Shown here: positions 1 to 64,000 of the stretch, one piece after another
Position numbering within the stretch: the first letter of the stretch is position 1
How the letters are laid out: each line of letters begins with the position of its first letter
Source: an uncultured Chloroflexia bacterium
GTDB lineage: Bacteria > Chloroflexota > Anaerolineae > Anaerolineales > E44-bin32
Length of the DNA: 64,000 nucleotides
Assembly (NCBI GenBank): GCA_963777165.1
Contig: CAVZPO010000021.1
Coordinates: forward strand, 140,187-204,186
Reading direction: 5' to 3'
Translations under genes and position numbers: made by a program
The notes under the pieces: model-generated
What the model saw: the letters and a program-made list of their open reading frames with translations, nothing else
What the model was told of the DNA's origin: nothing
The model's database searches: none

Positions 1-478
1 GTAGAACCCACGCTGCCAGATCGGCGCCCCAGGCGTCCCACGCAGGAGGTTGATCCGGCGCGGAGGTGGCTGACTTGAAGGAGCCGACGATCGCGGAGAG
101 GGATGACGCGCCGGGACCGGACTGCCTCTCGACCGTTCGTAGGGGCGACGCATGCCGTCGCCCCTACGGGATCTGGCGGATCCGCTGTTACCGGGCGGGC
201 ATGGAGCCATCAGGATTCCGTGCACATGGTTGGGCATGACGACGAAGAGCGTCCAGGCGATGCACGTGTGGATGTGCACGCGGACCGCCCGCCAGCACTC
301 AGCGACAGCCTCTCCTTCGATGGAGGGCCGCATCGCTCCCATCGACCACTACTCCGAAACAGGGACACCCTCTCGTATGCGTGCACACGGTGACGAAATA
401 GGCCCCAGGCTGCGCGTAATCGAAACCGCGCAGACGGAGCGGACTCCGCCTGCGCGGTAGCAGGGCACGCATGGCCAT
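1..478 (-). pseudogene. RAYT-like (REP-associated tyrosine / IS200-Y1 family) transposase remnant; 3' part runs off the window start; several frame shifts
   Basis: Minus-strand translation from ATG at 478 gives MAMRALLPRRRSPLRLRGFDYAQPGAYFVTVCTHTRG..FGVVVDG. The later conserved blocks FVVMPNHVHGIL (HUH motif), SLSAIVGSFKSATS and RRINLLRGTPGAPIWQRGFY follow in order but lie in different reading frames. Confidence 0.6.
138..168. repeat. REP-like GC-rich hairpin (perfect 13-bp stem, 5-nt loop)
   Basis: cgtaggggcgacg-catgc-cgtcgcccctacg read directly. It lies inside the transposase remnant. Confidence 0.75.
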
Positions 479-507
479 GGACTCCCCCTTGGCTTTCCGC
501 ATCCATC

Positions 508-535
508 GTAGGGGCGAAGCGTGCTTCGCCCCTAC
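508..535. repeat. REP-like GC-rich hairpin (perfect 13-bp stem, 2-nt loop)
   Basis: gtaggggcgaagc-gt-gcttcgcccctac read directly. It shares the GTAGGGGCGA core with the 138-168 hairpin and sits about 30 nt upstream of the transposase start. Confidence 0.75.
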
Positions 536-549
536 CGCGTCGCGGCTCC

Positions 550-954
550 CTACTGCACCGAGAAGTCGAGCGTCTTGACCAGCTCCTCTCCCAGGTAGAT
601 CTCCGCCCGGTACGTCCCGGTGGGCCACAGGCTGTCATTGCTTAGCGTGAAATGCACCTGGCCGCTGCCGGTCGTGACCTCGGTCTCGTTGATCATGAGG
701 CCTGGCTCGGTGTCCTGCACCTCCACGGCCGTCCAAACCGCCTTCACGCTCGTGTCGTCCGGCGCATTCTTCAGGTCCGCCTGGGCATAGAAGGTGGCGT
801 CCTGTGCGAAGACGGTCGTTCGGTTGGCGCCGTCCTCATCGGTCGACATCCAGGCATCGCCCACGTTGGCCGTGCTGACGCTCCCTCCACACGCAAGCGT
901 CGCACCGAGAAGCGCGAGCAGCACCACGATCCAAGACACCCGTCGAGCATTCAT
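550..954 (-). CDS. small secreted lipoprotein, unknown function
   Basis: The internal ATG at 954 is preceded by GAGGAGG. The N-terminus MNARRVSWIVVLLALLGATLACGG has a signal peptide and lipobox. The rest is Thr/Asp-rich and looks beta-rich. Confidence 0.55.
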   Translation of the reverse strand: MNARRVSWIVVLLALLGATLACGGSVSTANVGDAWMSTDEDGANRTTVFAQDATFYAQADLKNAPDDTSVKAVWTAVEVQDTEPGLMINETEVTTGSGQVHFTLSNDSLWPTGTYRAEIYLGEELVKTLDFSVQ

Positions 955-1129
955 ACCCTCTGCCTCCTCTTGATCTATGGTTTGGGAGATTCTACTCGAT
1001 GAACTCAAGCTCTCGGGGCGCGGGAGCGTGCCTGCCGGTCGCTTGCCCGGCACCGCCCCGCCGCAAGCCCCATAGGACCGGCAGCCTCCAGCGGATGGGA
1101 CGCCCTCTCGTCCCTCTCGTCGATCAGGC

Positions 1130-3277
1130 TTACCTCAGGATCTGGAGTAGGTTGCTGTAGTCGTCCGTCCATAGGCGCAGCCCGGCGGGGATCGCCGGCG
1201 CGGCGGCCTCCCGGGCAGCGAGCGCCGGAACGTCGAGCAGACTACGATCGCGGGCAAGCAGCATCCAGATCGAGTCGTAGCTCCGCACGGCGTCCCCTCG
1301 ATCCTCGATCTTCACGGCCTGAAGGCCGAACTCTTCGGCCAGCCGGTAGACCGGCAGGCTCAGATCGAAGTATCGATTGGAGACGTTCACCGCCAGCACG
1401 CCGTCCGAAGCCAGATGCTGCAAATAGACCTCAAAGGCCTCGCGCGTGAGCAAGTGCAAGGGAACCGCGTCCCCGCTGAACGCGTCCAGCACCAGGACAT
1501 CGAAGTCCTGCGGCCCCGGGTTGGACAACTCACGCTCGAGCGACAGGCGCGCATCGCCAGCCACGATCTGCGTCTCCGCCTTGGAGCCCGACACGAACGA
1601 GAAGTAACCGCCATCGCCTTCTGCAAGGCGGATCATGTCCGGGTTGATCTCGTAGAAACGTAACACGTCGCCCGGCTGCGCGTAGTGTGCGATCACCCCA
1701 ACGCCCAGCCCCAGTCCGCCGATGCGCAGGCTCGCCGGGCGAGCAGGGTGGTTAAGCAGCGCCAGCCCCACCCCGCTGGTCTCCGCATAGTAGGTCGTCG
1801 GCACATCGCGCAGTTCGGGGGCCTCGAACTGGAACCCGTGCACCGTCCGGCCATGGGTGAGCTGATAGGCCCGTAGGGCCGGCTCTTCCGTATTGATCTC
1901 CCATACCCGCAGCACGCCATAGAACCCGCGCCGCACGGCGAGCGTGCTGGAGGCAAACGCGGCCATCAAAGCGATCACCAGCCCGCTCAGCAACAGGAGC
2001 AACGCCGCCGAAGCCAGGATGTCCGGCCGGAGCTTTCGCCCCTGTGAAGCGCTTCGCCCGGCTGTCTTGTGTTGACGCCGTCGCGACGCCGCCGCCGGGC
2101 GCTCCCGCACGATCACGATCGTGAGCAGTACACCGCAGGCGACGACGGCCCACTGCAGTTCCCAGAAACCGGAGGGGAATACGAACGGTGCGACCAGGTT
2201 GACGAAGATCCCGCCCAGCGCCCCTCCGACGGCTACCATCAGATAGAACGAAGGCAGGGAGCGCGGTGACGGACGCAGCCCGTACAGTTCGCAGTGGCAG
2301 ATCATCGACGCCACGAACAGCAGCCCGGCGTAGATCAACATCTGGGTCAGGATGGTGAACGGGGGAGATTTCGCCAGCATCCACACGCTGAGGAATGCAA
2401 ACCCGAAGTAGGCGATCCGATAAACTCGCCGCGAGTATCCGCGTCCGCCCGAGAACGCCAGAATGAAGGTCAGCAGGTAGATCGAAAGCGGCACGACCCA
2501 CAGGAACGGGACCGCGGCCACTTCTTGCGTGGTCTGGCTCGTCACCGAAATCAGCAGTGCCGAGGCGACCGCCGCCAGCCCGGCCCACAAGAGATGCAGC
2601 CTGAGGCCGGGGCGGGCCTCCGCCTCTTTCGGGGCGTTGCGGCTCGCCTCGGGGACCGACGGGGCACGGCGGTACGCCCTCAGCGCCAGGGCCGCCGCAC
2701 TGACGGCGAAGGCCGCGTAACCCGCCGTCCACAAGAAGGCCTGCGCTCGGAGCGTGAGGAGAGGTTCGAACACGAGCGGGTAGCTGATCAGCGCCGCCAA
2801 GGAACCGGCATTGGACAACGCATACAGGCGGTAGGGGGTCTGCGCGCGCTGTTCATGACTGAACCAGGCCTGCATCAGCGTGCTGTTGGACGCCAGCAGG
2901 AAGTACGGCACCCCGACGGCGACTGCCAGCAGGCGCAGGATTCCCCAGACGGGCAGCGTGTTGTCGACCGGGCGCCACGCGATGTCCGGTGTCAGCGGCG
3001 ACGGCCACGTCAACGCCGCAATCCCCAGCAGGCCCAAGGAGATCGCCAGGAAGACAAGGTGCACGATCCCCTGCTGGCGGCCGCGCAGGCGGCCGAGGAG
3101 CCAGTAGGCATACGCGTACCCGCCGGTCAGGACACACTGGAAGAAGAGCAGTACGGTAGACCACACGGCCGCCGTCCCGCCAAACCATGGCAGGATCGCC
3201 TTGCCGATCATGGGTTGAATTTGGAAGAGCAGGAAGGCCGAGAGAATAACACTCAGTGCGTAGGCGTTCGCCATCAT
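1130..3277 (-). CDS. fused polytopic membrane domain + spermidine synthase-like (class I SAM/aminopropyl transferase) protein
   Basis: 715-aa ORF. The N-terminal ~400 aa are hydrophobic multi-TM. The C-terminus carries GGLGLGVG..YEINP..VLVLDAFSGDAVPLHLLTREAF..L...GVLAVNVSN, typical of spermidine synthase-like proteins. Confidence 0.8.
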   Translation of the reverse strand: MMANAYALSVILSAFLLFQIQPMIGKAILPWFGGTAAVWSTVLLFFQCVLTGGYAYAYWLLGRLRGRQQGIVHLVFLAISLGLLGIAALTWPSPLTPDIAWRPVDNTLPVWGILRLLAVAVGVPYFLLASNSTLMQAWFSHEQRAQTPYRLYALSNAGSLAALISYPLVFEPLLTLRAQAFLWTAGYAAFAVSAAALALRAYRRAPSVPEASRNAPKEAEARPGLRLHLLWAGLAAVASALLISVTSQTTQEVAAVPFLWVVPLSIYLLTFILAFSGGRGYSRRVYRIAYFGFAFLSVWMLAKSPPFTILTQMLIYAGLLFVASMICHCELYGLRPSPRSLPSFYLMVAVGGALGGIFVNLVAPFVFPSGFWELQWAVVACGVLLTIVIVRERPAAASRRRQHKTAGRSASQGRKLRPDILASAALLLLLSGLVIALMAAFASSTLAVRRGFYGVLRVWEINTEEPALRAYQLTHGRTVHGFQFEAPELRDVPTTYYAETSGVGLALLNHPARPASLRIGGLGLGVGVIAHYAQPGDVLRFYEINPDMIRLAEGDGGYFSFVSGSKAETQIVAGDARLSLERELSNPGPQDFDVLVLDAFSGDAVPLHLLTREAFEVYLQHLASDGVLAVNVSNRYFDLSLPVYRLAEEFGLQAVKIEDRGDAVRSYDSIWMLLARDRSLLDVPALAAREAAAPAIPAGLRLWTDDYSNLLQILR

Positions 3278-3453
3278 GCTCCGTCCGACATCAGGGTGCG
3301 CTCGCAGCCCCCAGTATGTCCCAACGCCGGCCAGCCGGCAACCGACCTGCCCAGACGCGGGCCGCGGACAGCTGCGCCGACATCCGGCGCGCCGAGCCTA
3401 CGGCTTCCGGACAATACCTTATGACCGCCCGCCTGCGGCTGCCGATGGCCATC

Positions 3454-5613
3454 TCACCACCGACCGCGATTGAGCCGGGCCTCCGGGCGGCGAAGTTCCT
3501 CCTCCCGGGCACCGACGATGCGCACCGCACAGGCCTTGTACTCCGGGATCTTGGCCAGTGGATCGAGGGCATCGATGGTCAGCAGATTGGCGGCCGCCTC
3601 GGCGAAGTGGAAGGCGATAAACACCACGCCGATTGTCGACTTCTGCGTGACGCGAGCCCGCAGGACCACCGAGCCGCGGCGCGATGAGGCACGTACAGCC
3701 TGTCCATCTGACAGCTTGAGGCGGGCGGCATCTGCCGGATGGATTTCCACGACCGCCTCCGGGTACAGGTCGTCCAACTTCGAGTTGCGGGTGAGCGTCC
3801 CGCCGTGCCAGTGCTCGAGCACGCGCCCGGTGGTCAGGATCAGTGGGTACTCTTCATCCGGCATTTCGACCGTCGGCCGATACTCCAGAGGAAAGAACTT
3901 CGCCCGTCCGCTTGGAAAAGTGTCGGCGAAAAGGAAAGGCGTGCCCGGATGATTCTCGTCCCACACCGGAGTCTGCAGACCCTCGCCCTCGAGCCGGGAG
4001 TAGCGCACGCCGGCGTACTCGGGGACCAGCCGGCCCATTTCCTCCAGCACCTCGGACGGTCCGGCGTACGTCCAGCCAGCGGTCGGCGTGCCGAGGCGCT
4101 GCTCGATGCGCAGCGCCAGGTCGCACAGGATTTCCGAGTCCGGGCGCGATTGGCCGCGCGGCGGCATGGCCCTGCGAACGCGCTGCACCCGCCGATCGGT
4201 GTTGGTGAAGGTTCCTTCCTTCTCGGCCCACGAGGCGGCCGGCAGGAACACGTCGGCATAGGCGCCCAATTCATTCAGGAACAGGTCCTGCGCCACCAGG
4301 AACTCCAACTGCTCCATCTGCTGACGGGTGTGGTTGAGATTGGGCTCGGACATCATCGGGTTCTCGCCCATGATATACAGGGCGTGGACGCCTCCGGGGC
4401 CGACGGACGACATGATTTCGGTCGTCGTCAGGCCGAGGGCACGGTTCAGGCCCCCCGGCTCGATGTTCCACGCCGCCTCGAATTTGCGGGCCGCGGCGTC
4501 ATCGTCGACCCGCTGATAGCCGGGGTAGTGCCACGGCATCGCCCCTGCATCGGACGCACCCTGCACGTTGTTCTGCCCGCGCAGCGGGTTCAACCCGGTG
4601 CCGCGTCGCCCGATGTGCCCGGTGAGAAGCGCCAGATGGATCAGGCTCATGGCGTTATCGGTGCCGTGGGAGTGTTCCGGGATGCCCAGCGCCCAGTAGA
4701 TGGCGGCGTTGCGCGCGCCGGCGTACATCCGGGCGGCCTCCACGATCAGATCGCGCGACACGCCCGAGATCGCCTCGGCGTACTCGGGGGTGAAGGCCTC
4801 CATCGAGGCGGCGAAGACCTCGAAGCCCTCCGTCCGCGAGCTCACGAAGTCCTCGTTGTACAACTTCTCTTTGAGGATCACGTGCGCCATGGCCGAGAAG
4901 ACCGGCACGTCGGTGCCCGGCCGCTCCGGAAGCCATAGCGTCGCCCAGTTGACCATCTCAATCCGCCGCGGGTCGACGACGATCAGACGCGCGCCGTGCT
5001 TCTCGACGGCGGCCTTCATCTGCAGGGCGATGATCGGGTGAGTCTCGGACGTGTTCGAACCGGTGACGATGAACACGTCGTTGTCGGTCACTTCGGCGGC
5101 GGTGTTGCTCATCGCCGACGAGCCCAGCGCCATCTGTAGCGCCACGACCGAGCCAGCATGACACAAGCGCGTGCAGTGGTCGATATGGTTGGTGCGAAAC
5201 TGGGTGCGGAAGAGCTTCTGCAGCAGGTAGTTGTCTTCGTTCGTCGCCTTGGCGCAGCTGTAGGCTGCTAAGGCATGGTGACCGTCCGCCCGGTAGATCT
5301 GCGTGAGGCGGTCGGCGATCAGGTCGAGCGCTTCGTCCCAGGTTGCCTGGCGCCACTCGGAGCGATCGAAGGCCTGCGTGCGCCGGCCAGGCGCCTGTGG
5401 TGTTCGGCGCACGAGCGGGGTGGTCACGCGCTTCGGGTGGTAGACGAAGTCGTAGCCGAAGCGGCCCTTGACGCACAAGTTCCCATGATTGATGACGCTG
5501 TCGGGCGGAGACGAGACGCGATAGATGGCGTCGTCGCGCAGGTAGAGCTCGAGGTTGCACCCCACGCCGCAGTACGGACACACGGTGGTGACGATGCGAT
5601 CGGGACGAATCAC
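3454..5613 (-). CDS. fdhA: formate dehydrogenase catalytic (molybdopterin) subunit, cysteine type
   Basis: VCPYCGVGCNLELY is the 4Fe-4S motif. HCTRLCHAGS has Cys where FdhF has Sec. EKEGTFTNTDRRVQRV is the FdhF-like block. The start is placed at GTG 5613 (GGAG 5 nt upstream), because the longer ORF to 5799 overlaps the upstream gene. Confidence 0.85.
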   Translation of the reverse strand: MIRPDRIVTTVCPYCGVGCNLELYLRDDAIYRVSSPPDSVINHGNLCVKGRFGYDFVYHPKRVTTPLVRRTPQAPGRRTQAFDRSEWRQATWDEALDLIADRLTQIYRADGHHALAAYSCAKATNEDNYLLQKLFRTQFRTNHIDHCTRLCHAGSVVALQMALGSSAMSNTAAEVTDNDVFIVTGSNTSETHPIIALQMKAAVEKHGARLIVVDPRRIEMVNWATLWLPERPGTDVPVFSAMAHVILKEKLYNEDFVSSRTEGFEVFAASMEAFTPEYAEAISGVSRDLIVEAARMYAGARNAAIYWALGIPEHSHGTDNAMSLIHLALLTGHIGRRGTGLNPLRGQNNVQGASDAGAMPWHYPGYQRVDDDAAARKFEAAWNIEPGGLNRALGLTTTEIMSSVGPGGVHALYIMGENPMMSEPNLNHTRQQMEQLEFLVAQDLFLNELGAYADVFLPAASWAEKEGTFTNTDRRVQRVRRAMPPRGQSRPDSEILCDLALRIEQRLGTPTAGWTYAGPSEVLEEMGRLVPEYAGVRYSRLEGEGLQTPVWDENHPGTPFLFADTFPSGRAKFFPLEYRPTVEMPDEEYPLILTTGRVLEHWHGGTLTRNSKLDDLYPEAVVEIHPADAARLKLSDGQAVRASSRRGSVVLRARVTQKSTIGVVFIAFHFAEAAANLLTIDALDPLAKIPEYKACAVRIVGAREEELRRPEARLNRGRW

Positions 5614-5654
5614 ACCTACTCCAACTTTCTCCCCCCGGCCCGGTGGCCGGGGCG

Positions 5655-6356
5655 TTAGCTCTTGCGGCGCTTCTTCTTTTCCGAGAGCGTCGCCTGCAGC
5701 ATCGCCTCGGGAGACATGCCCTGCTCGAGGAGCCACTCGCGCCGGGGCTTGAGCGCCCCGCTCGGGCACACGTCGACACATTGACCACAGAAGACGCACG
5801 TAGTCTCAGGCATCGGCCGGTTGAGGAATGTCCCGATCTGTGTCGCGTGGCCGCGGCCGGTGAAGTCGAGCGCAAAGGTAAACTGCGCATCGTTGGCGCA
5901 CACCTGGACACAGCGCCAGCACAACACGCACTTGGCGTAATCGCGGATATACATCGGGTTGTCGTCGATCAGCTCCGGGCGCCGCCGCTCGCCGCCGTCG
6001 AATCTCTCCGGCCGGCAGGCGTAGGCTGTCATCAGCGCCTGAAGCTCCGGGGCTTCGGAAAGGTCGACGGAGAAGGCCAGCATTTCCAGCAGCGTGCGCC
6101 GCGCCCGCACGATCCGTTCGGACTCGGTGTGCACGCGCGCGCCGGCGCTCGCCGGCGTGACACACGACGCCACCAGCCCGCGCACGCCTTCGACTTCGAC
6201 GACGCACATCCGGCACAGGCCGTTGGCGGTCGTTCGGGGCGAATAGCACAGCACGGGGATGTTGATCCCCGCCTGTCGGGCCGCCTCCAGGAGCGTCGCC
6301 CCGGCTGCGATCTGCACCGCCCGGCCGTCGATCGTCAGCTCAATGCGATCGGTCAT
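5655..6356 (-). CDS. 2Fe-2S / 2x[4Fe-4S] ferredoxin-type electron-transfer subunit (NuoG/FdhA N-terminal module as a separate protein)
   Basis: [15 protein letters not shown]...[13 protein letters not shown] is the 2Fe-2S fold. [11 protein letters not shown] and [12 protein letters not shown] are ferredoxin motifs. Confidence 0.8.
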
Positions 6357-6430
6357 CGGCCTCCCGTTGATCTTTCACCGGGCCGCGCCAGCGCCTCGAA
6401 CTCATGACCGAAGGTTCCCGGGCATGGGTT

Positions 6431-8158
6431 TCAGCCTGCCTGCGGCTGGAACGCCGCAGGCCAGCGCCGTCGGGCGGAAAGGATGGCGGTGCTGGCGGTC
6501 ACGCCAAGTCCGCAGATCGACGTCTCGGTCATGGCGAAGGCGACGTCGTCCAGCGCCTCCAGGTCCCCCGGGTGCAGCCGGCCGTGCGCCAGCCGGTCGA
6601 CGATCTCGAGCTGCCGCTGGGTGCCGAGCTGGCAGGGGAAGCACTTGCCACACGACTCGTGGGCAAAGAAGCGCGCCAGGTGATAGCACGTCCGCCTGAG
6701 GTCGCGGCTGTGGTTCATGATCATGATCACACCCGAGCCCATCGGCAGCCCGGCCTGGCGGAAGCTGGCGTGCGTCAGGGACAGGTCGAGCGCCTCCGGT
6801 CCGGCGAAGGCACCGGCGGCGCCGCCCAGCAGGATCGCCTGCAGCTCGCCGCTCACGCCTCCCGCCAGATCGAGGAGCTCACCCAGCGTCGTCCCGAAGG
6901 GCACCTCGTAGGTGCCCGGCAGGGCGATATCGCCCGACAGACAGAACAGCTTGGTGCCCGGCGAATCCGGAACACCCACGGAACGGTGGTCTTCGACGCC
7001 GTGTCCGAGGATCCAGGCGGCCATGCACAGCGTCTCGACGTTGTTGATCGCCGTCGGCATCCCAAACAGGCCGTGGGTTACCGGGTACGGAGGTTTGAGG
7101 CGCGGCAGCCCGCGCTTTCCCTCGATCGATTCCAGCAGCGCGGTCTCTTCACCACAGATGTAAGCGCCGGCCCCGGAGCGCAGCTCGACGTCGAAGCTGA
7201 ATTCGCTGCCGAGCAGACGAGCCCCCAGGGTGCCGCCGTCGCGGGCCGCCTGAATCGCCTGGCGCAAGATGCGCTGCGCACGCGGGTATTCGCCGCGGAC
7301 GTACAGGTAGCCTTGCGAGGCGCCGATGGCGTAGCCGGCGAGCGTCATGCCCTCCAGCACCGCCAGAGGATCGCCCTCGAGAAGCACGCGGTCTTTGAAC
7401 GTCCCCGGCTCCGACTCATCGCCGTTGCACACGACGTAACGCTGCGGCGCCTCACCGGATGCCGCCAGCGCCCACTTGCGTCCCGTCGGGAACGCCGCCC
7501 CACCGCGCCCGTCCAATCCGGAGGCCTCGATCTCGTCGATGACCTTCTGCGGCGTCAGGCTGCTCAACGCACGCTTCAGACCCGTGTACCCCCCGCTCGC
7601 CGCATATGCCTGCACGTCGGTCGGATCGATGGCGCCGCAGCGCGCCGTCAGTCGGCGCGGCGCGCCGTGGATCTCACCCAGTCCGATCTCCTGCGGATCA
7701 CCGAGCCACTTCGCTACAGGAACACCATGCAGGTTTCCCACCGGCAGGCCGCCATGCAGCGCCGCCGGCGCGTGGTCGCACAGGCACAGGCAAGGGACTT
7801 CTTCGATCTCGAAGGCGCCATCCGCCGTCGGCTCCCCCGGATGCACCTTGAGGTGCTGGCAGAGTTCGCGCAGTACGGTTTCGCCCCCTGCCTGGGCACA
7901 GCGCGGGCTTGTGCATACGCGGATCACGGTCCGTCCCGTGGGACGATCGTAGAGCAGCGTGTAGAAGCTCACGACGCCGTGGATTTCGGCTTCGGAGACT
8001 CGAAGCGCCTGGCTGATGCTCGTTAGCACCGCGGGTTCCAGGTAGCCATATTGACGCTGGGCCTCGATCAGGGTCGGCAGCAACTGAGACCGGTCGCGGC
8101 TAGCCAGTTGCCCGAGCCACGCTTGGAGAGGCTGGAGGTCGATTTCAGAGGAGGTCAC
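6431..8158 (-). CDS. fused NuoE-like (2Fe-2S) + NuoF-like (FMN/NAD-binding, 4Fe-4S) diaphorase subunit
   Basis: NuoE block: VCTSPRC..(x)..CLCLCDHAP. NuoF blocks: GRGGAAFPTGRKW, CNGDESEPGTFKDR, ESCGKCFPCQLG. The start is uncertain (GTG 8158 or upstream, up to 8251). Confidence 0.85.
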   Translation of the reverse strand: MTSSEIDLQPLQAWLGQLASRDRSQLLPTLIEAQRQYGYLEPAVLTSISQALRVSEAEIHGVVSFYTLLYDRPTGRTVIRVCTSPRCAQAGGETVLRELCQHLKVHPGEPTADGAFEIEEVPCLCLCDHAPAALHGGLPVGNLHGVPVAKWLGDPQEIGLGEIHGAPRRLTARCGAIDPTDVQAYAASGGYTGLKRALSSLTPQKVIDEIEASGLDGRGGAAFPTGRKWALAASGEAPQRYVVCNGDESEPGTFKDRVLLEGDPLAVLEGMTLAGYAIGASQGYLYVRGEYPRAQRILRQAIQAARDGGTLGARLLGSEFSFDVELRSGAGAYICGEETALLESIEGKRGLPRLKPPYPVTHGLFGMPTAINNVETLCMAAWILGHGVEDHRSVGVPDSPGTKLFCLSGDIALPGTYEVPFGTTLGELLDLAGGVSGELQAILLGGAAGAFAGPEALDLSLTHASFRQAGLPMGSGVIMIMNHSRDLRRTCYHLARFFAHESCGKCFPCQLGTQRQLEIVDRLAHGRLHPGDLEALDDVAFAMTETSICGLGVTASTAILSARRRWPAAFQPQAG

Positions 8159-8376
8159 AGGATCCCGCCTCAAGATGGTACTTGATTCGAGCTCGTGATG
8201 CGGCTGCCGTTCGGGAGACGGGGCGCAAGCGCACCCCCTTTCAAGCCACAACCTATTTCCCGAGAATTTGTATCAGATAACTCCGCGTACCGCAATCCCG
8301 CCACACGTCCCGGCGCCATCGTGAGCGGCGGAGCAGACAGGGAGTGGCACACTCGCACGGCGCTCAGGCCTGCGGG

Positions 8377-9825
8377 TCACCCGATCGGCTCGACGTCATG
8401 CACGCCGGACTCGCTCATCCCTGCGCCGGTGACGCGCACGAACTCCGCCCGTTCCCAGAGCTCCCTCACCGTCTGCGCGCCGGCGTAGGACATCCCCGAG
8501 CGGATCCCGCCGATCAACTGCTCGAGGACTTCAGCCACGGCGCCGCGGTGCGGCACGACGGCCTCCACGCCTTCGGGAACGATCTGCTCCCAATCACCGG
8601 GTTCGAGATCGGCCCCACGCTCAATGATCAATCGGTCGGCATTGGCGGTGAGCGACGCCATGCCGCGAACGACCTTCATCTTGCGTCCGTCGCGGATCAC
8701 CGTCGCACCCGGAGCCTCGTCGGTCCCGGCCAGCATGCCCCCGATCATCACGCTGCTCGCACCGGCGGCCAGCGCTTTGATCGCATCGCCGGAGGTGCGG
8801 ATTCCACCGTCGGCGATCAGCGGCAGGTCCAACGCCTGCGCCTCCGCTGCGCATTCCAGGATCGCCGTGAGCTGCGGCACTCCGAATCCGGTGATCACCC
8901 GCGTGATACAGATCGAGCCCGAACCCACACCGACCTTTACCGCATCCACGCCGGCCTCGGCCAGATCGCGCACCCCCTCGGGTGTGGCGACGTTCCCGGC
9001 AATGATCGGCACCTCCGGCCAGCGCTCCTTCAGCCGCCGAACCATCCCCAGGCAGTTCTCCGAGTGCCCGTGGGCGATGTCGACCACGAAGAGGTCGGCG
9101 CCCGCCTGCAGGCAGGCCTCGGCCCGCTCGACGTCCTCGGCCCGCGCTCCGACGGCCGCTCCGACGCGCAGCCGGCCCTTGGCGTCTTTGGTCGCCTGCG
9201 GGTGCAGCTCGAGTTTCATGATGTCCTGCGCCGTGATCAGGCCGCGCAGCTTGCCCTGGTCATCCACCAGAGGCAGCTTCTCAAGCCGGTGGGCGTAGAG
9301 CTGTTCGCGGGCGGTCGCCAGATTGCCCGGCGCTTGCAGCGTGATCAGACGCTCGCGCGGCGTCATGACTTCACTCACCATCTCCTGCGCGTCCGGCGCG
9401 AAGAGCAGATCGCGCCGTGTGAGCATCCCCAGGACGCGCATCTCCCGGTCTACGACGACCAGCCCCCCGATCCCGGCGGCGGTCATCACCTCGCGCGCCT
9501 GGTTGATGGTGGCTTGAGGCTCGATCGTGATCGGGGCCTCGACGATGTAGCTCTCTGCCCGCTTGACCCGCGCCACGTCTCCGGCCTGGCGCTCGATCGG
9601 CATGAAGCGGTGGATGATCCCCAGACCGCCGCAGCGCGCCATGGCGACGGCCATTTCTGCTTCGGTCACCGTGTCCATGTTGGCGCTGATCACCGGGATG
9701 GCCAGCGGGATGCCTCGCGCCGCCAGGGTGTGCGGCGACACGTCGCCGCGGCTGACCAGCCGCGAGTGCCGCGGCACGAGCAGCACATCATCAAAGGTCA
9801 ATCCCTGCTCAGCCCGCATGCGCAT
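8377..9825 (-). CDS. guaB: IMP dehydrogenase
   Basis: 482 aa. [14 protein letters not shown]; tandem CBS region; active-site region [11 protein letters not shown]; GGIRTSGD. Confidence 0.95.
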
Positions 9826-10076
9826 CGGACCCTCCTCTCCCTGCTCCCGCCTCCATCTTGCGCCCGCCCTGCCCCACCAAGCATTGATCTACCTGGAGGC
9901 CGGCGAGCCGTTCGAACCCCGGTGGGCGCTGGTCACAGCCCCGATCACGATCCCCCCACCACCACGAGAGTCGCATCGAGCCATCCGGATCCGCGGATAC
10001 GAGGACGCCGGCGATCCCGGCTGCGGGACCAGGACTGCGATCCGGCGTGCCGGGTCTGCGTACGCTCGCTTGGCCT

Positions 10077-10964
10077 TCAACGGGCCGGCCGCGGCGACGG
10101 AGGAGTCTTCCGCTGCTTGCGAGCCGGCGATCGTTTACCCGCGGCCTTTGGCCCCGCAGCGGACGAGCCCGCTCGCGCCACGCGGTCGGCGCCCTTCCCC
10201 TTCGTAAGTTGGAACTCACGAATCACCTTGCGCAGGCGCGCCGCTTGCGAAGGCGAGAGATCCGGCCGCCTTCGTTCCAGGACAGCCAGGAACCGGCCCT
10301 GGGAGGCAACGTCAATGGCCGGGAAGCAGCTGAGCGCGTGCGTGGGCACGTCACGCGGCAGGCAGGTCTCCAGCCGGCGCAGCAGGTGCGGTAGGATCCT
10401 CGGACGATCGCTTCGGCTCGCTCCGGCGACCCCAGCCAGCGTTCGTACGCCCCAGACGACGGTAATGACGGTTCCCCGATCGAGGGCGGCAAGGATTTCG
10501 TCGAGACGGGACCCGATGACTCTGGCCCTCAGCGGGGCGATGGTCCCGAGCGCGATCATGCTCCCCCACACCATCCGGTTGTTCTTACTCCTCAGCAGGC
10601 CCAGAAACTCGCCGGCGTAGTCGGCGATCAATGCGGGGTCGAGATAGCCGATCTCGTAGAGCACCTTCAGGCAGTCGCTCTGCACGCTGCGATTCGGGTT
10701 GGTCAGGTTGCGCGCGATTTCCCGGATCCCGGCCGTGTCCTTGCGGCGCGCCAGGGCGCGAGCCAGTTGCTGGTTCGGCACCTCATCCCGTCGCCCCTGG
10801 TAGTATGCGATTCTCGCCAGGACGGTCATGCGGGCAACTCCGTGAGTGCTCATCGAGGCGTCACGCTTCGGCGGCCGGTTCGGCCGGGCACCTTGCGCGC
10901 CAGATGGGTCGATCACGATGGCCGGCAGCTCGACGGGCTCATCCGCCTGCGGCAGGCGCGCCAT
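10077..10964 (-). CDS. HEAT/ARM-like repeat protein with Lys/Arg/Pro-rich C-terminal tail
   Basis: Helical-repeat-like sequence (IREIARNLTNPNRSVQSDCLKVLYEIG; NNRMVWGSMIALGTIA) and a basic tail (KGKGADR..KRSPARKQRKTPPSPRPAR). The start may be an internal Met at 10853 or 10829. Confidence 0.45.
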   Translation of the reverse strand: MARLPQADEPVELPAIVIDPSGAQGARPNRPPKRDASMSTHGVARMTVLARIAYYQGRRDEVPNQQLARALARRKDTAGIREIARNLTNPNRSVQSDCLKVLYEIGYLDPALIADYAGEFLGLLRSKNNRMVWGSMIALGTIAPLRARVIGSRLDEILAALDRGTVITVVWGVRTLAGVAGASRSDRPRILPHLLRRLETCLPRDVPTHALSCFPAIDVASQGRFLAVLERRRPDLSPSQAARLRKVIREFQLTKGKGADRVARAGSSAAGPKAAGKRSPARKQRKTPPSPRPAR

Positions 10965-11110
10965 CCATTGTCGCGCCCTTCCTGCCCGTCGAGGTCTAGT
11001 TGCGGGGGTCGGGCGCGCGACCGTTCGGTTGGCACCGGAACCGCCCGCGGGGGGATTCCTTCGGCGATCGGGGGACGGTTGCGCGGCCCAAGCGGGCTAC
11101 AATCCACCAC

Positions 11111-11725
11111 ATGTCCCGGCTCACGCGTCGTTTCTTCCAGCGCCCGACGCTGATCGTGGCCCGGGAACTCCTGGGGGCGCGGCTGGTGCGCGTTGAGCGG
11201 AGCGGCTCCCGCACCAGCGGGTTGATCGTCGAGGTGGAGGCCTACCTTGGATCTGACGACCTGGGTTGCCATGCGCGTTCCGGGCGAACGGAGCGCAACG
11301 CCGCGATGTGGGGCCCGGCCGGTCGCGCCTACGTCTACTTCACCTACGGCATGCACTGGTGTCTGAATGTGGTCACCGAAGTGGACGGCTTCCCCGCTGC
11401 CGTGCTGCTGCGCGCCCTCGTCCCGGTTGAGGGGCGGGAGACCATGCGCCGTCGTCGCGGCCCTGCCGGAGACCGGGACATGACCGGCGGTCCTGCCCGG
11501 CTGTGCCAGGCCCTGGGGATCGATCGACGGTTCAACGGCCACGATCTGTGTGCGCCCGAGGCGAATCTGTTCCTGGAAGCGGGCGTCCTCATCCCAGAAC
11601 TCGACGTGTCCAAGAGCCCGCGGGTGGGGTTAAACAAGGTACCAGAGCCGTGGCGCAGCCTCCCCTGGCGCTTCCTCGTCCGGCCATCCGCACAAGCCGC
11701 GCTTCGCCCGGCCGGAGGCGCGTGA
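11111..11725 (+). CDS. DNA-3-methyladenine glycosylase (Mpg/AAG family)
   Basis: From ATG 11111: MSRLTRRFFQRPTLIVARELLGARLV....GLIVEVEAYLG..DLGCHA..GRTERNAAMWGPAGRAYVYFTYGMHWCLNVV. Confidence 0.85.
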   Translation: MSRLTRRFFQRPTLIVARELLGARLVRVERSGSRTSGLIVEVEAYLGSDDLGCHARSGRTERNAAMWGPAGRAYVYFTYGMHWCLNVVTEVDGFPAAVLLRALVPVEGRETMRRRRGPAGDRDMTGGPARLCQALGIDRRFNGHDLCAPEANLFLEAGVLIPELDVSKSPRVGLNKVPEPWRSLPWRFLVRPSAQAALRPAGGA

Positions 11726-11748
11726 ACTTGGGCCAAGGAGAAACCCTC

Positions 11749-12537
11749 ATGAACCTGTTGGACGGAAAGACGGCGCTGATCTTCGGCGTCGCCAACGATC
11801 ACTCGATCGCCTGGGGGATCGCCAAGGAGCTCCACGCGCACGGGGCGCGCCTGGCCTTCTCGTACGCTGGCGAAGCGCTCGAGCGCCGCGTCCGCCCGCT
11901 GGCCGAGTCCGTGGGCGCGAGCTTTGTCGAGCCGTGTGACGTCGGCAAGGACGCCGACATCGAGGCGGTGTTCGCCAAGGCCGCCCCCGCGCTGGGGAAG
12001 ATCGACATCCTGGTGCACGCCGTGGCGTACGCCGGGAGGGAAGAGCTCAGCCGCCCGTACTCAGAGACCAGCCGGGCCGGCTTCCAGACGGCGATGGACA
12101 TCAGCGTGTACTCCTTCACAGCCCTGGCACGCGCCGCGCGCCCTCTCATGCCGGACGGCGGCTCGATGCTTACGCTGACGTACTACGGGAGCCAGAAAGT
12201 GATGCCCAACTACAACGTGATGGGCGTGGCCAAGGCCGCGCTGGAATCTTCGGTGCGCTACCTGGCCGCCGAGCTTGGCCCCCAGGGCATTCGGGTCAAC
12301 GCCATCTCGGCCGGCCCGGTGCGGACGTTGTCGGCCGCGGGCGTCAGCGGGTTCAAGGATCTGTACCGCGCCTTCACCGAGATCGCCCCGCTGCGGCGCC
12401 CGATCACCATCGAGGATGTAGGGGGAACGGCTGTCTGGCTGGCGTCGGACCTCTCGCGCACGGTCACCGGCGAAGTGGTGTACGTCGATTCCGGCTACAA
12501 TATTCTCGGTCTGACCGCCCCCACGGCCGCAGAGTAG
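11749..12537 (+). CDS. fabI: enoyl-ACP reductase (NADH)
   Basis: AAGGAG 8 nt upstream of ATG 11749. MNLLDGKTALIFGVANDHSIAWGIA...YYGSQKVMPNYNVMGVAKAALE...RVNAISAGPVRTLSA. Confidence 0.95.
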   Translation: MNLLDGKTALIFGVANDHSIAWGIAKELHAHGARLAFSYAGEALERRVRPLAESVGASFVEPCDVGKDADIEAVFAKAAPALGKIDILVHAVAYAGREELSRPYSETSRAGFQTAMDISVYSFTALARAARPLMPDGGSMLTLTYYGSQKVMPNYNVMGVAKAALESSVRYLAAELGPQGIRVNAISAGPVRTLSAAGVSGFKDLYRAFTEIAPLRRPITIEDVGGTAVWLASDLSRTVTGEVVYVDSGYNILGLTAPTAAE

Positions 12538-12555
12538 CGGCGAGGTTGAGGACGC

Positions 12556-13722
12556 ATGCGCCGACTGTTCCGCCAAGTGCTCGCTTCCCTGGCCCCCCGG
12601 GTGGATCCCGACGAGAAGCCCTACCGCGTCCAGCTGGGGCGGGCGGCCGTCCGGGTCTCCCTGGTGCTGCTCAGCTGCTGGCTGCTGATCGAAATCCTGA
12701 TCGTGCAGCTGCTGCGGCCCGAGTCCGACCATGCCTGGCGCTACGACCTAGTGGCGATCCTCGTCCTGGCGGCGGTCCTGGCGGTGGCCGAAGGGTTCGT
12801 GCGCAAGGGGCGCACGACGGTCGTCGGGTACCTGCTGGCGATCAGCTTCTTCCTGTACCCGCTGGTGAATGCGTTTATCGTCCCAGGGGACATCTACCTG
12901 GTCAACGTCGCCTTCCTGATCTCGATTGTCGCCGCCGGCGCTATGGTCGGCGGCGGCCCGGCCTACCTGTTTGCCGGACTGACGACGCTGGCCAACGTCG
13001 GGACCTGGCTCTACGCCAGCGGCCATCCCGTGGCGCTGGTCCATCCCTTCGACCCGACGACCGGGGCGATCTTCCTGCTGAGCAACACCCTCGTGGCCGT
13101 GGCCCTGGCCGCGGTGCTGAACTTCTACTCCAGCTACATGCGGCGCAGCATCTCGGCTCTGAACGTGCAGGCCGAGCAGATGACCGAGCTGGCGCATACC
13201 GATCCGATGACCGGGCTGGCCAACCGGCGCTGGCTGATGGAACAGCTCGGGCGTGAGTTCTCGCGCGCCCGGCGCTACCGGCGGCCGCTCAGTCTGCTCT
13301 ATCTCGACCTCGACGGGTTCAAGGCGATCAACGACCGCTTCGGCCACCTGTTCGGCGACGAGGTGCTCACCGGGGCCGGGCGGGCGATGAAGTCCGTGCT
13401 GCGCTCGACCGACTTGCTGGCGCGCATCGGCGGAGACGAGTTCGTCGTCCTGCTTCCTGAGACCGGGATCGAGGGCGCCCACAACGTAACCGCCAAACTG
13501 CGCAAGTCGCTCAACGCCTACGGCCAGCAGCTCGGCCCGGCGGTCCCGATGTTGTCGTTCTGCGCCGGCGTCAGCCAGCTCCATCCGGACAATTCCACGA
13601 TCGACGACATCCTGTCCCGCGCCGACGAAGCACAGTATCTGGCCAAGGGCACGGGCCCCGGGCACACCCGCTCCGAACGCGAACTCGTCGTCTCTCCGCC
13701 GCCTTCACCTTCGCCGGGGTAG
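12556..13722 (+). CDS. membrane-anchored diguanylate cyclase (GGDEF)
   Basis: About 190 aa of TM segments, then DPMTGLANRR...LDLDGFKAINDRFGHLFGDEVL...RIGGDEFVVLLPE. Confidence 0.85.
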   Translation: MRRLFRQVLASLAPRVDPDEKPYRVQLGRAAVRVSLVLLSCWLLIEILIVQLLRPESDHAWRYDLVAILVLAAVLAVAEGFVRKGRTTVVGYLLAISFFLYPLVNAFIVPGDIYLVNVAFLISIVAAGAMVGGGPAYLFAGLTTLANVGTWLYASGHPVALVHPFDPTTGAIFLLSNTLVAVALAAVLNFYSSYMRRSISALNVQAEQMTELAHTDPMTGLANRRWLMEQLGREFSRARRYRRPLSLLYLDLDGFKAINDRFGHLFGDEVLTGAGRAMKSVLRSTDLLARIGGDEFVVLLPETGIEGAHNVTAKLRKSLNAYGQQLGPAVPMLSFCAGVSQLHPDNSTIDDILSRADEAQYLAKGTGPGHTRSERELVVSPPPSPSPG

Positions 13723-13737
13723 GGCAGCACGAAGCGG

Positions 13738-13960
13738 TCAGCTTTCAGCCGTCAGCGATCAACGATCAGCGGTCGGAGGCTGGGTAGGACCGGTATCTGT
13801 TCCCATCGCATGTGGCAGGTGGCGGGTGGCAATTAGCCTAAAGCTCGGCGCCAGCTGTGTTCCCTGGTCGCCAACGGCCAATTGCCAGTGGCTGATTGCT
13901 GGCTGCTAATCGCTGCTTGCTTGTTGCGGATCGCTGACTGCTGATCGCTATTCGCTTCTT
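13738..13960. repeat. intergenic element made of inverted heptanucleotide-repeat arrays (copy 1)
   Basis: Left arm: 6 units of period 7 with TCAGC at 13738, 13745, 13752, (13759), 13766, (13773). Right arm: 13 units of period 7, each starting GC(T/C), at 13870...13954 (for example GCTGATT GCTGGCT GCTAATC GCTGACT GCTGATC). The arms are reverse complements in motif. Confidence 0.8.
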
Positions 13961-13977
13961 CCCAATCGAGGTGCCCC

Positions 13978-14403
13978 GTGGTCCACACCGGCCGAATACG
14001 CCTGAACACGCGTGGCAACGCCGATACTCACGACCTGACCGAACGGGTGGCGGAGGTCGTCGCCGAGTCGGGAGTCCATGCAGGCACGGCCACGGTCTTC
14101 ACCCCTTCCTCGACCAGCGCGCTGACGACCATCGAGTACGAGGACGGCGCGCTCGAAGACCTGCGCCGAGCGCTGAACGAGATCGCCTCGCCGGAACGTG
14201 AATACCGCCACAACCTGCGTTGGGGTGACGGGAACGGACATGCGCACCTGCGGGCGGCGCTCCTCGGTCCTTCGCTCAGCATCCCGGTCGTCGACGGGCG
14301 CCTCACGCTGGGCACCTGGCAGCAGGTGCTCTACCTCGATTTCGACGTCCGACCGCGGCAGCGAGAGATCCTGGTGCAGGTGGTGGGCGAGGCGCAGGGA
14401 TGA
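13978..14403 (+). CDS. YjbQ/UPF0047 family protein (secondary thiamine-phosphate synthase-like)
   Basis: 141 aa; TATVFTPSSTSALTTIEYEDGALEDL....GNGHAHLRAALLGPSLSIPV..G.L.LGTWQQV. Confidence 0.85.
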   Translation: MVHTGRIRLNTRGNADTHDLTERVAEVVAESGVHAGTATVFTPSSTSALTTIEYEDGALEDLRRALNEIASPEREYRHNLRWGDGNGHAHLRAALLGPSLSIPVVDGRLTLGTWQQVLYLDFDVRPRQREILVQVVGEAQG

Positions 14404-15285
14404 GGGCCGCGCAAGGTTCGCCTGCCGATGGACGCCGCTTGCTTGCCGTCCTCGCCCATCCAGACGACGAGAGCTTCGGCCCTGGAGGCACGCTGGCCCT
14501 GTATGCCCGGCGCGGCGTCGACGTGCACCTCGTCTGCGCCACGCGGGGCGAGGTCGGGACGGTCTCCGAGGAACTGCTGGCCGGGCACGCCAGTGTCGGG
14601 GCGCTGCGGGAGAACGAGCTGCGCTGCGCCGCCGGACATCTGGGGCTGACCGATGTTCACTTCCTCGGGTATCGCGAACTCGGGAATGCCGGGCTCGGAA
14701 GACAACCGACACCCGGAGGCTCTGGCGGCCGCGCCGCTCGACGAGGTGGCGGCGCAGGTGACGCAGTTGATGCGCCGCCTTCGTCCGCAGGTCGTGATCA
14801 CCTTCGACCCGATCGGGGGCTATCGGCATCCCGATCACATCGCCATCCACCGCGCCACCCTGGCGGCCTTCGAAGCCAGCGGCGACCCCGCCCGCTTTCC
14901 GGACCGCGGGCCGGCTTATCAGCCGCTGAAGCTCTACTACCATACGTTCGGCCGGCGGTTCCTGCGTCTGGCGGTGCGGGTGATGCCTCTCCTCGGCCGT
15001 GATCCCCGCCGCTTCGGGCGCAACGGCGATATCGACCTCACCGAAATCGCCAACCAGGATTTCCCCCTTCACGCGTTCATCGATTTCCGCCAAGTCGCCG
15101 AGGCGAAAGCGCGGGCGGCGGCCTGCCATGCCAGCCAGGGTGGTCCGCCGACCTCGGGGCTGATGGGCTGGTTCTTCCGCCTGGCCGGAGGCAACGAGAC
15201 CTTCACCCGCGCTCTTCCGCCTCCGACGCCCGGCCTCCGAGAGACCGATCTCTTCGCAGGGGTTCCGCCGGAGGGAGCTCCATGA
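14400..15285 (+). pseudogene. PIG-L/LmbE family N-acetylglucosaminyl deacetylase, interrupted by a +1 frame shift near 14677
   Basis: Frame 0 reads LLAVLAHPDDESFGPGGTLA...VHFLGYRE. Frame +1 continues SGMPGSEDNRHPEAL...ITFDPIGGYRHPDHIAIHRAT. Removing one A from gaac (14676-14679) restores GYRDSGMPG. The start overlaps the yjbQ stop (ATGA). Confidence 0.8.
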
Positions 15286-15913
15286 CCGGTCGGCCCGATC
15301 CCCACGCGCAGATCATCGCCCGCTATCGCCGGGTCGCTCATCTTCCCGATGGATTGTTCTACTCACCTTCCCGATTCGCCGGCAGGCTGTACGGCGGCTG
15401 GCGCTGGCGCCGGGTGGATCCGTGCTCGAGGTGGGTTGCGGCTCGGGGGTCAACTTCCCCTTCCTGCTCGGGGCCGTCGGCCCCGCCGGGAAGATCGTGG
15501 GCGTCGATCTCAGCCCGGAGATGATCGCCGCCGCCCGGGCGCGGTTCCGACGCCGCGGCTGGTCCCAAATCCGTCTGATCGAGAGCGCGGCCAAGAGCCT
15601 GCGCCTCGACGAACAGTTCGATGCGCTCCTTCTCTTCGCCATGCACGATGTGTTCACCTCCCCGGCCGGGCTCGATGGCAGCTTCGCCCGTGTGCATCCG
15701 GGAGGGCGCGTCGTCGCCGCCGGTCCGATGCTGGCCGCCGGGCGGCTCGGACGCATCCTGAACCCGGTCGTGGGTGCGGTCTTTCAGCGTTTTGCCGTCT
15801 CGAGCCTCGATCGAGACCGACCCTGGCGATTGCTGGCCGAACGAGTTCGGGACCTGCATGTCGAGCGACCCGGTCCGGGTGTGCTTTTCTTGGCTTGGGG
15901 CGATGTCGCCTGA
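15282..15913 (+). pseudogene. class I SAM-dependent methyltransferase, apparent -1 frame shift near 15388-15395
   Basis: ATG 15282 overlaps the PIG-L stop (ATGA) and encodes MTGRPDPHAQIIARYRRVAHLPDGLF..FAGRL. Motif I lies in another frame: RRLALAPGGSVLEVGCGSGVNF...GKIVGVDLSPEMI. The track ORF at 15422 starts exactly at motif I, which would be a truncated enzyme. Confidence 0.6.
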
Positions 15914-15969
15914 CGGCAAGGCGTTGCGCGGCTACCGGACAGGTGGTGGTCGACATGAAGAACGAAGAG

Positions 15970-15997
15970 CAGGCTCCGGCGCATGCGCCGGAGCCTG
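15970..15997. terminator. perfect 28-nt palindrome between convergent genes (possible bidirectional terminator)
   Basis: caggctccggcgca/tgcgccggagcctg read directly. It lies between the methyltransferase (+) and rubrerythrin (-) 3' ends. There is no U-tract. Confidence 0.45.
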
Positions 15998-16028
15998 CGG
16001 CCTTACGGGTCAAATCGCTGATTGGTCG

Positions 16029-16532
16029 CTAGAACTTGCGGAACTTGTCGTGCTTGGCGCCGCACACCGGGCATACGTCAGGCGGCTCCCCCTCCATCGT
16101 GAATCCGCAGGAGGTGCACACCCAGAGATCGACCGTTGCCAGGTCCTTGCCGTCAGACACCGCCTTGTGCGCCTGCGTGTACAGGGCGGCATGGACGACC
16201 TCGGCTTTCAGCGCCCAGTTCATCGAGCGCAGCGCCTTGCTTTCACCCTGGGCTTCCGCTTCCGCCGTGTAGGCCGGGTACATCTCCTCCACCTCGAACG
16301 TCTCGCCCTCGATGGCCATCGCCAGGTTGGCGAGGGTGTCCTCGATCCCGCCCAAAGCGCGCAGGTGGCTGCTGGCGTGAATCCGTTCGGAGAACGCCGC
16401 GGCATGGAACAGCCGTGCCACGTTCGGCCGGCCCTCTTTCTCCGCCCGCTCGGCGAAGTTGGTGTACTTCAAGTGCGCCTGGCTCTCGCCCCCAAAGGCG
16501 GCCTCCAGGTTGTCTTCCGTCATCTGCTTCAT
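16029..16532 (-). CDS. rubrerythrin
   Basis: ATG 16532 preceded by GAGGAGG. Diiron four-helix motifs (E..H pairs: ESQAHLKY, ERIHA, EGETFEVEEMY, EVVHA). C-terminal rubredoxin motif CTSCG...CPVCG. Confidence 0.9.
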   Translation of the reverse strand: MKQMTEDNLEAAFGGESQAHLKYTNFAERAEKEGRPNVARLFHAAAFSERIHASSHLRALGGIEDTLANLAMAIEGETFEVEEMYPAYTAEAEAQGESKALRSMNWALKAEVVHAALYTQAHKAVSDGKDLATVDLWVCTSCGFTMEGEPPDVCPVCGAKHDKFRKF

Positions 16533-16744
16533 CTCTGCCTCCTCATCGCCCCGCATCCCCTGATCGGGATTGCGAGCGGGCCCTCGGTGAGCACCACCAG
16601 GATTCTTTGGCTTGAGGATGGGCCTCCGGCCATCATGGGGCAAGTACAAATGGTCACACCCGACAGCGCAGAGACTCACCGGGTGGACAGACGTCTGCCC
16701 CCGGGCGGCGCGTGGTATGATTGCACGTCCTCGACCCGGACCCC

Positions 16745-18922
16745 ATGAACGCCGATCGCAACCTGTCCCTCACCCCGCCGAATGGTTTCAACCTGCCGCG
16801 CCGCCTGCGCCGGCTGGCCGACCTGGCCTATAACTTGTGGTGGACCTGGCATCCGGATTCGGCGCGCATCTTCCGCTATCTCGACGCCGAGGTCTGGGAG
16901 CGGACGGCACATAACCCGGTTCACTTTTTGCGCCAGGTACCGCCCGAGACGCTCCGCCGCGCCACCAACGATCGCGGTTTCCTCGACTTCCATGATCGCG
17001 TCCTGCGCGCATTCGACGAGTACATGGCCAAAGGAGCGGAGGCCTGGTACCCGCGCGTTCATCCCGATCGGATGAACCAGCCGATTGCCTATTTCTCCAC
17101 CGAGTTCGGACTGCATGAGTCGCTCCCGATCTATGCCGGCGGCCTGGGCGTACTCTCCGGGGATCATCTCAAGGAAGCCAGCGACCTCGGCCTGCCGCTG
17201 GTCGCCGTCGGCTTCCTGTATACCCAGGGATACTTCCGCCAGCGGCTGAATGACGACGGCTGGCAGGAAGCGCGCTACACCCCGCTGGCCTTCGCCGACC
17301 TGCCGGTCTACCCGGTGTTCGACGCGCTCGGCGAGATGCTGATGATCACCGTCGAGCTCCCGGGGCGGCCGGTACACGCCCGGCTGTGGCGCATCCAGGT
17401 CGGCCGCGTGCCGTTGTTTCTGATCGACAGCGACGTCGAGGCCAATCAGCCTGCCGACCGCAGCCTGACCGCCCGCCTGTACACCAGCGACCTGGAGATG
17501 CGCATCTCGCAGGAGATCCTGCTGGGGATCGGCGGCGTGCGGGCCTTGCGCGCGCTGGGCTACAACCCGGCCGTCTGGCACATGAATGAAGGCCACTCGG
17601 CCTTCCTTGCGCTCGAGCGGGCGCGCGAGTTGGTGGCCGCCGGGCGGACGTTCGCGCAGGCGTCCGAACGCGTTCGCGCCTCCAGCCTATTCACCACCCA
17701 CACCCCTGTCGCCGCCGGACACGACGAGTTCCCGCTGTGGCTGATGGAGAAATACTTCGGAAGCTTCTGGCCCCAGCTCGGACTTGACCGGGAGGTATTC
17801 CTCGATCTCGCCCGACACAAGGAAGCCTGGGGCGAGACTTTCAGCATGGCCATCCTGGCCATGCGCTCCGCCGACCGCGCCAACGGCGTCTCCGAACTGC
17901 ACGGCCAGGTCGCCCGCAAGATGTGGTCGTACCTGTGGCCGAGCCTGCCCGTCGAGCAGGTGCCGATCGGGCACATCACGAACGGGATTCATACCGGGAC
18001 ATGGCTGGCGCGTCGAATGTGGCTGCTCTTCGACCGCTACCTCGACCCCGGCTGGTACGACCGCCTGGACGACGCCGCGACCTGGGAGGCGATCGACCGC
18101 ATCCCGGACGAGGAGCTGTGGGCGGTGCGGCGGCACTTGAAACGCAAGCTGGCGGCTTACATGCGCGAGCGAGCCCGAGTGCAGTGGCACGAAGCGCGGG
18201 TCCATCCGGTCCAGATTATCGCCGCCGGTGTTCTGCTCGACCCGTACGCTCTGACGATCGGCTTTGCCCGCCGCTTCGCCACCTACAAACGCGCCAGCCT
18301 GATCTTGCACGATGTCGAGCGGCTGCTGGAGCTCGTCCATCGGCCGGGGATGCCGGTGCAGGTGATCTTCGCCGGCAAGGCGCATCCGGCCGATGAGCCC
18401 GGGAAGCTGCTGATCCAGGAGGTCTACCGCCAGGTGAAGCGCGCCGAGACTGGCGGGCGGTTGGTCTTCCTGGAGGACTACGACATCAACCTGGCGCGCT
18501 ATCTGGTGCAAGGCGTCGACCTGTGGCTGAACACGCCCCGGCGCCCTAACGAAGCCTCCGGCACCTCGGGCCAGAAGGCGGCGCTCAACGGCGCGTTGAA
18601 CCTATCGGCCCTCGACGGCTGGTGGCGGGAGGGCTTCAACGGACGCAACGGGTGGGCGATCGGGGACGAACGCGAGTACAGCGACCCGGCCGTGCAGGAC
18701 GCCGCCGACGCGGAGAGCCTGTACCATCTGCTCGAGGATGAGATCATCCCGCTCTACTACCTGGAACGATCGGCCGATCGGCTGCCGGGCGAGTGGCTCG
18801 GCCGCGTGAAGGAGTCGATCCGCACACTGGCCCCGCGCTTCAGCATGCGGCGCATGGTGCGCGAGTATGTGGAGGAGATGTATCTTCCGGCACTGCCCGA
18901 GCCGGAGCCGGCTCAGGTCTGA
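16745..18922 (+). CDS. glgP: alpha-glucan family phosphorylase (GT35)
   Basis: LADLAYNLWWTWHP; FSTEFGLHESLPIYAGGLGVLSGDHLK; FTTHTPVAAGHD; QVIFAGKAHPADEPGK; SGTSGQKAALNG. Confidence 0.85.
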   Translation: MNADRNLSLTPPNGFNLPRRLRRLADLAYNLWWTWHPDSARIFRYLDAEVWERTAHNPVHFLRQVPPETLRRATNDRGFLDFHDRVLRAFDEYMAKGAEAWYPRVHPDRMNQPIAYFSTEFGLHESLPIYAGGLGVLSGDHLKEASDLGLPLVAVGFLYTQGYFRQRLNDDGWQEARYTPLAFADLPVYPVFDALGEMLMITVELPGRPVHARLWRIQVGRVPLFLIDSDVEANQPADRSLTARLYTSDLEMRISQEILLGIGGVRALRALGYNPAVWHMNEGHSAFLALERARELVAAGRTFAQASERVRASSLFTTHTPVAAGHDEFPLWLMEKYFGSFWPQLGLDREVFLDLARHKEAWGETFSMAILAMRSADRANGVSELHGQVARKMWSYLWPSLPVEQVPIGHITNGIHTGTWLARRMWLLFDRYLDPGWYDRLDDAATWEAIDRIPDEELWAVRRHLKRKLAAYMRERARVQWHEARVHPVQIIAAGVLLDPYALTIGFARRFATYKRASLILHDVERLLELVHRPGMPVQVIFAGKAHPADEPGKLLIQEVYRQVKRAETGGRLVFLEDYDINLARYLVQGVDLWLNTPRRPNEASGTSGQKAALNGALNLSALDGWWREGFNGRNGWAIGDEREYSDPAVQDAADAESLYHLLEDEIIPLYYLERSADRLPGEWLGRVKESIRTLAPRFSMRRMVREYVEEMYLPALPEPEPAQV

Positions 18923-18925
18923 ACG

Positions 18926-19453
18926 ATGCTCGATACCCTTGCGATCCCGGCCGCCCTTCTGCCCCTGGTGATTTTCGGCTTGCGCGTGTTCGATATGACC
19001 TTCGATACGCTGCGGGTCCTGCTCGTCATCCGCGGCCGCAAGGCGCTGGCCTGGACGCTCGGCTTCGCGCAGTCCGCCATCTGGGTCGTGGCCATCTCGA
19101 GCGTGCTGCGCCACGTCGACAACGTTTGGAACGTGGTCGGCTACGCCGGCGGGTTCGCCACCGGGACGGTAATCGGCATGCTGATCGAAGAGCGGCTGGC
19201 GATCGGGCACGGCCACGTGCGCGTCATCAGCCCACACCGCGGCAGCGCCCTGGCCGACGCGATCCGCGCCTCGGGCTACGCCGTGACCGAACTTGCAGCG
19301 CGCGGCAAGGATGGAACCGTCGCGGTGCTGACGTGCAGCGTGCGCCGCCGCGACATCTCCCGGGTGACGCGCCAGGCGCATGCCATCGACCCCGAGGCAT
19401 TCGTCACCGTCGAAGATGTCCGTCCCCTTCACCGCGGTTACTGGGGAGCCTGA
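18926..19453 (+). CDS. UPF0316 (DUF2179-containing) membrane protein, paralog 1
   Basis: Three TM segments (FGLRVFDMTFDTLRVLLVIRG) plus a C-terminal soluble domain (AVTELAARGKDGTVAVLTCSVRRRD...AFVTVEDV). Confidence 0.7.
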   Translation: MLDTLAIPAALLPLVIFGLRVFDMTFDTLRVLLVIRGRKALAWTLGFAQSAIWVVAISSVLRHVDNVWNVVGYAGGFATGTVIGMLIEERLAIGHGHVRVISPHRGSALADAIRASGYAVTELAARGKDGTVAVLTCSVRRRDISRVTRQAHAIDPEAFVTVEDVRPLHRGYWGA

Positions 19454-19456
19454 GGC

Positions 19457-20059
19457 GTGGCCGGCGTACCGATCCAGCCCCTCCTGGTCGTGGCGTTTGC
19501 CCTGGCGCTTGGCAAAGTCGTAGATCTGCCGGCTTTGCCGCTCCCTCCGGGGCTGCCGGCCTGGGCTCTGCCCGTCGGCATCTTCGTGCTCCTGGCGCTG
19601 AACACCGGGCTGGACACGCTGCGCATGCTGTCGGTGGCCCGCGGCCGGCGGGGCGCTGCCTGGCTGGCCGGGTTCACTCAGTCCGTCCTCTTTATCACGG
19701 CCATCGCCGGCCTGTTCAGCAATCTGGACAATCCATGGAATCTGGCAGCCTTAGCCGCGGGTTTCGCCAGCGGAAGCGTGCTCGGCATCCTGGCCGAAGC
19801 GCGCCTGGCGCCCGGACACCGGCTGGTGCGCATCGTCAGCTCCCGGCGCGGCGCGGCCATCGCCACCGCGCTCCGTCAGCGCGGCTGGGGCGCCACCGAA
19901 TTCGCCGCCCGCGGCCAGGACGGGATGGTGACGCTGATCTGGTGCCATGTCCCACGCCGCCAGGCTGGGTCGGTGACGGATGAGGCGCTCGACCTCGACC
20001 CTGAGGCCTTTGTCACCGCCGAGAGCGTCCGCCTGTTCCAGGGCGGATGGCGCGCCTGA
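19457..20059 (+). CDS. UPF0316 (DUF2179-containing) membrane protein, paralog 2
   Basis: Same architecture as the upstream gene (LNTGLDTLRMLSVARG...GATEFAARGQDGMVTLIWCHVPRRQ...AFVTAESV), 3 nt downstream of it. Confidence 0.7.
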   Translation: MAGVPIQPLLVVAFALALGKVVDLPALPLPPGLPAWALPVGIFVLLALNTGLDTLRMLSVARGRRGAAWLAGFTQSVLFITAIAGLFSNLDNPWNLAALAAGFASGSVLGILAEARLAPGHRLVRIVSSRRGAAIATALRQRGWGATEFAARGQDGMVTLIWCHVPRRQAGSVTDEALDLDPEAFVTAESVRLFQGGWRA

Positions 20060-20084
20060 CACCACGCCCCACCAAGGGTTCGGT

Positions 20085-20113
20085 TTGCGGTTCTCCCTCC
20101 GGCGACGTATAAT
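20085..20113 (+). promoter_or_regulatory. candidate sigma-70-type promoter
   Basis: TTGCGG (20085-20090), 17-nt spacer, TATAAT (20108-20113). It lies 45 nt upstream of the DUF4388 gene start. Confidence 0.4.
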
Positions 20114-20157
20114 CGCCAAACCCGGGCGGCGCCGCGCTCCGCCTGACCGAGGCCTGC

Positions 20158-20973
20158 ATGGCAGTCAAGGGCAATCTGCGTGACTTCAGTGTCACGCAAC
20201 TGCTCAATCTGATCAACCTGGCCCGCAAGACGGGGACGTTGACCGTCGAGGGGCCGAACGAAGCCGCCTGGGTCTCCTTCCAGGCCGGCAAGTTGATCTC
20301 TGCCCAGCTCGGCAACGAGGACGGGACGTTGGTCGGCATCCTGACCCGCTCGGGACGCATCACGGCCAAGCAGGCCCAGGTGATCAAGTCGCATGCCGGC
20401 GAGAAGTCCGACAAGGAGCTCGGCCTGCTGTTGATCAACGCCGGCTACCTGACGCAGCAGGACATCCTGGCCGGCATCCGCCAGTACATCATCGACATCG
20501 TCTACCGGCTGTTCACCTGGGTAGACGGCTTCTTCCGCTTCGACAATGATGTCCTGCCGCCCGACGACCGCATCGTCATGCGCCTCGACCTGGAAAACAT
20601 CATCATCGAGGGCGCGCGCCGGATGCGCGAATGGGAGCAGCTGCAGGAGGAACTTCCGAATCTGGACATGGCACTCGACTTCATCGAGCGCCCGGGGGCC
20701 AACATTCGCGACGTGAACTTGAACGTCGAAGAATGGAAGGTCGTCTCCTACATCAACCCAAAGAATTCCATCCGGCAGATCATGAAGGCCAACAAGATGA
20801 ACGAGCTCGAGATCCGCCGGATTGTTTACGGCCTGATCCAGGCGGGCCTGGTGGAAGTGGTGCGCCCGGTGGGCATGCCGCTCCCGCCGCAGGCCCGCCA
20901 GGTTCCGGTGGTCGACAAGCGTCAGCAAAGTTCGCTGGTCAATCGACTGATTGACCGCATCCGGTCGTTGTAG
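20158..20973 (+). CDS. DUF4388 domain protein
   Basis: The N-terminus GNLRDFSVTQLLNLINLARKTGTLTVEG....VSFQAGKLISA is the DUF4388 signature. The C-terminal half is helical. Confidence 0.7.
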   Translation: MAVKGNLRDFSVTQLLNLINLARKTGTLTVEGPNEAAWVSFQAGKLISAQLGNEDGTLVGILTRSGRITAKQAQVIKSHAGEKSDKELGLLLINAGYLTQQDILAGIRQYIIDIVYRLFTWVDGFFRFDNDVLPPDDRIVMRLDLENIIIEGARRMREWEQLQEELPNLDMALDFIERPGANIRDVNLNVEEWKVVSYINPKNSIRQIMKANKMNELEIRRIVYGLIQAGLVEVVRPVGMPLPPQARQVPVVDKRQQSSLVNRLIDRIRSL

Positions 20974-20985
20974 GCGAGGGCAGCC

Positions 20986-21519
20986 ATGCAAACCGTGAAG
21001 ATGGTCGTCACGGGTCCGTTCGCAGCCGGCAAGACCTCCTTCATCCGCTCGGTGAGTGAGATTGACGTCGTCTCGACCGAGCGTAAGATTTCCTCGGAGG
21101 CCGAGCGGATCAAGGAAACCACCACGGTGGCCATGGACTTCGGCCGGATCACCGTCGACGACGACCTGGTGCTCTACCTATTTGGCACACCGGGCCAGAA
21201 GCGGTTCGACTTCATGTGGGAAATCCTTTCGGAGGGGATGCTCGGCTTCATCGTCACCGTCGACAGCACGCGGCCGGAGACCTTCCGCGAGGCCAAGGGC
21301 ATTCTGCAGACCTTCCGCGCCTACGCCCCGACGCCGTACGTGGTGGCGGCCAACAAGCAGGACGTGAAGGACGCCTGGACGGTGGAGGACCTGCGCATCG
21401 CCCTGAAGCTCGATCCGGCGGTCAAGATGCTGCCGTGTGTCGCCAGCGATCGCGAGTCGGTCAAGAAGGTGCTGCTCGAGCTCCTATACAGCATCCTCGA
21501 GGAAATGGAAAAGAAGTAG
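20986..21519 (+). CDS. small Ras-like GTPase (COG2229 / conservon CvnD-type ATP/GTP-binding protein)
   Basis: G1 GPFAAGKTSF; G2 region TTTVAMDFG; G3 LFGTPGQKRF; G4 ANKQD. 177 aa. Confidence 0.8.
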   Translation: MQTVKMVVTGPFAAGKTSFIRSVSEIDVVSTERKISSEAERIKETTTVAMDFGRITVDDDLVLYLFGTPGQKRFDFMWEILSEGMLGFIVTVDSTRPETFREAKGILQTFRAYAPTPYVVAANKQDVKDAWTVEDLRIALKLDPAVKMLPCVASDRESVKKVLLELLYSILEEMEKK

Positions 21520-21544
21520 GCCGTTGGGCCGGCCCAGGGTTTCC

Positions 21545-22171
21545 GTGGCAAGCGAAGACGACCACTTCCTCCCCAACAAGATCGGGCGCATCCTGCTGCT
21601 ATCGCTCGAAGAGGTGGTCGGTCACAACGGCGTGAACGCTGCGCTGAACGTGGCCGGGCTGCCTGACCTGATCCACAGTTACCCGCCCAACACCCTCGAC
21701 CGCGAGTTCAGCTTCAGCGCCGTCGGGCGGATCCATCAGGCCCTCGACCGGTTGTACGGTACACGCGCCGGCCGCGGGCTGGCGCTGCGCACGGGACGTG
21801 CCGCTTTCAAGCACGCGCTGCGTGAATTCGGCCCGATGCTCGGGATGACCGAACTGCCCTTCCGCCTCCTCCCGCTGCCGATGAAGCTCAAGTCCGGGTT
21901 GGAAGGCACCGCCGAACTCCTCAACCGCTACACCGATCAGATCGTCCACCTCGAAGAAGGACCTGAGGCCTACCGCTTCCACCTGGACCTGTGCCCGCTG
22001 TGCTGGGGGCGCCGGCTCGACCAGCCTGGGTGCCACCTGGCCATCGGGTTCCTCCAGGAAGGGCTCTCCTGGATGAGCGGTGGGAAGAACTTCCTGGTCG
22101 AAGAGACCGATTGCGCTGCCCACGGCGGCGCCGCCTGCGTCCTACGCATCCTCCGCCAGCCTCTGGACTGA
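21545..22171 (+). CDS. V4R (4-vinyl reductase) domain protein
   Basis: The C-terminus CPLCWGR....PGCHLAIGFLQEGLSW.SG.....VEETDCAAHGGAACVLRI matches the V4R Cys pattern. The start is placed at GTG 21545, after the GTPase stop. Confidence 0.7.
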   Translation: MASEDDHFLPNKIGRILLLSLEEVVGHNGVNAALNVAGLPDLIHSYPPNTLDREFSFSAVGRIHQALDRLYGTRAGRGLALRTGRAAFKHALREFGPMLGMTELPFRLLPLPMKLKSGLEGTAELLNRYTDQIVHLEEGPEAYRFHLDLCPLCWGRRLDQPGCHLAIGFLQEGLSWMSGGKNFLVEETDCAAHGGAACVLRILRQPLD

Positions 22172-22301
22172 TCCGGGTGCAGGCGCGGCCGGCGGGCCTC
22201 GCCCATAGGTCATGGTTGCCCGCCCTCCGGCTTTACCGTAAGATTCTCTGGAGACACTACCTCCCCAGGCGAGCTCCGCCTCCTGTCGGCAACGGTGGAC
22301 G

Positions 22302-23186
22302 ATGGCCAAGCAACGCATCCTGGTAGTCGAGGACAATCGAGACATTGCCAAAGTCCTCGAGTTGTTCCTCAACGAGCAGGGCTACCTGGTCAAGGTCACG
22401 CCCCGCGGCCGGGACGCGCTCAGCCTGAGCCAACTCGAACTCCCCAACCTGATCCTGCTCGACATCCTGCTGCCCGACCTGGACGGCTACGAGGTGTGCC
22501 GCAGCCTACGGACCAGCCCGCGCACCGGTCACATCCCGATCATCTTCCTGACACAAAAGGACGAGCGCAGCGACCGCATCACCGGCCTGCAGCTCGGCGT
22601 CGATGACTACATCACAAAGCCCTTTGACATCGAAGAACTCGGCCTGCGGATTCAGAATGTCCTGCAACGGACTGAGCGGGAACGGCTGACGGATCCACGG
22701 ACGGGCCTGCCCGCCGGCAAGCTGGTGGAGGACCAGGTGGCGGGGCTGCTCGCCGCCGATGCCTGGGGACTGCTCGCTTGCCGCATCGAAGGCTTCGATC
22801 GCTTTCTCGAGTTGCGCGGTCCGCTCGCAGGGGACGAAGTGCTGCGCGGGGCCACCCAGTTCCTGGGGCAGACGGTCGACGCCCTGGGCGGCGCCGATGA
22901 TTTCATCGGTCATGACTGGAGTGGCAGTTTCACCGTTGTAACCAATGCCTTCGCCGCCTCGGCCGTCGCCGAACGGTTGCGGGAGCGCTTTGAGGATGAG
23001 ACGCGCGCCGCCCGCAGCGCCGCCGAGGACCTCGCCCCGGGTGGCCGCAAGCACGATCCGCCGCCAAATATGTACCTGGCCGTGGGCGTGCTGACCTCGG
23101 CCGAAGGCCCCTTCAGCCGATCCGAAGAGTTGCTCGAAGCGGCCGCGCGCGCCCGGCGCCGCGACGCCTACGAGCGCGCAGGCTGA
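22302..23186 (+). CDS. response regulator: receiver + degenerate GGDEF-like domain
   Basis: REC: ILVVEDN...LILLDILLPDLDGYEV...DDYITKPF. Then DPRTGLPAGK...GDEVLRG...GHDWSGSFTVV, where canonical GGDEF is replaced by WSGSF. Confidence 0.8.
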   Translation: MAKQRILVVEDNRDIAKVLELFLNEQGYLVKVTPRGRDALSLSQLELPNLILLDILLPDLDGYEVCRSLRTSPRTGHIPIIFLTQKDERSDRITGLQLGVDDYITKPFDIEELGLRIQNVLQRTERERLTDPRTGLPAGKLVEDQVAGLLAADAWGLLACRIEGFDRFLELRGPLAGDEVLRGATQFLGQTVDALGGADDFIGHDWSGSFTVVTNAFAASAVAERLRERFEDETRAARSAAEDLAPGGRKHDPPPNMYLAVGVLTSAEGPFSRSEELLEAAARARRRDAYERAG

Positions 23187-23189
23187 AGC

Positions 23190-24956
23190 GTGAGCCTGTC
23201 GATCCCGGCCATCCTTGGTCTGCTGATGCTGGCCGCCCTCGCCGGCGGCATGGTGGCGTCGTGGGTCGGGCAACGGCGACGCCGGACGCGCCCGGCGGAT
23301 CAATCGGGCGGGCGCCGTGAGTCAATCCCTCAGACGGCGCTTGCGGAACTGAGCCGCAACCTGGCGGCCAGCGACGACCTGGATCAGATGATCGAACGCT
23401 CGCTGTCGATCCTGGCTCAAGCCACGGGCGCCGAGCGCGCCGCAGTCCAATTGGCGACTCCCGGCTCCGAACGCCTGCTTCACTGGGCGTCGCATGACGC
23501 CTCACAAGGAGCCCGACCGGTTGCTCGGCCGCTCTCGACCGAACGCAGCCACGGCCTGGCCGGATGGGTGATCGACCACCGCGAACCGGCGCTGATTCCG
23601 GACGTCAGCCGCGACCGACGCTGGATCCCGTTTTCCGGCACGGACGAAGACCACTACAGCGCCCTGGCCGTGCCACTGCTGGCAGGCACGCAAGCGCTGG
23701 GCGCGTGCCTGCTGCTCGGCCGTTCACCCAAGGTCTTCACGCCGGAGGACCGCGAGCTGGCGATGGCCGGCTCGGCGTTGATGGCCTTCGCCATCCGCCT
23801 GGCGGAGGCGCGCCGCAGCCTCCACGAAGCGGAGCGCAGGAGCGAAGACGCCGTTCGCCAACAGCAAGCCGACTTCCGGCGTGCACAGGCGATCCTCGAG
23901 TCGGTCGCTGATGGCGTCGTAGTCACCGGGCCGAGTCATCAGGTGGCCGTGTGCAATGCCGCCGCCGAACGCATCCTGTCGCTGCCCCGCGCCTCGGTGC
24001 TCGGTGAACCGGCCGCCCAGTTCATCGGGCTGTATGGCTCCGCCGGCCGACGTTGGGCCGAGGCGCTGCAGGCGTGGAGCCAGGACCCGGCCTCGGCCGC
24101 CGACCGTCCGACGCTCGCCGATCGCCTCGACCTGGAGGACGGCCGGGTCGTCGAAGTGCACGTGGCCCCCGTCGTCCTGGGCAACGACTTCCTGGGAACG
24201 GTGGCGGTCTTCCGCGACATCAGCCGTGACGTCGAGGTCGATCAGCTCAAGTCGGACTTCGTAGCCACCGTCAGCCACGAACTGCGGACTCCGATGACCT
24301 CGATCCGCGGCTACGTGCAGATGCTGCTGCTCGAGGCCGCCGGCCCGCTGACCGACGAGCAGCGCAAGTTTCTGGAGACCATCCGTTCCAACTCGGAACG
24401 GCTCGGGCGGCTGGTTAACGATCTGCTCGACCTGTCGCGCCTTGAGTCCGGCGCCGACGAACTGCACCTTCAGGCCGTCGCGCCGCTGCCCGTCCTGGAG
24501 GCCGGCCGCGATTACCTCGCCTCGCGCTGCGTGCAGGATTCCAAAGGCCTGCGCGTGGAGCTCGAGGCCTCGGGCTTGCTTCCAGAGGTGCGCGCCGACC
24601 CGCAGCGGCTGCAGCAGATCTTGCGCGGCCTGCTCGACAACAGCTTCAACTTCACGCCCGCCGGGGGATCGGTCTGGATCCGCGCTCAGTCTACCGGGGA
24701 CCGGCTGCGGATCGAAGTGGCGGACTCCGGGACCGGCATCCCGCTGGCTGAACAGCCGCGGGTCTTCGAGCGGTTCTTCCGCGGCGAGCAGGCCCTCAAT
24801 CTCGGTGTGCCGGGGACCGGCCTGGGGCTCTCGATCGTCGCCCACCTGGTGGAGCTGCACGGCGGGACAATCAAGCTTCAGAGCGAAGGGGTGTCCGGAC
24901 AGGGGACGCGGTTTTCGTTCGCCCTTCCGCTCTCTCCATCCTCGGCAGGAGGCTAG
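23190..24956 (+). CDS. sensor histidine kinase (TM-GAF-PAS-HisKA-HATPase)
   Basis: H-box FVATVSHELRTPMTSIRGY; N box LLDNSFNFT; G boxes DSGTGIP, GTGLGLSIV. Upstream there are GAF-like and PAS-like regions. Confidence 0.85.
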   Translation: MSLSIPAILGLLMLAALAGGMVASWVGQRRRRTRPADQSGGRRESIPQTALAELSRNLAASDDLDQMIERSLSILAQATGAERAAVQLATPGSERLLHWASHDASQGARPVARPLSTERSHGLAGWVIDHREPALIPDVSRDRRWIPFSGTDEDHYSALAVPLLAGTQALGACLLLGRSPKVFTPEDRELAMAGSALMAFAIRLAEARRSLHEAERRSEDAVRQQQADFRRAQAILESVADGVVVTGPSHQVAVCNAAAERILSLPRASVLGEPAAQFIGLYGSAGRRWAEALQAWSQDPASAADRPTLADRLDLEDGRVVEVHVAPVVLGNDFLGTVAVFRDISRDVEVDQLKSDFVATVSHELRTPMTSIRGYVQMLLLEAAGPLTDEQRKFLETIRSNSERLGRLVNDLLDLSRLESGADELHLQAVAPLPVLEAGRDYLASRCVQDSKGLRVELEASGLLPEVRADPQRLQQILRGLLDNSFNFTPAGGSVWIRAQSTGDRLRIEVADSGTGIPLAEQPRVFERFFRGEQALNLGVPGTGLGLSIVAHLVELHGGTIKLQSEGVSGQGTRFSFALPLSPSSAGG

Positions 24957-24965
24957 ACACCGCGC

Positions 24966-25346
24966 ATGGCCCGCATATTGGTCGCAGAAGACGAACGCGA
25001 CATTCGCGAGTTGATCGGATTCACGCTCCGCCACCACGGCCACGAGGTGCTAACCGCTTCGAATGGCGAGGACGCTCTGGCCACGGCGCTGCGCGACCTG
25101 CCCGACCTGGTGCTCCTCGATATCCGCATGCCGCGCCTGACGGGGTATGATGTCTGCCGCCGGCTGCGCGCCGACCCCACCACGCAGCATATCCCGATCG
25201 CCTTCCTTTCCGCCAAGGGCCAGGAGGCCGAGATCCAGGCTGGAATGGATGCCGGTGCCACCGACTACATCCTCAAGCCGTTCGCCCCGAACCAATTGGC
25301 CAATCGTGTGGCCCTCTTGCTGGGGCAGCCTGGGGAACCAGGATAG
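24966..25346 (+). CDS. single-domain (CheY-like) response regulator
   Basis: MARILVAEDERDIRELI...LVLLDIRMPRLTGYDV...TDYILKPF. Confidence 0.85.
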   Translation: MARILVAEDERDIRELIGFTLRHHGHEVLTASNGEDALATALRDLPDLVLLDIRMPRLTGYDVCRRLRADPTTQHIPIAFLSAKGQEAEIQAGMDAGATDYILKPFAPNQLANRVALLLGQPGEPG

Positions 25347-25417
25347 GGACCTACCTGTCGGCCTGGCGTGCGCCGGGTGCCCGTGCCCCTTGCCGGATTG
25401 ACCAAGGAGAGAGACGG

Positions 25418-25927
25418 ATGCTGCGCGTGGTGGAGGAAGGGAACCGGCTGGAGATCATTTCGCCCATGCCCGCGGGCAAACGTGTGCTCTTCGGTGTCCT
25501 GGCGCTTGTCCCGCTTCTGGCTCCCTACCAGCTTCTGATCGCACCGCACTGGGAGGACGTCCTAAACCCCTTCTTTGGATTCGCCGCCCTGATCTCGCTG
25601 GGGGCATTAGCCGTCAGCGCCTTCCTCGTCTGGGCCGCCATTGCCGGCATCGAGTCCACGGCACTCTTCGACCGACAGCGACGCACCCTGACCACGATCG
25701 CCCGGGCACCGGTGATGCCGCTGCAGGCGCGGAGGTACTCCCTCAACGATCTGCGCGCCATCGAAATCGAGAAGACCGAGTGGAGCGCCGGTGTCCCGAG
25801 CTACTCACTGCGGATCGACACGGCCGACGGCCGCGCCTTCAAGCTGCTCGCCGAGTACGACAGGGCCGAGCCCGAGGCAGTCCTGCGCCAGATCAGCCGG
25901 TTCCTGGCACAGCCCTCGGCCCGCTGA
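25418..25927 (+). CDS. hypothetical membrane protein
   Basis: Two predicted TM helices followed by a small soluble domain. I recognise no family. Confidence 0.45.
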   Translation: MLRVVEEGNRLEIISPMPAGKRVLFGVLALVPLLAPYQLLIAPHWEDVLNPFFGFAALISLGALAVSAFLVWAAIAGIESTALFDRQRRTLTTIARAPVMPLQARRYSLNDLRAIEIEKTEWSAGVPSYSLRIDTADGRAFKLLAEYDRAEPEAVLRQISRFLAQPSAR

Positions 25928-26251
25928 TCGAGGAAGCCGGCACGCCCGGCAGCCTCTCGCCCGCCGCCTTCGCCGCGGCCTCTTGCTCCCCGGCGCGCTG
26001 GTCGCGGCCGAGGGATCGGACGCTGGCTGCCGCGCCGCTGCCGTCACATCAACTCGTCCTCCTTTGCGAGCGCACCTGCATCATCGCTCCCGGAAATCGC
26101 CCCCCGGGCATCACTTTCGTGCCCTTCGGCCTGGCCGCCGCCCGTGTTGTACACTTGGCCGGGCGACGACCGGGATCGTAATCCCTGGCGCGAAGAGGAA
26201 ACCAACCCATGGTCGGACGAGGGGTCACGGCCGCGCGCGAGACACTGGCAT

Positions 26252-28216
26252 ATGGAAGACGCGGCCGCGGGGCTGGCCGTCGTCTGTGCGCTCCTGCTTG
26301 GCCTCAGCGGATTCAACCACTTTGGTGCCTCGTGGGATGAGACGCAGGACTACGCATACGCCAGCCTGTCGCTCTCGGCATATCGCGGACCAGTCCCTGA
26401 GTGGTCGCGGCTTGCGGAAGGCGACTACGTCGAACTGCACGGGCCGGCGTACCTCATGGCCTCCGAGCTGGCCGCGACGGGCCTGACGCGACTCCGTCCC
26501 GGCTGGTCCATGCTGGATGCCAGGCACTTCACCAACCAATTCATCTTCCTGGTTGGGGGACTGTCGCTGTATCTCCTGACCCGCAGGTTGATCGGTCGCA
26601 GGGCCGCCCTGTTCGCCCTAGCCATGATGGCAACGCAACCGCTGCTGTGGGGCCATTCATTCATCAATCAGAAGGACACTCCCTTCATGGCGCTCTTCCT
26701 GGCCTCGGTGGCAGCTGGACTCCTGGTTGCCTCCAAGCCGGAGGGAGACCGCGTCCCCGACCCCGGCGAACCGCATTCGGTTCTCACGACCAGGGACGCC
26801 ATGTGGCGTGCGGCGAGGATGAACTGGGGGTCGGCCACCCGCATCAGGAAGTTCCTTCTCGCCGGGGTCCTGCTTGCGGCAGCAGCCGTGGTTGTCGAAG
26901 TCGTCTTCCTCAATCGCGTTCTGTGGCCGGCAGTGCAGTCGGTCATTCTCCGGGCTCACGCCGGCGACTCACTACCGTGGATCAACGCTCTATTTGACCG
27001 GCTCGCGCCCGGTGCAGCACAGGTCCCGGCGTCGTCCTACGTCGACAGGGCCGCCCAGGCTTATTCGTGGTTGCGACCCATCCTCGCGTTCCTGGCAATC
27101 GCCGCGGCATGGCTCGCCGGCCGGGCGGTTCTCCCGTCAGTCCGACTCCCGTGGAACGTCCGCTGGTCATGGAGAGGATCACCCAAGCCCGGCGCCGGCT
27201 CCGTGGCCGGCCTCCTCTTGGCGGGAGTCTTGTTGGGCGTGACGATCTCAGTCCGCTCACTGGGTGTCTTCGCAGGAGTGCTCGTGACACTGTTCATGAT
27301 CCGGCACCGGCGGCCTCCGGTGGTGGGGATCCTGGCCTATTGGGCCATGGCCGCGTTGGCCTGCTATGCCACGTGGCCTTACCTGTGGGGCGATCCCTTC
27401 GGCCGATTCGTTGACAGCCTGCGGACATTGGCGGCCTTCCCATGGCAGGGTGATATCTTGTACGCTGGCAAGCTGTGGGATGCTGGCGCAACCCCGTGGC
27501 ACTACCTTCCCTTCCTGATCCTTGCCCAACTTACCCTCCCCGCACTCTTGCTCGCCCTTATCGGGCTGGGGGTCGGTTTGCATCGCGTGGTTCAACGCGC
27601 CATGGATGGCATAGCGTTGGGGCTCCTGATGGTGTGGGGTAGCGTGCCGATTGCTGCGGCGATTGCCCTGCGCTCGATCGTTTATGACAACGCACGACAG
27701 TTCCTGTTTGCCCTGCCCCCGCTCTTCATCCTGGCAGGGCTCGGCATCGATGGGATCTTGGGGAGAATCCGTTCCCGAGCAATCGGGGCGGCAGGCGTGC
27801 TTGCCCTGCTTGCCCCGGGCGTGCTCGGCATCCTTGCCCTCCATCCCTACGAGTACACGTACTTCAACTCGCTGGTGGGGGGCACAGAAGGCGCCTATCG
27901 CAGATTCGAGACCGACTATTGGTGTACATCGTACCGGGAAGCCATGGAGCTGATCGGGGCCACAGCTCCGCCTGGGGCGGTCATCGCCGTCTCGGGGCCT
28001 TGGTATTCCGCCCAGCAGGTGGCCCGGGCAGACCTGGTGATCCGGCAAATCGATGACGGCACAGATCCACGTGCTGATCAGGTCACCTTCGGCCTCGCCT
28101 GCACTCGCACGAACAAGGACGCGGTTTTCTATCCGGGGTTTCCAGCTGCGGAGGAAATCACTGCGGGTGGAGCGACGCTGGCGGTGATCAAGGACTTCCG
28201 CCGTCCCCTGCCCTGA
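26252..28216 (+). CDS. GT-C-type polytopic membrane glycosyltransferase (ArnT/PMT-like)
   Basis: More than 10 TM segments and an acidic first-loop motif SWDETQDY. The start is uncertain (ATG 26252 or GTG/TTG 26144). Confidence 0.5.
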   Translation: MEDAAAGLAVVCALLLGLSGFNHFGASWDETQDYAYASLSLSAYRGPVPEWSRLAEGDYVELHGPAYLMASELAATGLTRLRPGWSMLDARHFTNQFIFLVGGLSLYLLTRRLIGRRAALFALAMMATQPLLWGHSFINQKDTPFMALFLASVAAGLLVASKPEGDRVPDPGEPHSVLTTRDAMWRAARMNWGSATRIRKFLLAGVLLAAAAVVVEVVFLNRVLWPAVQSVILRAHAGDSLPWINALFDRLAPGAAQVPASSYVDRAAQAYSWLRPILAFLAIAAAWLAGRAVLPSVRLPWNVRWSWRGSPKPGAGSVAGLLLAGVLLGVTISVRSLGVFAGVLVTLFMIRHRRPPVVGILAYWAMAALACYATWPYLWGDPFGRFVDSLRTLAAFPWQGDILYAGKLWDAGATPWHYLPFLILAQLTLPALLLALIGLGVGLHRVVQRAMDGIALGLLMVWGSVPIAAAIALRSIVYDNARQFLFALPPLFILAGLGIDGILGRIRSRAIGAAGVLALLAPGVLGILALHPYEYTYFNSLVGGTEGAYRRFETDYWCTSYREAMELIGATAPPGAVIAVSGPWYSAQQVARADLVIRQIDDGTDPRADQVTFGLACTRTNKDAVFYPGFPAAEEITAGGATLAVIKDFRRPLP

Positions 28217-28326
28217 GCTCCAGCGCTGCGGCCATTCTCAACGCGGGTTTGCGCAGCCACTGCCGACCCAAGCCGCACAGGGTTCTTCCATCCGGTTGGC
28301 AGCAGAAGTCCGACCGCCGGACGGTA

Positions 28327-29895
28327 CTAGTCCTGTCCGGCAGAGGAGAAGATGCTGCCGTCCCATGGCACGGAAAGCGCCGCCTGAAGGCCGAGGACCA
28401 GGTCGTCCTCTGGGACATACTCGGGGCTCACTCGGCCGAAGAGCACCATCACGGCTCCGGGCGACCGAAGGATCTCGCGCATCTTCTCCAGCGCCGCTTC
28501 GTCACCCCTAACCGGAACCGAGCATGGAGTGAGACCGGCACTGAAGTAGACGGCCGGGATCTCGTTCGTATACACAATTGCGGGCTTCTGCTCCCGAACG
28601 GCTTCCAGCACGGGAGAAGATCGCCATCGGGTGGCGGCGTAGCCCTGGCCGTCTTCTCGCAGCACTCGAACGGTCGAGGCGATCTGAACCCCTTGCACGC
28701 CCGCCAGACCCAGCGCGGCGACAATCACCAGCCCGCGCAACGCCGGTCGGCTCATGCGCCAAAGCCCCGTGGCACCCGCCACGAGGAGGGGTACGGCCGA
28801 AGCATACGCCGGGCTCAGGATCCGGTCGTCCAGGGGAATCCGTGGATCGAAAAGGACCAGGGAGACAGCGAGGAACCCGAGGTAGATGAAAATCCAGGCG
28901 AGCAGCACTGCCTCAAGGTCGAGACGACGCGTCCGCCGGCACTGGCGCACTATGCGAACGGCGGCGAACAAGAGCGCCAGGCCCAAGAGGGGCGGAATCA
29001 ATGATGCCAGCGATGCGTTCAGCGCTAGCCTCGTTACAGGTTGCCCCAGAGGGTTGATACCCGTCGGTAACAACCATGCCGCCACCGTCCGGGCGAGCTG
29101 TCCCAAGTTCTCCGATCCCAGTGGATGCCATTCCAGATGCCGGTTGACAGGGTTTCCGCGCAGCATCAGATTGCGGATCATCCATACGGCAAGTGGACCT
29201 GCGGCCAGGATGAGATATGCCGCCAAGGCAGCCCATCGCGCCCGCAACCCATGTGCCCTGGCTAGCCAAAGGTGGATCGCCATCACCACGGCCGCTGCAC
29301 CAAAGAGCGCCAGGCCCGCGTAGCGGAGCATCATCGCCAGACTGAGGCAGGCGGCCGAAGTGAGTAGGGCCCACACCCGATCCGACTTCAGGTACTCCGC
29401 CAGGAACAGCATACATCCGAGACAAACGACGACAAACGCCGGCTCGGTCCACGCCCAGCTGTAGACCCCCAGGATTGTGGAGGAGCTCAGCATGATCAGG
29501 CTCGCTAGAAGAGCCGCGGTATTTGACCGGGTCAGCTTGCGGACCAGGATCCCCGCCAAGAAGACTGTTGCACCGTAGGAGAGGGCGCTGATCCCTCTAG
29601 CTGCCCGCGCCGCATTGAGCCCGGCCCATTCAAGCCCCGCAAGCGCAAGCGGGTACAGTGGAGGATAGCCGGTCATGGGCTTGAGCTCACCGCAGACCGT
29701 CAGCCGTGCCAGGCCCCGCCCCTCGAGCATGCCCCGCGCGGAACTTATATAAGTGAACGAGTCCCAGGACAGCCCCACGCCGAGAGGAGTGCTTCGAACC
29801 AGGAGCCAAGCGCCGGCCGCGCTGGACACCAACAGGCATGCCCAGAAGACAAGCCCCCATCCCCTTGTCGTCTTGCGCCGCAGCACTTGGATCAT
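28327..29895 (-). CDS. GT-C-type polytopic membrane glycosyltransferase (ArnT/PMT-like)
   Basis: 522 aa; LSWDSFTYISSARGM first-loop motif; more than 10 TM segments; soluble C-terminal domain. Confidence 0.55.
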   Translation of the reverse strand: MIQVLRRKTTRGWGLVFWACLLVSSAAGAWLLVRSTPLGVGLSWDSFTYISSARGMLEGRGLARLTVCGELKPMTGYPPLYPLALAGLEWAGLNAARAARGISALSYGATVFLAGILVRKLTRSNTAALLASLIMLSSSTILGVYSWAWTEPAFVVVCLGCMLFLAEYLKSDRVWALLTSAACLSLAMMLRYAGLALFGAAAVVMAIHLWLARAHGLRARWAALAAYLILAAGPLAVWMIRNLMLRGNPVNRHLEWHPLGSENLGQLARTVAAWLLPTGINPLGQPVTRLALNASLASLIPPLLGLALLFAAVRIVRQCRRTRRLDLEAVLLAWIFIYLGFLAVSLVLFDPRIPLDDRILSPAYASAVPLLVAGATGLWRMSRPALRGLVIVAALGLAGVQGVQIASTVRVLREDGQGYAATRWRSSPVLEAVREQKPAIVYTNEIPAVYFSAGLTPCSVPVRGDEAALEKMREILRSPGAVMVLFGRVSPEYVPEDDLVLGLQAALSVPWDGSIFSSAGQD

Positions 29896-30411
29896 CGGCT
29901 ACTTTCTGCTCCCCACGAGTGTTGAATGCCGGTAGTACCGCTGACTCCACAAGCCCCACTTGAGCGGCAGCAACCAATTCTACTTTGTCTGGAGTCCTTG
30001 GTGCTCGAACGCCCGTTGCTTCAGGGCGGTCGGCCCCCGAGCAGAACGCGGTCAGGATTCTCCCACAACTGCGATGGAGGTGCTGCGAGGATGCTGGCGC
30101 CCAAGCCAGGGTACCCTGGCGCAATCAGGGTCCCAATGCGAGGGATCCGGATAGCCGCGGACACCCTCGCCCCGCGAGGGGGCGTGTCCTGATTGCATCT
30201 CTCCGGGTTCGATTGGCGAGGCCAAGGAACGTGGGACCATGCCTCCATCGGCCGTGCTCCAATCGTCCAGTGGATGAGAGCACACCGCCCACGATCGATC
30301 CGTCCGGACAGACACGGCCCCTTTCAGCCTGGTGCCGTCCCCTTCCGAGTCCCAATGCACTGAACCGCCGGCCGACCTACGCATGCGTCCCTCCCTGCCA
30401 TCCCACACTGC

Positions 30412-30440
30412 TTGACCGCCCGACGCGGCGGCGCTATACT
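30412..30440 (+). promoter_or_regulatory. candidate sigma-70-type promoter of the thiamine operon
   Basis: TTGACC (30412-30417), 17-nt spacer, TATACT (30435-30440), immediately upstream of the TPP aptamer. Confidence 0.55.
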
Positions 30441-30454
30441 CGGGGACATCCAAC

Positions 30455-30550
30455 TTGCACGGGGAGCCCGGTGTGCCGGGCTGAGAGGAGGGCTGTCAGC
30501 CCTCGACCCGCGGAACCTGATCCGGGTAATGCCGGCGGAGGGAGCACGAC
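30455..30550 (+). promoter_or_regulatory. TPP (THI-box) riboswitch
   Basis: ACGGGGAGCCCGG..CCGGGCTGAGAGGAGGGC...GCCCTCGACCC..GGAACCTGATCCGGGTAATGCCGGCGGAGGGAG contains the conserved CUGAGA, ACCUGAUC.GG.UAAUGCC.GCG.AGGGA elements. Confidence 0.85.
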
Positions 30551-30589
30551 CATCTCGTCACCATCACCCTCCCCTGCACCCGGTGGAGG

Positions 30590-31258
30590 GTGTTGCATTT
30601 GCGCGCTGTCGTGATCGCCAATGGGCGCCTGAGCCATCCGTCCGAGGACCGCGCCCGCATGCGCCCCGACGACTGGATCCTGGCTGCCGACGGCGGTCTG
30701 CACAACTGCCGCCGGCTGGGACTGTCACCGGCCGTGGTCATTGGCGACTTCGACTCGATCGACGCCGCCGAACTTGCCGCGCTCCAGGCGACCATCGTCC
30801 GCCACCCGGAACGAAAGGACGAGACCGACCTCGAGCTGGCGCTCGAGTATGCCGTTCGTCATGGCGCACAGGAGGTATTGATCCTTGGCGCCCTGGGCGA
30901 CCGCTGGGATCAGACACTGGCCAACGCGCTGCTCCTGGCCTCCCCCACCCTGTCCGAGGTTCGCACCTGGCTGGCGGACGGTTCGCAGCAGGTGACGCTG
31001 GCCCGTCCGGGCGACTCGCTCGTGCTCCACGGCCACCGGGGCGACACGCTCTCCCTCCTGCCTCTGGCCGGCGATGCATACGGTGTCACGACCGAAGGGC
31101 TCGAGTATCCACTCCTCGATGAGACGCTCCACTTCGCCGCCACCCGCGGCGTCAGCAACACGATGCTCGGAACGACGGCGACGGTTCACCTCAAAGCGGG
31201 CCTGCTGCTCGTGGTGCAACTTCAGTCCGCCGTGGCTCCCAAGGAGGACCCGCAATGA
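30590..31258 (+). CDS. thiN: thiamine pyrophosphokinase
   Basis: AVVIANG....ILAADGGL..........VVIGDFDSI........HPERKDETDLELAL; C-terminal thiamine-binding domain. The true start is probably TTG 30599, 7-9 nt after GGAGG. Confidence 0.8.
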   Translation: MLHLRAVVIANGRLSHPSEDRARMRPDDWILAADGGLHNCRRLGLSPAVVIGDFDSIDAAELAALQATIVRHPERKDETDLELALEYAVRHGAQEVLILGALGDRWDQTLANALLLASPTLSEVRTWLADGSQQVTLARPGDSLVLHGHRGDTLSLLPLAGDAYGVTTEGLEYPLLDETLHFAATRGVSNTMLGTTATVHLKAGLLLVVQLQSAVAPKEDPQ

Positions 31259-32331
31259 TCCGAGGCACACTGGCAGCCCTCCTCCTGGTCGGGATGCTGG
31301 CTGGTTGCGCTCCTCCGCCGGCCGCCGGGCCGGCACCGGTCGCCACCATCCCTCCCTCTCCGTCGATTCTGACCGTCATGACGCACGACTCGTTCAGCAT
31401 CTCCGCCTCGGTCCTAGCCGAGTTCGAGCGCACACACAATGCCAAGGTGCAGTTCGTCAAAGCCGGCGACGCCGGCACGATGCTCAACAAGGCCATCCTG
31501 GCCAAGGGCAGCCCGCTGGCCGACGTGCTCTACGGCGTCGACAACACGTACCTTTCGCGCGCCCTGCGGGAAGGCATCCTCGAAGCCTACAACTCCCCGC
31601 TGCTTGCCGATCTGCCGGAGACGGTGCGCCTCGATCCGGAGAACCGCGCCCTGCCGATCGACTACGGCGACGTGTGCCTCAACTACGACAAGGCGTATTT
31701 CGCCGAGAAGCGACTTGCGCCGCCCAAGTCGCTCAATGACCTGACCCAGCCCGAGTACAAGAGCTTGCTTGTGGTTGAAGACCCGTCCACCTCGTCTACC
31801 GGTCTGGCCTTCCTGATCGCTACCGTCGGGGCCTTCGGCGACCCAGGATACCTGGCCTACTGGGAAGCGTTGGTGGCGAACGACGTCCTGGTCGTCAGCG
31901 GCTGGGAGACGGCCTACAACACCGAGTTCAGCGGGTCCTCCGGGCGCGGCCCGCGGCCCGTGGTCGTGTCGTACGGCTCCAGCCCGGTGTTCGAGATGGT
32001 CTACGCCGCCACGCCGCCCAGTGAGCCCCCGACGGCCGCGGTGGTCGACGACGACACCTGCTTCCGCCAGATCGAATTCGCCGGAATCCTGGTGGGCACG
32101 GCCAACCGCCCGTTGGCCGAGGCCTGGATCGATTTCATGCTTTCCCCGTCCTTCCAGCAGGACCTTCCGCTGCAGATGTATGTGTTCCCGGTTAGTCCGT
32201 CGGCGCAGCTCGACCCGGTCTTCCAGAAGTACCTCGCGGTTCCGGACAAGCCAGTGAGCGTCAGTCCACAGGAGATCGACGCCAACCGCGAAACGTGGAT
32301 CAAGGCCTGGCGCGAGGTTGTGCTGCGTTGA
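31255..32331 (+). CDS. thiB: thiamine ABC transporter substrate-binding lipoprotein
   Basis: Lipobox LLVGMLAGC. Periplasmic binding protein fold of the Fe3+/thiamine family. Operon context behind the TPP riboswitch. Confidence 0.75.
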   Translation: MIRGTLAALLLVGMLAGCAPPPAAGPAPVATIPPSPSILTVMTHDSFSISASVLAEFERTHNAKVQFVKAGDAGTMLNKAILAKGSPLADVLYGVDNTYLSRALREGILEAYNSPLLADLPETVRLDPENRALPIDYGDVCLNYDKAYFAEKRLAPPKSLNDLTQPEYKSLLVVEDPSTSSTGLAFLIATVGAFGDPGYLAYWEALVANDVLVVSGWETAYNTEFSGSSGRGPRPVVVSYGSSPVFEMVYAATPPSEPPTAAVVDDDTCFRQIEFAGILVGTANRPLAEAWIDFMLSPSFQQDLPLQMYVFPVSPSAQLDPVFQKYLAVPDKPVSVSPQEIDANRETWIKAWREVVLR

Positions 32332-34064
32332 TGCCTGCCGGTCCCCGATCGGACGCCACGCGCCTGCGCTCGGCCGTACGCACGGCAGGGCTGTGGGGCG
32401 CGCCGCTCATCTTTCTGGCGCTGTTCTACGCGTTGCCGATGGTGCAGGTCCTGCGGCTCAGTCTAGCGCGCGGCGCCAGCCTGGCAGCGCCCTTCGTGGA
32501 AGCGCTCGGCTCGCCGGGCGTGCGCGGCGTCATCGGATTCACCTTCCTGCAGGCATCGCTCTCGACGGTGCTCACCCTGCTTCTCGGACTTCCCGGCGCC
32601 TACCTGCTGGCGCGCTACTCGTTCCGCGGGCGTTCGGTGCTGCTGGCCTTGACGTCCGTGCCCTTCGTCATGCCGACGCTGGTCGTCGGCGCGGCCTTCC
32701 AGGCACTCCTCGGCCCGCGCGGCTGGGTCAACCTGGCCCTGATGGCGGCCCTCGGGCTGTCGCAGCCTCCGATTGCCTTTCTGAATTCACTGGGTGCGAT
32801 CCTGCTGGCGCATGTCTTCTACAACACCAGCATCGTCCTGCGCATGGTCGGTGACTTCTGGTCGCATCTCGATCCGCGGATCGAGGCCGCCGCTCGCACA
32901 CTGGGAGCCAGCCGCTGGCAGGTCCTGCGCCGCGTCACGCTCCCGCTCTTGATGCCGGCGATCGCCGCCGCCTCGCTCCTGGTCTTCCTGTTCGATTTCA
33001 CCTCCTTCGGCGTGATCCTGATCCTGGGCGGACCGCGCCTGGCGACGCTCGAGGTCGAGATCTACAACCAGACGGTCGGACTCTTCAACCTGCCGCTGGC
33101 CGCGGCTTTGTCGATCCTCCAGTTGGCCTTCACGCTGCTGCTGACCATCGCATACACGCGCCTGGCAGCCAGGGCCTCCCGTCCCCTCAGCCTGCGCCCG
33201 CGCCGACTTACCCAACAGCCTTTGGTGGGGGTGCGCCGGCGTCTGGCCGCAGGAATGATGGTCGGCCTGCTGCTCGCGCTGCTCGTCACACCCCTGGTCG
33301 CGCTGGCGGCGCGCTCCGTAACCCGGCTCGACCCCGAGCGCGGGCAGGCGACCCAGGTTGCACGCGGCCTGACGGGCGACTTCTACCGCGAGCTGTGGGT
33401 CAATCGCCGCGAGTCGGTTTTCTACGTGCCCCCGTCGACCGCCGTCGGCGTCTCGCTAGCGTACGCCGCGGCCACGGTTGTGCTGTCGCTGTCGCTCGGG
33501 CTGCCTGCCGCCTGGGCGCTCGCCTACCGCCCCGCATCGACCGTCAGCCGTCTCTTCGATCCACTGTTGCTGCTTCCGCTGGGCACCTCGGCGGTTACGC
33601 TGGGACTGGGATTCATCGTCGCCCTCAACCGACCGCCGCTCGATCTGCGCGCCTCGCCCTTGCTCGTGCCGCTGGCGCACACGCTTGTCGCGCTGCCGTT
33701 CGTCGTACGAAGCCTGACCCCATCGCTTCGGAGCATCCGCCCGCGATTGCGGCAGGCGGCCGCCGTGCTCGGCGCCGGCCCGGCACAGGTCGTCGCCCGC
33801 ATCGATCTCCCCCTCGTCGGCCGGGCGCTGCTCGTCGCGGCGGCGTTCGCTTTCTCGATCTCGCTCGGAGAGTTCGGCGCCACGGCCCTGATCGCCCGCC
33901 CCGAATTCCCGACCATCCCCCTGATGATCTACCGCTTCCTGTCGCTGCCCGGCGCACTGAACTACGGACAGGCCCTGGCCCTGAGCACGATCCTGATGGT
34001 CGTTTGCGCCGCGGCGATGCTGGGCATCGAGCGGTTGAGGATTGCCGATGTCGGGGAGTTCTAG
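32331..34064 (+). CDS. thiP: thiamine ABC transporter permease (duplicated 6-TM domain)
   Basis: Two BPD-transporter EAA-loop regions (AARTLGASRWQVLRRVTLPLL and AAAVLGAGPAQVVARIDLPLV). ATG 32331 overlaps the thiB stop. Confidence 0.8.
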   Translation: MPAGPRSDATRLRSAVRTAGLWGAPLIFLALFYALPMVQVLRLSLARGASLAAPFVEALGSPGVRGVIGFTFLQASLSTVLTLLLGLPGAYLLARYSFRGRSVLLALTSVPFVMPTLVVGAAFQALLGPRGWVNLALMAALGLSQPPIAFLNSLGAILLAHVFYNTSIVLRMVGDFWSHLDPRIEAAARTLGASRWQVLRRVTLPLLMPAIAAASLLVFLFDFTSFGVILILGGPRLATLEVEIYNQTVGLFNLPLAAALSILQLAFTLLLTIAYTRLAARASRPLSLRPRRLTQQPLVGVRRRLAAGMMVGLLLALLVTPLVALAARSVTRLDPERGQATQVARGLTGDFYRELWVNRRESVFYVPPSTAVGVSLAYAAATVVLSLSLGLPAAWALAYRPASTVSRLFDPLLLLPLGTSAVTLGLGFIVALNRPPLDLRASPLLVPLAHTLVALPFVVRSLTPSLRSIRPRLRQAAAVLGAGPAQVVARIDLPLVGRALLVAAAFAFSISLGEFGATALIARPEFPTIPLMIYRFLSLPGALNYGQALALSTILMVVCAAAMLGIERLRIADVGEF

Positions 34065-35145
34065 CTCAGGTAACCACACTCCCGGCGCGCTCCAAGGCGA
34101 GGGCGGCGGGGTGGACGCTGCATGCACGGGGCTGAGCCTCGCGGGGATCTGCAAGGCATACGGCGCCACGCAGGCGCTCGACGGCGTCTCACTGTGTGTC
34201 CCCCTTGGGTCGATCGTCGCCGTCCTCGGGCCGAGCGGCTCGGGGAAATCCACACTGCTCTCGATCATCGCCGGGCTCGAGTTGCCCGACACCGGCCGGG
34301 TCCTTTGGGAAGGCGACCCGCTGGAAGGCGTTCCGGCCCATCGCCGCGGTTTCGGCCTGATGTTCCAGGACTTCGCCCTGTTCCCGCACCTGAACGTCGA
34401 ACGCAACGTCGCCTTCGGGCTTCAGATGCAGGGCCTGGAGGCGGAGCGCACCGGAGCTCGCGTCCAGGAGTGCCTCGAACAGGTCGGCCTCGCCGGCTTC
34501 GAACGGCGCGACGTGCAGACGCTCTCCGGCGGCGAGCAGCAGCGCGTGGCGCTCGCCCGCGCCCTGGCGCCGCGCCCGCGGCTGCTGATGCTCGACGAGC
34601 CGCTCGGCGCCCTCGACCGGTCGCTAAGAGAACGCCTGTTAGGGGAGATTCACCGCATCCTGCGCGCCGCCCGTCAGACCGCCCTGGTGGTTACGCACGA
34701 TCAGGAAGAGGCCTTCGGGCTGGCCGATCAGATCGTGATCCTCGACGCCGGCCGCGTCGTGCAGGAGGGTCAACCTCAGGATGTGTATCACCACCCGGCA
34801 TCGGCGGCCGTGGCGCGCTTTCTCGGTCTGACCAACCTGGTCCCCGGCGAAGCGGCACCCGGAGGAATCCGGACCGCGCTCGGGCTGCTTCCGGTCAACG
34901 GGCCCTCCTCCGGGCCCTGCACCGTACTCCTGCGGCCCGACGCCGCACGGCTGGACGGGCAGGGTCCCCTGGTGCTTGAGGCGACGCTCCTCGAGAAGAC
35001 CTTTCGTGGCCCGACGTGCATTCTCGGCGTCCAGGCGTCTGGCCTCCACCTGAGCTTCGAGGTGCCATCGGCCTCGCTCCTGCCGTCCGAAGGCAGCCCG
35101 CTCCGACTGTCGCTCGATCCGAGGGCTTTCCAGGTCTTCGCATGA
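34042..35145 (+). CDS. thiQ: thiamine ABC transporter ATP-binding protein
   Basis: Walker A GPSGSGKST; signature LSGGEQQRVALARAL; Walker B LLMLDEP. Has a C-terminal regulatory (TOBE-like) domain. Confidence 0.85.
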   Translation: MPMSGSSSSGNHTPGALQGEGGGVDAACTGLSLAGICKAYGATQALDGVSLCVPLGSIVAVLGPSGSGKSTLLSIIAGLELPDTGRVLWEGDPLEGVPAHRRGFGLMFQDFALFPHLNVERNVAFGLQMQGLEAERTGARVQECLEQVGLAGFERRDVQTLSGGEQQRVALARALAPRPRLLMLDEPLGALDRSLRERLLGEIHRILRAARQTALVVTHDQEEAFGLADQIVILDAGRVVQEGQPQDVYHHPASAAVARFLGLTNLVPGEAAPGGIRTALGLLPVNGPSSGPCTVLLRPDAARLDGQGPLVLEATLLEKTFRGPTCILGVQASGLHLSFEVPSASLLPSEGSPLRLSLDPRAFQVFA

Positions 35146-35633
35146 CCGAGGCGATCACCGTCCACAAGCTGGACGCTGCCGGGCGAGAAGTCTGGTCCTA
35201 TCCGACTCGCCTGCTCGCCCGCGGCGCAACCTGGGTAAGGCTGGAGGCGCGCTTCGACCGCGGCGACGTCGATTTTCCGGGGCTCAGCCTGCGGCGTGGC
35301 GACCGGATGGTCGAAACGTTCTACGCCGACCGGCACTACAACGTCTTCGCCGTGTATGACGGCCCCAGGGGAACTCTCAAGGGCTGGTACTGCAACATCA
35401 CACGTCCGGCACGACTCGAAGCGCAGCAGGTGTTCGCCGAGGATCTCGCATTGGACCTGCTGGTCTATCCAGGGGGTGGTGACCTGGTATTGGATGAAGA
35501 CGAGTTCGACGCGCTGGGCCTCTCAGCCCCCGAGCAATCACTGGCACGCCGGGCGCTGGACGAACTGAGGCACCTGGCGGGCCGTCGTCTGGATCCCTTC
35601 GCCGAGCCGCCCAATGACAGCGCCCCCGCCTGA
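35142..35633 (+). CDS. DUF402 domain protein (FomD/Ntdp-like nucleotide phosphatase fold)
   Basis: ATG 35142 overlaps the thiQ stop (ATGA). YADRHYNVFAVYD....KGWYCNITRP........EDLALDLLVYPGG matches DUF402. Confidence 0.65.
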   Translation: MTEAITVHKLDAAGREVWSYPTRLLARGATWVRLEARFDRGDVDFPGLSLRRGDRMVETFYADRHYNVFAVYDGPRGTLKGWYCNITRPARLEAQQVFAEDLALDLLVYPGGGDLVLDEDEFDALGLSAPEQSLARRALDELRHLAGRRLDPFAEPPNDSAPA

Positions 35634-35678
35634 GCGGGGGCGCTTGTTCATGCGCACATCGTGTGTCCGGTGAGGAGG

Positions 35679-35888
35679 TCAGGCGATCGGCAGGCCAGCC
35701 AGCAGCAGACTGGTTCCAAGGAACTGATCGCCGTTGCTCCACAGCCACGGGATCAGCCACTTGACTCCGGCGAATATCCCAACGCACAGACAGCACAGAA
35801 CCAAGACAATGATCAACACGACCAGCCAGGTGCGGGACTTCTTCGGCGGTGCCGGCTCACCTACCGGCGGCATCGGTGTAGCGGTCAT
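35679..35888 (-). CDS. small membrane protein
   Basis: 69 aa with two hydrophobic helices (WLVVLIIVLVLCCLCVGIFAG). No family recognised. Confidence 0.4.
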   Translation of the reverse strand: MTATPMPPVGEPAPPKKSRTWLVVLIIVLVLCCLCVGIFAGVKWLIPWLWSNGDQFLGTSLLLAGLPIA

Positions 35889-35932
35889 CGAACTCCTCCT
35901 TGGGGCTCAGGCATTCACGTAGTATAGCCCGA

Positions 35933-36295
35933 TCAGACGAAGGCGGCGAGGAGCAGGAAGGAGGAGCTATCGGCGCTCCAGATCCCGAGGCCCAGGCAGA
36001 GGGGCAAGAGGACAGCCGCGCCGGTGATGCACACGCCGATGACCGTCAGGCCAATTCCCACCCATCCGAGGATCGCTCCTGCCGTGGCCAGTCCCTCGCC
36101 CGACTGCGCGCCGCCGGAGGCGGCGATGTCACGCTTGGCGATCGGCCCGGTGATCACGGCCACGATGCTTCCGACGAACGGCAACAGCGAGAGGCCCAGG
36201 ATTCCGGCCACCAGGCTAACAACGGCCATCGTGCTGGTAGACGCGCCGGCCGGCACGGGCGCCGAACCGGAAGCGGGCGGGGTTTGCAGCGACAT
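35933..36295 (-). CDS. DUF4190-like membrane protein
   Basis: MAVVSLVAGILGLSLLPFVGSIVAVITGPIAKRDI....GEGLATAGAILGWVGIGL is the typical DUF4190 pattern. Confidence 0.6.
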   Translation of the reverse strand: MSLQTPPASGSAPVPAGASTSTMAVVSLVAGILGLSLLPFVGSIVAVITGPIAKRDIAASGGAQSGEGLATAGAILGWVGIGLTVIGVCITGAAVLLPLCLGLGIWSADSSSFLLLAAFV

Positions 36296-36322
36296 AGTGC
36301 GACTCCTTCGCGTGGGCCGCCG

Positions 36323-36892
36323 TCAGGCGGTCTGGATCTGGTTCGCCCGGCGCCAGAGCCACCAGACGACAAAGGCCGTGACCACGATCATCAGCGCCGC
36401 GATCAGGACCGGGACGACGACGGCCAGGATCGAGAGCACCGTGGCGACCACATCCTCCAGGATACTGATCGGGACGTTCCCGGCGCCGGCCGTCGTGGCT
36501 GTGACCGCCGGCCGAATGGCCAGCGCCTTGGTGGCGTGCACGCTGCCGGCGACGACCAGCCCGGCGATGATCGCCACGATCGGGTGGATGTGCGTGGCGG
36601 CGCCGGTGCTGGCGGCGAACAGGACGGCACCGGCCGCCGGGCGCACGAAGCTCTGCACCACATCGTTGACGTGATTGACCGCCGGGAACTTGTCGGCGAA
36701 GAACTCGACCAGCGTCAGGATCGCCAGCGCCCCGATCACCCACCAACTGCTCAACGCATCCCACGGCTCGCTCAGCGTCACCCAGTTGGTGAAGCGTGCC
36801 ATGAGCGACACGATCAGCAGCGGGATGTAGGCATTCAGTCCGGCGCTGGCCGACAACCCAAAGGCCGCCAGCACACTGCTCACTCCGTTCAT
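36323..36892 (-). CDS. DUF4126 family membrane protein
   Basis: FGLSASAGLNAYIPLL......EFFADKFPAVNHVNDVVQSFVRPAAGA is typical of DUF4126. The start may be 36922. Confidence 0.7.
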   Translation of the reverse strand: MNGVSSVLAAFGLSASAGLNAYIPLLIVSLMARFTNWVTLSEPWDALSSWWVIGALAILTLVEFFADKFPAVNHVNDVVQSFVRPAAGAVLFAASTGAATHIHPIVAIIAGLVVAGSVHATKALAIRPAVTATTAGAGNVPISILEDVVATVLSILAVVVPVLIAALMIVVTAFVVWWLWRRANQIQTA

Positions 36893-36941
36893 TTTGCGCG
36901 TGCCTCCCCCCGACAGGGACACCTGCCGGATTCCAGGCGGG

Positions 36942-37766
36942 CTACAGAGCGAACCCGCTCCACGTGCCCGTCAAAACATAGCGTATCACATCCAGGCCGC
37001 CGATCTGCAGCAGAGCCAGGATGAACCCGGCCATCGCCGGGACAACCAACTGCCGCGGGTGCGCGATCCGATTCTCGCGACCACTGAGCAGCAGCGCCAG
37101 CATCGCATACACGATCGTGAGCAGGAGCACTACGCCCAGGCTGCTCACCAGCGCCAGCGGGTAGAGTACCAGTGGGTTCTCGGTCAGGACGAGCAAGTCG
37201 ATGCCCAGGGCGGCGACGACGAGCAACCCCAGGTCGGCCCACGACGATAGCGAACGCCTCGGGTCCACCTTGGTCCAGACCGCCTGGTTGAAGCCGGGGG
37301 CGACCAGCACCCCTATCCCCAGTCCGAGGCCTGTCCCGGTCAGCAGCCTGAGCGTGTTGCCTGGCGCATACAGGTGCGGGGCGCCCGGGAAGAAGCTCAG
37401 GTAGGAGTTCGATCCGTCGATGACGAAGGCGGCGGCGAAGACCCCCAGCACGGCCAGGAGCCGCCGAGGCGGGAATTGACCTGCCAGCCCCCGGCCGCGC
37501 ATAAGCAGGTAGACGAAGGCCAAGGTCGAGCCGAGATACATCCCCGTGCAGCGGGCGCACAACGGCAGTTGCCGATCGCCGAGGTGGAACGACCGCAGGT
37601 CGATGCGGTGGCACACGGCGTAGCCCACAGCATCCGCTTTCCCGAGCAGGCCGTGCGGCGTGTAGATCAGCCAGATGAGCAGCACGGCGACTGCCAGCAA
37701 GATCAACACCAGGCGCGGCGCCCAGGACCGAAGGGGACTCGTCGGTGCGGGATCGGGGGAAGTCAT
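36942..37766 (-). CDS. DUF2085 family membrane protein
   Basis: YAVCHRIDLRSFHLGDRQLPLCARCTGMYLG is the DUF2085 Cys motif. The start is taken at ATG 37766. Confidence 0.7.
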   Translation of the reverse strand: MTSPDPAPTSPLRSWAPRLVLILLAVAVLLIWLIYTPHGLLGKADAVGYAVCHRIDLRSFHLGDRQLPLCARCTGMYLGSTLAFVYLLMRGRGLAGQFPPRRLLAVLGVFAAAFVIDGSNSYLSFFPGAPHLYAPGNTLRLLTGTGLGLGIGVLVAPGFNQAVWTKVDPRRSLSSWADLGLLVVAALGIDLLVLTENPLVLYPLALVSSLGVVLLLTIVYAMLALLLSGRENRIAHPRQLVVPAMAGFILALLQIGGLDVIRYVLTGTWSGFAL

Positions 37767-37857
37767 GCCGGCGATTATAACGGAGGGCTGCGAGGCGCGA
37801 AGCACAGAGCTGGTTGTCTTGACGCTCCTTGGGCGGGTCGTTATAATCCTCAAGCTT

Positions 37858-37931
37858 TCCTCGGTAGCTCAATAGGCAGAGCGGGCGGCTGTTAACCGCT
37901 AGGTTCCAGGTTCGAAGTCCTGGCCGAGGAG
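37858..37931 (+). tRNA. tRNA-Asn (GTT)
   Basis: Acceptor stem TCCTCGG/CCGAGGA; D-arm TAGCTCAATAGGCAGAGC; anticodon stem-loop GGCGG-CTGTTAA-CCGCT; T-arm CCAGGTTCGAAGTCCTGG. No encoded CCA. Confidence 0.9.
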
Positions 37932-37957
37932 CCTCTCCCGACCCCACGCCAGCCTCC

Positions 37958-37990
37958 AGCCCCCGGCATCAGCAAGTGCGGGGGCTTTGT
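37958..37990 (+). terminator. rho-independent terminator-like hairpin after the tRNA
   Basis: AGCCCCCG-13 nt-CGGGGGCT followed by TTGTCGTC. Confidence 0.5.
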
Positions 37991-38530
37991 CGTCCCGGCC
38001 GCCGGCGAGTCTTCGCCGGTCATGAGTTGCGGTACGCCCACGTGGGCGACCCCCGGCGCGGCGTGCCGGCCTCGGTCGACGTGGCCCGAGGGGCTGACAG
38101 GCCGATAGGGCGCACTCCGCTTGTCTGGGTTCACACCCGCATTGTGCGCCCTTCGCACAGTGCCTGCCTGACGTTTGACCGCCATCGAGCTTCCGGGTGA
38201 GGTCCCATTAAGTGCCCGCCAGTCGCTTGGGATACCAGTCCGCGGTGAGGAGAGGAGTTCCCTCGACCTCGTGCATCATTCTCGCCGTTTCGCACCAAAG
38301 GGACGAGGGCCCCAGCCTTGGCCTTGTCCTCCCGCCGGCAATGGACATCATCGACGCCTTAACGGCCTACTGCAAGCCGCTCTCCGAGCCTCCTCCCGGG
38401 TGGCTTTGCGGGAGACACGGCTGCGCGGGGCGCCATTGGGTTCATGCTGACACCCTCTCCTGAGAGACGCGGGGTGAGTGTCCTGCCCCGCCCTATCCGT
38501 CTCGCTGTCCAACTCCCCACGGGTCGTCCG

Positions 38531-39210
38531 TCACCTGAAGTAAGGCCGGACGAACTCCCAGTTCTGCACAAAGTCGAAGATTCCCACGCCCACCAGGAGC
38601 AGGCCGCCGATCGAGTTGATCACTCGACCATGCCGGGCGAAAAGCCTTGTCAACCGGGTTTGAGCGGCACCCGAGATTAAGGAAAGCGCCAAAAGCGGCA
38701 GCCCGAACCCAACCCCAAACCAAAGGAAGACCGCCAGCTTGCTGACGGCTTCTTCGACCGTGAGCGAGAAGGCGAAGATGCCGACCACCAGCGGCCCAGA
38801 GCAAGGCAGGGCGATCGGCCCGTATAGTAGGCCATACAGGTAGGCATTGACGAAAGGGTGCGAGAGCACCGGGACCCGCACCTGCGGCAGCCGTTGGAAG
38901 GGATTGATGTCCAACAGGAGCAAGACGCCAAAGCCCACGATCACCAGGTCAGCCAGGGGGACCAGGCTGGACAGGGCGCGCCCGACGGATACAGACAGCG
39001 CCGTGAAGACCAACCCGAGCATCAACATCATGCTCAGCACGCCGGCCAGGACGAAGGCGCCCAGCAGGTACCTCCCCGCCCCAGCGGCCGGCGGTCCTGG
39101 CCCGCCGCCAGGAAGGCCAGGAAGCCCGGATACAGTGGAAGGACACATGGACTGGTGGTGGCCAGCAGGCCCAGACCGATCGAAGTTAGCGCCAACTCAA
39201 TTCCCATCAT
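38531..39210 (-). pseudogene. ccdA: cytochrome c biogenesis/thiol-disulfide transporter CcdA (DsbD family), frame shift near 39066-39095
   Basis: GGAGGA then ATGATG at 39210 gives MMGIELALTSIGLGLLATTSPCVLPLYPGFLAFLAAGQ (catalytic Cys motif), which stops after 58 codons. The remainder (RYLLGAFVLAG....GPIALPCSGPLVVGIF) is the 205-aa track ORF in another frame. The total span of 680 nt is not a multiple of 3. Confidence 0.8.
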
Positions 39211-39270
39211 TCCTCCGCGCGTGGGCGGACGGCCGCATGACCGGCCGTCCGCCCACGCCGCCTTCCTGAG

Positions 39271-39969
39271 CTACATCGCTTCGGCCAGGAATGGCTCGAA
39301 GGTATTCAGCAGGTCCTCGGCGCTCTTCTTGCCGAAGGGCAGCGGGTGCACCTCGCCGTGGCGGTCGATGGCGAACATCGGCGCCGAAGGCGGGTTCAGG
39401 TACTGGCTGCCGTACAGTTCGCCGATCTCGCGCCCCACCTCGGCCGGTGCGATGGCATACAGCCAGTCGAAGCCATTGCGGGAAATGTATTCCTGGAGCA
39501 TGACCGCATCTTCGTTGGGATCGATGTCCAGTCCCACGGATACGAAGTCGTCGCGCTCCCCGAGCAGCTCATGCAGACGCGCAATCTCACGCTGCTGGCT
39601 CAGGCACGTCGGGCACCACTGGGCGAACGGCTCCAGCAAGATGACCTTGCCCTTCAAGTCCGCCAGCGTGAATGCCGTCCCGGTTGCGACATTCGTCAGG
39701 GAAGCGGAGAAAAAGCCCGGCATCGACATGGCACCCTGGTCCGCCATCTCCTCCGCCATCGGTGTCTCCTTGCCCATCATGACGTCCGGCGTAGGGGTGC
39801 CTTCGTCCATCATTGCCTCGCGCGTCGGCGTGCCCTTCTCGGCCATGGCCTCACCTGCGGGCGTCTTCTCAGCCATCGCGTCTGTCACCGGCGCACAGGC
39901 CGCCAAGAACAGGCCCACGACCAGCACCGACACGAGACCTCGCTTCCAGAATGCGGTGTTGCTCATCAC
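39271..39969 (-). CDS. TlpA/ResA-like thioredoxin-fold lipoprotein with Met-rich N-terminal repeat
   Basis: Lipobox LFLAAC. Repeats AMAEKTPAGE/AMAEKGTPTRE/AMMDEGTPTPD/VMMGKETPMAE. Redox motif FAQWCPTC. Confidence 0.8.
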   Translation of the reverse strand: MMSNTAFWKRGLVSVLVVGLFLAACAPVTDAMAEKTPAGEAMAEKGTPTREAMMDEGTPTPDVMMGKETPMAEEMADQGAMSMPGFFSASLTNVATGTAFTLADLKGKVILLEPFAQWCPTCLSQQREIARLHELLGERDDFVSVGLDIDPNEDAVMLQEYISRNGFDWLYAIAPAEVGREIGELYGSQYLNPPSAPMFAIDRHGEVHPLPFGKKSAEDLLNTFEPFLAEAM

Positions 39970-40215
39970 AATCCTCCATGAGGGTTTCTAGAGGCAGGAT
40001 AGCGCTCAGGCCTTACTGGCCGGGCGAGATTGGGTTACGCGAATCCGACAGGGCAGGAGAGCCGGTTAAGGAACGCGTAATACCCGTCGACGTTGCCAAC
40101 TTCCCTTCACGGGTAGAATCGGGGTTGACTGGGTCGTCTGCGCATGCCGCCAAATGGGACGACGCCGAGGCGCCCGTCGATCGCTGGCAGGAGAACCGCA
40201 CCGCGAGGCTTTGGA

Positions 40216-40902
40216 ATGCCGGAAACCACCATTCTGATCGTAGAGGACGAGCCTTCAATCTCCGAGGTCGTCGGCCTTTACCTGCGCCGTGCAGGGTATC
40301 AGGTCCTGTCGGCCTCCGACGGCGCGGCCGCCCTGGAGACACTCGCCCGGGAGATGCCGGACCTGGTGGTGCTCGACATCATGCTGCCTCAGGTCGACGG
40401 GTTCGCCATCACGCGTTGGATCCGGGACCGCGGCGACACGCCGATCATCATCATCTCGTCGCGCCGGGAGGAGAGCGATCGCATCGCCGGCCTCGAGCTG
40501 GGCGCCGACGACTACCTGGTCAAGCCGTTCAGCCCACAGGAACTCGTCAGCCGCGTGCGGGCCGTCTTGCGACGAGCGCGCCGCTCCGATGCCGAAGGCG
40601 AGGCTCCTTTGTCGTTCGTCGATCTGTCCATCGACCCGCAGACCATGCTCGTCACCGTGCGAGGTGGAGAGGTCTCCCTGACGGCCAAGGAGTTCGAGCT
40701 GCTACACCATCTAGCTCGTCACCCGCGCCGCGTGTTTAGCCGAGACCAGCTGCTCGAAGCAGTGTGGGGCGCCTCAGATTACATCGACCCCAGCACGGTC
40801 ACCGTCCATATCCGCCGCCTGCGCGAGAAGATCGAAGCCAACCCCTCCGACCCGCAACGGCTGCAGACGGTATGGGGCGTCGGATACAGGTTCGAACCGT
40901 GA
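40216..40902 (+). CDS. OmpR-family response regulator
   Basis: TILIVEDEPSI...LVVLDIMLPQVDGF...DDYLVKPF. Winged helix: LTAKEFELLHHLARHPRRVFSRDQLL...VWGVGYRF. Confidence 0.9.
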   Translation: MPETTILIVEDEPSISEVVGLYLRRAGYQVLSASDGAAALETLAREMPDLVVLDIMLPQVDGFAITRWIRDRGDTPIIIISSRREESDRIAGLELGADDYLVKPFSPQELVSRVRAVLRRARRSDAEGEAPLSFVDLSIDPQTMLVTVRGGEVSLTAKEFELLHHLARHPRRVFSRDQLLEAVWGASDYIDPSTVTVHIRRLREKIEANPSDPQRLQTVWGVGYRFEP

Positions 40903-41008
40903 ACCTGGTACGGCCTGCTTCGCCTCCATCCGCCGGCCGCTCACCGACCCGGCCTGCCTCCCTCCATCCGGGTGATGCCCTGCGTCTCCCGCTCCCCAGA
41001 GCCGACCG

Positions 41009-42277
41009 ATGACACACAAGTCCACCTACCGACAATTCGCCCTTGGGCTGGTCCTTACCTTGTTGGTCTCGCTCGGGCTGTTCTACGGCCTGATGCGCCC
41101 GACGCTGGGCGATCTGTGGCTGATGACGCTGTTCCTATCCATCAGCGCCGGCACTTCCGCGGCGGTTGGCTTCGTCGCCTACCGGTTGCGCTGGATCGAC
41201 CGCTCTCCCAGCCTGCGACTCAGCCTGGTGACTGTGATTGCCCTGGCCAGCACGCTCGCTCTGGCGTCCGTATGGGTCACCGCCCGCCTGATGTTCGCCA
41301 GCCAGCACGACCTGATGCTTGCGACCGTCCTGCTGCTTTTCGCCGGGGGGATGGCCACTGTCCTCGGCACGTTCCTTTCCAGCCGCGTGACCGATCGCAT
41401 TCGCCACCTGGAACTTGCCGCAAACCAGATCGAGGGCGGGGACCTGACGGCGCGCGTCCCGGTCAGCGGGAATGACGAGATGGCCGGGCTGGCGCGCTCG
41501 TTCAACCAGATGGCCTCTCGGCTGCAGGATGCGGCCGCCCGGCAGGCGGAGCTCGAGGGGCTGCGGAGCAACCTGGTGGCATGGGCCGGGCACGATCTGC
41601 AGACGCCGCTGGCATCGGTCCGCGCCATCCTTGAAGCGCTCGCCGATGGCGTGGTCGAAGACCCGGCCGCCATCCAGCGCTACCTGCGCACCGCCCAGCG
41701 GGACACCCAGAGCCTGTCCCATCTGATCGACGACTTGTTCCAAGTGGCCGAACTGCAGGCGGGCGGGCTGCGCCTGAATCTGGAAGCCGCCTCGCTGGGA
41801 GACCTGATCTCCGACGCGCTCGAAAGCTTCACGGAGCTGGCGGCTCGACGCAGCATCCACCTGGAAGGGCGCGTGGCGCCGGGGGTGGATCCCGTCGTCT
41901 TGGATGCCTCACGCATCGGACGCGTGCTCGGCAACCTGCTCGCCAACGCCCTGCGCCACACTCCGGATGGCGGCACGATCACCGTCGAGGCCAGCGGCAC
42001 ACCGGATGCAGTCCGCATCGAGGTCACCGACAGCGGGGAGGGCATCCCGGCCGAGGACCTGCCGCACGTGTTTGACAGCTTCTACCGGGGAGAGAAGTCG
42101 CGAGCCCGAGCCACCGGTGGGGCAGGCTTGGGCCTCGCCATCGCCCGCGGTTTCGTCCAGGCGCACGGCGGTGAGATCAGTGTTCTCAGCCACTCGGGCC
42201 TGGGCTGCCGCTTCTTCTTCACCCTTCCCCGACCGCCCCGTTCCCAGGACCTTCCGCATTCCGTAACCCCTGCGTAA
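41009..42277 (+). CDS. sensor histidine kinase (2 TM-HAMP-HisKA-HATPase)
   Basis: HAMP (LTARVPVSGNDEMAGLARSFNQM); H-box LVAWAGHDLQTPLASV; N box LLANALRHTP; G boxes DSGEGIP, GAGLGLAIA. Confidence 0.85.
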   Translation: MTHKSTYRQFALGLVLTLLVSLGLFYGLMRPTLGDLWLMTLFLSISAGTSAAVGFVAYRLRWIDRSPSLRLSLVTVIALASTLALASVWVTARLMFASQHDLMLATVLLLFAGGMATVLGTFLSSRVTDRIRHLELAANQIEGGDLTARVPVSGNDEMAGLARSFNQMASRLQDAAARQAELEGLRSNLVAWAGHDLQTPLASVRAILEALADGVVEDPAAIQRYLRTAQRDTQSLSHLIDDLFQVAELQAGGLRLNLEAASLGDLISDALESFTELAARRSIHLEGRVAPGVDPVVLDASRIGRVLGNLLANALRHTPDGGTITVEASGTPDAVRIEVTDSGEGIPAEDLPHVFDSFYRGEKSRARATGGAGLGLAIARGFVQAHGGEISVLSHSGLGCRFFFTLPRPPRSQDLPHSVTPA

Positions 42278-42307
42278 GAACTCCCCGCTAGAGTCAAAGT
42301 CAGGCTG

Positions 42308-42859
42308 ATGGGCTGGAGCGGGCCGATGCGCTGGGAATGGTTGGGGGTTCTCTCGATAGTCGTTGCGGGTTGTGCGGCGGAGGTGACCCCTGCCCGGGCG
42401 TCTGACCTTCCGAATCTGGGTGCTGCGCCGGAGTTGACGGCGGACATATGGCTCAATGCGGACCACCCCCTGCGGCTGGCAGACCTGCGCGGTCGGGTCG
42501 TGCTGCTCGAGATGTGGACCTTCGGGTGTATCAACTGCCAGCGTGTCATCCCGTACTTGCAGCAGTGGCACGAGTCGTTCGGAGCCCAGGGTTTGGTGGT
42601 GATCGGAAACCACTACCCGGAGTTCAACTACGAACGCGACCTGCAAGGGTTGGGCGACGCTCTCGATCGCCTAGGGGTGACGTACGCCGTGGCACAGGAC
42701 AATGACGGCGCCACCTGGCGGGCCTATCGGAACCAGTACTGGCCGACGCTATACCTGATCGACAAGCAAGGGCGCCTGCGCTACAAACACATCGGCGAGG
42801 GGGCCTATGATGTCACGCAGGCAGCTATTCGGACGCTGCTCGAGGAGCCGGAAGCGTGA
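42308..42859 (+). CDS. thioredoxin-fold redoxin (TlpA/AhpC-TSA like), probable lipoprotein
   Basis: LSIVVAGC lipobox; VVLLEMWTFGCINCQRVIPYL CxxC motif; YWPTLYLIDKQGRLR. Confidence 0.75.
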   Translation: MGWSGPMRWEWLGVLSIVVAGCAAEVTPARASDLPNLGAAPELTADIWLNADHPLRLADLRGRVVLLEMWTFGCINCQRVIPYLQQWHESFGAQGLVVIGNHYPEFNYERDLQGLGDALDRLGVTYAVAQDNDGATWRAYRNQYWPTLYLIDKQGRLRYKHIGEGAYDVTQAAIRTLLEEPEA

Positions 42860-42968
42860 TGAACTCCAAGGCTCCTCCTAACTTGCGACTTCGGAAACGT
42901 GGGCTCCTCTCCGTTACAATCCATTCGACTCGGGACGCCACCCAACACGCGCCCGAAAAGGAGATGGC

Positions 42969-43926
42969 ATGAAGCCTCGTCGTGTACTCCCCGCATCCCC
43001 GCCCTCGTCGGAGATCACGCCGGAGGCGGTGTATCTCAATCGAAGGGCGTTCCTGCGCGCGGCCGGGATCGCCGGCGCGGGCGCGCTGCTGGCCGCATGC
43101 GGCGTAAAGGAGCAGCCGGCCGTCTCTCCGGCTCCCGGCCTCTCGGCCAGCTCCCAGGTTGACGAACTCGGCGCCCCGCTCACCGCCTTCGAGTCGGTGA
43201 CGAACTACAACAACTACTACGAGTTCACCACCGACAAGGAGGGTGTCGCCGGGCTGGCCAAGGACTTCCCCGTCCGGCCGTGGACCGTCCAGGTGGGCGG
43301 GCTGGTCCATAAGCCGGCCACGTTCGCCATCGACGACCTGCTCACCGCCATCCCCCAGGAGGAGCGCATCTACCGGCTGCGTTGCGTCGAGGCGTGGTCG
43401 ATGGTCATTCCCTGGATGGGCTTCGAACTCGGCCGACTGCTGGACCTGGTCGAACCGATGAGCTCCGCCGGCTATGTTGGCTTCACCACGCTCCTCGACC
43501 CCGATCAGATGCCCGGCCAACGCAGCCCGTTCTATCCGTGGCCATACACCGAAGGGCTGCGCCTGGACGAAGCGAAGCACACGCTGACACTGCTGTCCGC
43601 AGGTCTGTACGGGCAGCCTCTGCTCCCGCAGAACGGCGCGCCGCTCCGCCTGGTGGTGCCCATGGAAGTACGGCTTCAAGAGCATCAAGGCCATCGTGCG
43701 GATCGACTTGCTCGAGCAGCCCCCGGCGACCATGTGGAGCACGATCGCACCGGAAGAGTACGGGTTCTACGCCAACGTCAACCCCGAGGTCGATCACCCG
43801 CGCTGGTCGCAGGGCTCCGAGCGCCGCATCGGCGAGGGCGGCCGGCGTGAGACCTTGATGTTCAACGGCTATGCCGATCAGGTTGCCGGTATGTACGCCG
43901 GCATGGACCTGCAGGCCAGCTACTGA
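42969..43926 (+). pseudogene. msrP: periplasmic protein-methionine-sulfoxide reductase catalytic subunit MsrP (YedY), +1 frame shift at 43662
   Basis: Tat-like signal RRAFLRAAGIAGAG. YNNYYEFTTDK and RLRCVEAWSMVIPW up to GAPLRLVVP lie in frame 0. The family continuation [16 protein letters not shown]...[26 protein letters not shown]...LMFNGY lies in frame +1. Deleting a43662 (ccc-a-tgg) joins them. Confidence 0.9.
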
Positions 43927-43940
43927 TCCGGGAACACCGG

Positions 43941-44646
43941 ATGCCCACCCTGCCTACCGCGCCCGCCCGTGAACCGCCCCGATGGCTCCAGCGATTACAG
44001 GCGATCGACCTGCTTCGGTTGGCAGTCCACGTTGGCGCGCTGCTCCCGGCCGTGTGGATCCTTGCCGGATGGGTGAGTGGGGATCTGACCGCCAACCCGT
44101 ACCAGGCCGTCGAACAGCGAACCGGCAAGACGGCATTGATCCTGCTCGTCCTTTCGCTTGCGTGTTCACCAGTCAACCTGCTGTTTGGCTGGCGTGCGGT
44201 GCTGCGGCACCGCCGCACGCTGGGCTTGTACGCCTTCACCTACGCCGGGATACATCTCCTCGCCCTGGTCGGCCTCGACTACGGATTCGACTTCCGTCTG
44301 TTGCGCGCCGACCTGACGGGCAAGCCCTTCATCTGGGTGGGTGCCGCCGCGCTCTTGTTCCTGGCCGCCCTGGCCGCCACCTCCTTCCCGGCCTGGAAGA
44401 AGCGCATGGGCAAGAACTGGAAGCGGCTGCACCGCATGGCGTACCTCGCCGTCCTCCTGGTTGTGGTTCACTATGCATGGGCGCGCAAGGGAAACCTGAC
44501 CGCGCTGAGCGGGGACATTGTGCAGCCGGTTGCCTTCGGTGCCCTCGCCTGTCGTTCTGCTCCTGCTGCGCGTGCCGGCCGTCAAACGCTGGATCGCACA
44601 ACGTCGTGGGGCTGGCATGGAAGCGCGGGCGGGGGTCGGAAACTAG
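43941..44646 (+). pseudogene. msrQ: MsrQ (YedZ) heme-b membrane subunit, probable +1 frame shift at about 44550
   Basis: Ferric-reductase-like TM domain (RRTLGLYAFTYAGIHLL...HRMAYLAVLLVVVHY). After ...VAFGALA, frame 0 gives a non-hydrophobic tail. Frame +1 gives VVLLLLRVPAVKRWIAQRRGAGMEARAGVGN-stop, a last TM plus a basic tail. Confidence 0.7.
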
Positions 44647-44801
44647 CAGTCAGCAATTAGCAGTCAGCAACTAGCAACTAGCCATTTGCAGTTGGCGGGG
44701 GCCGTTGGCGACAAGATGTTCGTGAAGTGCTATGGGTAGCTGAAGGCCAGTAGCTCCTGGCTTGCAGCCAGCTGCTAGCCGCTGGTTGCTGGTTGCTTCC
44801 A
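44646..44801. repeat. intergenic element made of inverted heptanucleotide-repeat arrays (copy 2)
   Basis: Left arm, period 7 from 44646: GCAGTCA GCAATTA GCAGTCA GCAACTA GCAACTA GCCATTT GCAGTTG GCGGGG GCCGTTG GCGACAA. Right arm, period 7 from 44739: GCTGAAG GCCAGTA GCTCCTG GCTTGCA GCCAGCT GCTAGCC GCTGGTT GCTGGTT GCTTCCA. It shares a 34-40 nt block, including GCCGTTGGCGAC, with copy 1 in inverted orientation. Confidence 0.8.
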
Positions 44802-44881
44802 CCTGGCCTCGCCTCCCCCGGCTGACCTTGAACCCCCCGAACACACAGCTTATACTGGCGTCGGAGGCTGCAGATCTCGGA

Positions 44882-45589
44882 ATGCTACCCGCAACCCAAC
44901 GCCCCTCCGGCCGTGATGCCGTCAACCTGGTCATCCCGGCGCACAACGAAGCGGAGCATATCGCGGCCATCGTCCGAACGGCATTGCGCGCCTCGCTGGT
45001 GGGGCGCGTCATCCTGGTGGATGATGGCTCGACCGACGGGACGGCGGAAGCCGCAGCGGCCGCAGACCGCCGGCTCGAAGTGCTGCGCACGCAGGTTAAC
45101 CAGGGGAAAGCCGCCGCCTTGCTCCTCGGCATCCAGGCAGCCAACAGCGACCTGATCGCCTTTCTCGATGCCGACTTGATCGGCCTTCGCCCTGAGCATA
45201 TCGACGACCTGATCCGCCCAGTCCTGACGGGTGATTGCGACATGACACTCGGGCTGTTCCGGGGAGGCCGGCTTCGCACGGACCTGGCTCACCGCACAAC
45301 GCCTTACCTGAGCGGCCAGCGCTGCCTGCGCTGGGGGCCGTTTCGCGACACACCTCTTCTTGCAGACGCCCGCTATGGCGTCGAGGTCGCTCTCAGTTTG
45401 CATGCCCGCCGGCGCAGGCTGCGCGTCCGGTCCATTGTGTGGAATGGCGTCACGCATCTCACCCAGCCGGAAAAGCACGGCGCCGTGCGCGGCTACTTGT
45501 CCTATCTGCGCATGTACACCGAGATCCTGCTGTACCTGATCCGCCTCGGGCTTGAGCCCCTCGGTCGTCGAGGGCCTCGTCCTGCCTAG
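44882..45589 (+). CDS. family 2 glycosyltransferase
   Basis: VNLVIPAHNEAEHI......ILVDDGSTDGT......NQGKAAAL......IAFLDADL. The start is taken at ATG 44882, because the longer ORF from 44762 translates the repeat element. Confidence 0.7.
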   Translation: MLPATQRPSGRDAVNLVIPAHNEAEHIAAIVRTALRASLVGRVILVDDGSTDGTAEAAAAADRRLEVLRTQVNQGKAAALLLGIQAANSDLIAFLDADLIGLRPEHIDDLIRPVLTGDCDMTLGLFRGGRLRTDLAHRTTPYLSGQRCLRWGPFRDTPLLADARYGVEVALSLHARRRRLRVRSIVWNGVTHLTQPEKHGAVRGYLSYLRMYTEILLYLIRLGLEPLGRRGPRPA

Positions 45590-45725
45590 TCTGCACGAAT
45601 CGGCCGCCGACACTAGAATTCAGTCCAGCCTGCCCTGGCGCATGGACCCGGCCCTCAGTTCAAATCCGTCGTACGAGACGGGAACTCCCTGAGGACGTTG
45701 ACCCGCCGGGCTCAGGGGTGACCCC

Positions 45726-46685
45726 ATGTCGAGAAAGCCCCCCGTGAAGACTCCGTCTGTGGCCGTGGTCGTGCCGGTGTTCAATGAGCAGGCCGCCCTG
45801 CCCGCCTTCCACCCGCGACTCATGACCGCGCTGCTGGCGCTGCCGATCGACTTCCAGATCACCTACGTCGACGACGGCTCGAGCGATGAGACACCCCGGA
45901 TCCTGCAGGCCCTGGCGGCGGACGACCCGCGCGTGCGCGCTGTCCACCTGAGCCGCAATTTCGGTCACCAGGCGGCGCTCACTGCCGGCCTCGATCACAC
46001 CGACGGCGACATCGTGATCACCTTGGACGGCGATGGCCAGCATCCGCCGGAGCTCCTCGGCGAGATGCTGCGCCTGCACGCTGCCGGCTATGAGATCGTT
46101 CAGACCCAGCGGCTGGACACGCGGCGCACTCCGACCTTCAAGCGCTGGACCGCCGGCCTGTTCTACGCGCTGCTAAACCGTATCGGCGATACACCCGTCC
46201 GCCCGGGGGCGGCCGATTTCCGTCTGCTTTCACGCGCTGCCGCCGACGGGCTGCGTCAGATGCGCGAGCGCCATCGCTTCCTGCGCGGCATGGTCTCGTG
46301 GATGGGTTTCCGCACCGTCATCCTGCCGTACGAGCCGACGGAGCGCATCGCCGGGACCTCCAAGTATTCGGTGCGCAAGATGGTGCGCCTGGCGATCGAT
46401 GCCGCTTTCTCGTTCTCGCTCGCGCCGTTGTGGATCGGGCTGAGCGTCGGGCTGGTCTTCTTCCTGGGGGCCTGCGCCGAGGCGGTCTATGTGCTGAGCT
46501 TCTGGGTGCGCGGGCAGGCCGATGCCCTCGCACCAGGCTGGTCATCGCTGATGTTCATGGTGTTGATCGTCGGCGGGGTGTTGACGACGCTGCTGGGGTT
46601 CATCGGGGTCTACGTCGGCTACATCTTCCAGGAAGCCAAGCAGCGCCCGCTGTATCTGCTGCGCCCCGGACCCCCTCCCGTCTGA
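45726..46685 (+). CDS. polyprenol-phosphate glycosyltransferase (GT2, GtrB/ArnC/DPM1-like) with C-terminal TM helices
   Basis: VAVVVPVFNE....YVDDGSSDET......SRNFGHQAALTAGLDH..GD.VITLDGDGQHPPE. Two C-terminal TM segments. Confidence 0.85.
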   Translation: MSRKPPVKTPSVAVVVPVFNEQAALPAFHPRLMTALLALPIDFQITYVDDGSSDETPRILQALAADDPRVRAVHLSRNFGHQAALTAGLDHTDGDIVITLDGDGQHPPELLGEMLRLHAAGYEIVQTQRLDTRRTPTFKRWTAGLFYALLNRIGDTPVRPGAADFRLLSRAAADGLRQMRERHRFLRGMVSWMGFRTVILPYEPTERIAGTSKYSVRKMVRLAIDAAFSFSLAPLWIGLSVGLVFFLGACAEAVYVLSFWVRGQADALAPGWSSLMFMVLIVGGVLTTLLGFIGVYVGYIFQEAKQRPLYLLRPGPPPV

Positions 46686-46834
46686 GGAGCGCGATCCGGC
46701 GCGGCGCGGCCGAGCCTTGGCCGAGCTCTCCGAGCGCAGCGTCTGTGCTCTGCCTCGTCATCCGCCGGACGCCGAAGACGCCACCCGCGGCTGGGCGCGG
46801 CAACCGCCCCGAAGCCGACAGGAGCGCAAGGCAG

Positions 46835-48133
46835 CTACCCCGCTGGATTGACCACCCGACCCAGGAAGAGAATCGTCCCGGTCTGACCGTCGCGGATCAG
46901 GTACAGGAACGGGCGGTCGATGGTGAAGCTGATCGGCTCGTCGGCGGGAGCCGAGGTCACCGACATGATCACGGCCGTGGCGGCGGCTGCCTCGGTGCCC
47001 TTCTCGTCCACCAGCACAAACGCCTTGTGAAGCACATCGCTGATATACAGATCCCGGGCGTCATCCATGCCGGAGAAGTCCGCCCGGTCGGGATCGAAGG
47101 CGTCCGGCATCCCCAGACCGATGAGGGCGTCATTCAGGCTGAAGCTCGATGTGTAGCTGAACTTGGGCAGGGTCAGGATCACGAGCCCGTGGGTCAGGCT
47201 TCCGGAAAGACCCTGGATCATCTCCGAGCTCAATCTCTCTTCGACAGCCTCGAACTCGCCCTCGTCGGGCAGGATAATCAGCATCGAGCTGTTTCCGTTC
47301 AAGTAGGATAGCTCGAGCGCCCGGTATCCATCCCCCATCGCATACCCGTACGACTCGGTCTGATGCATCATGGGGACGTCAAGCGTCGATCCGTCAAGAA
47401 GGTGGAAGGGCTCCGGGCCGGTGGCGCTCTCTTCGAAGGGATGAAGCCAGCCCGCCTTGAAGTAGATGGCATTGGCCAGAACCAGGCGTGTCATCGCGTC
47501 GACGGCACCTTCGGGGATCAGGTCCTGGATCTTCTTGCGGGTTTCGCTGCTCACCCAATCGTTGATCGCCCGGCGGGAGGCATCGGGGTCGGCCATGTAG
47601 TCGACCAGGCGCATGCCCGCGCCGTAGTTCTCCCCCAGCAGGTCGAGGAATTCGCCTCGGAACGGGAAGTCCCGCTGGCCCCACAACGAGTTGGCAATGC
47701 TCAGCTCGAACGGCGTCCCCTCGGTCGCCTGCGCGGCACGCGCCTCGAGGTCGAGGGCGTAGGCGTTGAAGGCGGGGTGCAGGCGCTCCGGGGGCAGGTC
47801 GAAGTGGAGAGCGGCCGCCATCTGGCTGGCGGTCTCTCCGGCGGCGCCGGCGTAGGTCATGGCGAGCGCGGTGGAGATGCTGTAAGGGGAGAAGAACAGG
47901 TTGCCTGGCGCCTGGCGCAATGCGGCGTACAAGTCCGTGGCGAAAGCGGCGTTGCCTTCGGCCAGTGCGGAGAGATCGCCCTGGTTGGCGACGGGGCCCC
48001 GATCGCGTGGTTTATCGGAGATGACCAGCGATGAACCCGGCGGGACGTTCGGCGATGTGGGGGCGCCACAGCCGGCCAAGACAGACAGGAAGAGTGCGAG
48101 AACCATCACGGACGCAAGCGGGAAGCGGTTCAT
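46835..48133 (-). CDS. serpin family serine-protease inhibitor, lipoprotein
   Basis: Signal and lipobox LSVLAGC. NLFFSPYSISTALAMTYAGAAGETASQM; hinge/RCL region GTEAAAATAVIMSVTSA; FTIDRPFLYLIRD. Confidence 0.9.
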   Translation of the reverse strand: MNRFPLASVMVLALFLSVLAGCGAPTSPNVPPGSSLVISDKPRDRGPVANQGDLSALAEGNAAFATDLYAALRQAPGNLFFSPYSISTALAMTYAGAAGETASQMAAALHFDLPPERLHPAFNAYALDLEARAAQATEGTPFELSIANSLWGQRDFPFRGEFLDLLGENYGAGMRLVDYMADPDASRRAINDWVSSETRKKIQDLIPEGAVDAMTRLVLANAIYFKAGWLHPFEESATGPEPFHLLDGSTLDVPMMHQTESYGYAMGDGYRALELSYLNGNSSMLIILPDEGEFEAVEERLSSEMIQGLSGSLTHGLVILTLPKFSYTSSFSLNDALIGLGMPDAFDPDRADFSGMDDARDLYISDVLHKAFVLVDEKGTEAAAATAVIMSVTSAPADEPISFTIDRPFLYLIRDGQTGTILFLGRVVNPAG

Positions 48134-48446
48134 CGTGTTTCCCTCCCTTGATCAGACGCCGGTGCCGGGCGAGGAGTTCCCCAGGCAGCGCGATCAGGCT
48201 GGTGCCGCCGAGGCGCATGGCCGCAGCGTGCAGTGGACCGCCTGGCGCTCGAACGCGGCAGATGAGTTGAAGGCACTCTACGCGGAGCCGACCCGGCAAG
48301 AGGGGCGTGGCAGTAACCCTGGAAGGGGTTGTCCCCTTCAAGGGCCGCCGGCAACCATTCACATTCCGTCCATGGCGGCGTCACGCGGCGCGCTGGATCT
48401 CAAGGCGGAGCTTCCGGCCCTCAGGGGGAGGCACGGGCATCAGCCC

Positions 48447-49149
48447 TCAGTCTTCGTCTGCCTGGATCCTGAGTCGGTAGCCTACCCCCGGCTCAGTGAC
48501 GATGTGCGTGGGACGCGAAGCATCGGGTTCGATCTTCCGTCTCAGGTTGCTGACATTCACGCGCAGTAGGTGCGCTTCCTGTTCGTAGCCAGCGCCCCAG
48601 ACCTGCCGGAGGATCTGATGGTGGGTCAGTACCTTTCCGGCATTGGTGACGAGCGCGCGGAGGATGTCGTACTCCGTCGGCGTGAGCTGCACCTCATTCC
48701 CTGCGACGGTCACCATGCGGCGCCCCAGGTCGACCGTGAGATTGCCGGAGACGAACACCGGTGCGCTGTCTGACGGGGCCGCCCGCCGCATGCGCCACGC
48801 GCATGCGGGCGAGCAGCTCTCCGGCTCCGAATGGTTTGGTGAGGTAGTCGTCGGCGCCGGCGTCGAGGGCCTCGATCTTGTCGGCCTCTTGCCCTCGGAC
48901 CGAAAGGATGATGATCGGCACCGAGGCCCACTCGCGCACTCGGCGCGTGACCTCGCTTCCATCCATGTCCGGCAAGCCAAGGTCGAGAATGATCAGGTCC
49001 GGGCGGTGCGCAACAACTCCCGAGAGCGCTTCCGCTCCGGAAACCGCCGCAAAGACGGAATAGCCTTCCGCGGAAAGCGCCATGTGCAGGAAGCGCTGGA
49101 TGGCGGGCTCGTCGTCGACGACGAGGACCCGCAGCCCGTTCTCCGTCAT
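48447..49149 (-). pseudogene. kdpE: KdpE response regulator, +1 frame shift at about 48791
   Basis: REC domain LRVLVVDDEPAI...IILDLGLPDMDG...DDYLTKPFGAGELLARMRVA in one frame. The DNA-binding domain (RRAAPSDSAPVF..LTVDL...LTPTEYDILRALVTNAGKVLTHHQILRQVWG...GVGYRL) is in the next frame. Removing one base (t48791 on the + strand) gives RVALRR as in E. coli KdpE. The span is 703 nt. Confidence 0.85.
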
Positions 49150-51815
49150 CCGCTGGCCGCCTCACGCTCGGGGATGGCAATCGTGATCGTCGTGCCGCCA
49201 CCAGGGCGGTTTTCGGCGGCGATGAACCCTCCATGGGCCTCGACGATTCCTTTGCAGATCGACAACCCAAGGCCGCTCCCAGAGACACGACCCGGACGCT
49301 GGACGCGGTAGAACTTGTCAAACACGCGGTTGAGGTCCTCGGCGGGGATTCCAAGACCTCGGTCGGAGACCTCGATCTCCAATTGTCCCCCCGGTAGCTT
49401 CGCCTCGACGTCGATGGGCGAGTCCGGCGGAGAGTACTTGAGCGCGTTGTCGATGACGTTCACCAGAACCCGGGTCATCAACGCGAAATCCATGGGGACA
49501 AGCGGAAACTCCTCCGGTACCCGCACGTTCACACGGCGGTCCCCAAACCTCTCCTCGAGTTGGGCGAGGGCTGAGCCGATGACGTCCTGGACGTCGCTGG
49601 GTTCGAGGCGCAACCGCAGGGCACCGGCTTCGACACGCGTCATATCCAGCAGGTTTCCCACGAGCCGGTTCAGCCGCTCGGCCTCTTCCCGGGCATTCTT
49701 GATGAGCCCGCGCCGGCTGGCCTCGTCGAGTTGAGCGTCCTGGTCCTGCAGGCTGCTCAAGGCACCCGTGATGGACACCAGGGGAGTCCGCAGGTCATGC
49801 GAGATTGAGTTAAGCAATGCCGTCTGGAGCTGCTCGCCAGCCTGCAGCACCTGCGCCTGTCGCGCCTGTTCTGCCAGCTGCGCCCTCTCGATCGCGACGG
49901 CTGCCTGGCTGGCGAACGCTTCCATCAGCCGCTGTTGTTCTGGAGTCAGGTAGCCGTCGGGTTCCTCGGAGCCGCGGATCCCCAGGACGCCGAGGACACC
50001 GCGGGCGGTCTTCACCGGCAGGTAGCGCAGCTGGGCACCCGGGAGGGTGGTCGTGTTTCTCCCGGCCGGTTCGCCATGCCGCAAGACCCAATCGGCCACG
50101 GCCAATTCGTTTTCATCCAATTCCAACTCGCCGCTGCCGACGGTTGACGCCAGACGGCCATCTTCCTGGAGGAGGATCACGCCCTCCCGCCCGAAAGTGC
50201 CCTGGACGTGCCGGATGAGGGCCCGAAGGATGTCATTGAGGCCATATACCGCGGCCAGGTCGCGGCTGAGTTCGTACAGTTCGGTGGTCTGCTCCGCACG
50301 CAGGCGGGCCGCATCCGCCTGTTCGCGCGCCCGCGCGGCAAGCGTGCTGATCACGAGACCCACCAGGAACAGGCCGATGAAGGTTAGGACGTACTCGGTG
50401 TCGGTCACCGCGAAGGTGAAGCGCGGGGGCACGAAGAAGAAGTCGAATGCCAGCACGCTCAACACCGAGGCCAGGATGGAAGGGCCACGGCCAAGGAAGA
50501 CGGCAGAGATGACCACCACGACCAGGTACAGCATGACCAGGTTGACCGGCGAGAGCATCAAGGAGAATGGAACGCTGACCATTGTGGCGGCCACGACGAG
50601 AAAAGCGCTTTGCAGGTACCGGCGCCATGGGCGGTGCGGAACCCAGTCGCCAGTTTCCGCCGAGGTGGCTTGAGCCTCACCGCTGACGACGTAAACGTCG
50701 ATCGCTCCGCTTCTGCGAATCAATTGATCGACGATTTGTCCCTGCACCCAATCCTGCCAGCGCGATCGGAGCGGCTTCCCGGCGATGATCTTGGTGACAT
50801 TGTGGGCACGCGCGTAGTCCAAGGCAGTGGCGGCCACCGATTGGCCCGGGAGGGTCACGACCTGGGCGCCCAGGTCTTCTGCCAGACGCATGGTCCGAGC
50901 GACCCGCGCCTGAACCTCCTCCGGCGCCCGCCTGTCTTCCCCTGTCTCGACATGCAGGGCAGACCATTCCGCCCCGAGTTCGTCCGCCAACCGCCGCGCC
51001 GATCGAACAAGTCGCTCTCCGGCCGAACTGGTGCTGACGCACACCAGCAGCCTTTCACCCGCCGGCCAAGGCCCGGGAATGGCGCGGGTCTGCATGTAAG
51101 CGAGCATTTGCTCGTCGACGCGGCCGGCGGCGCGCCTCAGGGCCATCTCCCGCAGAGCAGTCAGATTCCCTTTGCGGAAGAAGCGCTCCACTGCCACCGC
51201 CGCCGTGTCGGGGACGTAGACTTTGCCGTCGTGCAACCGCTGGATCAGTTCGTCCGGCGGAAGGTCGACCAGTTTGATCTCCGCCGCCTCGTCCAGGAGG
51301 CTGTCCGGAATCGTCTCTCGGACGGTGATCCCGGTGATCTGGGCGACGGCGTCGTTCAGGCTCTCGAGGTGCTGGATGTTGAGCGTGGTGTAGACATCGA
51401 TCCCGGCCTCCAGCAAGTCGTGGACATCGTGGTGCCGCTTTGGGTGGCGGGACCCCGGCGCGTTAGTGTGGGCAAACTCGTCGACCAGAGCCAGTTGAGG
51501 GTGGCGGGCGAGGACCGCATCCACGTCCATTTCGGTCACGGTCGTTCGGCGATACTCCACCTGACGTCGCGGGGTGATCTCCAGCCCTTGGAGCAAAGCC
51601 TCCGTCTCCGCTCGTCCGTGAGTTTCGATAAACCCGACGACGACGTCCACGCCTTGCGCTTTGCGCTGCCGGGCCGCCTCGAGCATGGCATACGTCTTCC
51701 CGACGCCGGCCGCGTAGCCGAGAAAGATCTGCAGCTTGCCGCGTGCTTTCTCACGCTCCTCGGCTTGGACGCGGACCAACAGTTCGTCGGGGTCGGGTCT
51801 AGAAGTGACGCTCAT
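49146..51815 (-). CDS. kdpD: KdpD sensor histidine kinase (KdpD-N/Usp/DUF4118/GAF/HisKA/HATPase)
   Basis: 889 aa. GKLQIFLGYAAGVGKTYAML; DEFAHTN; TM block FDFFFVPPRFTFAV; H-box LNSISHDLRTPL; G box GSGLGLSICKG. The stop overlaps the kdpE start. Confidence 0.95.
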   Translation of the reverse strand: MSVTSRPDPDELLVRVQAEEREKARGKLQIFLGYAAGVGKTYAMLEAARQRKAQGVDVVVGFIETHGRAETEALLQGLEITPRRQVEYRRTTVTEMDVDAVLARHPQLALVDEFAHTNAPGSRHPKRHHDVHDLLEAGIDVYTTLNIQHLESLNDAVAQITGITVRETIPDSLLDEAAEIKLVDLPPDELIQRLHDGKVYVPDTAAVAVERFFRKGNLTALREMALRRAAGRVDEQMLAYMQTRAIPGPWPAGERLLVCVSTSSAGERLVRSARRLADELGAEWSALHVETGEDRRAPEEVQARVARTMRLAEDLGAQVVTLPGQSVAATALDYARAHNVTKIIAGKPLRSRWQDWVQGQIVDQLIRRSGAIDVYVVSGEAQATSAETGDWVPHRPWRRYLQSAFLVVAATMVSVPFSLMLSPVNLVMLYLVVVVISAVFLGRGPSILASVLSVLAFDFFFVPPRFTFAVTDTEYVLTFIGLFLVGLVISTLAARAREQADAARLRAEQTTELYELSRDLAAVYGLNDILRALIRHVQGTFGREGVILLQEDGRLASTVGSGELELDENELAVADWVLRHGEPAGRNTTTLPGAQLRYLPVKTARGVLGVLGIRGSEEPDGYLTPEQQRLMEAFASQAAVAIERAQLAEQARQAQVLQAGEQLQTALLNSISHDLRTPLVSITGALSSLQDQDAQLDEASRRGLIKNAREEAERLNRLVGNLLDMTRVEAGALRLRLEPSDVQDVIGSALAQLEERFGDRRVNVRVPEEFPLVPMDFALMTRVLVNVIDNALKYSPPDSPIDVEAKLPGGQLEIEVSDRGLGIPAEDLNRVFDKFYRVQRPGRVSGSGLGLSICKGIVEAHGGFIAAENRPGGGTTITIAIPEREAASG

Positions 51816-52127
51816 CGAATGGTCGAATCCATGTCGGGGTGGACGCCCTCGGTATGTGCGGAGGGATTGTCTCTATTCTATCTCTCGCTGACCGCCGGTG
51901 CTTCGGGCGCGATCTTGCACGCCGCGCCCGAAGGCCCGAAAGGACCGGCCCACCCCTCACGGGGGAATGCGTTTGTCGTAGGTTACACAACGTGAGCTCG
52001 GTATTGAACGGGCGGATCCCAGGCAAGATTACGTCCGGGTTCATGGGCTGGCCGAGAGTACCTTCGCGCGCGAGTGGTCACTCGCCGCGGGGACCCGGCC
52101 GGCTTCCGTACCTGAGGCGCTCGGCAG

Positions 52128-52719
52128 CTACAGATGCCCATCCAGCGCCAGGTTCAACTCGAGCACGTTGACCCGCGGCTCGCCCAGGATCCAGAGCTGG
52201 CGGCCTTGTGTGGAGCGATCCACAAGTTGCCGGACTTGATCCTCGGAGAGACCGCGCTCGCGAGCGACCCGCGGCAGCTGATAGAGTGCCGCGGCAACGC
52301 TGATGTGCGGATCAAGCCCGCTTCCGGAAGCCGTGACGAGATCCACCGGGATCGGGGAGCTATTTCCGGGGTCGGCTGCCTCCAAGGCGTCGATCCGCGC
52401 CTGTGCGGCAGCGACCAGGGCCGGGTTGAGCGGACCATAGTTAGAGCCGGAGGAGGCGGTGAGGTTCTCCGCGTTGAAGGCGTTGTACGGGAACGTGCCG
52501 GTCGCCGAGAGACGGCCCCAGAAGTACTTGGGATCTTCGAACGATTGTCCGATGAGCTCGGAGCCAACGGCCTGTCCATTGCTGAGAATCAAGCTGCCGT
52601 TGGCCTGGTGAGGGAAGACCAAGCTGTGCCACCCCGGTCACGACCAGCGGGTAGATTCCGCCGGTCAGGACCGTCAGGACAAGCAGCAGAAGGAAACCGG
52701 TCTTCAGTTGACTGATCAT
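52128..52719 (-). pseudogene. kdpC: K+-transporting ATPase subunit KdpC, +1 frame shift at about 52619-52622
   Basis: N-terminal [35 protein letters not shown] in one frame. The continuation [11 protein letters not shown]...ELIGQSF...[14 protein letters not shown]...LELNLALD is in the next frame. The span is 592 nt. Confidence 0.85.
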
Positions 52720-52726
52720 GGCATGC

Positions 52727-53506
52727 CTACTTTTCGGAGATAGCGGTCAACGTGGTCGCCCGAAGTTCGAGCTCGGTGGCATAGGCCCGCTCAAGGGACG
52801 TTGCCGCCAAGGCGGCCAGATCCCCCAGCAGACGGCTGTCCGGCGATGGAAGCCAGCCATGGCCTTGCCAGATGTGGATCTCTCCAATCAAGCCGGGAGC
52901 GGCCTCGATGGGGACGACTCGATCCGGCGGCTTGTCAATCGTCACGCCGGCAGGCGCCCTGACCACCGCCGGGATGGAACCGGTTTCGGCCTGCAGCGTG
53001 ACCTCGACCAGCGCGGCATAGAACGTCTGCTGGAGGCGCCGGGCCAGGGTGTGAAGGACGGACTGGCGCGTGCGCAGGCCGGCCAGGGCCAGGCTGAGTT
53101 CGTACATCAGCTTGGCGTCGCGCTCGCTGATGCGCGCCTTCGAGAGTGCATCTTGCATCCGTCCCACGACCAGGATGGCCACGCCCAGGAAGATCGTCAG
53201 GACCAGCCAGCCCTCCAGCTGACCAACGGCAAAGGTGAAGAAGGGAGGGATGAAGAAGAAGTTGAAGACCAACGTGGCCGTCACCGCGGCGCACATGCCC
53301 GGGAGCTGGCCCCAACGGCTCGAGCTCCACACGACGGCCGCCAGATACAGCAGGGCGATGACCGCTTCCCCGAGTGTCCGGCGGCCGAGCAAGAACATGG
53401 GGACGGTCAGGAAGAGCACCAGTACCGTGGCCATGGCACTCTGGTAGACAAGTTCGGCGGGCAGGTTGAGGCGAAGTCTCTTCATCACAGGTTCCTTTCG
53501 GATCAA
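52727..53506 (-). CDS. stand-alone DUF4118 + GAF-like protein (KdpD sensor-core paralog with no KdpD-N, Usp or kinase domains)
   Basis: TM block VTATLVFNFFFIPPFFTFAVGQLEGWL parallels KdpD FDFFFVPPRFTFAVTDTEYVL. It is followed by a coiled linker (ERDAKLMYELSLALAG vs TTELYELSRDLAA) and a GAF-like domain. The protein ends without an H-box. Confidence 0.7.
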   Translation of the reverse strand: MIRKEPVMKRLRLNLPAELVYQSAMATVLVLFLTVPMFLLGRRTLGEAVIALLYLAAVVWSSSRWGQLPGMCAAVTATLVFNFFFIPPFFTFAVGQLEGWLVLTIFLGVAILVVGRMQDALSKARISERDAKLMYELSLALAGLRTRQSVLHTLARRLQQTFYAALVEVTLQAETGSIPAVVRAPAGVTIDKPPDRVVPIEAAPGLIGEIHIWQGHGWLPSPDSRLLGDLAALAATSLERAYATELELRATTLTAISEK

Positions 53507-53525
53507 TGGGTATCTTGCCCTTGGA

Positions 53526-55643
53526 TCAGGTCAACCGCAGCGCGACGAGCAGGAGGTCGATGAGCTTGATCCCGATGAACGGTGCGATGACACCGCCGAC
53601 TCCGTAGATCAGCAAGTTGTCGCGCAGGATCCGCGCCGCCCCCAGCGGCCGATAGGGCACACCGCGCAGGGCCAGGGGAACCAGGGCGATGATGATCAGA
53701 GCGTTGAAGATCACTGCCGAGAGGATGGCGCTTTGCGGGGTCGCCAGCCGCATGAAGTTCAGCGCCGTCAGCACCGGATAGGTGGAGGCGAAGGCGGCCG
53801 GGATGATGGCGAAGTACTTCGCCACGTCGTTGGCAATGCTGAACGTCGTCAGGGCGCCGCGGGTCATCAGCAGCTGCTTGCCGATCTCCACGATCTCGAT
53901 CAGCTTGGTGGGGTTGCTGTCCAGATCTACCATGTTGGCCGCTTCGCGCGCCGGCTGGGTGCCGGTGTTCATGGCCACGGCGACATCGGCCTGCGCCAGG
54001 GCCGGTGCGTCATTCGTGCCGTCGCCGGTCATGGCGACCAGGCGACCGCCGGCCTGATGCTCGCGGATCAGCTTGAGCTTGGCCTCCGGCGTGGCCTGCG
54101 CCAGGAAATCGTCCACCCCGGCTTCGGCGGCGATGGCGGCGGCGGTCAGCGGGTTGTCACCCGTGATCATCACGGTCTTAATGCCCATCTTGCGCAAGTG
54201 CGCGAACCGCTCTTTGATTCCGCCCTTGACGATATCCTTCAAGTGGATCACGCCCAGCGCCTGTCCGTTGCGCGCCACCACCAAAGGTGTGCCCCCGCTG
54301 CGGGCGATCGTATCTACCGCGACCTGCAATTCCGGCGGGGTGTGGTTCCCCTGGCTGCGGATCAGCGTCTGCATCGTATCCGGGGCGCCCTTGCGGATCG
54401 TGGTCCCATCCGGCAGGTCCACGCCGCTCATCCGCGTTTGTGCGGTAAACGGGACGAAGTGCATCTCGGCCGAGCGTGCCTCGGCGGCAGCCCCCAGGGG
54501 TCCGGTGCCCACGGAGCGGGCGCGCAAGCCGTACTTCTCCTTCGCCAGGACCACGATGCTTCGTCCCTCCGGTGTCTCGTCGGCCAGGGAAGCCAGCTGG
54601 GCAGCTTCGGCCAGCGTCTCCGGCGGGGTCATCCCCACCGGAACGAACTCCACCGCCTGCCGGTTGCCGAGCGTGATCGTGCCGGTCTTGTCCAGCAGCA
54701 GCACGTCGACGTCCCCGGCCGCCTCCACCGCGCGGCCGGACATGGCGATGACGTTGCGCTGGATCATGCGGTCCATCCCGGCAATGCCGATGGCCGAGAG
54801 CAGGCCGCCGATGGTCGTGGGGATCAGGCACACCAGCAGAGCGACCAGCACGGTAATGGTGATCGGGATCCCCATGCCAGCGGCCCGCACGCTGAACAGC
54901 GAGTAGGGCAGCAGCGTGGAGCACACGACAAGGAAGATGACCGTGAAGCCGGCCAGCAGGATGTTCAGGGCGATCTCGTTCGGCGTCTTCTGCCGCTTGG
55001 CGCCCTCCACCAGGCTGATCATGCGGTCCAGGAACCCCTCCCCGGGGTCGGCCGTGACGCGGATGATGAGCCAGTCCGAGAGCACGCGCGTGCCGCCCGT
55101 GACGGCGCTGCGATCGCCGCCCGCTTCACGGATCACAGGGGCGCTCTCTCCGGTGACGGCGCTTTCGTCGACGGAGGCAATGCCCTCGACGATCTCACCG
55201 TCGGCCGGGATGATGTCGTTGACCTCGACCAGGAACGCATCGTCCTTGCGCAGCCCGATGGAGGAAACCAGCTCCACCTCGGCGTCGCGGCGCGGGGCGC
55301 GCAGCTTCTTGGCCCTGGTCTCCTTGCGCGTCTTGCGCAGCGCCTCGGCCTGGGCTTTGCCGCGCCCCTCGGCCACCGCCTCGGCGAAGTTGGCGAACAG
55401 GACGGTGAACCACAGCCACAGCGCCACCGCCCCGATGAACCCGACCGGTGCCTCGCCGCGTCCGGCAAGGGCCTGGATCCAGAGAGCGGTCGTGAGCACG
55501 CTGCCGACCTCGACGACGAACATCACCGGGTTGCGGACTTCCAGGCGCGGGTCGAGCTTGCGGAAGGAGTCCCAGATGGCACGCTGGTAGAGCTGTCGGC
55601 GGTAAGATGGTTGTTTCTTGAGTTGCATCGTATGTGTTGTCAT
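53526..55643 (-). CDS. kdpB: K+-transporting P-type ATPase subunit KdpB
   Basis: 705 aa; [10 protein letters not shown] phosphorylation site; TGDNPLTA; [21 protein letters not shown]. Confidence 0.95.
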
Positions 55644-55647
55644 GGCC

Positions 55648-57391
55648 CTAATGCCCCAACATCAGATGTTCCACGAAGGGTCCGAGCGACAGCGCCGGGA
55701 TGAAGCTCAGCGCGCCGACAATGATGATGACGCCGATCAGCCAGGCAATGAACAGCGGCGTGTGCGTGGAAAGCGTTCCGGCCCCTGCCGGCACCTTCTT
55801 CTTGCGCACCAGCGATCCGGCGATCGCCAGGGCCGGGATGGCCAGCCAGTATCGAGCAAGGAACATGGCGACCCCCAAGGAGGTGTTGTAGAAAGGCGTG
55901 TTCACGCCGATCCCGGCAAAGGCACTTCCATTGTTGTTGGATGCCGACGAGAAGGCATAGAGGACCTCGCTGAACCCGTGCGCTCCGGGATTGAAGATCG
56001 TCTCCTGCCCGGCAGGGACGGCTACCGCCGCTGCCGTTCCGATCACCACGAGAACGATCGGGATCAGGATCATCAGCGACGCCATCTTCATCTCAAAGGC
56101 CTCGATCTTCTTTCCCAGGTACTCCGGCGTGCGGCCGACCATCAGCCCGGCGACAAACACTGCCACGATGACGAAGGCCAGCATGCCGTACAGCCCGGAC
56201 CCCACCCCTCCGTAGATGATCTCGCCCAACTGCATCATGAACAGCGGAACGAACCCACCCAGCGGCATGAACGAGTCGTGCATCGAGTTGACCGACCCGT
56301 TGGAGGCGGCGGTCGTGGCCGTGGCCCACAGGGCCGAGTTGGCGATGCCGAAGCGCGCCTCCTTGCCTTCCATGTTGCCGCCAGGCTGCAGGGTACTTGC
56401 CTGCTGATCGACGCCCAGCGCGGCGAAGGCCGGGTTGCCGCTCTGCTCGGCCCACACGGCGATCCCCAGCATCACCACAAAGATGGCCGTCATCGCCGCC
56501 AGCAGTGCCCAGCCCTGGCGCGTGTCACCGACCATCTTGCCGAAGGTGTAGACCAGCGCCGCCGGGATCAGCAGGATCGACAGCATCTCCAGGAAGTTGG
56601 AGAACGGTGTCGGGTTCTCGAACGGGTGGGAGGAGTTCACATTGAAGAAGCCCCCACCATTGGTCCCCAGCTGCTTGATGGCGACTTGCGATGCCGCGGG
56701 GCCGACGGCCAGCACCTGCTGCGCCACGGCCCCGCCGTTCGAATCGGTTGTCGGCTGCAGCAGGTTCACGGTCTCATAGGTGCCGAAGGTCTGCACCACG
56801 CCTTGCGAAACCAGCAGGACCGCCAGGACGAACGCAAGCGGGAGCAGGATGTAGAGCGTGGTCCGCACCATGTCCACCCAGAAGTTGCCGATGGTCTTCG
56901 AGGAGTGCCGGGCGATGCCGCGGATCAACGCCACCATCGCCGCCATCCCGGTGGCGGCGGAGACGAAGTTCTGTACCGTCAGGGCAAACATCTGGGTCAG
57001 GTAGCTCATCGTCACTTCGCCGCCGTAGCCCTTGCCAGTTGGTGTTGGTGGCGAAGCTGACGGCCGTGTTCCAGGACGAGTCGGGCGTGACGGCCCCGAG
57101 GGCCTGCGGATTGAGCGGCAGGAATGCCTGCAGCCGCTGCAGGGCATACACCGCCAGCAGCCCCAGGACGTTGAAGACCATGAAGGCGATGGCGTAGGTT
57201 CTCCACCCCATCTCTTCATTGGAGCGCACGCCCGTAATCCGATACACCAACCGTTCCACCGGGCCAACGACTGCATCAAGGAACGTCCGCTCCCCCTGGT
57301 AGACACGGGCCATGAAAGTCCCCAGCGGCTTGGCCAGAAGCAGGAGCACGACAATGTAGAGAACGAGTTGAAACCAGCTTGCCGCGTTCAT
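55648..57391 (-). pseudogene. kdpA: K+-transporting ATPase subunit KdpA, +1 frame shift in a C-run at 57029-57031
   Basis: The N-terminus through [16 protein letters not shown] is in one frame. [27 protein letters not shown]...[19 protein letters not shown]...NNNGSAFAG continues in the next frame. Removing one G from CAAGGGCTAC restores NWQGYGGE. ATG 57391 overlaps the kdpF stop. The span is 1744 nt. Confidence 0.9.
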
Positions 57392-57480
57392 CCGAACCAC
57401 TCCGGCTTGAGCATGGCGAAGACCAGGTAGACGAGCAGCGCCAACGAGATCAGTCCGGCTGCAAGGTAGAGGACGCTCAT
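57388..57480 (-). CDS. kdpF: K+-transporting ATPase subunit KdpF
   Basis: 30 aa, MSVLYLAAGLISLALLVYLVFAMLKPEWFG: a single TM peptide directly coupled (ATGA) to kdpA. Confidence 0.7.
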   Translation of the reverse strand: MSVLYLAAGLISLALLVYLVFAMLKPEWFG

Positions 57481-57575
57481 GGGTTTGTCTCCATCAGCCG
57501 GTCGCAGACGACGATCAACCCCCACGAGAGGGCGAACAGGACCAATGTGAAGCCAATGTACGCAAGATCCATCAT
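57477..57575 (-). CDS. candidate 32-aa single-TM micro-protein upstream of kdpF
   Basis: GAAGGAG 7 nt upstream of ATGATG. MMDLAYIGFTLVLFALSWGLIVVCDRLMETNP. Its TGA overlaps the kdpF ATG (ATGA). Confidence 0.35.
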   Translation of the reverse strand: MMDLAYIGFTLVLFALSWGLIVVCDRLMETNP

Positions 57576-58263
57576 GGGCCGGCTCCTTCACGATCGCATC
57601 ATTGGGCGACAAAGCCCAGTCTATCGAGGGCGATGGCAAAGTAGGGACAAAGACTCCTCATTTCGGGTCAAGGACTTGTCAAGATACCGTGGACGTGAGT
57701 TCTTCCCGGGGTGAGAGGGAGGCAGTGGAGCAGCGAGCAGGCCTGGCGGGACTCCTCCCTATGGTCAAGTTCATGTTCACAACACACCTGGCATAAGGAA
57801 CTCATGCTGCAAGCTGCACAATTCGGAGCCAAGGGATCAAGTTGTACCGTCCCTGCGACGCGCCGTGGATGAGAAGGGCTCCATTGCCTGAGCCTGTGAC
57901 GGCACCGCGCAGGCCCGTCAGCGAGCCCGCTCCACGATCCGCCTTCGCCTGGATACGCCGTCGGCCGTCCTACAGGAGGCTATAGGACATACTTTGGGGT
58001 TTGGATGTGCTTCGCGACGGCGATGAGGCAGCCTACCGCGCATCGGGCTTGAGTTCGAACTGCTCCACTTCCAAGAGGAGACAATCGATTCTACTTCGTC
58101 CATGACGGGCAGCTCTATGAACTCACCCTCCTTCACACTGGCAAGGAGGACCGGGGCGTGCACAATCGCTTCCTGGACAGCTTTGCTTTTCAGAAGCAGC
58201 GGCGCGTTCGCGCCATCCGTTGCCCTAAGCCACGCTGCCCGCCCTTCGCACGCCGGCAGCGCC

Positions 58264-58683
58264 TTATCCGGGTCGACGCCAGGCGAGGACAAACGCGAGG
58301 AGGAGCAGCGCAAGCCCCGCGCCGTCAAAGACGATGAAGCGCAGCGCCGTAGACGAAAGCGCGGCATGCCCGGCCGAAAGCGAGGCGAGGATCCAGCTCT
58401 CACCAACCAGGCCGATCATCTGCTGGGCCAGGATCACTCCGAACAGCCCTGCGTGACGAGCAGGATGTGCAACGACCGGCACGTAGGCCGCACACCACAT
58501 CAGGAACAGGATGCCGATCGCACGCACCATCGCCGCCCCGGCTGCACCGGTCAGTTCGAAGGCAGCCGCGTATCGATCCGGGTGGAGCACATAGGGGATT
58601 GCGGCGCTCAGGTTCGAGATCAGGACAAGCCCGACTGCAACGCGCGCCGCCCACACGCGCCCGGGTTCGGGCTGCGAGTTCAT
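58264..58683 (-). CDS. hypothetical 4-TM membrane protein
   Basis: 139 aa with four hydrophobic segments. Last gene of the minus-strand cytochrome operon. No family recognised. Confidence 0.45.
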   Translation of the reverse strand: MNSQPEPGRVWAARVAVGLVLISNLSAAIPYVLHPDRYAAAFELTGAAGAAMVRAIGILFLMWCAAYVPVVAHPARHAGLFGVILAQQMIGLVGESWILASLSAGHAALSSTALRFIVFDGAGLALLLLAFVLAWRRPG

Positions 58684-58768
58684 GCTTGCCCCCCGGCGCC
58701 GTCACCTGCGGCTTCCCGTTCCCGGGTGACGCTTGGGATGGCGCGGACCTCCGGGCTCGAGGCAACCT

Positions 58769-59275
58769 TCATCCGCGATCCTTCCATGCCGGGCGCGGCA
58801 GCCAGCGCGGGACGCGTTTCAAGTAGTCGTCGTACGCACCGCCCAGCCGTCGACGCGTCGCCGGCTCTTCCACCCGCACCAGGAACACGTGCATGGCGGG
58901 CAGGAAGGCCAGGGCGATTGCCAGCAGCGTCGCCGAGCCCCGCCACATCGAGAGCCCGAGCAGCAGCGCGAACGCCCCGAGGTAGATCGGATTGCGCACG
59001 TGACGGTAGGGTCCCTGGGCCACGAGAGTCGTCGGAGGGTCCCCGAAGCCGCCGGTCGAGCGTGCGATGAGCAAGAGCGTCGCTTCCGCCCAGCCGATGA
59101 GCGCCAAACCGAAAGTCATGGCAGCCAACCCCGGCAGCCTCAGCCCGCCAGGCAAGCCGAGGCCGAGCCGCGCATCGATCTTCCAGGCGAACAGGACGAC
59201 GGCAACCACCATGGTTGAGGCCGTCGCCAGGATCATCCCACGGGCCGGGTGCGATCGCGGAGGGGTCTGAGCCAT
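58769..59275 (-). CDS. isoprenylcysteine carboxyl / phospholipid methyltransferase family (ICMT/PEMT-like) membrane protein
   Basis: LVAQGPYRHVRNPIYLGAFALLLGLSMW....EEP.TRRRLGGAYDDYLKRVPRW is the family signature. Confidence 0.75.
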   Translation of the reverse strand: MAQTPPRSHPARGMILATASTMVVAVVLFAWKIDARLGLGLPGGLRLPGLAAMTFGLALIGWAEATLLLIARSTGGFGDPPTTLVAQGPYRHVRNPIYLGAFALLLGLSMWRGSATLLAIALAFLPAMHVFLVRVEEPATRRRLGGAYDDYLKRVPRWLPRPAWKDRG

Positions 59276-59314
59276 GTTCGGCGGTGTCGAACGCGCGGCC
59301 GAGGGCCGGCCGCG

Positions 59315-60226
59315 TTACTTCGCCGCCTCCTCCGGCCCGAGCAGGACGAACAGCCCGAGCGAACCCATGTTGGCAAATAGCAGCGGCGCCAGGAACGGCG
59401 CGCCGCGGATGAAACGCTCGCCGACGAAGACCCCCGCGGCGGTCAGGTCGTCGATCACGTGCAGCACCGCGCCGACGACGCCTACGGCGATCATCAACAC
59501 CATTGCCCCGGCGAAGATCGCCAGATCCGCCCGTCGGCGCCGCTCGGTCATCCCCATTCCGGCAGCGACGACCGTCCCGAACACCCCGGCGGCGGTTGGC
59601 AGCCACAGCCACGGGTTGACGAACCCGGTCCGCGCGTGATCGAGCACGCTGCTGATGACCGTCGCCAGGCTGCCCATGCCGACCATGAAGAAGTACGCCT
59701 GCGATTTGCTGTAGGGCAGCGCCAGCCTCCGGCGGCCGGTCAGGCTCAGTACGCCGCTATCGGGTGGATCTTCCACCCACGCGGCGCTGATGCCAAGCAG
59801 CCCGGTTAGCGAAAACGTCAAAGGACCGAGGATCGGGGGCGCCCACACCAGCAGATCGACCGAGACCTGCTCACCCGGCACCGCCTGGGGCAGCAAGGCG
59901 CGGCGCAGGTGGAAGTAGGCGCCCATCAGACCAACGACGATGCTGGCCCCCAGGACGACGGTGGCAATCGACGATGCCAGCGGCCGCCGGCGCAAGGCGA
60001 TCAGCCCGGCGATCAGCAGCAGGCCCCCGGCGACCGGGCCGAAGATGATCGGGATCCATTCGTAAGAGCGAATCGTCCCGCTGATGTTGTGCGCCAGGTA
60101 GGTATCGATTCCGAGGAACACTTCATTGACCGCTGCCATCAGCAGCATCATCTGGTCGCGCGTCAGCGGCAACCACCGACGCCTCAGCCCATCGAGTGGC
60201 AGGGAGAGCTCCGCCAGCAGCGTCAT
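59315..60226 (-). CDS. 8-TM membrane protein with internal duplication and four conserved His (candidate di-heme b / quinol-interacting partner)
   Basis: ATG 60226 overlaps the cytochrome stop (ATGA). Half 1 reads ..YLAHNISG..YEWIPIIFGPVAG...ALRRRP...GLMGAYFHLRRAL...APPILGPLTF. Half 2 reads ..VLDHARTG..WLWLPTAAGVFG...TERRRR...GVVGAVLHVIDDL...APFLAPLLF. Confidence 0.55.
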   Translation of the reverse strand: MTLLAELSLPLDGLRRRWLPLTRDQMMLLMAAVNEVFLGIDTYLAHNISGTIRSYEWIPIIFGPVAGGLLLIAGLIALRRRPLASSIATVVLGASIVVGLMGAYFHLRRALLPQAVPGEQVSVDLLVWAPPILGPLTFSLTGLLGISAAWVEDPPDSGVLSLTGRRRLALPYSKSQAYFFMVGMGSLATVISSVLDHARTGFVNPWLWLPTAAGVFGTVVAAGMGMTERRRRADLAIFAGAMVLMIAVGVVGAVLHVIDDLTAAGVFVGERFIRGAPFLAPLLFANMGSLGLFVLLGPEEAAK

Positions 60227-61518
60227 GGCGCCGAGCCCGCCGCGGCCGCCTCCAACTTGGCCGCCGCCATCTCCTTGAGATCGGACAGGTCTTGGAGCAG
60301 CTCGTAGATGCCGTGCCACTGGGTGTAGTCCGGTCCCTGCATCCACACGCCGAACTTGGCCGTCCGGCCCCAGTAGTGCCAGACGTCGAAGTACTTGAAG
60401 TCGATCGGCTCGTCGAACGGCTCGACCGTCAGCAGCCCCTGCTGCTTGAGCGGCTCCATGACGGCGTCGCTCTCACGCACGCGCTCGTTCACTGCCTCGG
60501 TGGCGGCATCCGCCGCAGCGTAGAAGTCCGCCAGGAAGGTCTCGTTGTGGCACTCGCGGCATACGGCCTGCATGCGCGTCAGGTTGTCCTGCCAGGAGGG
60601 CCGGCGTTGGCTGAGCGGCGAAAACAGGTACCACGTCAGTCGGTCACCCACATCGTGCGTCGTCCCCGCGGCGCCGAATCCGCTCAGATGGCACGTGGCG
60701 CACGTCGGCGCCGGGAAGTCCTGGACGGTCAGCGTGCCGGGTTCGGCCTCCCAGTTCCAGCGGTCGCCGCCGGTGGCATAGGCGATGCCGTGCGGCGACT
60801 CCTGGTAGATCTCCCACTGGGGGTGATCCGGGCCGATGTGGCAGGCGTTGCACGTCTCCGGCTTGCGCGCCTGTTCCAGGCTGAACTCGTGGCGCAGGTG
60901 GCACTTCTGGCACTCGCCGACCGAGCCGTCCGCCGCCGGGCGACCGATGTCGTGACAGGTCTCGCAGGCGAAACGGGTGAGATCCTGTCCCTCGATGGCA
61001 TACAGCGCGTGGCGGCTCTTGTCGGGCGCGAACGAACCCTCCGGGACCGCCTGGTAAGCCGCACGCTGTGTTTCGGTCAGCGGTTCGATACCGACCACCG
61101 CCACATACGCGGGTAGGGAGTGGCGGCTGGCGTTGTACTGCGCCACCTCCGGCCCATGGCAGCGTTGACACATGGCCGTGCTGGGTGAGCCGAGGATGAT
61201 GGACCCTTCGTGTTCGACGGCGCCGGCGTAGCCGCTGCTCACCTCGTGGCAGTCACGACACGTCACCTTGGCGGCGGCCATCGTGCTGCCGCCGTACTGT
61301 TCCACGATGCCCGGTGTTGCCTGGCGATGGCAAGCGACGCATTCGTCCGCGCTCCCGGCAAGCGCATTGGGGCGCCCCTCAACCGCAGCGGCCGAGGTGG
61401 TGGCGCCTACCACTGCCTGGGCGATCAGAATCACACCCAGGGTGATGATCACCGCTACCAGCCCGACAATCAGCAAACGCGCAGAGCGCAGACGGCCTCC
61501 GGTATCCGACTGTGCCAT
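60223..61518 (-). CDS. membrane-anchored octaheme c-type cytochrome, hydroxylamine-oxidoreductase (HAO)-like
   Basis: GGAGGGTGGG precedes ATG 61518. N-terminal TM anchor. Eight CxxCH motifs: CVACH, CRDCH, CQRCH, CETCH, CQKCH, CNACH, CATCH, CRECH. C-terminal helical region with FDVWHYWGRTAKFGVWMQGPDYTQWHG. Confidence 0.8.
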   Translation of the reverse strand: MAQSDTGGRLRSARLLIVGLVAVIITLGVILIAQAVVGATTSAAAVEGRPNALAGSADECVACHRQATPGIVEQYGGSTMAAAKVTCRDCHEVSSGYAGAVEHEGSIILGSPSTAMCQRCHGPEVAQYNASRHSLPAYVAVVGIEPLTETQRAAYQAVPEGSFAPDKSRHALYAIEGQDLTRFACETCHDIGRPAADGSVGECQKCHLRHEFSLEQARKPETCNACHIGPDHPQWEIYQESPHGIAYATGGDRWNWEAEPGTLTVQDFPAPTCATCHLSGFGAAGTTHDVGDRLTWYLFSPLSQRRPSWQDNLTRMQAVCRECHNETFLADFYAAADAATEAVNERVRESDAVMEPLKQQGLLTVEPFDEPIDFKYFDVWHYWGRTAKFGVWMQGPDYTQWHGIYELLQDLSDLKEMAAAKLEAAAAGSAP

Positions 61519-61616
61519 CCCACCCTCCGTGGTTCCAAAGTCCCTGCCAAGGGTCAAGGATCCATGTCTTATATAGCACAATCGTTCAGCGGAGCACAAT
61601 AACCTGCGTCAGTCCC

Positions 61617-62053
61617 TCAGCCCAAGAACCGGTCCTCCCAGCCTGGCACCCAGAGCAGGCAGGTCGAGCGCCGACCGAACCAGCGCCGTCGCCGGCTGGC
61701 GATCAGCGCGTAGGCCGCGTCGCGTAGCGGACGGGGGACAAGCCACAGTCCTGCCAACGCCGGCCAGGGGAGCGGAAGCAGGCGGCAGATCCGCAGCACG
61801 GCATCCGATCGGCTCCAGCAGCGAGCTCCTTCGACGAGCACCACCGTCGAATAGCTCGCCGTATTGTGCAGTCCGCCCCCGCCAGCAGTCGGCGTCCGGC
61901 GTCGGATTGCAGGGCGGCGAATTGGAAGCGCCCGCGGCGATCGCGCGGCAGGATGAAGGCGACCACCGAGGCGCACAGGTTGCACTCGCCGTCGTACAGG
62001 ATGACCAAACTGCCTTCGTCGATGGCGGAGCTGAGCGGCGGCATCGGCCGCAT
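61617..62053 (-). pseudogene. DCC1-like thiol-disulfide oxidoreductase (DUF393), -1 frame shift near 61873-61883
   Basis: LVILYDGECNLCASVVAFILPRDRRGRFQFAALQSDAGRRLLAG in one frame. GGGLHNTASYSTVVLVEGARCWSRSDAVLRI...VPRPLRDAAYALIASRRRRWFGR is in another. The junction lies in the ccgcccccgcc run. The span is 437 nt. Confidence 0.75.
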
Positions 62054-62201
62054 TACGTCTGCGTGTTTGGAGACAGCCGATGGAATGGCGCCGGGTCTGC
62101 GGCCGGATAGCTCCACACGAGACAGGAATGTTGACTCGCGTGGCACAGGGGCTCGCGCGGCTCGGCGCCATCCATCCAGGCGCTGGAGGGGTGCTCCCGC
62201 A

Positions 62202-63545
62202 TCACTCGTACTTGAGTGCGTCGACGGGGGAGAGCGTGGCGGCGCGCAGTGCGGGGTACAACCCGGAGAGCAGGCCGATCAGCGTGGCGAAGATCAACGC
62301 CGCGATCGGCAGCCAGAGGGGCGTGAAGACGGCGACGGAGGGAGGCGGCGCACCTCCGGACTGGGCCGCCTGCCCTGCCAGGTAGGCCAACGCCACGACG
62401 TTGATCGCCTGCCCGCCCGCCCACCCGAGCAGCGTGCCTCCCAGCCCGCCCAGGAAGCCGATGCCGGAGGCTTCGCCGAGAAACACGCCCAGCACGTCGC
62501 GGTTCGTCGCCCCGACGGCCTTCATCAATCCGATCTCGCGCGTCCGCTCCAGGATCGCCATCGCCATCGTGTTGGCGATCCCGATCGCCGCCACCAGCAG
62601 CGCGATGGCGCCCAATCCGCCGAAGACGACCTGCAGGACGAGGAAGAAGCTGCTGATGCCCTGAATGTAGGACATGGGCGAGAAGGCCTGGTACCCCAGG
62701 GCCGTGATCGTCTCGGACAGATCGGAGACGACCGACACGTCCTCGGCTTTGACCATCGCCAGCTGGTAGCCGTCGCGATTGCGGTCGATCCGCCGGCCCA
62801 TCGCCCACTGGTTGAAACCGGTCACTTCGTCCAGCGGCATGAAGATCGACCAGTCGGGTTCGTCGCGCGTCTCGGCCAGCACGCCGACCACGCGAACCTG
62901 GAGGGACTTGCGGACTTCCTCGCCCTCGCTGGTCCACTTGATCAGCGTCAGCTTGATCGTCTGCCCGAGCAGGTCCGGCGGCTCAGGGATCGTCTGTCCC
63001 GGGCGTGGCCGCGGGTAGTAGAAGCTCTGCGGGACCATCGCCCCAATCACGATCGTCCCCTTGGCCAGGGTCCGTTCGCCGCCCTGGAGAGGAATGTCGA
63101 GCGCCTCCAGGTAGTCCGGAGGAACGCCCAGCACCCCGGTGCGCGCCTCCAGCTGCCCGCTGCTGAAGACGCTCTCGAGGTTCAGGTAGTCGCGCGGGAA
63201 GACCGCCTGGACCCCTTCCAATGCCGCCAGGTCCTTGAGCGTCTGAGGCGTGATCAGTGAAACCTGCGACGGCCCGGTCGCATTGACCGCGACCGCGTAC
63301 CCGCCGCCCCCGCCGCCCCCACCGCCGTAGAACTCCCCGCCGTATTGCGGCGAGACCTGGATCAGAGTCAGATCGCTGATGCCGCCAAGCTGCTCGGTGG
63401 CATTGCGCTGCAGGCCGATGCCCAAAGACACCAGCACGACGACCGCCGCCGTGCCGATCACGACACCAATCGCCGTCAGGGCGACGCGCGCCTTGCGCCG
63501 CCCCAGGTTATCCGCGATCAGCCGCAGCAGATCGATCAGCCGCAT
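62202..63545 (-). CDS. ABC transporter permease, FtsX/MacB type
   Basis: N-terminal TM (RKARVALTAIGVVIGTAAVV), a large extracytoplasmic domain containing a 9-Gly run, and a C-terminal FtsX 3-TM bundle (REIGLMKAVGATNRDVL). Confidence 0.8.
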   Translation of the reverse strand: MRLIDLLRLIADNLGRRKARVALTAIGVVIGTAAVVVLVSLGIGLQRNATEQLGGISDLTLIQVSPQYGGEFYGGGGGGGGGYAVAVNATGPSQVSLITPQTLKDLAALEGVQAVFPRDYLNLESVFSSGQLEARTGVLGVPPDYLEALDIPLQGGERTLAKGTIVIGAMVPQSFYYPRPRPGQTIPEPPDLLGQTIKLTLIKWTSEGEEVRKSLQVRVVGVLAETRDEPDWSIFMPLDEVTGFNQWAMGRRIDRNRDGYQLAMVKAEDVSVVSDLSETITALGYQAFSPMSYIQGISSFFLVLQVVFGGLGAIALLVAAIGIANTMAMAILERTREIGLMKAVGATNRDVLGVFLGEASGIGFLGGLGGTLLGWAGGQAINVVALAYLAGQAAQSGGAPPPSVAVFTPLWLPIAALIFATLIGLLSGLYPALRAATLSPVDALKYE

Positions 63546-63546
63546 G

Positions 63547-64000
63547 TCAGCCCTTGGGCGCCGGGATGGGTTTCGACGGCGATCCGCCGGGGATCCCAGA
63601 CTCAGTCGCCGGCGCCGTTGACGGATCGATCCCCGGCACTTCCGCCCCGCTGTCCAGCCCGAACAGGCCCTTCAGGAAGCGGACGATCTTCGCCCAGAAG
63701 GTCTCCGGCTCCGGCTCCAGCGGACCGGCCGGCACTTCGATGCCGCCTCCCCCGCCCCCGCCGCCTCCTCCTTCGAACGCCTGCTCGGCCTCCATCACTT
63801 CGACCGGCAGAACCTGCGTGATGCGCTGCGGCTGGCTGAAGTCATCCAGGTAGTCCACGGTGACGGTCAGCTCCACCGGCCCGGCCGCCACCGGGATGTA
63901 CACGGCGTCCAACGTGAAGTACCCGCCGGCATCCAGCAGGCCGATGGGCAGCACGTTGTTGCTCAGCTCACCGGCCTCGACACTGGCCTGCAACCGGCCG
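63547..64000 (-). CDS. C-terminal part of a secreted or cell-surface protein (5' end outside the window)
   Basis: The frame is open to the window edge. There is a beta-rich segment (FTLDAVYIPVAAGPVELTVTVDYLD), a 10-Gly run and a Pro/Glu-rich tail. The stop is 2 nt from the permease start. Confidence 0.45.
   Translation of the reverse strand, partial: GRLQASVEAGELSNNVLPIGLLDAGGYFTLDAVYIPVAAGPVELTVTVDYLDDFSQPQRITQVLPVEVMEAEQAFEGGGGGGGGGGIEVPAGPLEPEPETFWAKIVRFLKGLFGLDSGAEVPGIDPSTAPATESGIPGGSPSKPIPAPKG

Follow-up and report, generated by a model that had tools for sequence, protein, structure and literature searches.

A gene lying between kdpB and kdpC on the minus strand, called X here and the subject of this analysis, is a conserved accessory gene of the Chloroflexota Kdp system that is undescribed within the literature searched. 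It was found in the window, the whole stretch of 64,000 nucleotides that was analyzed, and comparison with related loci shows that, in a Chloroflexota lineage, it is fixed within the transcription unit of kdpFABC. The reading preferred here, held tentatively, is that X would bind KdpD as a non-catalytic, probably K+-responsive partner and feed back on KdpD output.

The mechanical ORF of X spans 52727..53506 on the minus strand, with a TTG start at 53506 and a length of 259 aa (ORF list). The sequence-only reading had given X this length, with spacers of 19 and 7 nt on its two sides, which holds for the mechanical ORF but not for the probable gene. The true start is most likely the ATG at 53485, because all close homologues, of ~252 aa, begin there, with MK or MR as their first residues, and the Shine-Dalgarno-like GAAAGGAA lies 6 nt upstream of it. 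This start gives a product of 252 aa and spacers of 40 nt between kdpB and X and 7 nt between X and kdpC. X aligns gap-free with homologues of 91% identity, and its embedding between kdpB and kdpC, as had been read from the sequence, was confirmed from the ORFs (Table 1). No promoter-like or terminator-like sites flanking X were found in a scan of the window around it, and an Rfam scan around X yielded no match, the c-di-AMP riboswitch included.

Table 1. Features of gene X and the surrounding kdp locus, with positions in the window.
Feature	Position	Strand	Basis
Gene X (252-aa kinase-less DUF4118 + shortened GAF; start most likely)	52727..53485	-	ORF; homologue lengths and starts; family dN/dS
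Stop codon of X	52727-52729	-	
Shine-Dalgarno-like GAAAGGAA	53492..53499	-	6 nt upstream of X ATG; read from sequence
DUF4118 membrane domain of X	53123..53434	-	Residues 18-121 of 252; Pfam PF13493, 2KSF profile match, AlphaFold helices
Stalk helix + shortened GAF of X (predicted)	52730..53122	-	AlphaFold, Foldseek, profile vs 4QPR
kdpF, 30 aa	57388..57480	-	Pfam Potass_KdpF; tblastn with L007 KdpF
kdpA, frameshift near 57030	55648..57400	-	tblastn with intact L007 KdpA
kdpB, P-type ATPase subunit, 705 aa, directly upstream of X	53526..55643	-	Pfam E1-E2_ATPase, Hydrolase
kdpC, broken by 1-nt insertion	52128..52719	-	Pfam KdpC on two ORFs in different frames
kdpD, full length, 889 aa	49146..51815	-	Pfam + NCBIfam
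kdpE, OmpR-type response regulator, frameshift near 48792	48447..49149	-	Receiver and Trans_reg_C on two overlapping ORFs

The minus-strand order of the locus is a 32-codon ORF, kdpF, kdpA, kdpB, X, kdpC, kdpD, and kdpE, with a gap of 312 nt between kdpC and kdpD. The window KdpB is 88% identical to that of locus L007, and the local KdpD contains KdpD-N, Usp, its own DUF4118, GAF, HisKA, and HATPase_c. kdpB, X, and kdpD are intact, and kdpA, kdpC, and kdpE hold one single-base frameshift each, located at short G/C or T runs. The frame of kdpA switches at 57029-57033 (tblastn with L007 KdpA), where a GGG run occurs, and a DNA alignment against three relatives shows one T too many in kdpC near 52621-52622. 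These frameshifts are probably sequencing (long-read indel) errors rather than signs of operon decay, because the indels fall at short homopolymer runs, the closest assembly, L005 (91.5% DNA identity across the locus), is itself full of single-base breaks, and 61 gaps over 9.1 kb separate the two assemblies.

Two further genes of this region were observed. Directly upstream of kdpF and overlapping its start lies a single-helix ORF of ~30-32 aa (window 57477-57575, minus strand) with the pattern M.DL.Y.GLT..F...SWG.I..C[DE]RLME, which is conserved in ~25 related loci (e.g., L007 3909-4007); it had no Pfam match in L007 and L008 and may be an extra small Kdp peptide. A 432-aa serpin (window 46835-48133, minus strand; Pfam Serpin, E 1e-114) whose N-terminus (…LAGCG) resembles that of lipoproteins is located ~300 nt downstream of kdpE. 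Serpins are uncommon in bacteria.

The sole Pfam domain identified in X is DUF4118 (PF13493), with an E-value of 9e-21 and 74.1 bits against a gathering cut-off of 28.4; X covers model positions 3-105 of 107 and is thus a DUF4118 member. This domain includes four predicted transmembrane helices and an F-N-F-F-F-I-P-P-F loop. In an AlphaFold model built from an alignment of 39 sequences (mean pLDDT 85), helices occupy residues 10-33, 40-58, 60-78, and 90 onward, the fourth extending as a long stalk to approximately residue 134. The stalk is followed by a helix at 140-155, four strands, and a C-terminal helix at 219-251. According to this model, the C-terminal part of X is a GAF fold (an antiparallel sheet with N- and C-terminal helices) in a shortened form that is missed by the Pfam GAF models. 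Foldseek searches against the PDB returned the E. coli KdpD GAF structures 4Y2F/4QPR as best matches (probability 1.0, target TM-score 0.63), and all top 10 matches were GAF domains. The X family profile likewise matches the KdpD GAF structure 4QPR (E 5.6e-6) and the KdpD transmembrane NMR structure 2KSF (E 2.9e-11). No match to PF01590, PF13185, or PF13492 occurred at E <= 0.1, as compared to an E-value of 1.5e-14 for GAF_3 in the local KdpD, and alignment gaps against the local KdpD indicate that the GAF of X is ~35-36 residues shorter than that of KdpD. Pfam, profile, and AlphaFold/Foldseek results hence agree with the earlier description of X as a DUF4118 + GAF module that stands alone and has its homologue in the membrane/GAF core of KdpD.

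Equally borne out was the claim that X is without KdpD-N/Usp and without the whole kinase. Neither PF02702 (KdpD-N, Walker A/B) nor Usp was detected in X at E <= 0.1, in a comparison in which the local KdpD scored 326 bits, and no Pfam match to HisKA or HATPase_c was obtained. The C-terminus of X lies about a dozen residues before the SHELRTPL His box of related kinases, which run on as ...ETRARVLEESDRLKSALLSSVSHELRTPL past the endpoint of X. X cannot phosphorylate anything, because it ends before the phospho-acceptor His box and is without an ATP-binding domain. The NCBIfam KdpD model NF007793 gave 55.4 bits against a cut-off of 1123 and was matched at profile positions 404-571 alone, and NF038185 (KdpD-like non-kinase potassium sensor, N-terminal half only) did not match X, as compared to 385 bits for the N-terminus of the local KdpD. 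The JGI name "K+-sensing histidine kinase KdpD" carried by X homologues, a common database label, is therefore an over-annotation, as the protein cannot be a kinase. X and KdpD of the E. coli type (NF007793) have in common the four-helix DUF4118 with the FxFFFxPP loop, the stalk helix, the GAF fold, and the linkage to the kdp locus. In contrast to KdpD, X is without KdpD-N (Walker A/B serine-kinase), Usp, the His box, and the ATPase domain, and its gene lies among those of the pump, in a locus that also encodes a complete KdpD.

BLASTP of X against the 889-aa local KdpD aligned X 22-255 with KdpD 402-659 at 29% identity (E 8e-17), so that the pairwise comparison with KdpD residues ~400-650 proved significant. 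Both motif pairs that had been quoted for the two proteins are present in this alignment, and the similarity is thus far beyond chance. The proposed paralogy with the local KdpD was upheld as homology to its membrane/GAF core but not as a local copy. X is 25.6% identical to the transmembrane-GAF region of the KdpD of its own operon and 25.5% to those of other loci (permutation p = 0.33), and the two groups fall into separate clades of a bootstrapped neighbour-joining tree with a midpoint root. Together, these results rule out that X is a recent duplicate of the resident kdpD or has undergone gene conversion with it.

In this tree, the X family forms one clade with 62% bootstrap, nested, together with short DUF4118-HisKA-HATPase kinases of ~480-500 aa, in a group that has 100% support, and the KdpD transmembrane-GAF regions of the operons form a separate clade (98%). 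The short kinases are the nearest kinase-bearing relatives of X, with 32-37% identity over all of X, and they share the shortened GAF that is missed by Pfam GAF models. They differ from X in carrying a DHp/CA core with a partner response regulator and in lying outside kdp operons, whereas X stops before the His box. One of them, P0166, adjoins an OmpR-type regulator away from kdp genes and is without a Pfam GAF match. X most likely descends from such a short DUF4118 kinase, which would have lost its DHp/CA core and then been recruited into the kdp operon; because the tree is crude (a distance method with a midpoint root), this descent is inferred. Three distant "250-aa" matches (P0163, P0170, and P0189, <=36% identity) were rejected as members of the X family, since they are truncated true kinases. 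In locus L014 (38-1410), an ORF of DUF4118 and shortened GAF is followed 12 nt later by a separate HisKA/HATPase ORF, which is a short kinase broken by a frameshift or else a natural split exactly where X ends.

A word-indexed search assigned E <= 1e-3 to 876 X homologues among the 8000 candidates scored, and the best 120 of these 876 were all DUF4118-only and mostly 244-265 aa long. An exhaustive search of 50%-identity representatives recovered 42 homologues with E <= 1e-30, mostly of 240-260 aa. The metagenome scan yielded 434 stretches related to X, and more than 400 metagenomic relatives were counted, nearly all of them of ~250 aa. The named genomes matching X were all Chloroflexota MAGs, from Anaerolineae and "Chloroflexia", and no relative was found in the plasmid collection. 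Of 94 loci, 85 have an intact ORF of 230-275 aa, and dN/dS between close pairs ranged from 0.04 to 0.30, typically ~0.12, values by which X is a real gene under purifying selection. Some family members are longer, at 313-378 aa (P0124, P0129, P0140, P0142, P0151, P0175, and L100 4368-5504), with an N-terminal extension that apparently adds two more membrane helices; P0140 is still located between kdpB and kdpC.

Kdp proteins were mapped onto the fetched loci, which gave a context count over 87 non-redundant loci. The order kdpB-X-kdpC was found in 59 of them, with another 13 consistent with this order but cut by a contig end. X followed kdpC in 8 loci and lay between kdpA and kdpB in 1, with other arrangements accounting for ~6. 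Linkage to kdp genes persists from 91% down to 38% identity and through three kinds of rearrangement. Four of the kdpC-X loci keep a 3' kdpC remnant after X and consequently derive from the kdpB-X-kdpC order; these fragments (residues ~118-189) occur at L022 2769-2984, L031 1362-1553, L037 8766-8900, and L038 1887-2078, the one in L037 with an in-frame stop.

Full-length KdpD, with its N-terminal, transmembrane-GAF, and kinase parts, is encoded downstream in 24 of the 25 loci whose sequence continues for 4.2 kb or more on that side. The idea that X is the complementary fragment of a truncated KdpD fails at this point, because the local KdpD is a full-length protein that has a DUF4118 + GAF of its own, and the same applies to those 24 loci; X is an extra module rather than the missing half of a split KdpD. 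The exception is L004, in which a 47%-identical relative lies beside a eut/pdu-like (ethanolamine/propanediol-type) cluster with no kdp genes within 6 kb. Relatives outside kdp operons are few and consist of L004 and of L075/L077, in which X is next to a P2-type ATPase.

Insertions beside X were observed in several loci. In L027 (965-5877), the interval between kdpB and X has gained a gene for a P2-type cation ATPase of 957 aa, two TrkA (RCK) genes, and an ORF of 230 aa without a Pfam match. An ATPase orthologous to that of L027 (72-74% identity) follows X in L077 (4427-6919) and L075 (1493-2953), and the 187-nt spacer between X and the P2-type ATPase in these two loci holds a kdpE 3' remnant ending in ...IEPGVDYRFKLE before its stop. 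In L041 (604-2430, with a partial copy at L043 37-732), kdpB and X are separated by an inserted gene for a polytopic membrane protein of 608 aa, for which no Pfam match was obtained even at E <= 1.

In some cyanobacteria, the operon position of X is occupied by kdpG, a small ORF between kdpB and kdpC, whose product is a much shorter hydrophobic peptide than X. Full-text literature searches on DUF4118 with kdp and on kdp with Chloroflexi returned no description of an X-like gene. KdpD architectures in 5495 species have been sorted into 28 classes (Silberberg et al. 2024, PMC11018627), none of which combines a full-length KdpD with a separate TM/GAF-only protein, although extra variants beside full-length KdpD were left out of that survey. 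The split or truncated KdpDs described there (KdpD/Usp-only, cyanobacteria, Deinococcus) resemble X as KdpD modules encoded by separate genes in or beside the kdp operon (PMC11018627). They differ in that the only KdpD is split or truncated, whereas X accompanies a full-length KdpD. In E. coli KdpD, the sites proposed to sense K+ are placed in the transmembrane domain for extracellular K+ and in the GAF domain for intracellular K+, and an interaction between KdpD and KdpB has been reported (PMC11018627).

According to the preferred reading, X would be made along with the pump subunits, and only once KdpD and KdpE turn the operon on under K+ limitation, since it is encoded with them. It retains the very parts in which the K+-sensing sites of E. 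coli KdpD are reported to reside and which make up the dimer spine of sensor kinases, and for this reason would probably act by binding. X would associate with KdpD in the membrane through contacts of the transmembrane domain, the stalk, and the GAF spine, and this association would tune the kinase/phosphatase output of KdpD, possibly also its serine-kinase output. The two proteins would then form a regulon-encoded feedback loop, similar to the small membrane regulators of other sensor kinases. MgrB is such a regulator for PhoQ. By analogy, X is likewise a non-catalytic membrane protein whose synthesis would be driven by the two-component system on which it may feed back. Regulators of the MgrB type are short peptides unrelated to the kinase, whereas X, at 252 aa, is paralogous to a kinase input module.

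Support for a partnership with KdpD comes from the nature of X as an input/dimer-spine module, from the near-constant presence of a full KdpD, and, weakly, from the correlation of evolutionary distances. Pairwise X distances across 21 loci track those of KdpD-N with r = 0.90, followed by 0.88 for KdpD transmembrane-GAF, 0.83 for KdpC, and 0.72 for KdpB; rates differ among these proteins, KdpB evolving slowly, and this confounds the correlations. Between KdpD transmembrane-GAF and KdpB, the bootstrap difference was 0.19 (95% interval 0.03-0.41), and the interval against KdpC includes zero. Overall, the distances lean weakly toward KdpD as the partner. Against such a partnership, X is mostly separated from kdpD by kdpC; in the window, X lies on the pump side of the locus, since kdpC and the 312-nt gap part it from kdpD. 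Paralogous kinases are usually insulated from one another. As X and KdpD are only ~25-29% identical, other kinases are closer to X, and the KdpD of its own operon is no closer than that of others, the homology does not imply heterodimerisation.

The location among the pump genes invites a second reading, in which X would be an accessory fifth membrane subunit of KdpFABC, a K+-sensing brake or stabiliser that binds KdpA, KdpB, or KdpC and acts post-translationally without phosphorylation. X is always found among the structural genes, in three positions (A|B, B|C, and C|D) and never between or after kdpD and kdpE, with short spacers to the adjoining pump genes. It stays with kdpC in L027 despite the inserted P2-type ATPase and TrkA genes, and it is intact in L075/L077 beside the orthologous ATPase, with the kdpE remnant alone left; these two loci look decayed, however, so the adjacency may be accidental. 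KdpB and KdpA show the weakest distance correlation with X, the fold matches a kinase input module, a type of domain that usually pairs with kinase spines, and none of the solved KdpFABC structures and papers searched reports such a subunit. A pump subunit of this kind is possible but doubtful, and feedback on KdpD is slightly favoured over direct binding to KdpFABC. A bolder form, which we regard as unlikely, would make X a true fifth subunit of the Kdp pump in Chloroflexota, a kinase input module exapted as a transporter-bound K+ sensor that would gate KdpFABC directly or tether KdpD to the pump so that both sense K+ as one complex. If true, the pump would be controlled post-translationally with no need of the kinase half.

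The operon position and co-expression would serve equally well for an assembly or membrane-insertion helper of the Kdp complex, needed only while the pump is made and with no sensing role. This is improbable, as the GAF part and the stalk of X are conserved to the same degree as the membrane part, which fits a signalling module better, and we know of no precedent for DUF4118 as an insertase. Slightly more improbable still is a generic membrane sensor or scaffold that serves another, Kdp-independent pathway and hitch-hikes in the operon. The L004 relative beside the ethanolamine/propanediol-type cluster would suit such a role, as would the nearest kinase relatives of X, which are not Kdp-linked, but the persistence of operon linkage across the identity range and rearrangements given above speaks against it. 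Least credible by far is a non-functional remnant of a second kdpD or another kinase decaying in place: the absent kinase half and the three frameshifted neighbouring genes would fit it, but a length of ~250 aa is kept in hundreds of loci, dN/dS is ~0.1, X has its own ribosome-binding site, the kinase fragments looked for downstream were not found (kdpC starts 7 nt past the X stop, leaving none 3' of X), and the window frameshifts have the marks of sequencing error, so that a decaying second kdpD is ruled out at the family level by length conservation, dN/dS, and the missing fragments.

X bears on K+ sensing by the membrane and GAF domains of KdpD and on the communication between KdpD and the pump. 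It represents a sensor module of the KdpD type that occurs on its own in nature, with neither of the two kinase activities, and hundreds of uncultured Chloroflexota encode it together with the pump. If X binds KdpD, it would represent a new kind of regulon-encoded feedback element derived from the input domain of the kinase itself, and if it binds the pump, it would be a new regulatory subunit of a P-type ATPase. Either way, X offers a small and tractable protein for studying K+ sensing by DUF4118 and GAF domains.

Follow-up and report, generated by a model that had tools for sequence, protein, structure and literature searches.

In nitrifiers, the octaheme cytochrome HAO works oxidatively, carries the P460 cross-link and is relayed by soluble c554 and the membrane tetraheme cM552 (the HURM). 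This cross-link of the oxidative HAO and HDH enzymes ties a C-terminal tyrosine of one subunit (Tyr467 in NeHAO) to the catalytic heme of the adjacent one. The Hao of epsilonproteobacteria has a NapC/NrfH-type tetraheme as its partner. This Hao (reverse-HURM) and Kuenenia HAOr (Kustc0458/0457), both octahemes of the HAO family, lack the tyrosine cross-link and reduce nitrite to ammonium or NO (PMC8042395, PMC9213671); HAOr is partnered by the diheme Kustc0457 (PMC8042395). The P460 tyrosine cross-link is also missing from IhOCC, another octaheme cytochrome of the HAO clade, for which an octaheme nitrite reductase function has been described (PMC9250108). Outside the nitrifier/anammox clade, HAO-family proteins are spread over dozens of phyla as proteins of unknown function, and an action on sulfur compounds has been proposed for such members as well (PMC9213671).

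The locus studied here comes from an uncultured Chloroflexia bacterium (assembly GCA_963777165.1, contig CAVZPO010000021.1). The window, by which we mean the whole stretch of DNA analysed, covers 64,000 nt (positions 140,187-204,186), and on its minus strand a gene for an octaheme cytochrome is followed directly by one for a membrane protein with four histidines (table 1). The two products are identical to database proteins P0121 and P0001, respectively. The cytochrome gene starts with an ATG at position 61518, and its TGA (60223-60225) shares bases with the ATG of the membrane-protein gene (60224-60226) to form ATGA, an overlap by which translation of the two genes is predicted to be coupled. 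A sequence-only reading of this DNA had described a 431-aa cytochrome with an N-terminal TM segment and eight CxxCH motifs, its stop overlapping the start of a 303-aa gene; direct inspection of the sequence and hydropathy bear this out. The absence of NapC/NrfH-like and c554-like genes, also claimed there, holds for the 64-kb window, because no second ORF in it has more than one CxxCH. A promoter and terminator scan of positions 58600-62300 gave no signal above shuffled controls, and nothing relevant to an N-oxide substrate adjoins the gene pair in the 64-kb window.

Table 1. Features of the gene pair, in window coordinates.
Feature	Position	Strand	Basis
Octaheme HAO-family cytochrome c, 431 aa, IhOCC-like	60223..61518	-	PF13447 E 1.2e-31, 110.5 bits; PDB 4qo5 E 1e-31, 1fgj E 2e-26
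Eight-TM four-His membrane protein, 303 aa	59315..60226	-	no Pfam/NCBIfam match; AF2 pLDDT 87.7
Shine-Dalgarno GGAGG, 5 nt 5' of cytochrome ATG	61524..61528	-	sequence reading
ATGA stop/start overlap	60223..60226	-	sequence reading
N-terminal hydrophobic helix of cytochrome, residues 15-33	61420..61476	-	hydropathy 3.18; AF2 helix 7-48
Heme motif 1, CVACH	61327..61341	-	sequence
Heme motif 2, CRDCH	61246..61260	-	sequence
Heme motif 3, CQRCH	61156..61170	-	sequence
Heme motif 4, CETCH, putative active-site heme	60952..60966	-	alignment to 1fgj
Heme motif 5, CQKCH	60898..60912	-	sequence
Heme motif 6, CNACH	60838..60852	-	sequence
Asp231-His232, aligned with NeHAO D-H (VDH)	60823..60828	-	PDB alignments
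Heme motif 7, CATCH	60688..60702	-	sequence
Heme motif 8, CRECH	60547..60561	-	sequence
Membrane protein repeat 1, residues 20-152, TM1-TM4, His46 and His106	59771..60169	-	hhalign
His46 codon, end of TM1	60089..60091	-	invariant; 243/244 relatives
His106 codon, end of TM3, motif GxxGxxFH	59909..59911	-	invariant; 235/239 relatives
Membrane protein repeat 2, residues 168-300, TM5-TM8, His197 and His256	59327..59725	-	hhalign
His197 codon, end of TM5, motif DH	59636..59638	-	invariant; 232/232 relatives
His256 codon, end of TM7, motif GxxGxxxH	59459..59461	-	invariant; 241/244 relatives

The cytochrome scored well above the PF13447 cut-off (110.5 bits versus 21.9) and matched the sequences of PDB entries 4qo5, 1fgj, 6hif, 4n4j, 6t5e and 6h5l, with IhOCC, NeHAO, HDH and HOX as its solved relatives. 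The best of these was IhOCC (Igni_0955 of Ignicoccus hospitalis, PDB 4QO5; E 1e-31), an archaeal protein of 521 aa compared with 431 aa here. The window cytochrome carries exactly eight CxxCH motifs (residues 60, 87, 117, 185, 203, 223, 273 and 320); no variant heme motifs were found in the protein, and all 82 complete partner cytochromes (82/82) likewise have eight. Motifs 4 to 8 are collinear with NeHAO residues 193-411. Motif 4, the putative active-site heme, aligns with what we take to be the catalytic heme 4 of NeHAO, in an alignment that itself carries no heme numbering. AlphaFold2 (AF2) gave no usable model of the cytochrome (pLDDT 48.9). The N-terminal helix of the protein may serve as an uncleaved anchor or belong to a long signal peptide; an AQA motif follows the helix, but the AxA site is not conserved in the consensus of the homologues, which favours the anchor.

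The last 60 residues of the cytochrome align with IhOCC only among PDB chains (E 5e-5), and the HDH equivalog model is covered only to position 414 of 564, with 95 bits against a cut-off of 900. The cytochrome resembles the reductive IhOCC-like type and probably lacks the tyrosine cross-link; the earlier label 'HAO-like' was right as to family, on the PF13447 and PDB matches, but too broad, and is here narrowed to this type. In an oxidative module like the HURM of nitrifiers, electrons taken by the octaheme from hydroxylamine or some other reduced compound would be used by the four-His protein to reduce the quinone pool. Multiheme wires are reversible in principle, and the cytochrome keeps the distal Asp-His pair of HAO, located beside the putative catalytic heme, which recurs in 83 of 83 partner cytochromes and is invariant in 23 homologues, whereas IhOCC has D-V where the window cytochrome and NeHAO have D-H. 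We nevertheless regard the oxidative direction as improbable, given the truncated HDH match and a C-terminal region that aligns only with IhOCC, an enzyme lacking the P460 cross-link (PMC9250108). The hosts, too, are heterotrophic Anaerolineae and sulfate-reducing Desulfosporosinus rather than nitrifiers, and the genes often lie beside Crp/Fnr regulators. Cytochromes of this kind are currently annotated as 'nitrate reductase' or 'hydroxylamine dehydrogenase'.

In a genome scan with alignment A1, the two genes stood together in 78 of the 80 GTDB species-level loci (the remaining two are without upstream DNA). They also do so in five of six metagenome loci and in nine further contexts of divergent subfamilies (identity down to 24-38%), including that of the isolate Desulfosporosinus sp. 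OT (Firmicutes). The estimated intergenic distance in related loci was 2 nt in 47 of 90 and mostly 1, 3 or -4 nt in the others, and the identities of the cytochrome and the membrane protein correlate (r = 0.94). The two genes are co-inherited across Chloroflexota, Desulfosporosinus and other lineages, and the pairing that the sequence-only reading had taken for a module is syntenic across phyla. We conclude that the pair is a real, widespread and undescribed module of Chloroflexota and some Firmicutes.

A conserved third gene was considered and rejected. Only cupin (24/80), Crp/Fnr (20/80, and also loci L001 and L101) and ferredoxin (8/80) genes recur among the 80 loci, while nirK (1/80) and ccm (3-4/80) do not. 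HCO-like genes are occasional neighbours of the pair. The Crp/Fnr neighbours, together with the occasional nirK or HCO-like genes, hint weakly at anaerobic or N-oxide use.

The membrane partner, at present annotated as 'hypothetical protein', has at least 2413 relatives. It matched nothing in Pfam or NCBIfam, nor in a PDB profile search with E up to 10. A scan of 28 family members, again with E up to 10, returned no cytochrome b family, and neither sequence comparison nor Foldseek revealed any likeness to the cytochrome b, NrfD or CtaA families. The literature yielded no description of a four-His partner, although a prior mention is possible in Haase et al. 2017, Parey et al. 2016 and Niwa et al. 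2018. The four-His family is undescribed, lying outside Pfam, NCBIfam, the PDB and the literature found.

AF2 modelled this protein with eight long TM helices (pLDDT 87.7, pTM 0.85). Profiles of its N- and C-terminal halves aligned with each other (hhalign probability 99.8%, E 7e-28), matching His46 with His197 and His106 with His256, so the protein is, on profile evidence, an internal duplication of two homologous four-helix halves. The roughly eight TM segments, the two aligning halves and the two histidines kept in each, all claimed in the earlier reading, are upheld by the model, the hhalign result and the conservation of these residues. The protein contains exactly four histidines and no cysteine. 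All four are invariant in 28 representatives, with identity down to 24%, where they make up four of the 13 invariant columns, and each is kept in at least 98% of approximately 240 relatives. Each half bears its invariant histidines on the first and third helix, the latter with invariant glycines at -4 and -7; conservation extends to G99, G102, G249 and G252 of the His-bearing helices and to the acidic residues D41, E56 and D196.

In the AF2 model, TM1, TM3, TM5 and TM7 run parallel, and each carries one of the four histidines at its C-terminal end. All four are on one membrane face, probably the outer one, beside the cytochrome; the outer placement has the positive-inside rule as its one basis (K+R distribution about 8.0 versus 3.5). 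Four histidines on the same face suggest one cofactor per bundle rather than a transmembrane di-heme b. The di-heme-b-type protein envisaged in the sequence-only reading is therefore not sustained in its classical transmembrane form, and cytochrome b profile similarity is likewise missing. Four histidines at one surface could also make a single or paired metal site, and the protein might then be a dedicated anchor or scaffold, perhaps with a non-heme metal (Fe, Cu or Zn) bound, that keeps the cytochrome on the membrane in monoderm cells, electrons being supplied from elsewhere, for example by ACIII, by a soluble carrier or by a bc complex. Such a role would agree with the lack of likeness to known quinol-oxidising proteins. 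The hydrophobic N-terminus of the cytochrome can be read both ways: it has been counted in favour of an anchor, but that helix may already hold the cytochrome to the membrane. Identity across Anaerolineae is about 70%, more than a mere anchor needs, and neither the invariant Gly-x-x-Gly-x-x-x-His helices nor the conserved membrane-embedded acidic residues are required for anchoring. We consider an anchor or scaffold role unlikely, a view to which a variant of the locus adds.

In this nos-associated variant, represented by two contigs only, both short or error-prone (L004 and L100), the four-His gene is immediately preceded by a gene for a membrane-anchored monoheme cytochrome c and has nos (N2O reductase) genes downstream. 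Pairing with a monoheme cytochrome c supports electron transfer to c-type hemes, and suits it better than anchoring. One representative, P0334, runs on into the N-terminus of NosZ, the sole protein among the matches to do so. At its junction, which comes after seven consecutive G, there is neither a stop nor an in-frame start; the nosZ is frameshifted, and in the related contig L100 the four-His gene ends in an ordinary stop. A Rosetta-stone fusion to NosZ was rejected on these grounds, and the four-His/nos link is used here as adjacency only. Membership of the NosB family, prompted by P0334, was rejected as well. NosB is a protein of about 190-200 aa with LNHYIGM and YGH(N) motifs (PMC9697520); LNHYIGM and YGH are absent from the four-His family, and true NosB motifs (LNILNHYIGM and YQYGH) are found in L004 in a separate 202-aa protein encoded downstream of nosZ. 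Desulfosporosinus sp. PR has a related nos cluster without a four-His gene, with a cytochrome c and a Rieske-domain gene at its downstream end.

The four-His gene always lies directly 3' of a gene for a c-type cytochrome, an arrangement that might also be expected of a maturation or heme-handling factor for that cytochrome, similar to CcsA/ResC or NrfE and holding heme with its external histidines. The outward-facing histidines (by the positive-inside rule) and the ccm genes that follow the pair in a few loci would fit such a factor. All heme sites are canonical CxxCH, however, so a special lyase is unneeded; the protein lacks WWD and Trp-rich motifs as well as a Cytochrom_C_asm match in Pfam, and tight translational coupling at 1:1 points to a stoichiometric subunit. 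Maturation is accordingly a very improbable explanation of the pairing.

Our preferred reading, to which we give a probability of roughly 55%, is that the two-gene operon encodes a membrane-bound reductase module at the outer face of the cytoplasmic membrane. In each four-helix bundle, two histidines would sandwich one redox cofactor, most likely heme b, near the outer surface. The membrane protein would oxidise menaquinol at the outer face, with Asp41, Glu56 and Asp196 as possible proton acceptors, and would deliver the electrons straight to the hemes of its anchored partner, standing in for the NrfH/NapC-type tetrahemes that are absent from the window. The cytochrome would then reduce a small N-oxide (nitrite, NO or hydroxylamine), for respiration or detoxification, in a step that would be non-electrogenic. 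A quinol dehydrogenase role for the membrane protein is plausible. Histidines at helix ends on one face are unusual for classical membrane b-cytochromes, an observation that counts against the proposal. A wider generalization, which we offer tentatively and hold to be possible but somewhat short of likely, is that the four-His family are minimal quinol:cytochrome c oxidoreductases that bind heme b or another metal at two sites, one in each outer-face bundle. In monoderm-type bacteria (Chloroflexota, Desulfosporosinus) they would replace NrfH/NapC and bc complexes and connect menaquinone directly with HAO-like octaheme N-oxide reductases and, via a monoheme cytochrome c, with clade II N2O reductase.

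Wastewater sludge, sediments and soils count Anaerolineae and related bacteria among their most abundant members. At present only nrfAH, nirK, nor and nosZ are scored when the nitrogen-cycle genes of these bacteria are inventoried (PMC10746286). The membrane partner would provide N-oxide reduction with a further route for electrons from the quinone pool, one that annotation pipelines miss. Being strictly conserved, it also offers a practical starting point for the expression and assay of these HAO-family enzymes. If the cofactor prediction is true, the protein would represent a new membrane redox-protein architecture.

Among known membrane proteins, CtaA/Cox15 has a comparable build: about 300 aa, eight TM helices in two homologous four-helix bundles with heme inside a bundle, and four conserved histidines, two per bundle on alternate helices, towards the outer face. 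The histidine spacing is also comparable, at about 60/123/216/278 in CtaA versus 46/106/197/256 in the four-His protein. The histidines lie on helices 2, 4, 6 and 8 in CtaA, however, as against 1, 3, 5 and 7 here; the loop cysteines of CtaA have no counterpart in the Cys-free four-His protein, and the genomic context is oxidase biogenesis for the former and a reductase for the latter. PF02628 (CtaA/Cox15) did not match the four-His family even at E 10, and CtaA was not among the best 50 Foldseek matches of the four-His model. Homology to CtaA/Cox15 or to cytochrome b was rejected, being unsupported by Pfam, NCBIfam, PDB sequences and Foldseek. The layout of one heme per face seen in di-heme b proteins (bc1 cyt b, NarI, FdnI, Ni_hydr_CYTB and b561) is not matched either.

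With respect to the cytochrome, we know of no four-His membrane partner reported for IhOCC. No dedicated redox partner is known for the nearest relatives of the window cytochrome; one encoded elsewhere would have told against a new module. The partners of Hao and HAOr are c-type cytochromes, whereas the partner in the window is an eight-TM protein with no CxxCH. The nitrifier system of HAO-c554-cM552 (HURM) and HaoB has a catalytic subunit of the same HAO family and is quinone-linked; neither its relay genes (c554, cM552) nor HaoB is encoded in the 64-kb window. NrfH, a single-TM tetraheme cytochrome c, has no homology to the four-His protein, and the NapC/NrfH/CymA hallmark of a single TM with four CxxCH is absent from this partner, which has no cysteine. 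A parallel in logic to the module proposed here is NrfHA, in which a small membrane quinol dehydrogenase is encoded beside an extracytoplasmic multiheme N-oxide reductase. The NrfHA subunits form a complex in which quinol is oxidised at the outer face without electrogenic gain, NrfA being a pentaheme with CxxCK. A second parallel is offered by the NosB, Rieske/cytochrome bc and NosGH modules of clade II nos clusters, which are thought to support electron delivery (PMC9697520): the NosB-type modules, like the four-His member in L004, are membrane proteins that stand beside an extracytoplasmic N-oxide reductase.

The octaheme cytochrome (431 aa) and the four-His membrane protein (303 aa) are encoded by adjacent genes in which the stop of the first and the start of the second share ATGA; both are 100% identical, at equal length, to database proteins (P0121 and P0001, respectively). 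The cytochrome has a single strongly hydrophobic segment, at its N-terminus (residues 15-33), and exactly eight CxxCH motifs, with none of the CxxxCH, CxxxxCH or CxxCK variants that were sought. No further ORF across the 64 kb window contains more than one CxxCH, so there is no NapC/NrfH- or c554-like gene nearby. All that the sequence-only reading had observed was borne out. The methyltransferase and thiol-disulfide oxidoreductase genes that flank the pair are not recurrent beside it in other genomes. Elsewhere in the window, the molybdopterin oxidoreductase scores above the cut-off for the formate dehydrogenase alpha equivalog and is not a nitrate reductase.

Features of the gene pair and of other genes in the window
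Feature	Coordinates	Strand	Remarks
Shine-Dalgarno-like GGAGG box	61524-61528	-	precedes cytochrome ATG at 61518
Cytochrome ORF, 431 aa	60223-61518	-	ATG at 61518, TGA stop 60223-60225
Four-His membrane protein ORF, 303 aa	59315-60226	-	A of ATG at 60226
PEMT/ICMT-like membrane methyltransferase	58769-59275	-	flanks pair, 39 nt downstream
DCC1-like thiol-disulfide oxidoreductase	61703-62146	-	flanks pair upstream
Molybdopterin oxidoreductase	3454-5799	-	NCBIfam formate dehydrogenase alpha equivalog, 774 bits (cut-off 666)
Full-length bacterial serpin	46835-48133	-	Pfam Serpin, E 1e-114
Kdp potassium-uptake locus	49146-57639	-	immediately downstream of the region around the pair
KdpD	49146-51815	-	Pfam
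Putative KdpB, KdpA, KdpF	53526-57639	-	read off translations alone

The cytochrome is a new member of the known HAO family, scoring 110.5 bits with PF13447, whose cut-off is 21.9. It scored 95 bits with the NCBIfam hydrazine-dehydrogenase equivalog, far under the cut-off of 900 and spanning only model positions 118-414 of 564. The best match to a solved structure was the Ignicoccus octaheme cytochrome IhOCC (PDB 4qo5, E 1e-31), followed by Nitrosomonas HAO (NeHAO), Kuenenia HDH and HOX, and HAO-like proteins. Among these structures, the final 114 residues match IhOCC alone, reaching its C-terminus. As IhOCC lacks the P460 Tyr cross-link (PMC9250108), such a cross-link seems unlikely in the window cytochrome, judging from this C-terminal alignment. 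HAOs without the cross-link, as characterized to date, act reductively (PMC8042395); a module operating oxidatively, towards the quinone pool, seems improbable. An Asp-His pair (D231-H232) shortly after heme motif 6 aligns with the VDH of NeHAO, whereas IhOCC has D-V at this site, and is invariant among homologues. An AlphaFold2 model from a shallow alignment (pLDDT 49) was set aside. Close homologues are inconsistently annotated as ‘nitrate reductase’, ‘hydroxylamine dehydrogenase’ or ‘multiheme c-type cytochrome’. Misleading public names attach to members of the pair (P0138, P0140, P0160, P0170, P0205 and P0041), the octaheme protein being called ‘nitrate reductase’ (NCBI) or ‘hydroxylamine dehydrogenase’ (JGI) and one membrane partner ‘nitrate reductase NapE component’.

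The membrane partner, on the other hand, belongs to no described family. It had no match in Pfam or NCBIfam; with a threshold of E 10, scans with 28 divergent members yielded scattered noise only, and the family profile matched no PDB sequence. Even so, the family is large, with at least 2413 matches among 8000 candidates scored and 428 representatives (many fragmentary) at 50% identity, nearly all nameless or labelled ‘hypothetical protein’. The window protein has only four His (46, 106, 197 and 256) and no Cys. When 28 full-length representatives (24-59% identity to the query) are aligned, no more than 13 columns are invariant, four of them the His; among the approximately 240 available relatives, each His is retained in 232-243 of the 232-244 sequences that cover it. 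Position 41 is D or E without exception, and E56-W-I-P59, D196, W208 and a twice-occurring (A)PxxAPL motif are also conserved, as are Gly residues at −4 and −7 of His106 and His256 (G99, G102, G249 and G252).

Profile-profile alignment of the two halves (probability 99.8%, E 7e-28) pairs His46 with His197 and His106 with His256, so the internal duplication proposed earlier from the sequence is real. The predicted AlphaFold2 structure, from a divergent alignment, is confident (pLDDT 87.7, pTM 0.85) and agrees with the suggested eight-TM fold, with eight long helices arranged as a 2 × 4-helix duplication, two short helices, following TM3 and TM7, and a hairpin within the central loop. In the model the His lie 1-4 residues off the C-terminal ends of TM1, TM3, TM5 and TM7, which run parallel, placing all four on one membrane face. 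Counts of K+R (approx. 8.0 for the N-terminus, loops 2-3, 4-5 and 6-7 and the C-terminus, versus 3.5 for the remaining loops) favour an N-in, C-in topology and hence His at the outer face, on the same side as the cytochrome. In each bundle a single cofactor, most probably heme b, would sit between the two His on the first and third helices. The conserved Gly line the His-bearing helix faces, a classic signature of porphyrin packing against a helix, as in cytochrome b. Heme A synthase (CtaA) has a similar architecture, with two bundles that total eight TM helices and with four outward-facing His; tests gave no support for homology.

The two genes form a tightly coupled, co-inherited operon. A search that took one genome for each GTDB species recovered relatives in 197 genomes, the closest a ‘Chloroflexia’ MAG (97% identity). 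The best 80 of the 197 are nearly all Chloroflexota (Anaerolineae, Ardenticatenia, Caldilineae, Promineifilaceae, Aggregatilinea and Thermoflexus), and in 78 of these 80 loci a cytochrome orthologue immediately precedes the membrane gene in the same orientation; in the other two the contig stops at that gene. In 47 of 90 loci the estimated intergenic gap is 2 nt, and the others mostly have 1, 3 or −4 nt. Eight CxxCH are present in every one of the 82 complete partner cytochromes, and the D-H pair in every one of the 83 for which more than 400 residues were called; the identities of both proteins to the window pair are correlated (r = 0.94). The pair extends to Bacillota (Desulfosporosinus sp. 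OT and a Desulfosporosinus MAG, approx. 30% and 44% identity), to five of six metagenome contigs of the Desulfosporosinus subfamily, and to the subfamilies of P0316, P0345, P0337, P0251 and P0266, the last preceded by two tandem PF13447 cytochromes. Contig L091 (2627-6219) encodes two PF13447 cytochromes of octaheme type in tandem (425 and 463 aa) ahead of a single four-His gene.

No third gene is conserved beside the pair in the best 80 loci, where the recurrent neighbours are Crp/Fnr-type regulators (20/80), a small cupin (24/80) and ferredoxin (8/80). Neither nirK (1/80, plus contig L001) nor ccm genes (3-4/80) recur. An Anaerolineae locus (L001:3702-13648) reads, in order, Crp/Fnr regulator, ferredoxin, the copper-containing nitrite reductase NirK (split between two gene calls), cupin, HAO-like cytochrome, four-His protein, ccmE, ccmF, Rce1-like (PF02517) and ccmH. 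In Desulfosporosinus sp. OT (L087:8229-11109), the genes after the pair encode, in order, an unknown protein of 336 aa, a small c-type cytochrome and a 462-aa heme-copper oxidase subunit I-like protein, only weakly CcoN-like, which may be a divergent NO-reductase-like enzyme.

A variant lies beside nos genes. Contig L004 (7691-14299) encodes, in order, a membrane-anchored monoheme cytochrome c, the four-His protein, nosZ, NosB, nosD, nosF and nosY. The four-His ORF has no stop before nosZ, and in protein P0334 the four-His domain runs on into the N-terminus of clade II NosZ. This apparent fusion is unique among database matches, with a seven-G run before the junction and a frameshifted nosZ; the relation is treated as adjacency, fusion being unproven. 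On an independent contig (L100:506-1829) a membrane-anchored monoheme cytochrome c again directly precedes the four-His gene, which ends in its own stop; downstream ORFs look NosY-like by eye, with no nosZ. A related clade II cluster in Desulfosporosinus sp. PR (L094:5001-11881; nosZ-nosB-nosDFY-YtkA) ends downstream with genes for a cytochrome c and a Rieske-domain protein and lacks a four-His gene. The family was rejected as NosB itself, which stands as a separate gene in L004 bearing the LNHYIGM and YGH motifs. Wherever upstream DNA is readable, the four-His gene is thus preceded by a c-type cytochrome, octaheme in nearly all contexts and monoheme beside nos genes. Of the comparative arguments for electron exchange between the four-His protein and c-type hemes, this constant neighbour is the strongest. 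A role as a non-redox anchor or metal site is less likely.

Our overall model, to which we give a probability of about 0.55, is a quinol-oxidizing four-His protein feeding a reductive octaheme cytochrome. That the membrane protein is instead a dedicated maturation factor appears very improbable. Menaquinol would be oxidized close to the outer face, with protons leaving through conserved acidic residues and electrons passing to the anchored cytochrome, which would reduce nitrite, NO or hydroxylamine. The pairing is undescribed within the searchable literature, as the sequence-only reading had supposed, and we rate it as a variant of quinol:multiheme-cytochrome reductase modules. It matters because HAO-family clades beyond nitrifiers and anammox bacteria are of acknowledged unknown function (PMC9213671) and because its hosts abound where nitrogen is cycled, in engineered as well as natural habitats (PMC10746286). 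If the model holds, the pair would be a functional analogue of the NrfHA and NapC/epsilon-Hao modules, built on an unrelated membrane subunit.
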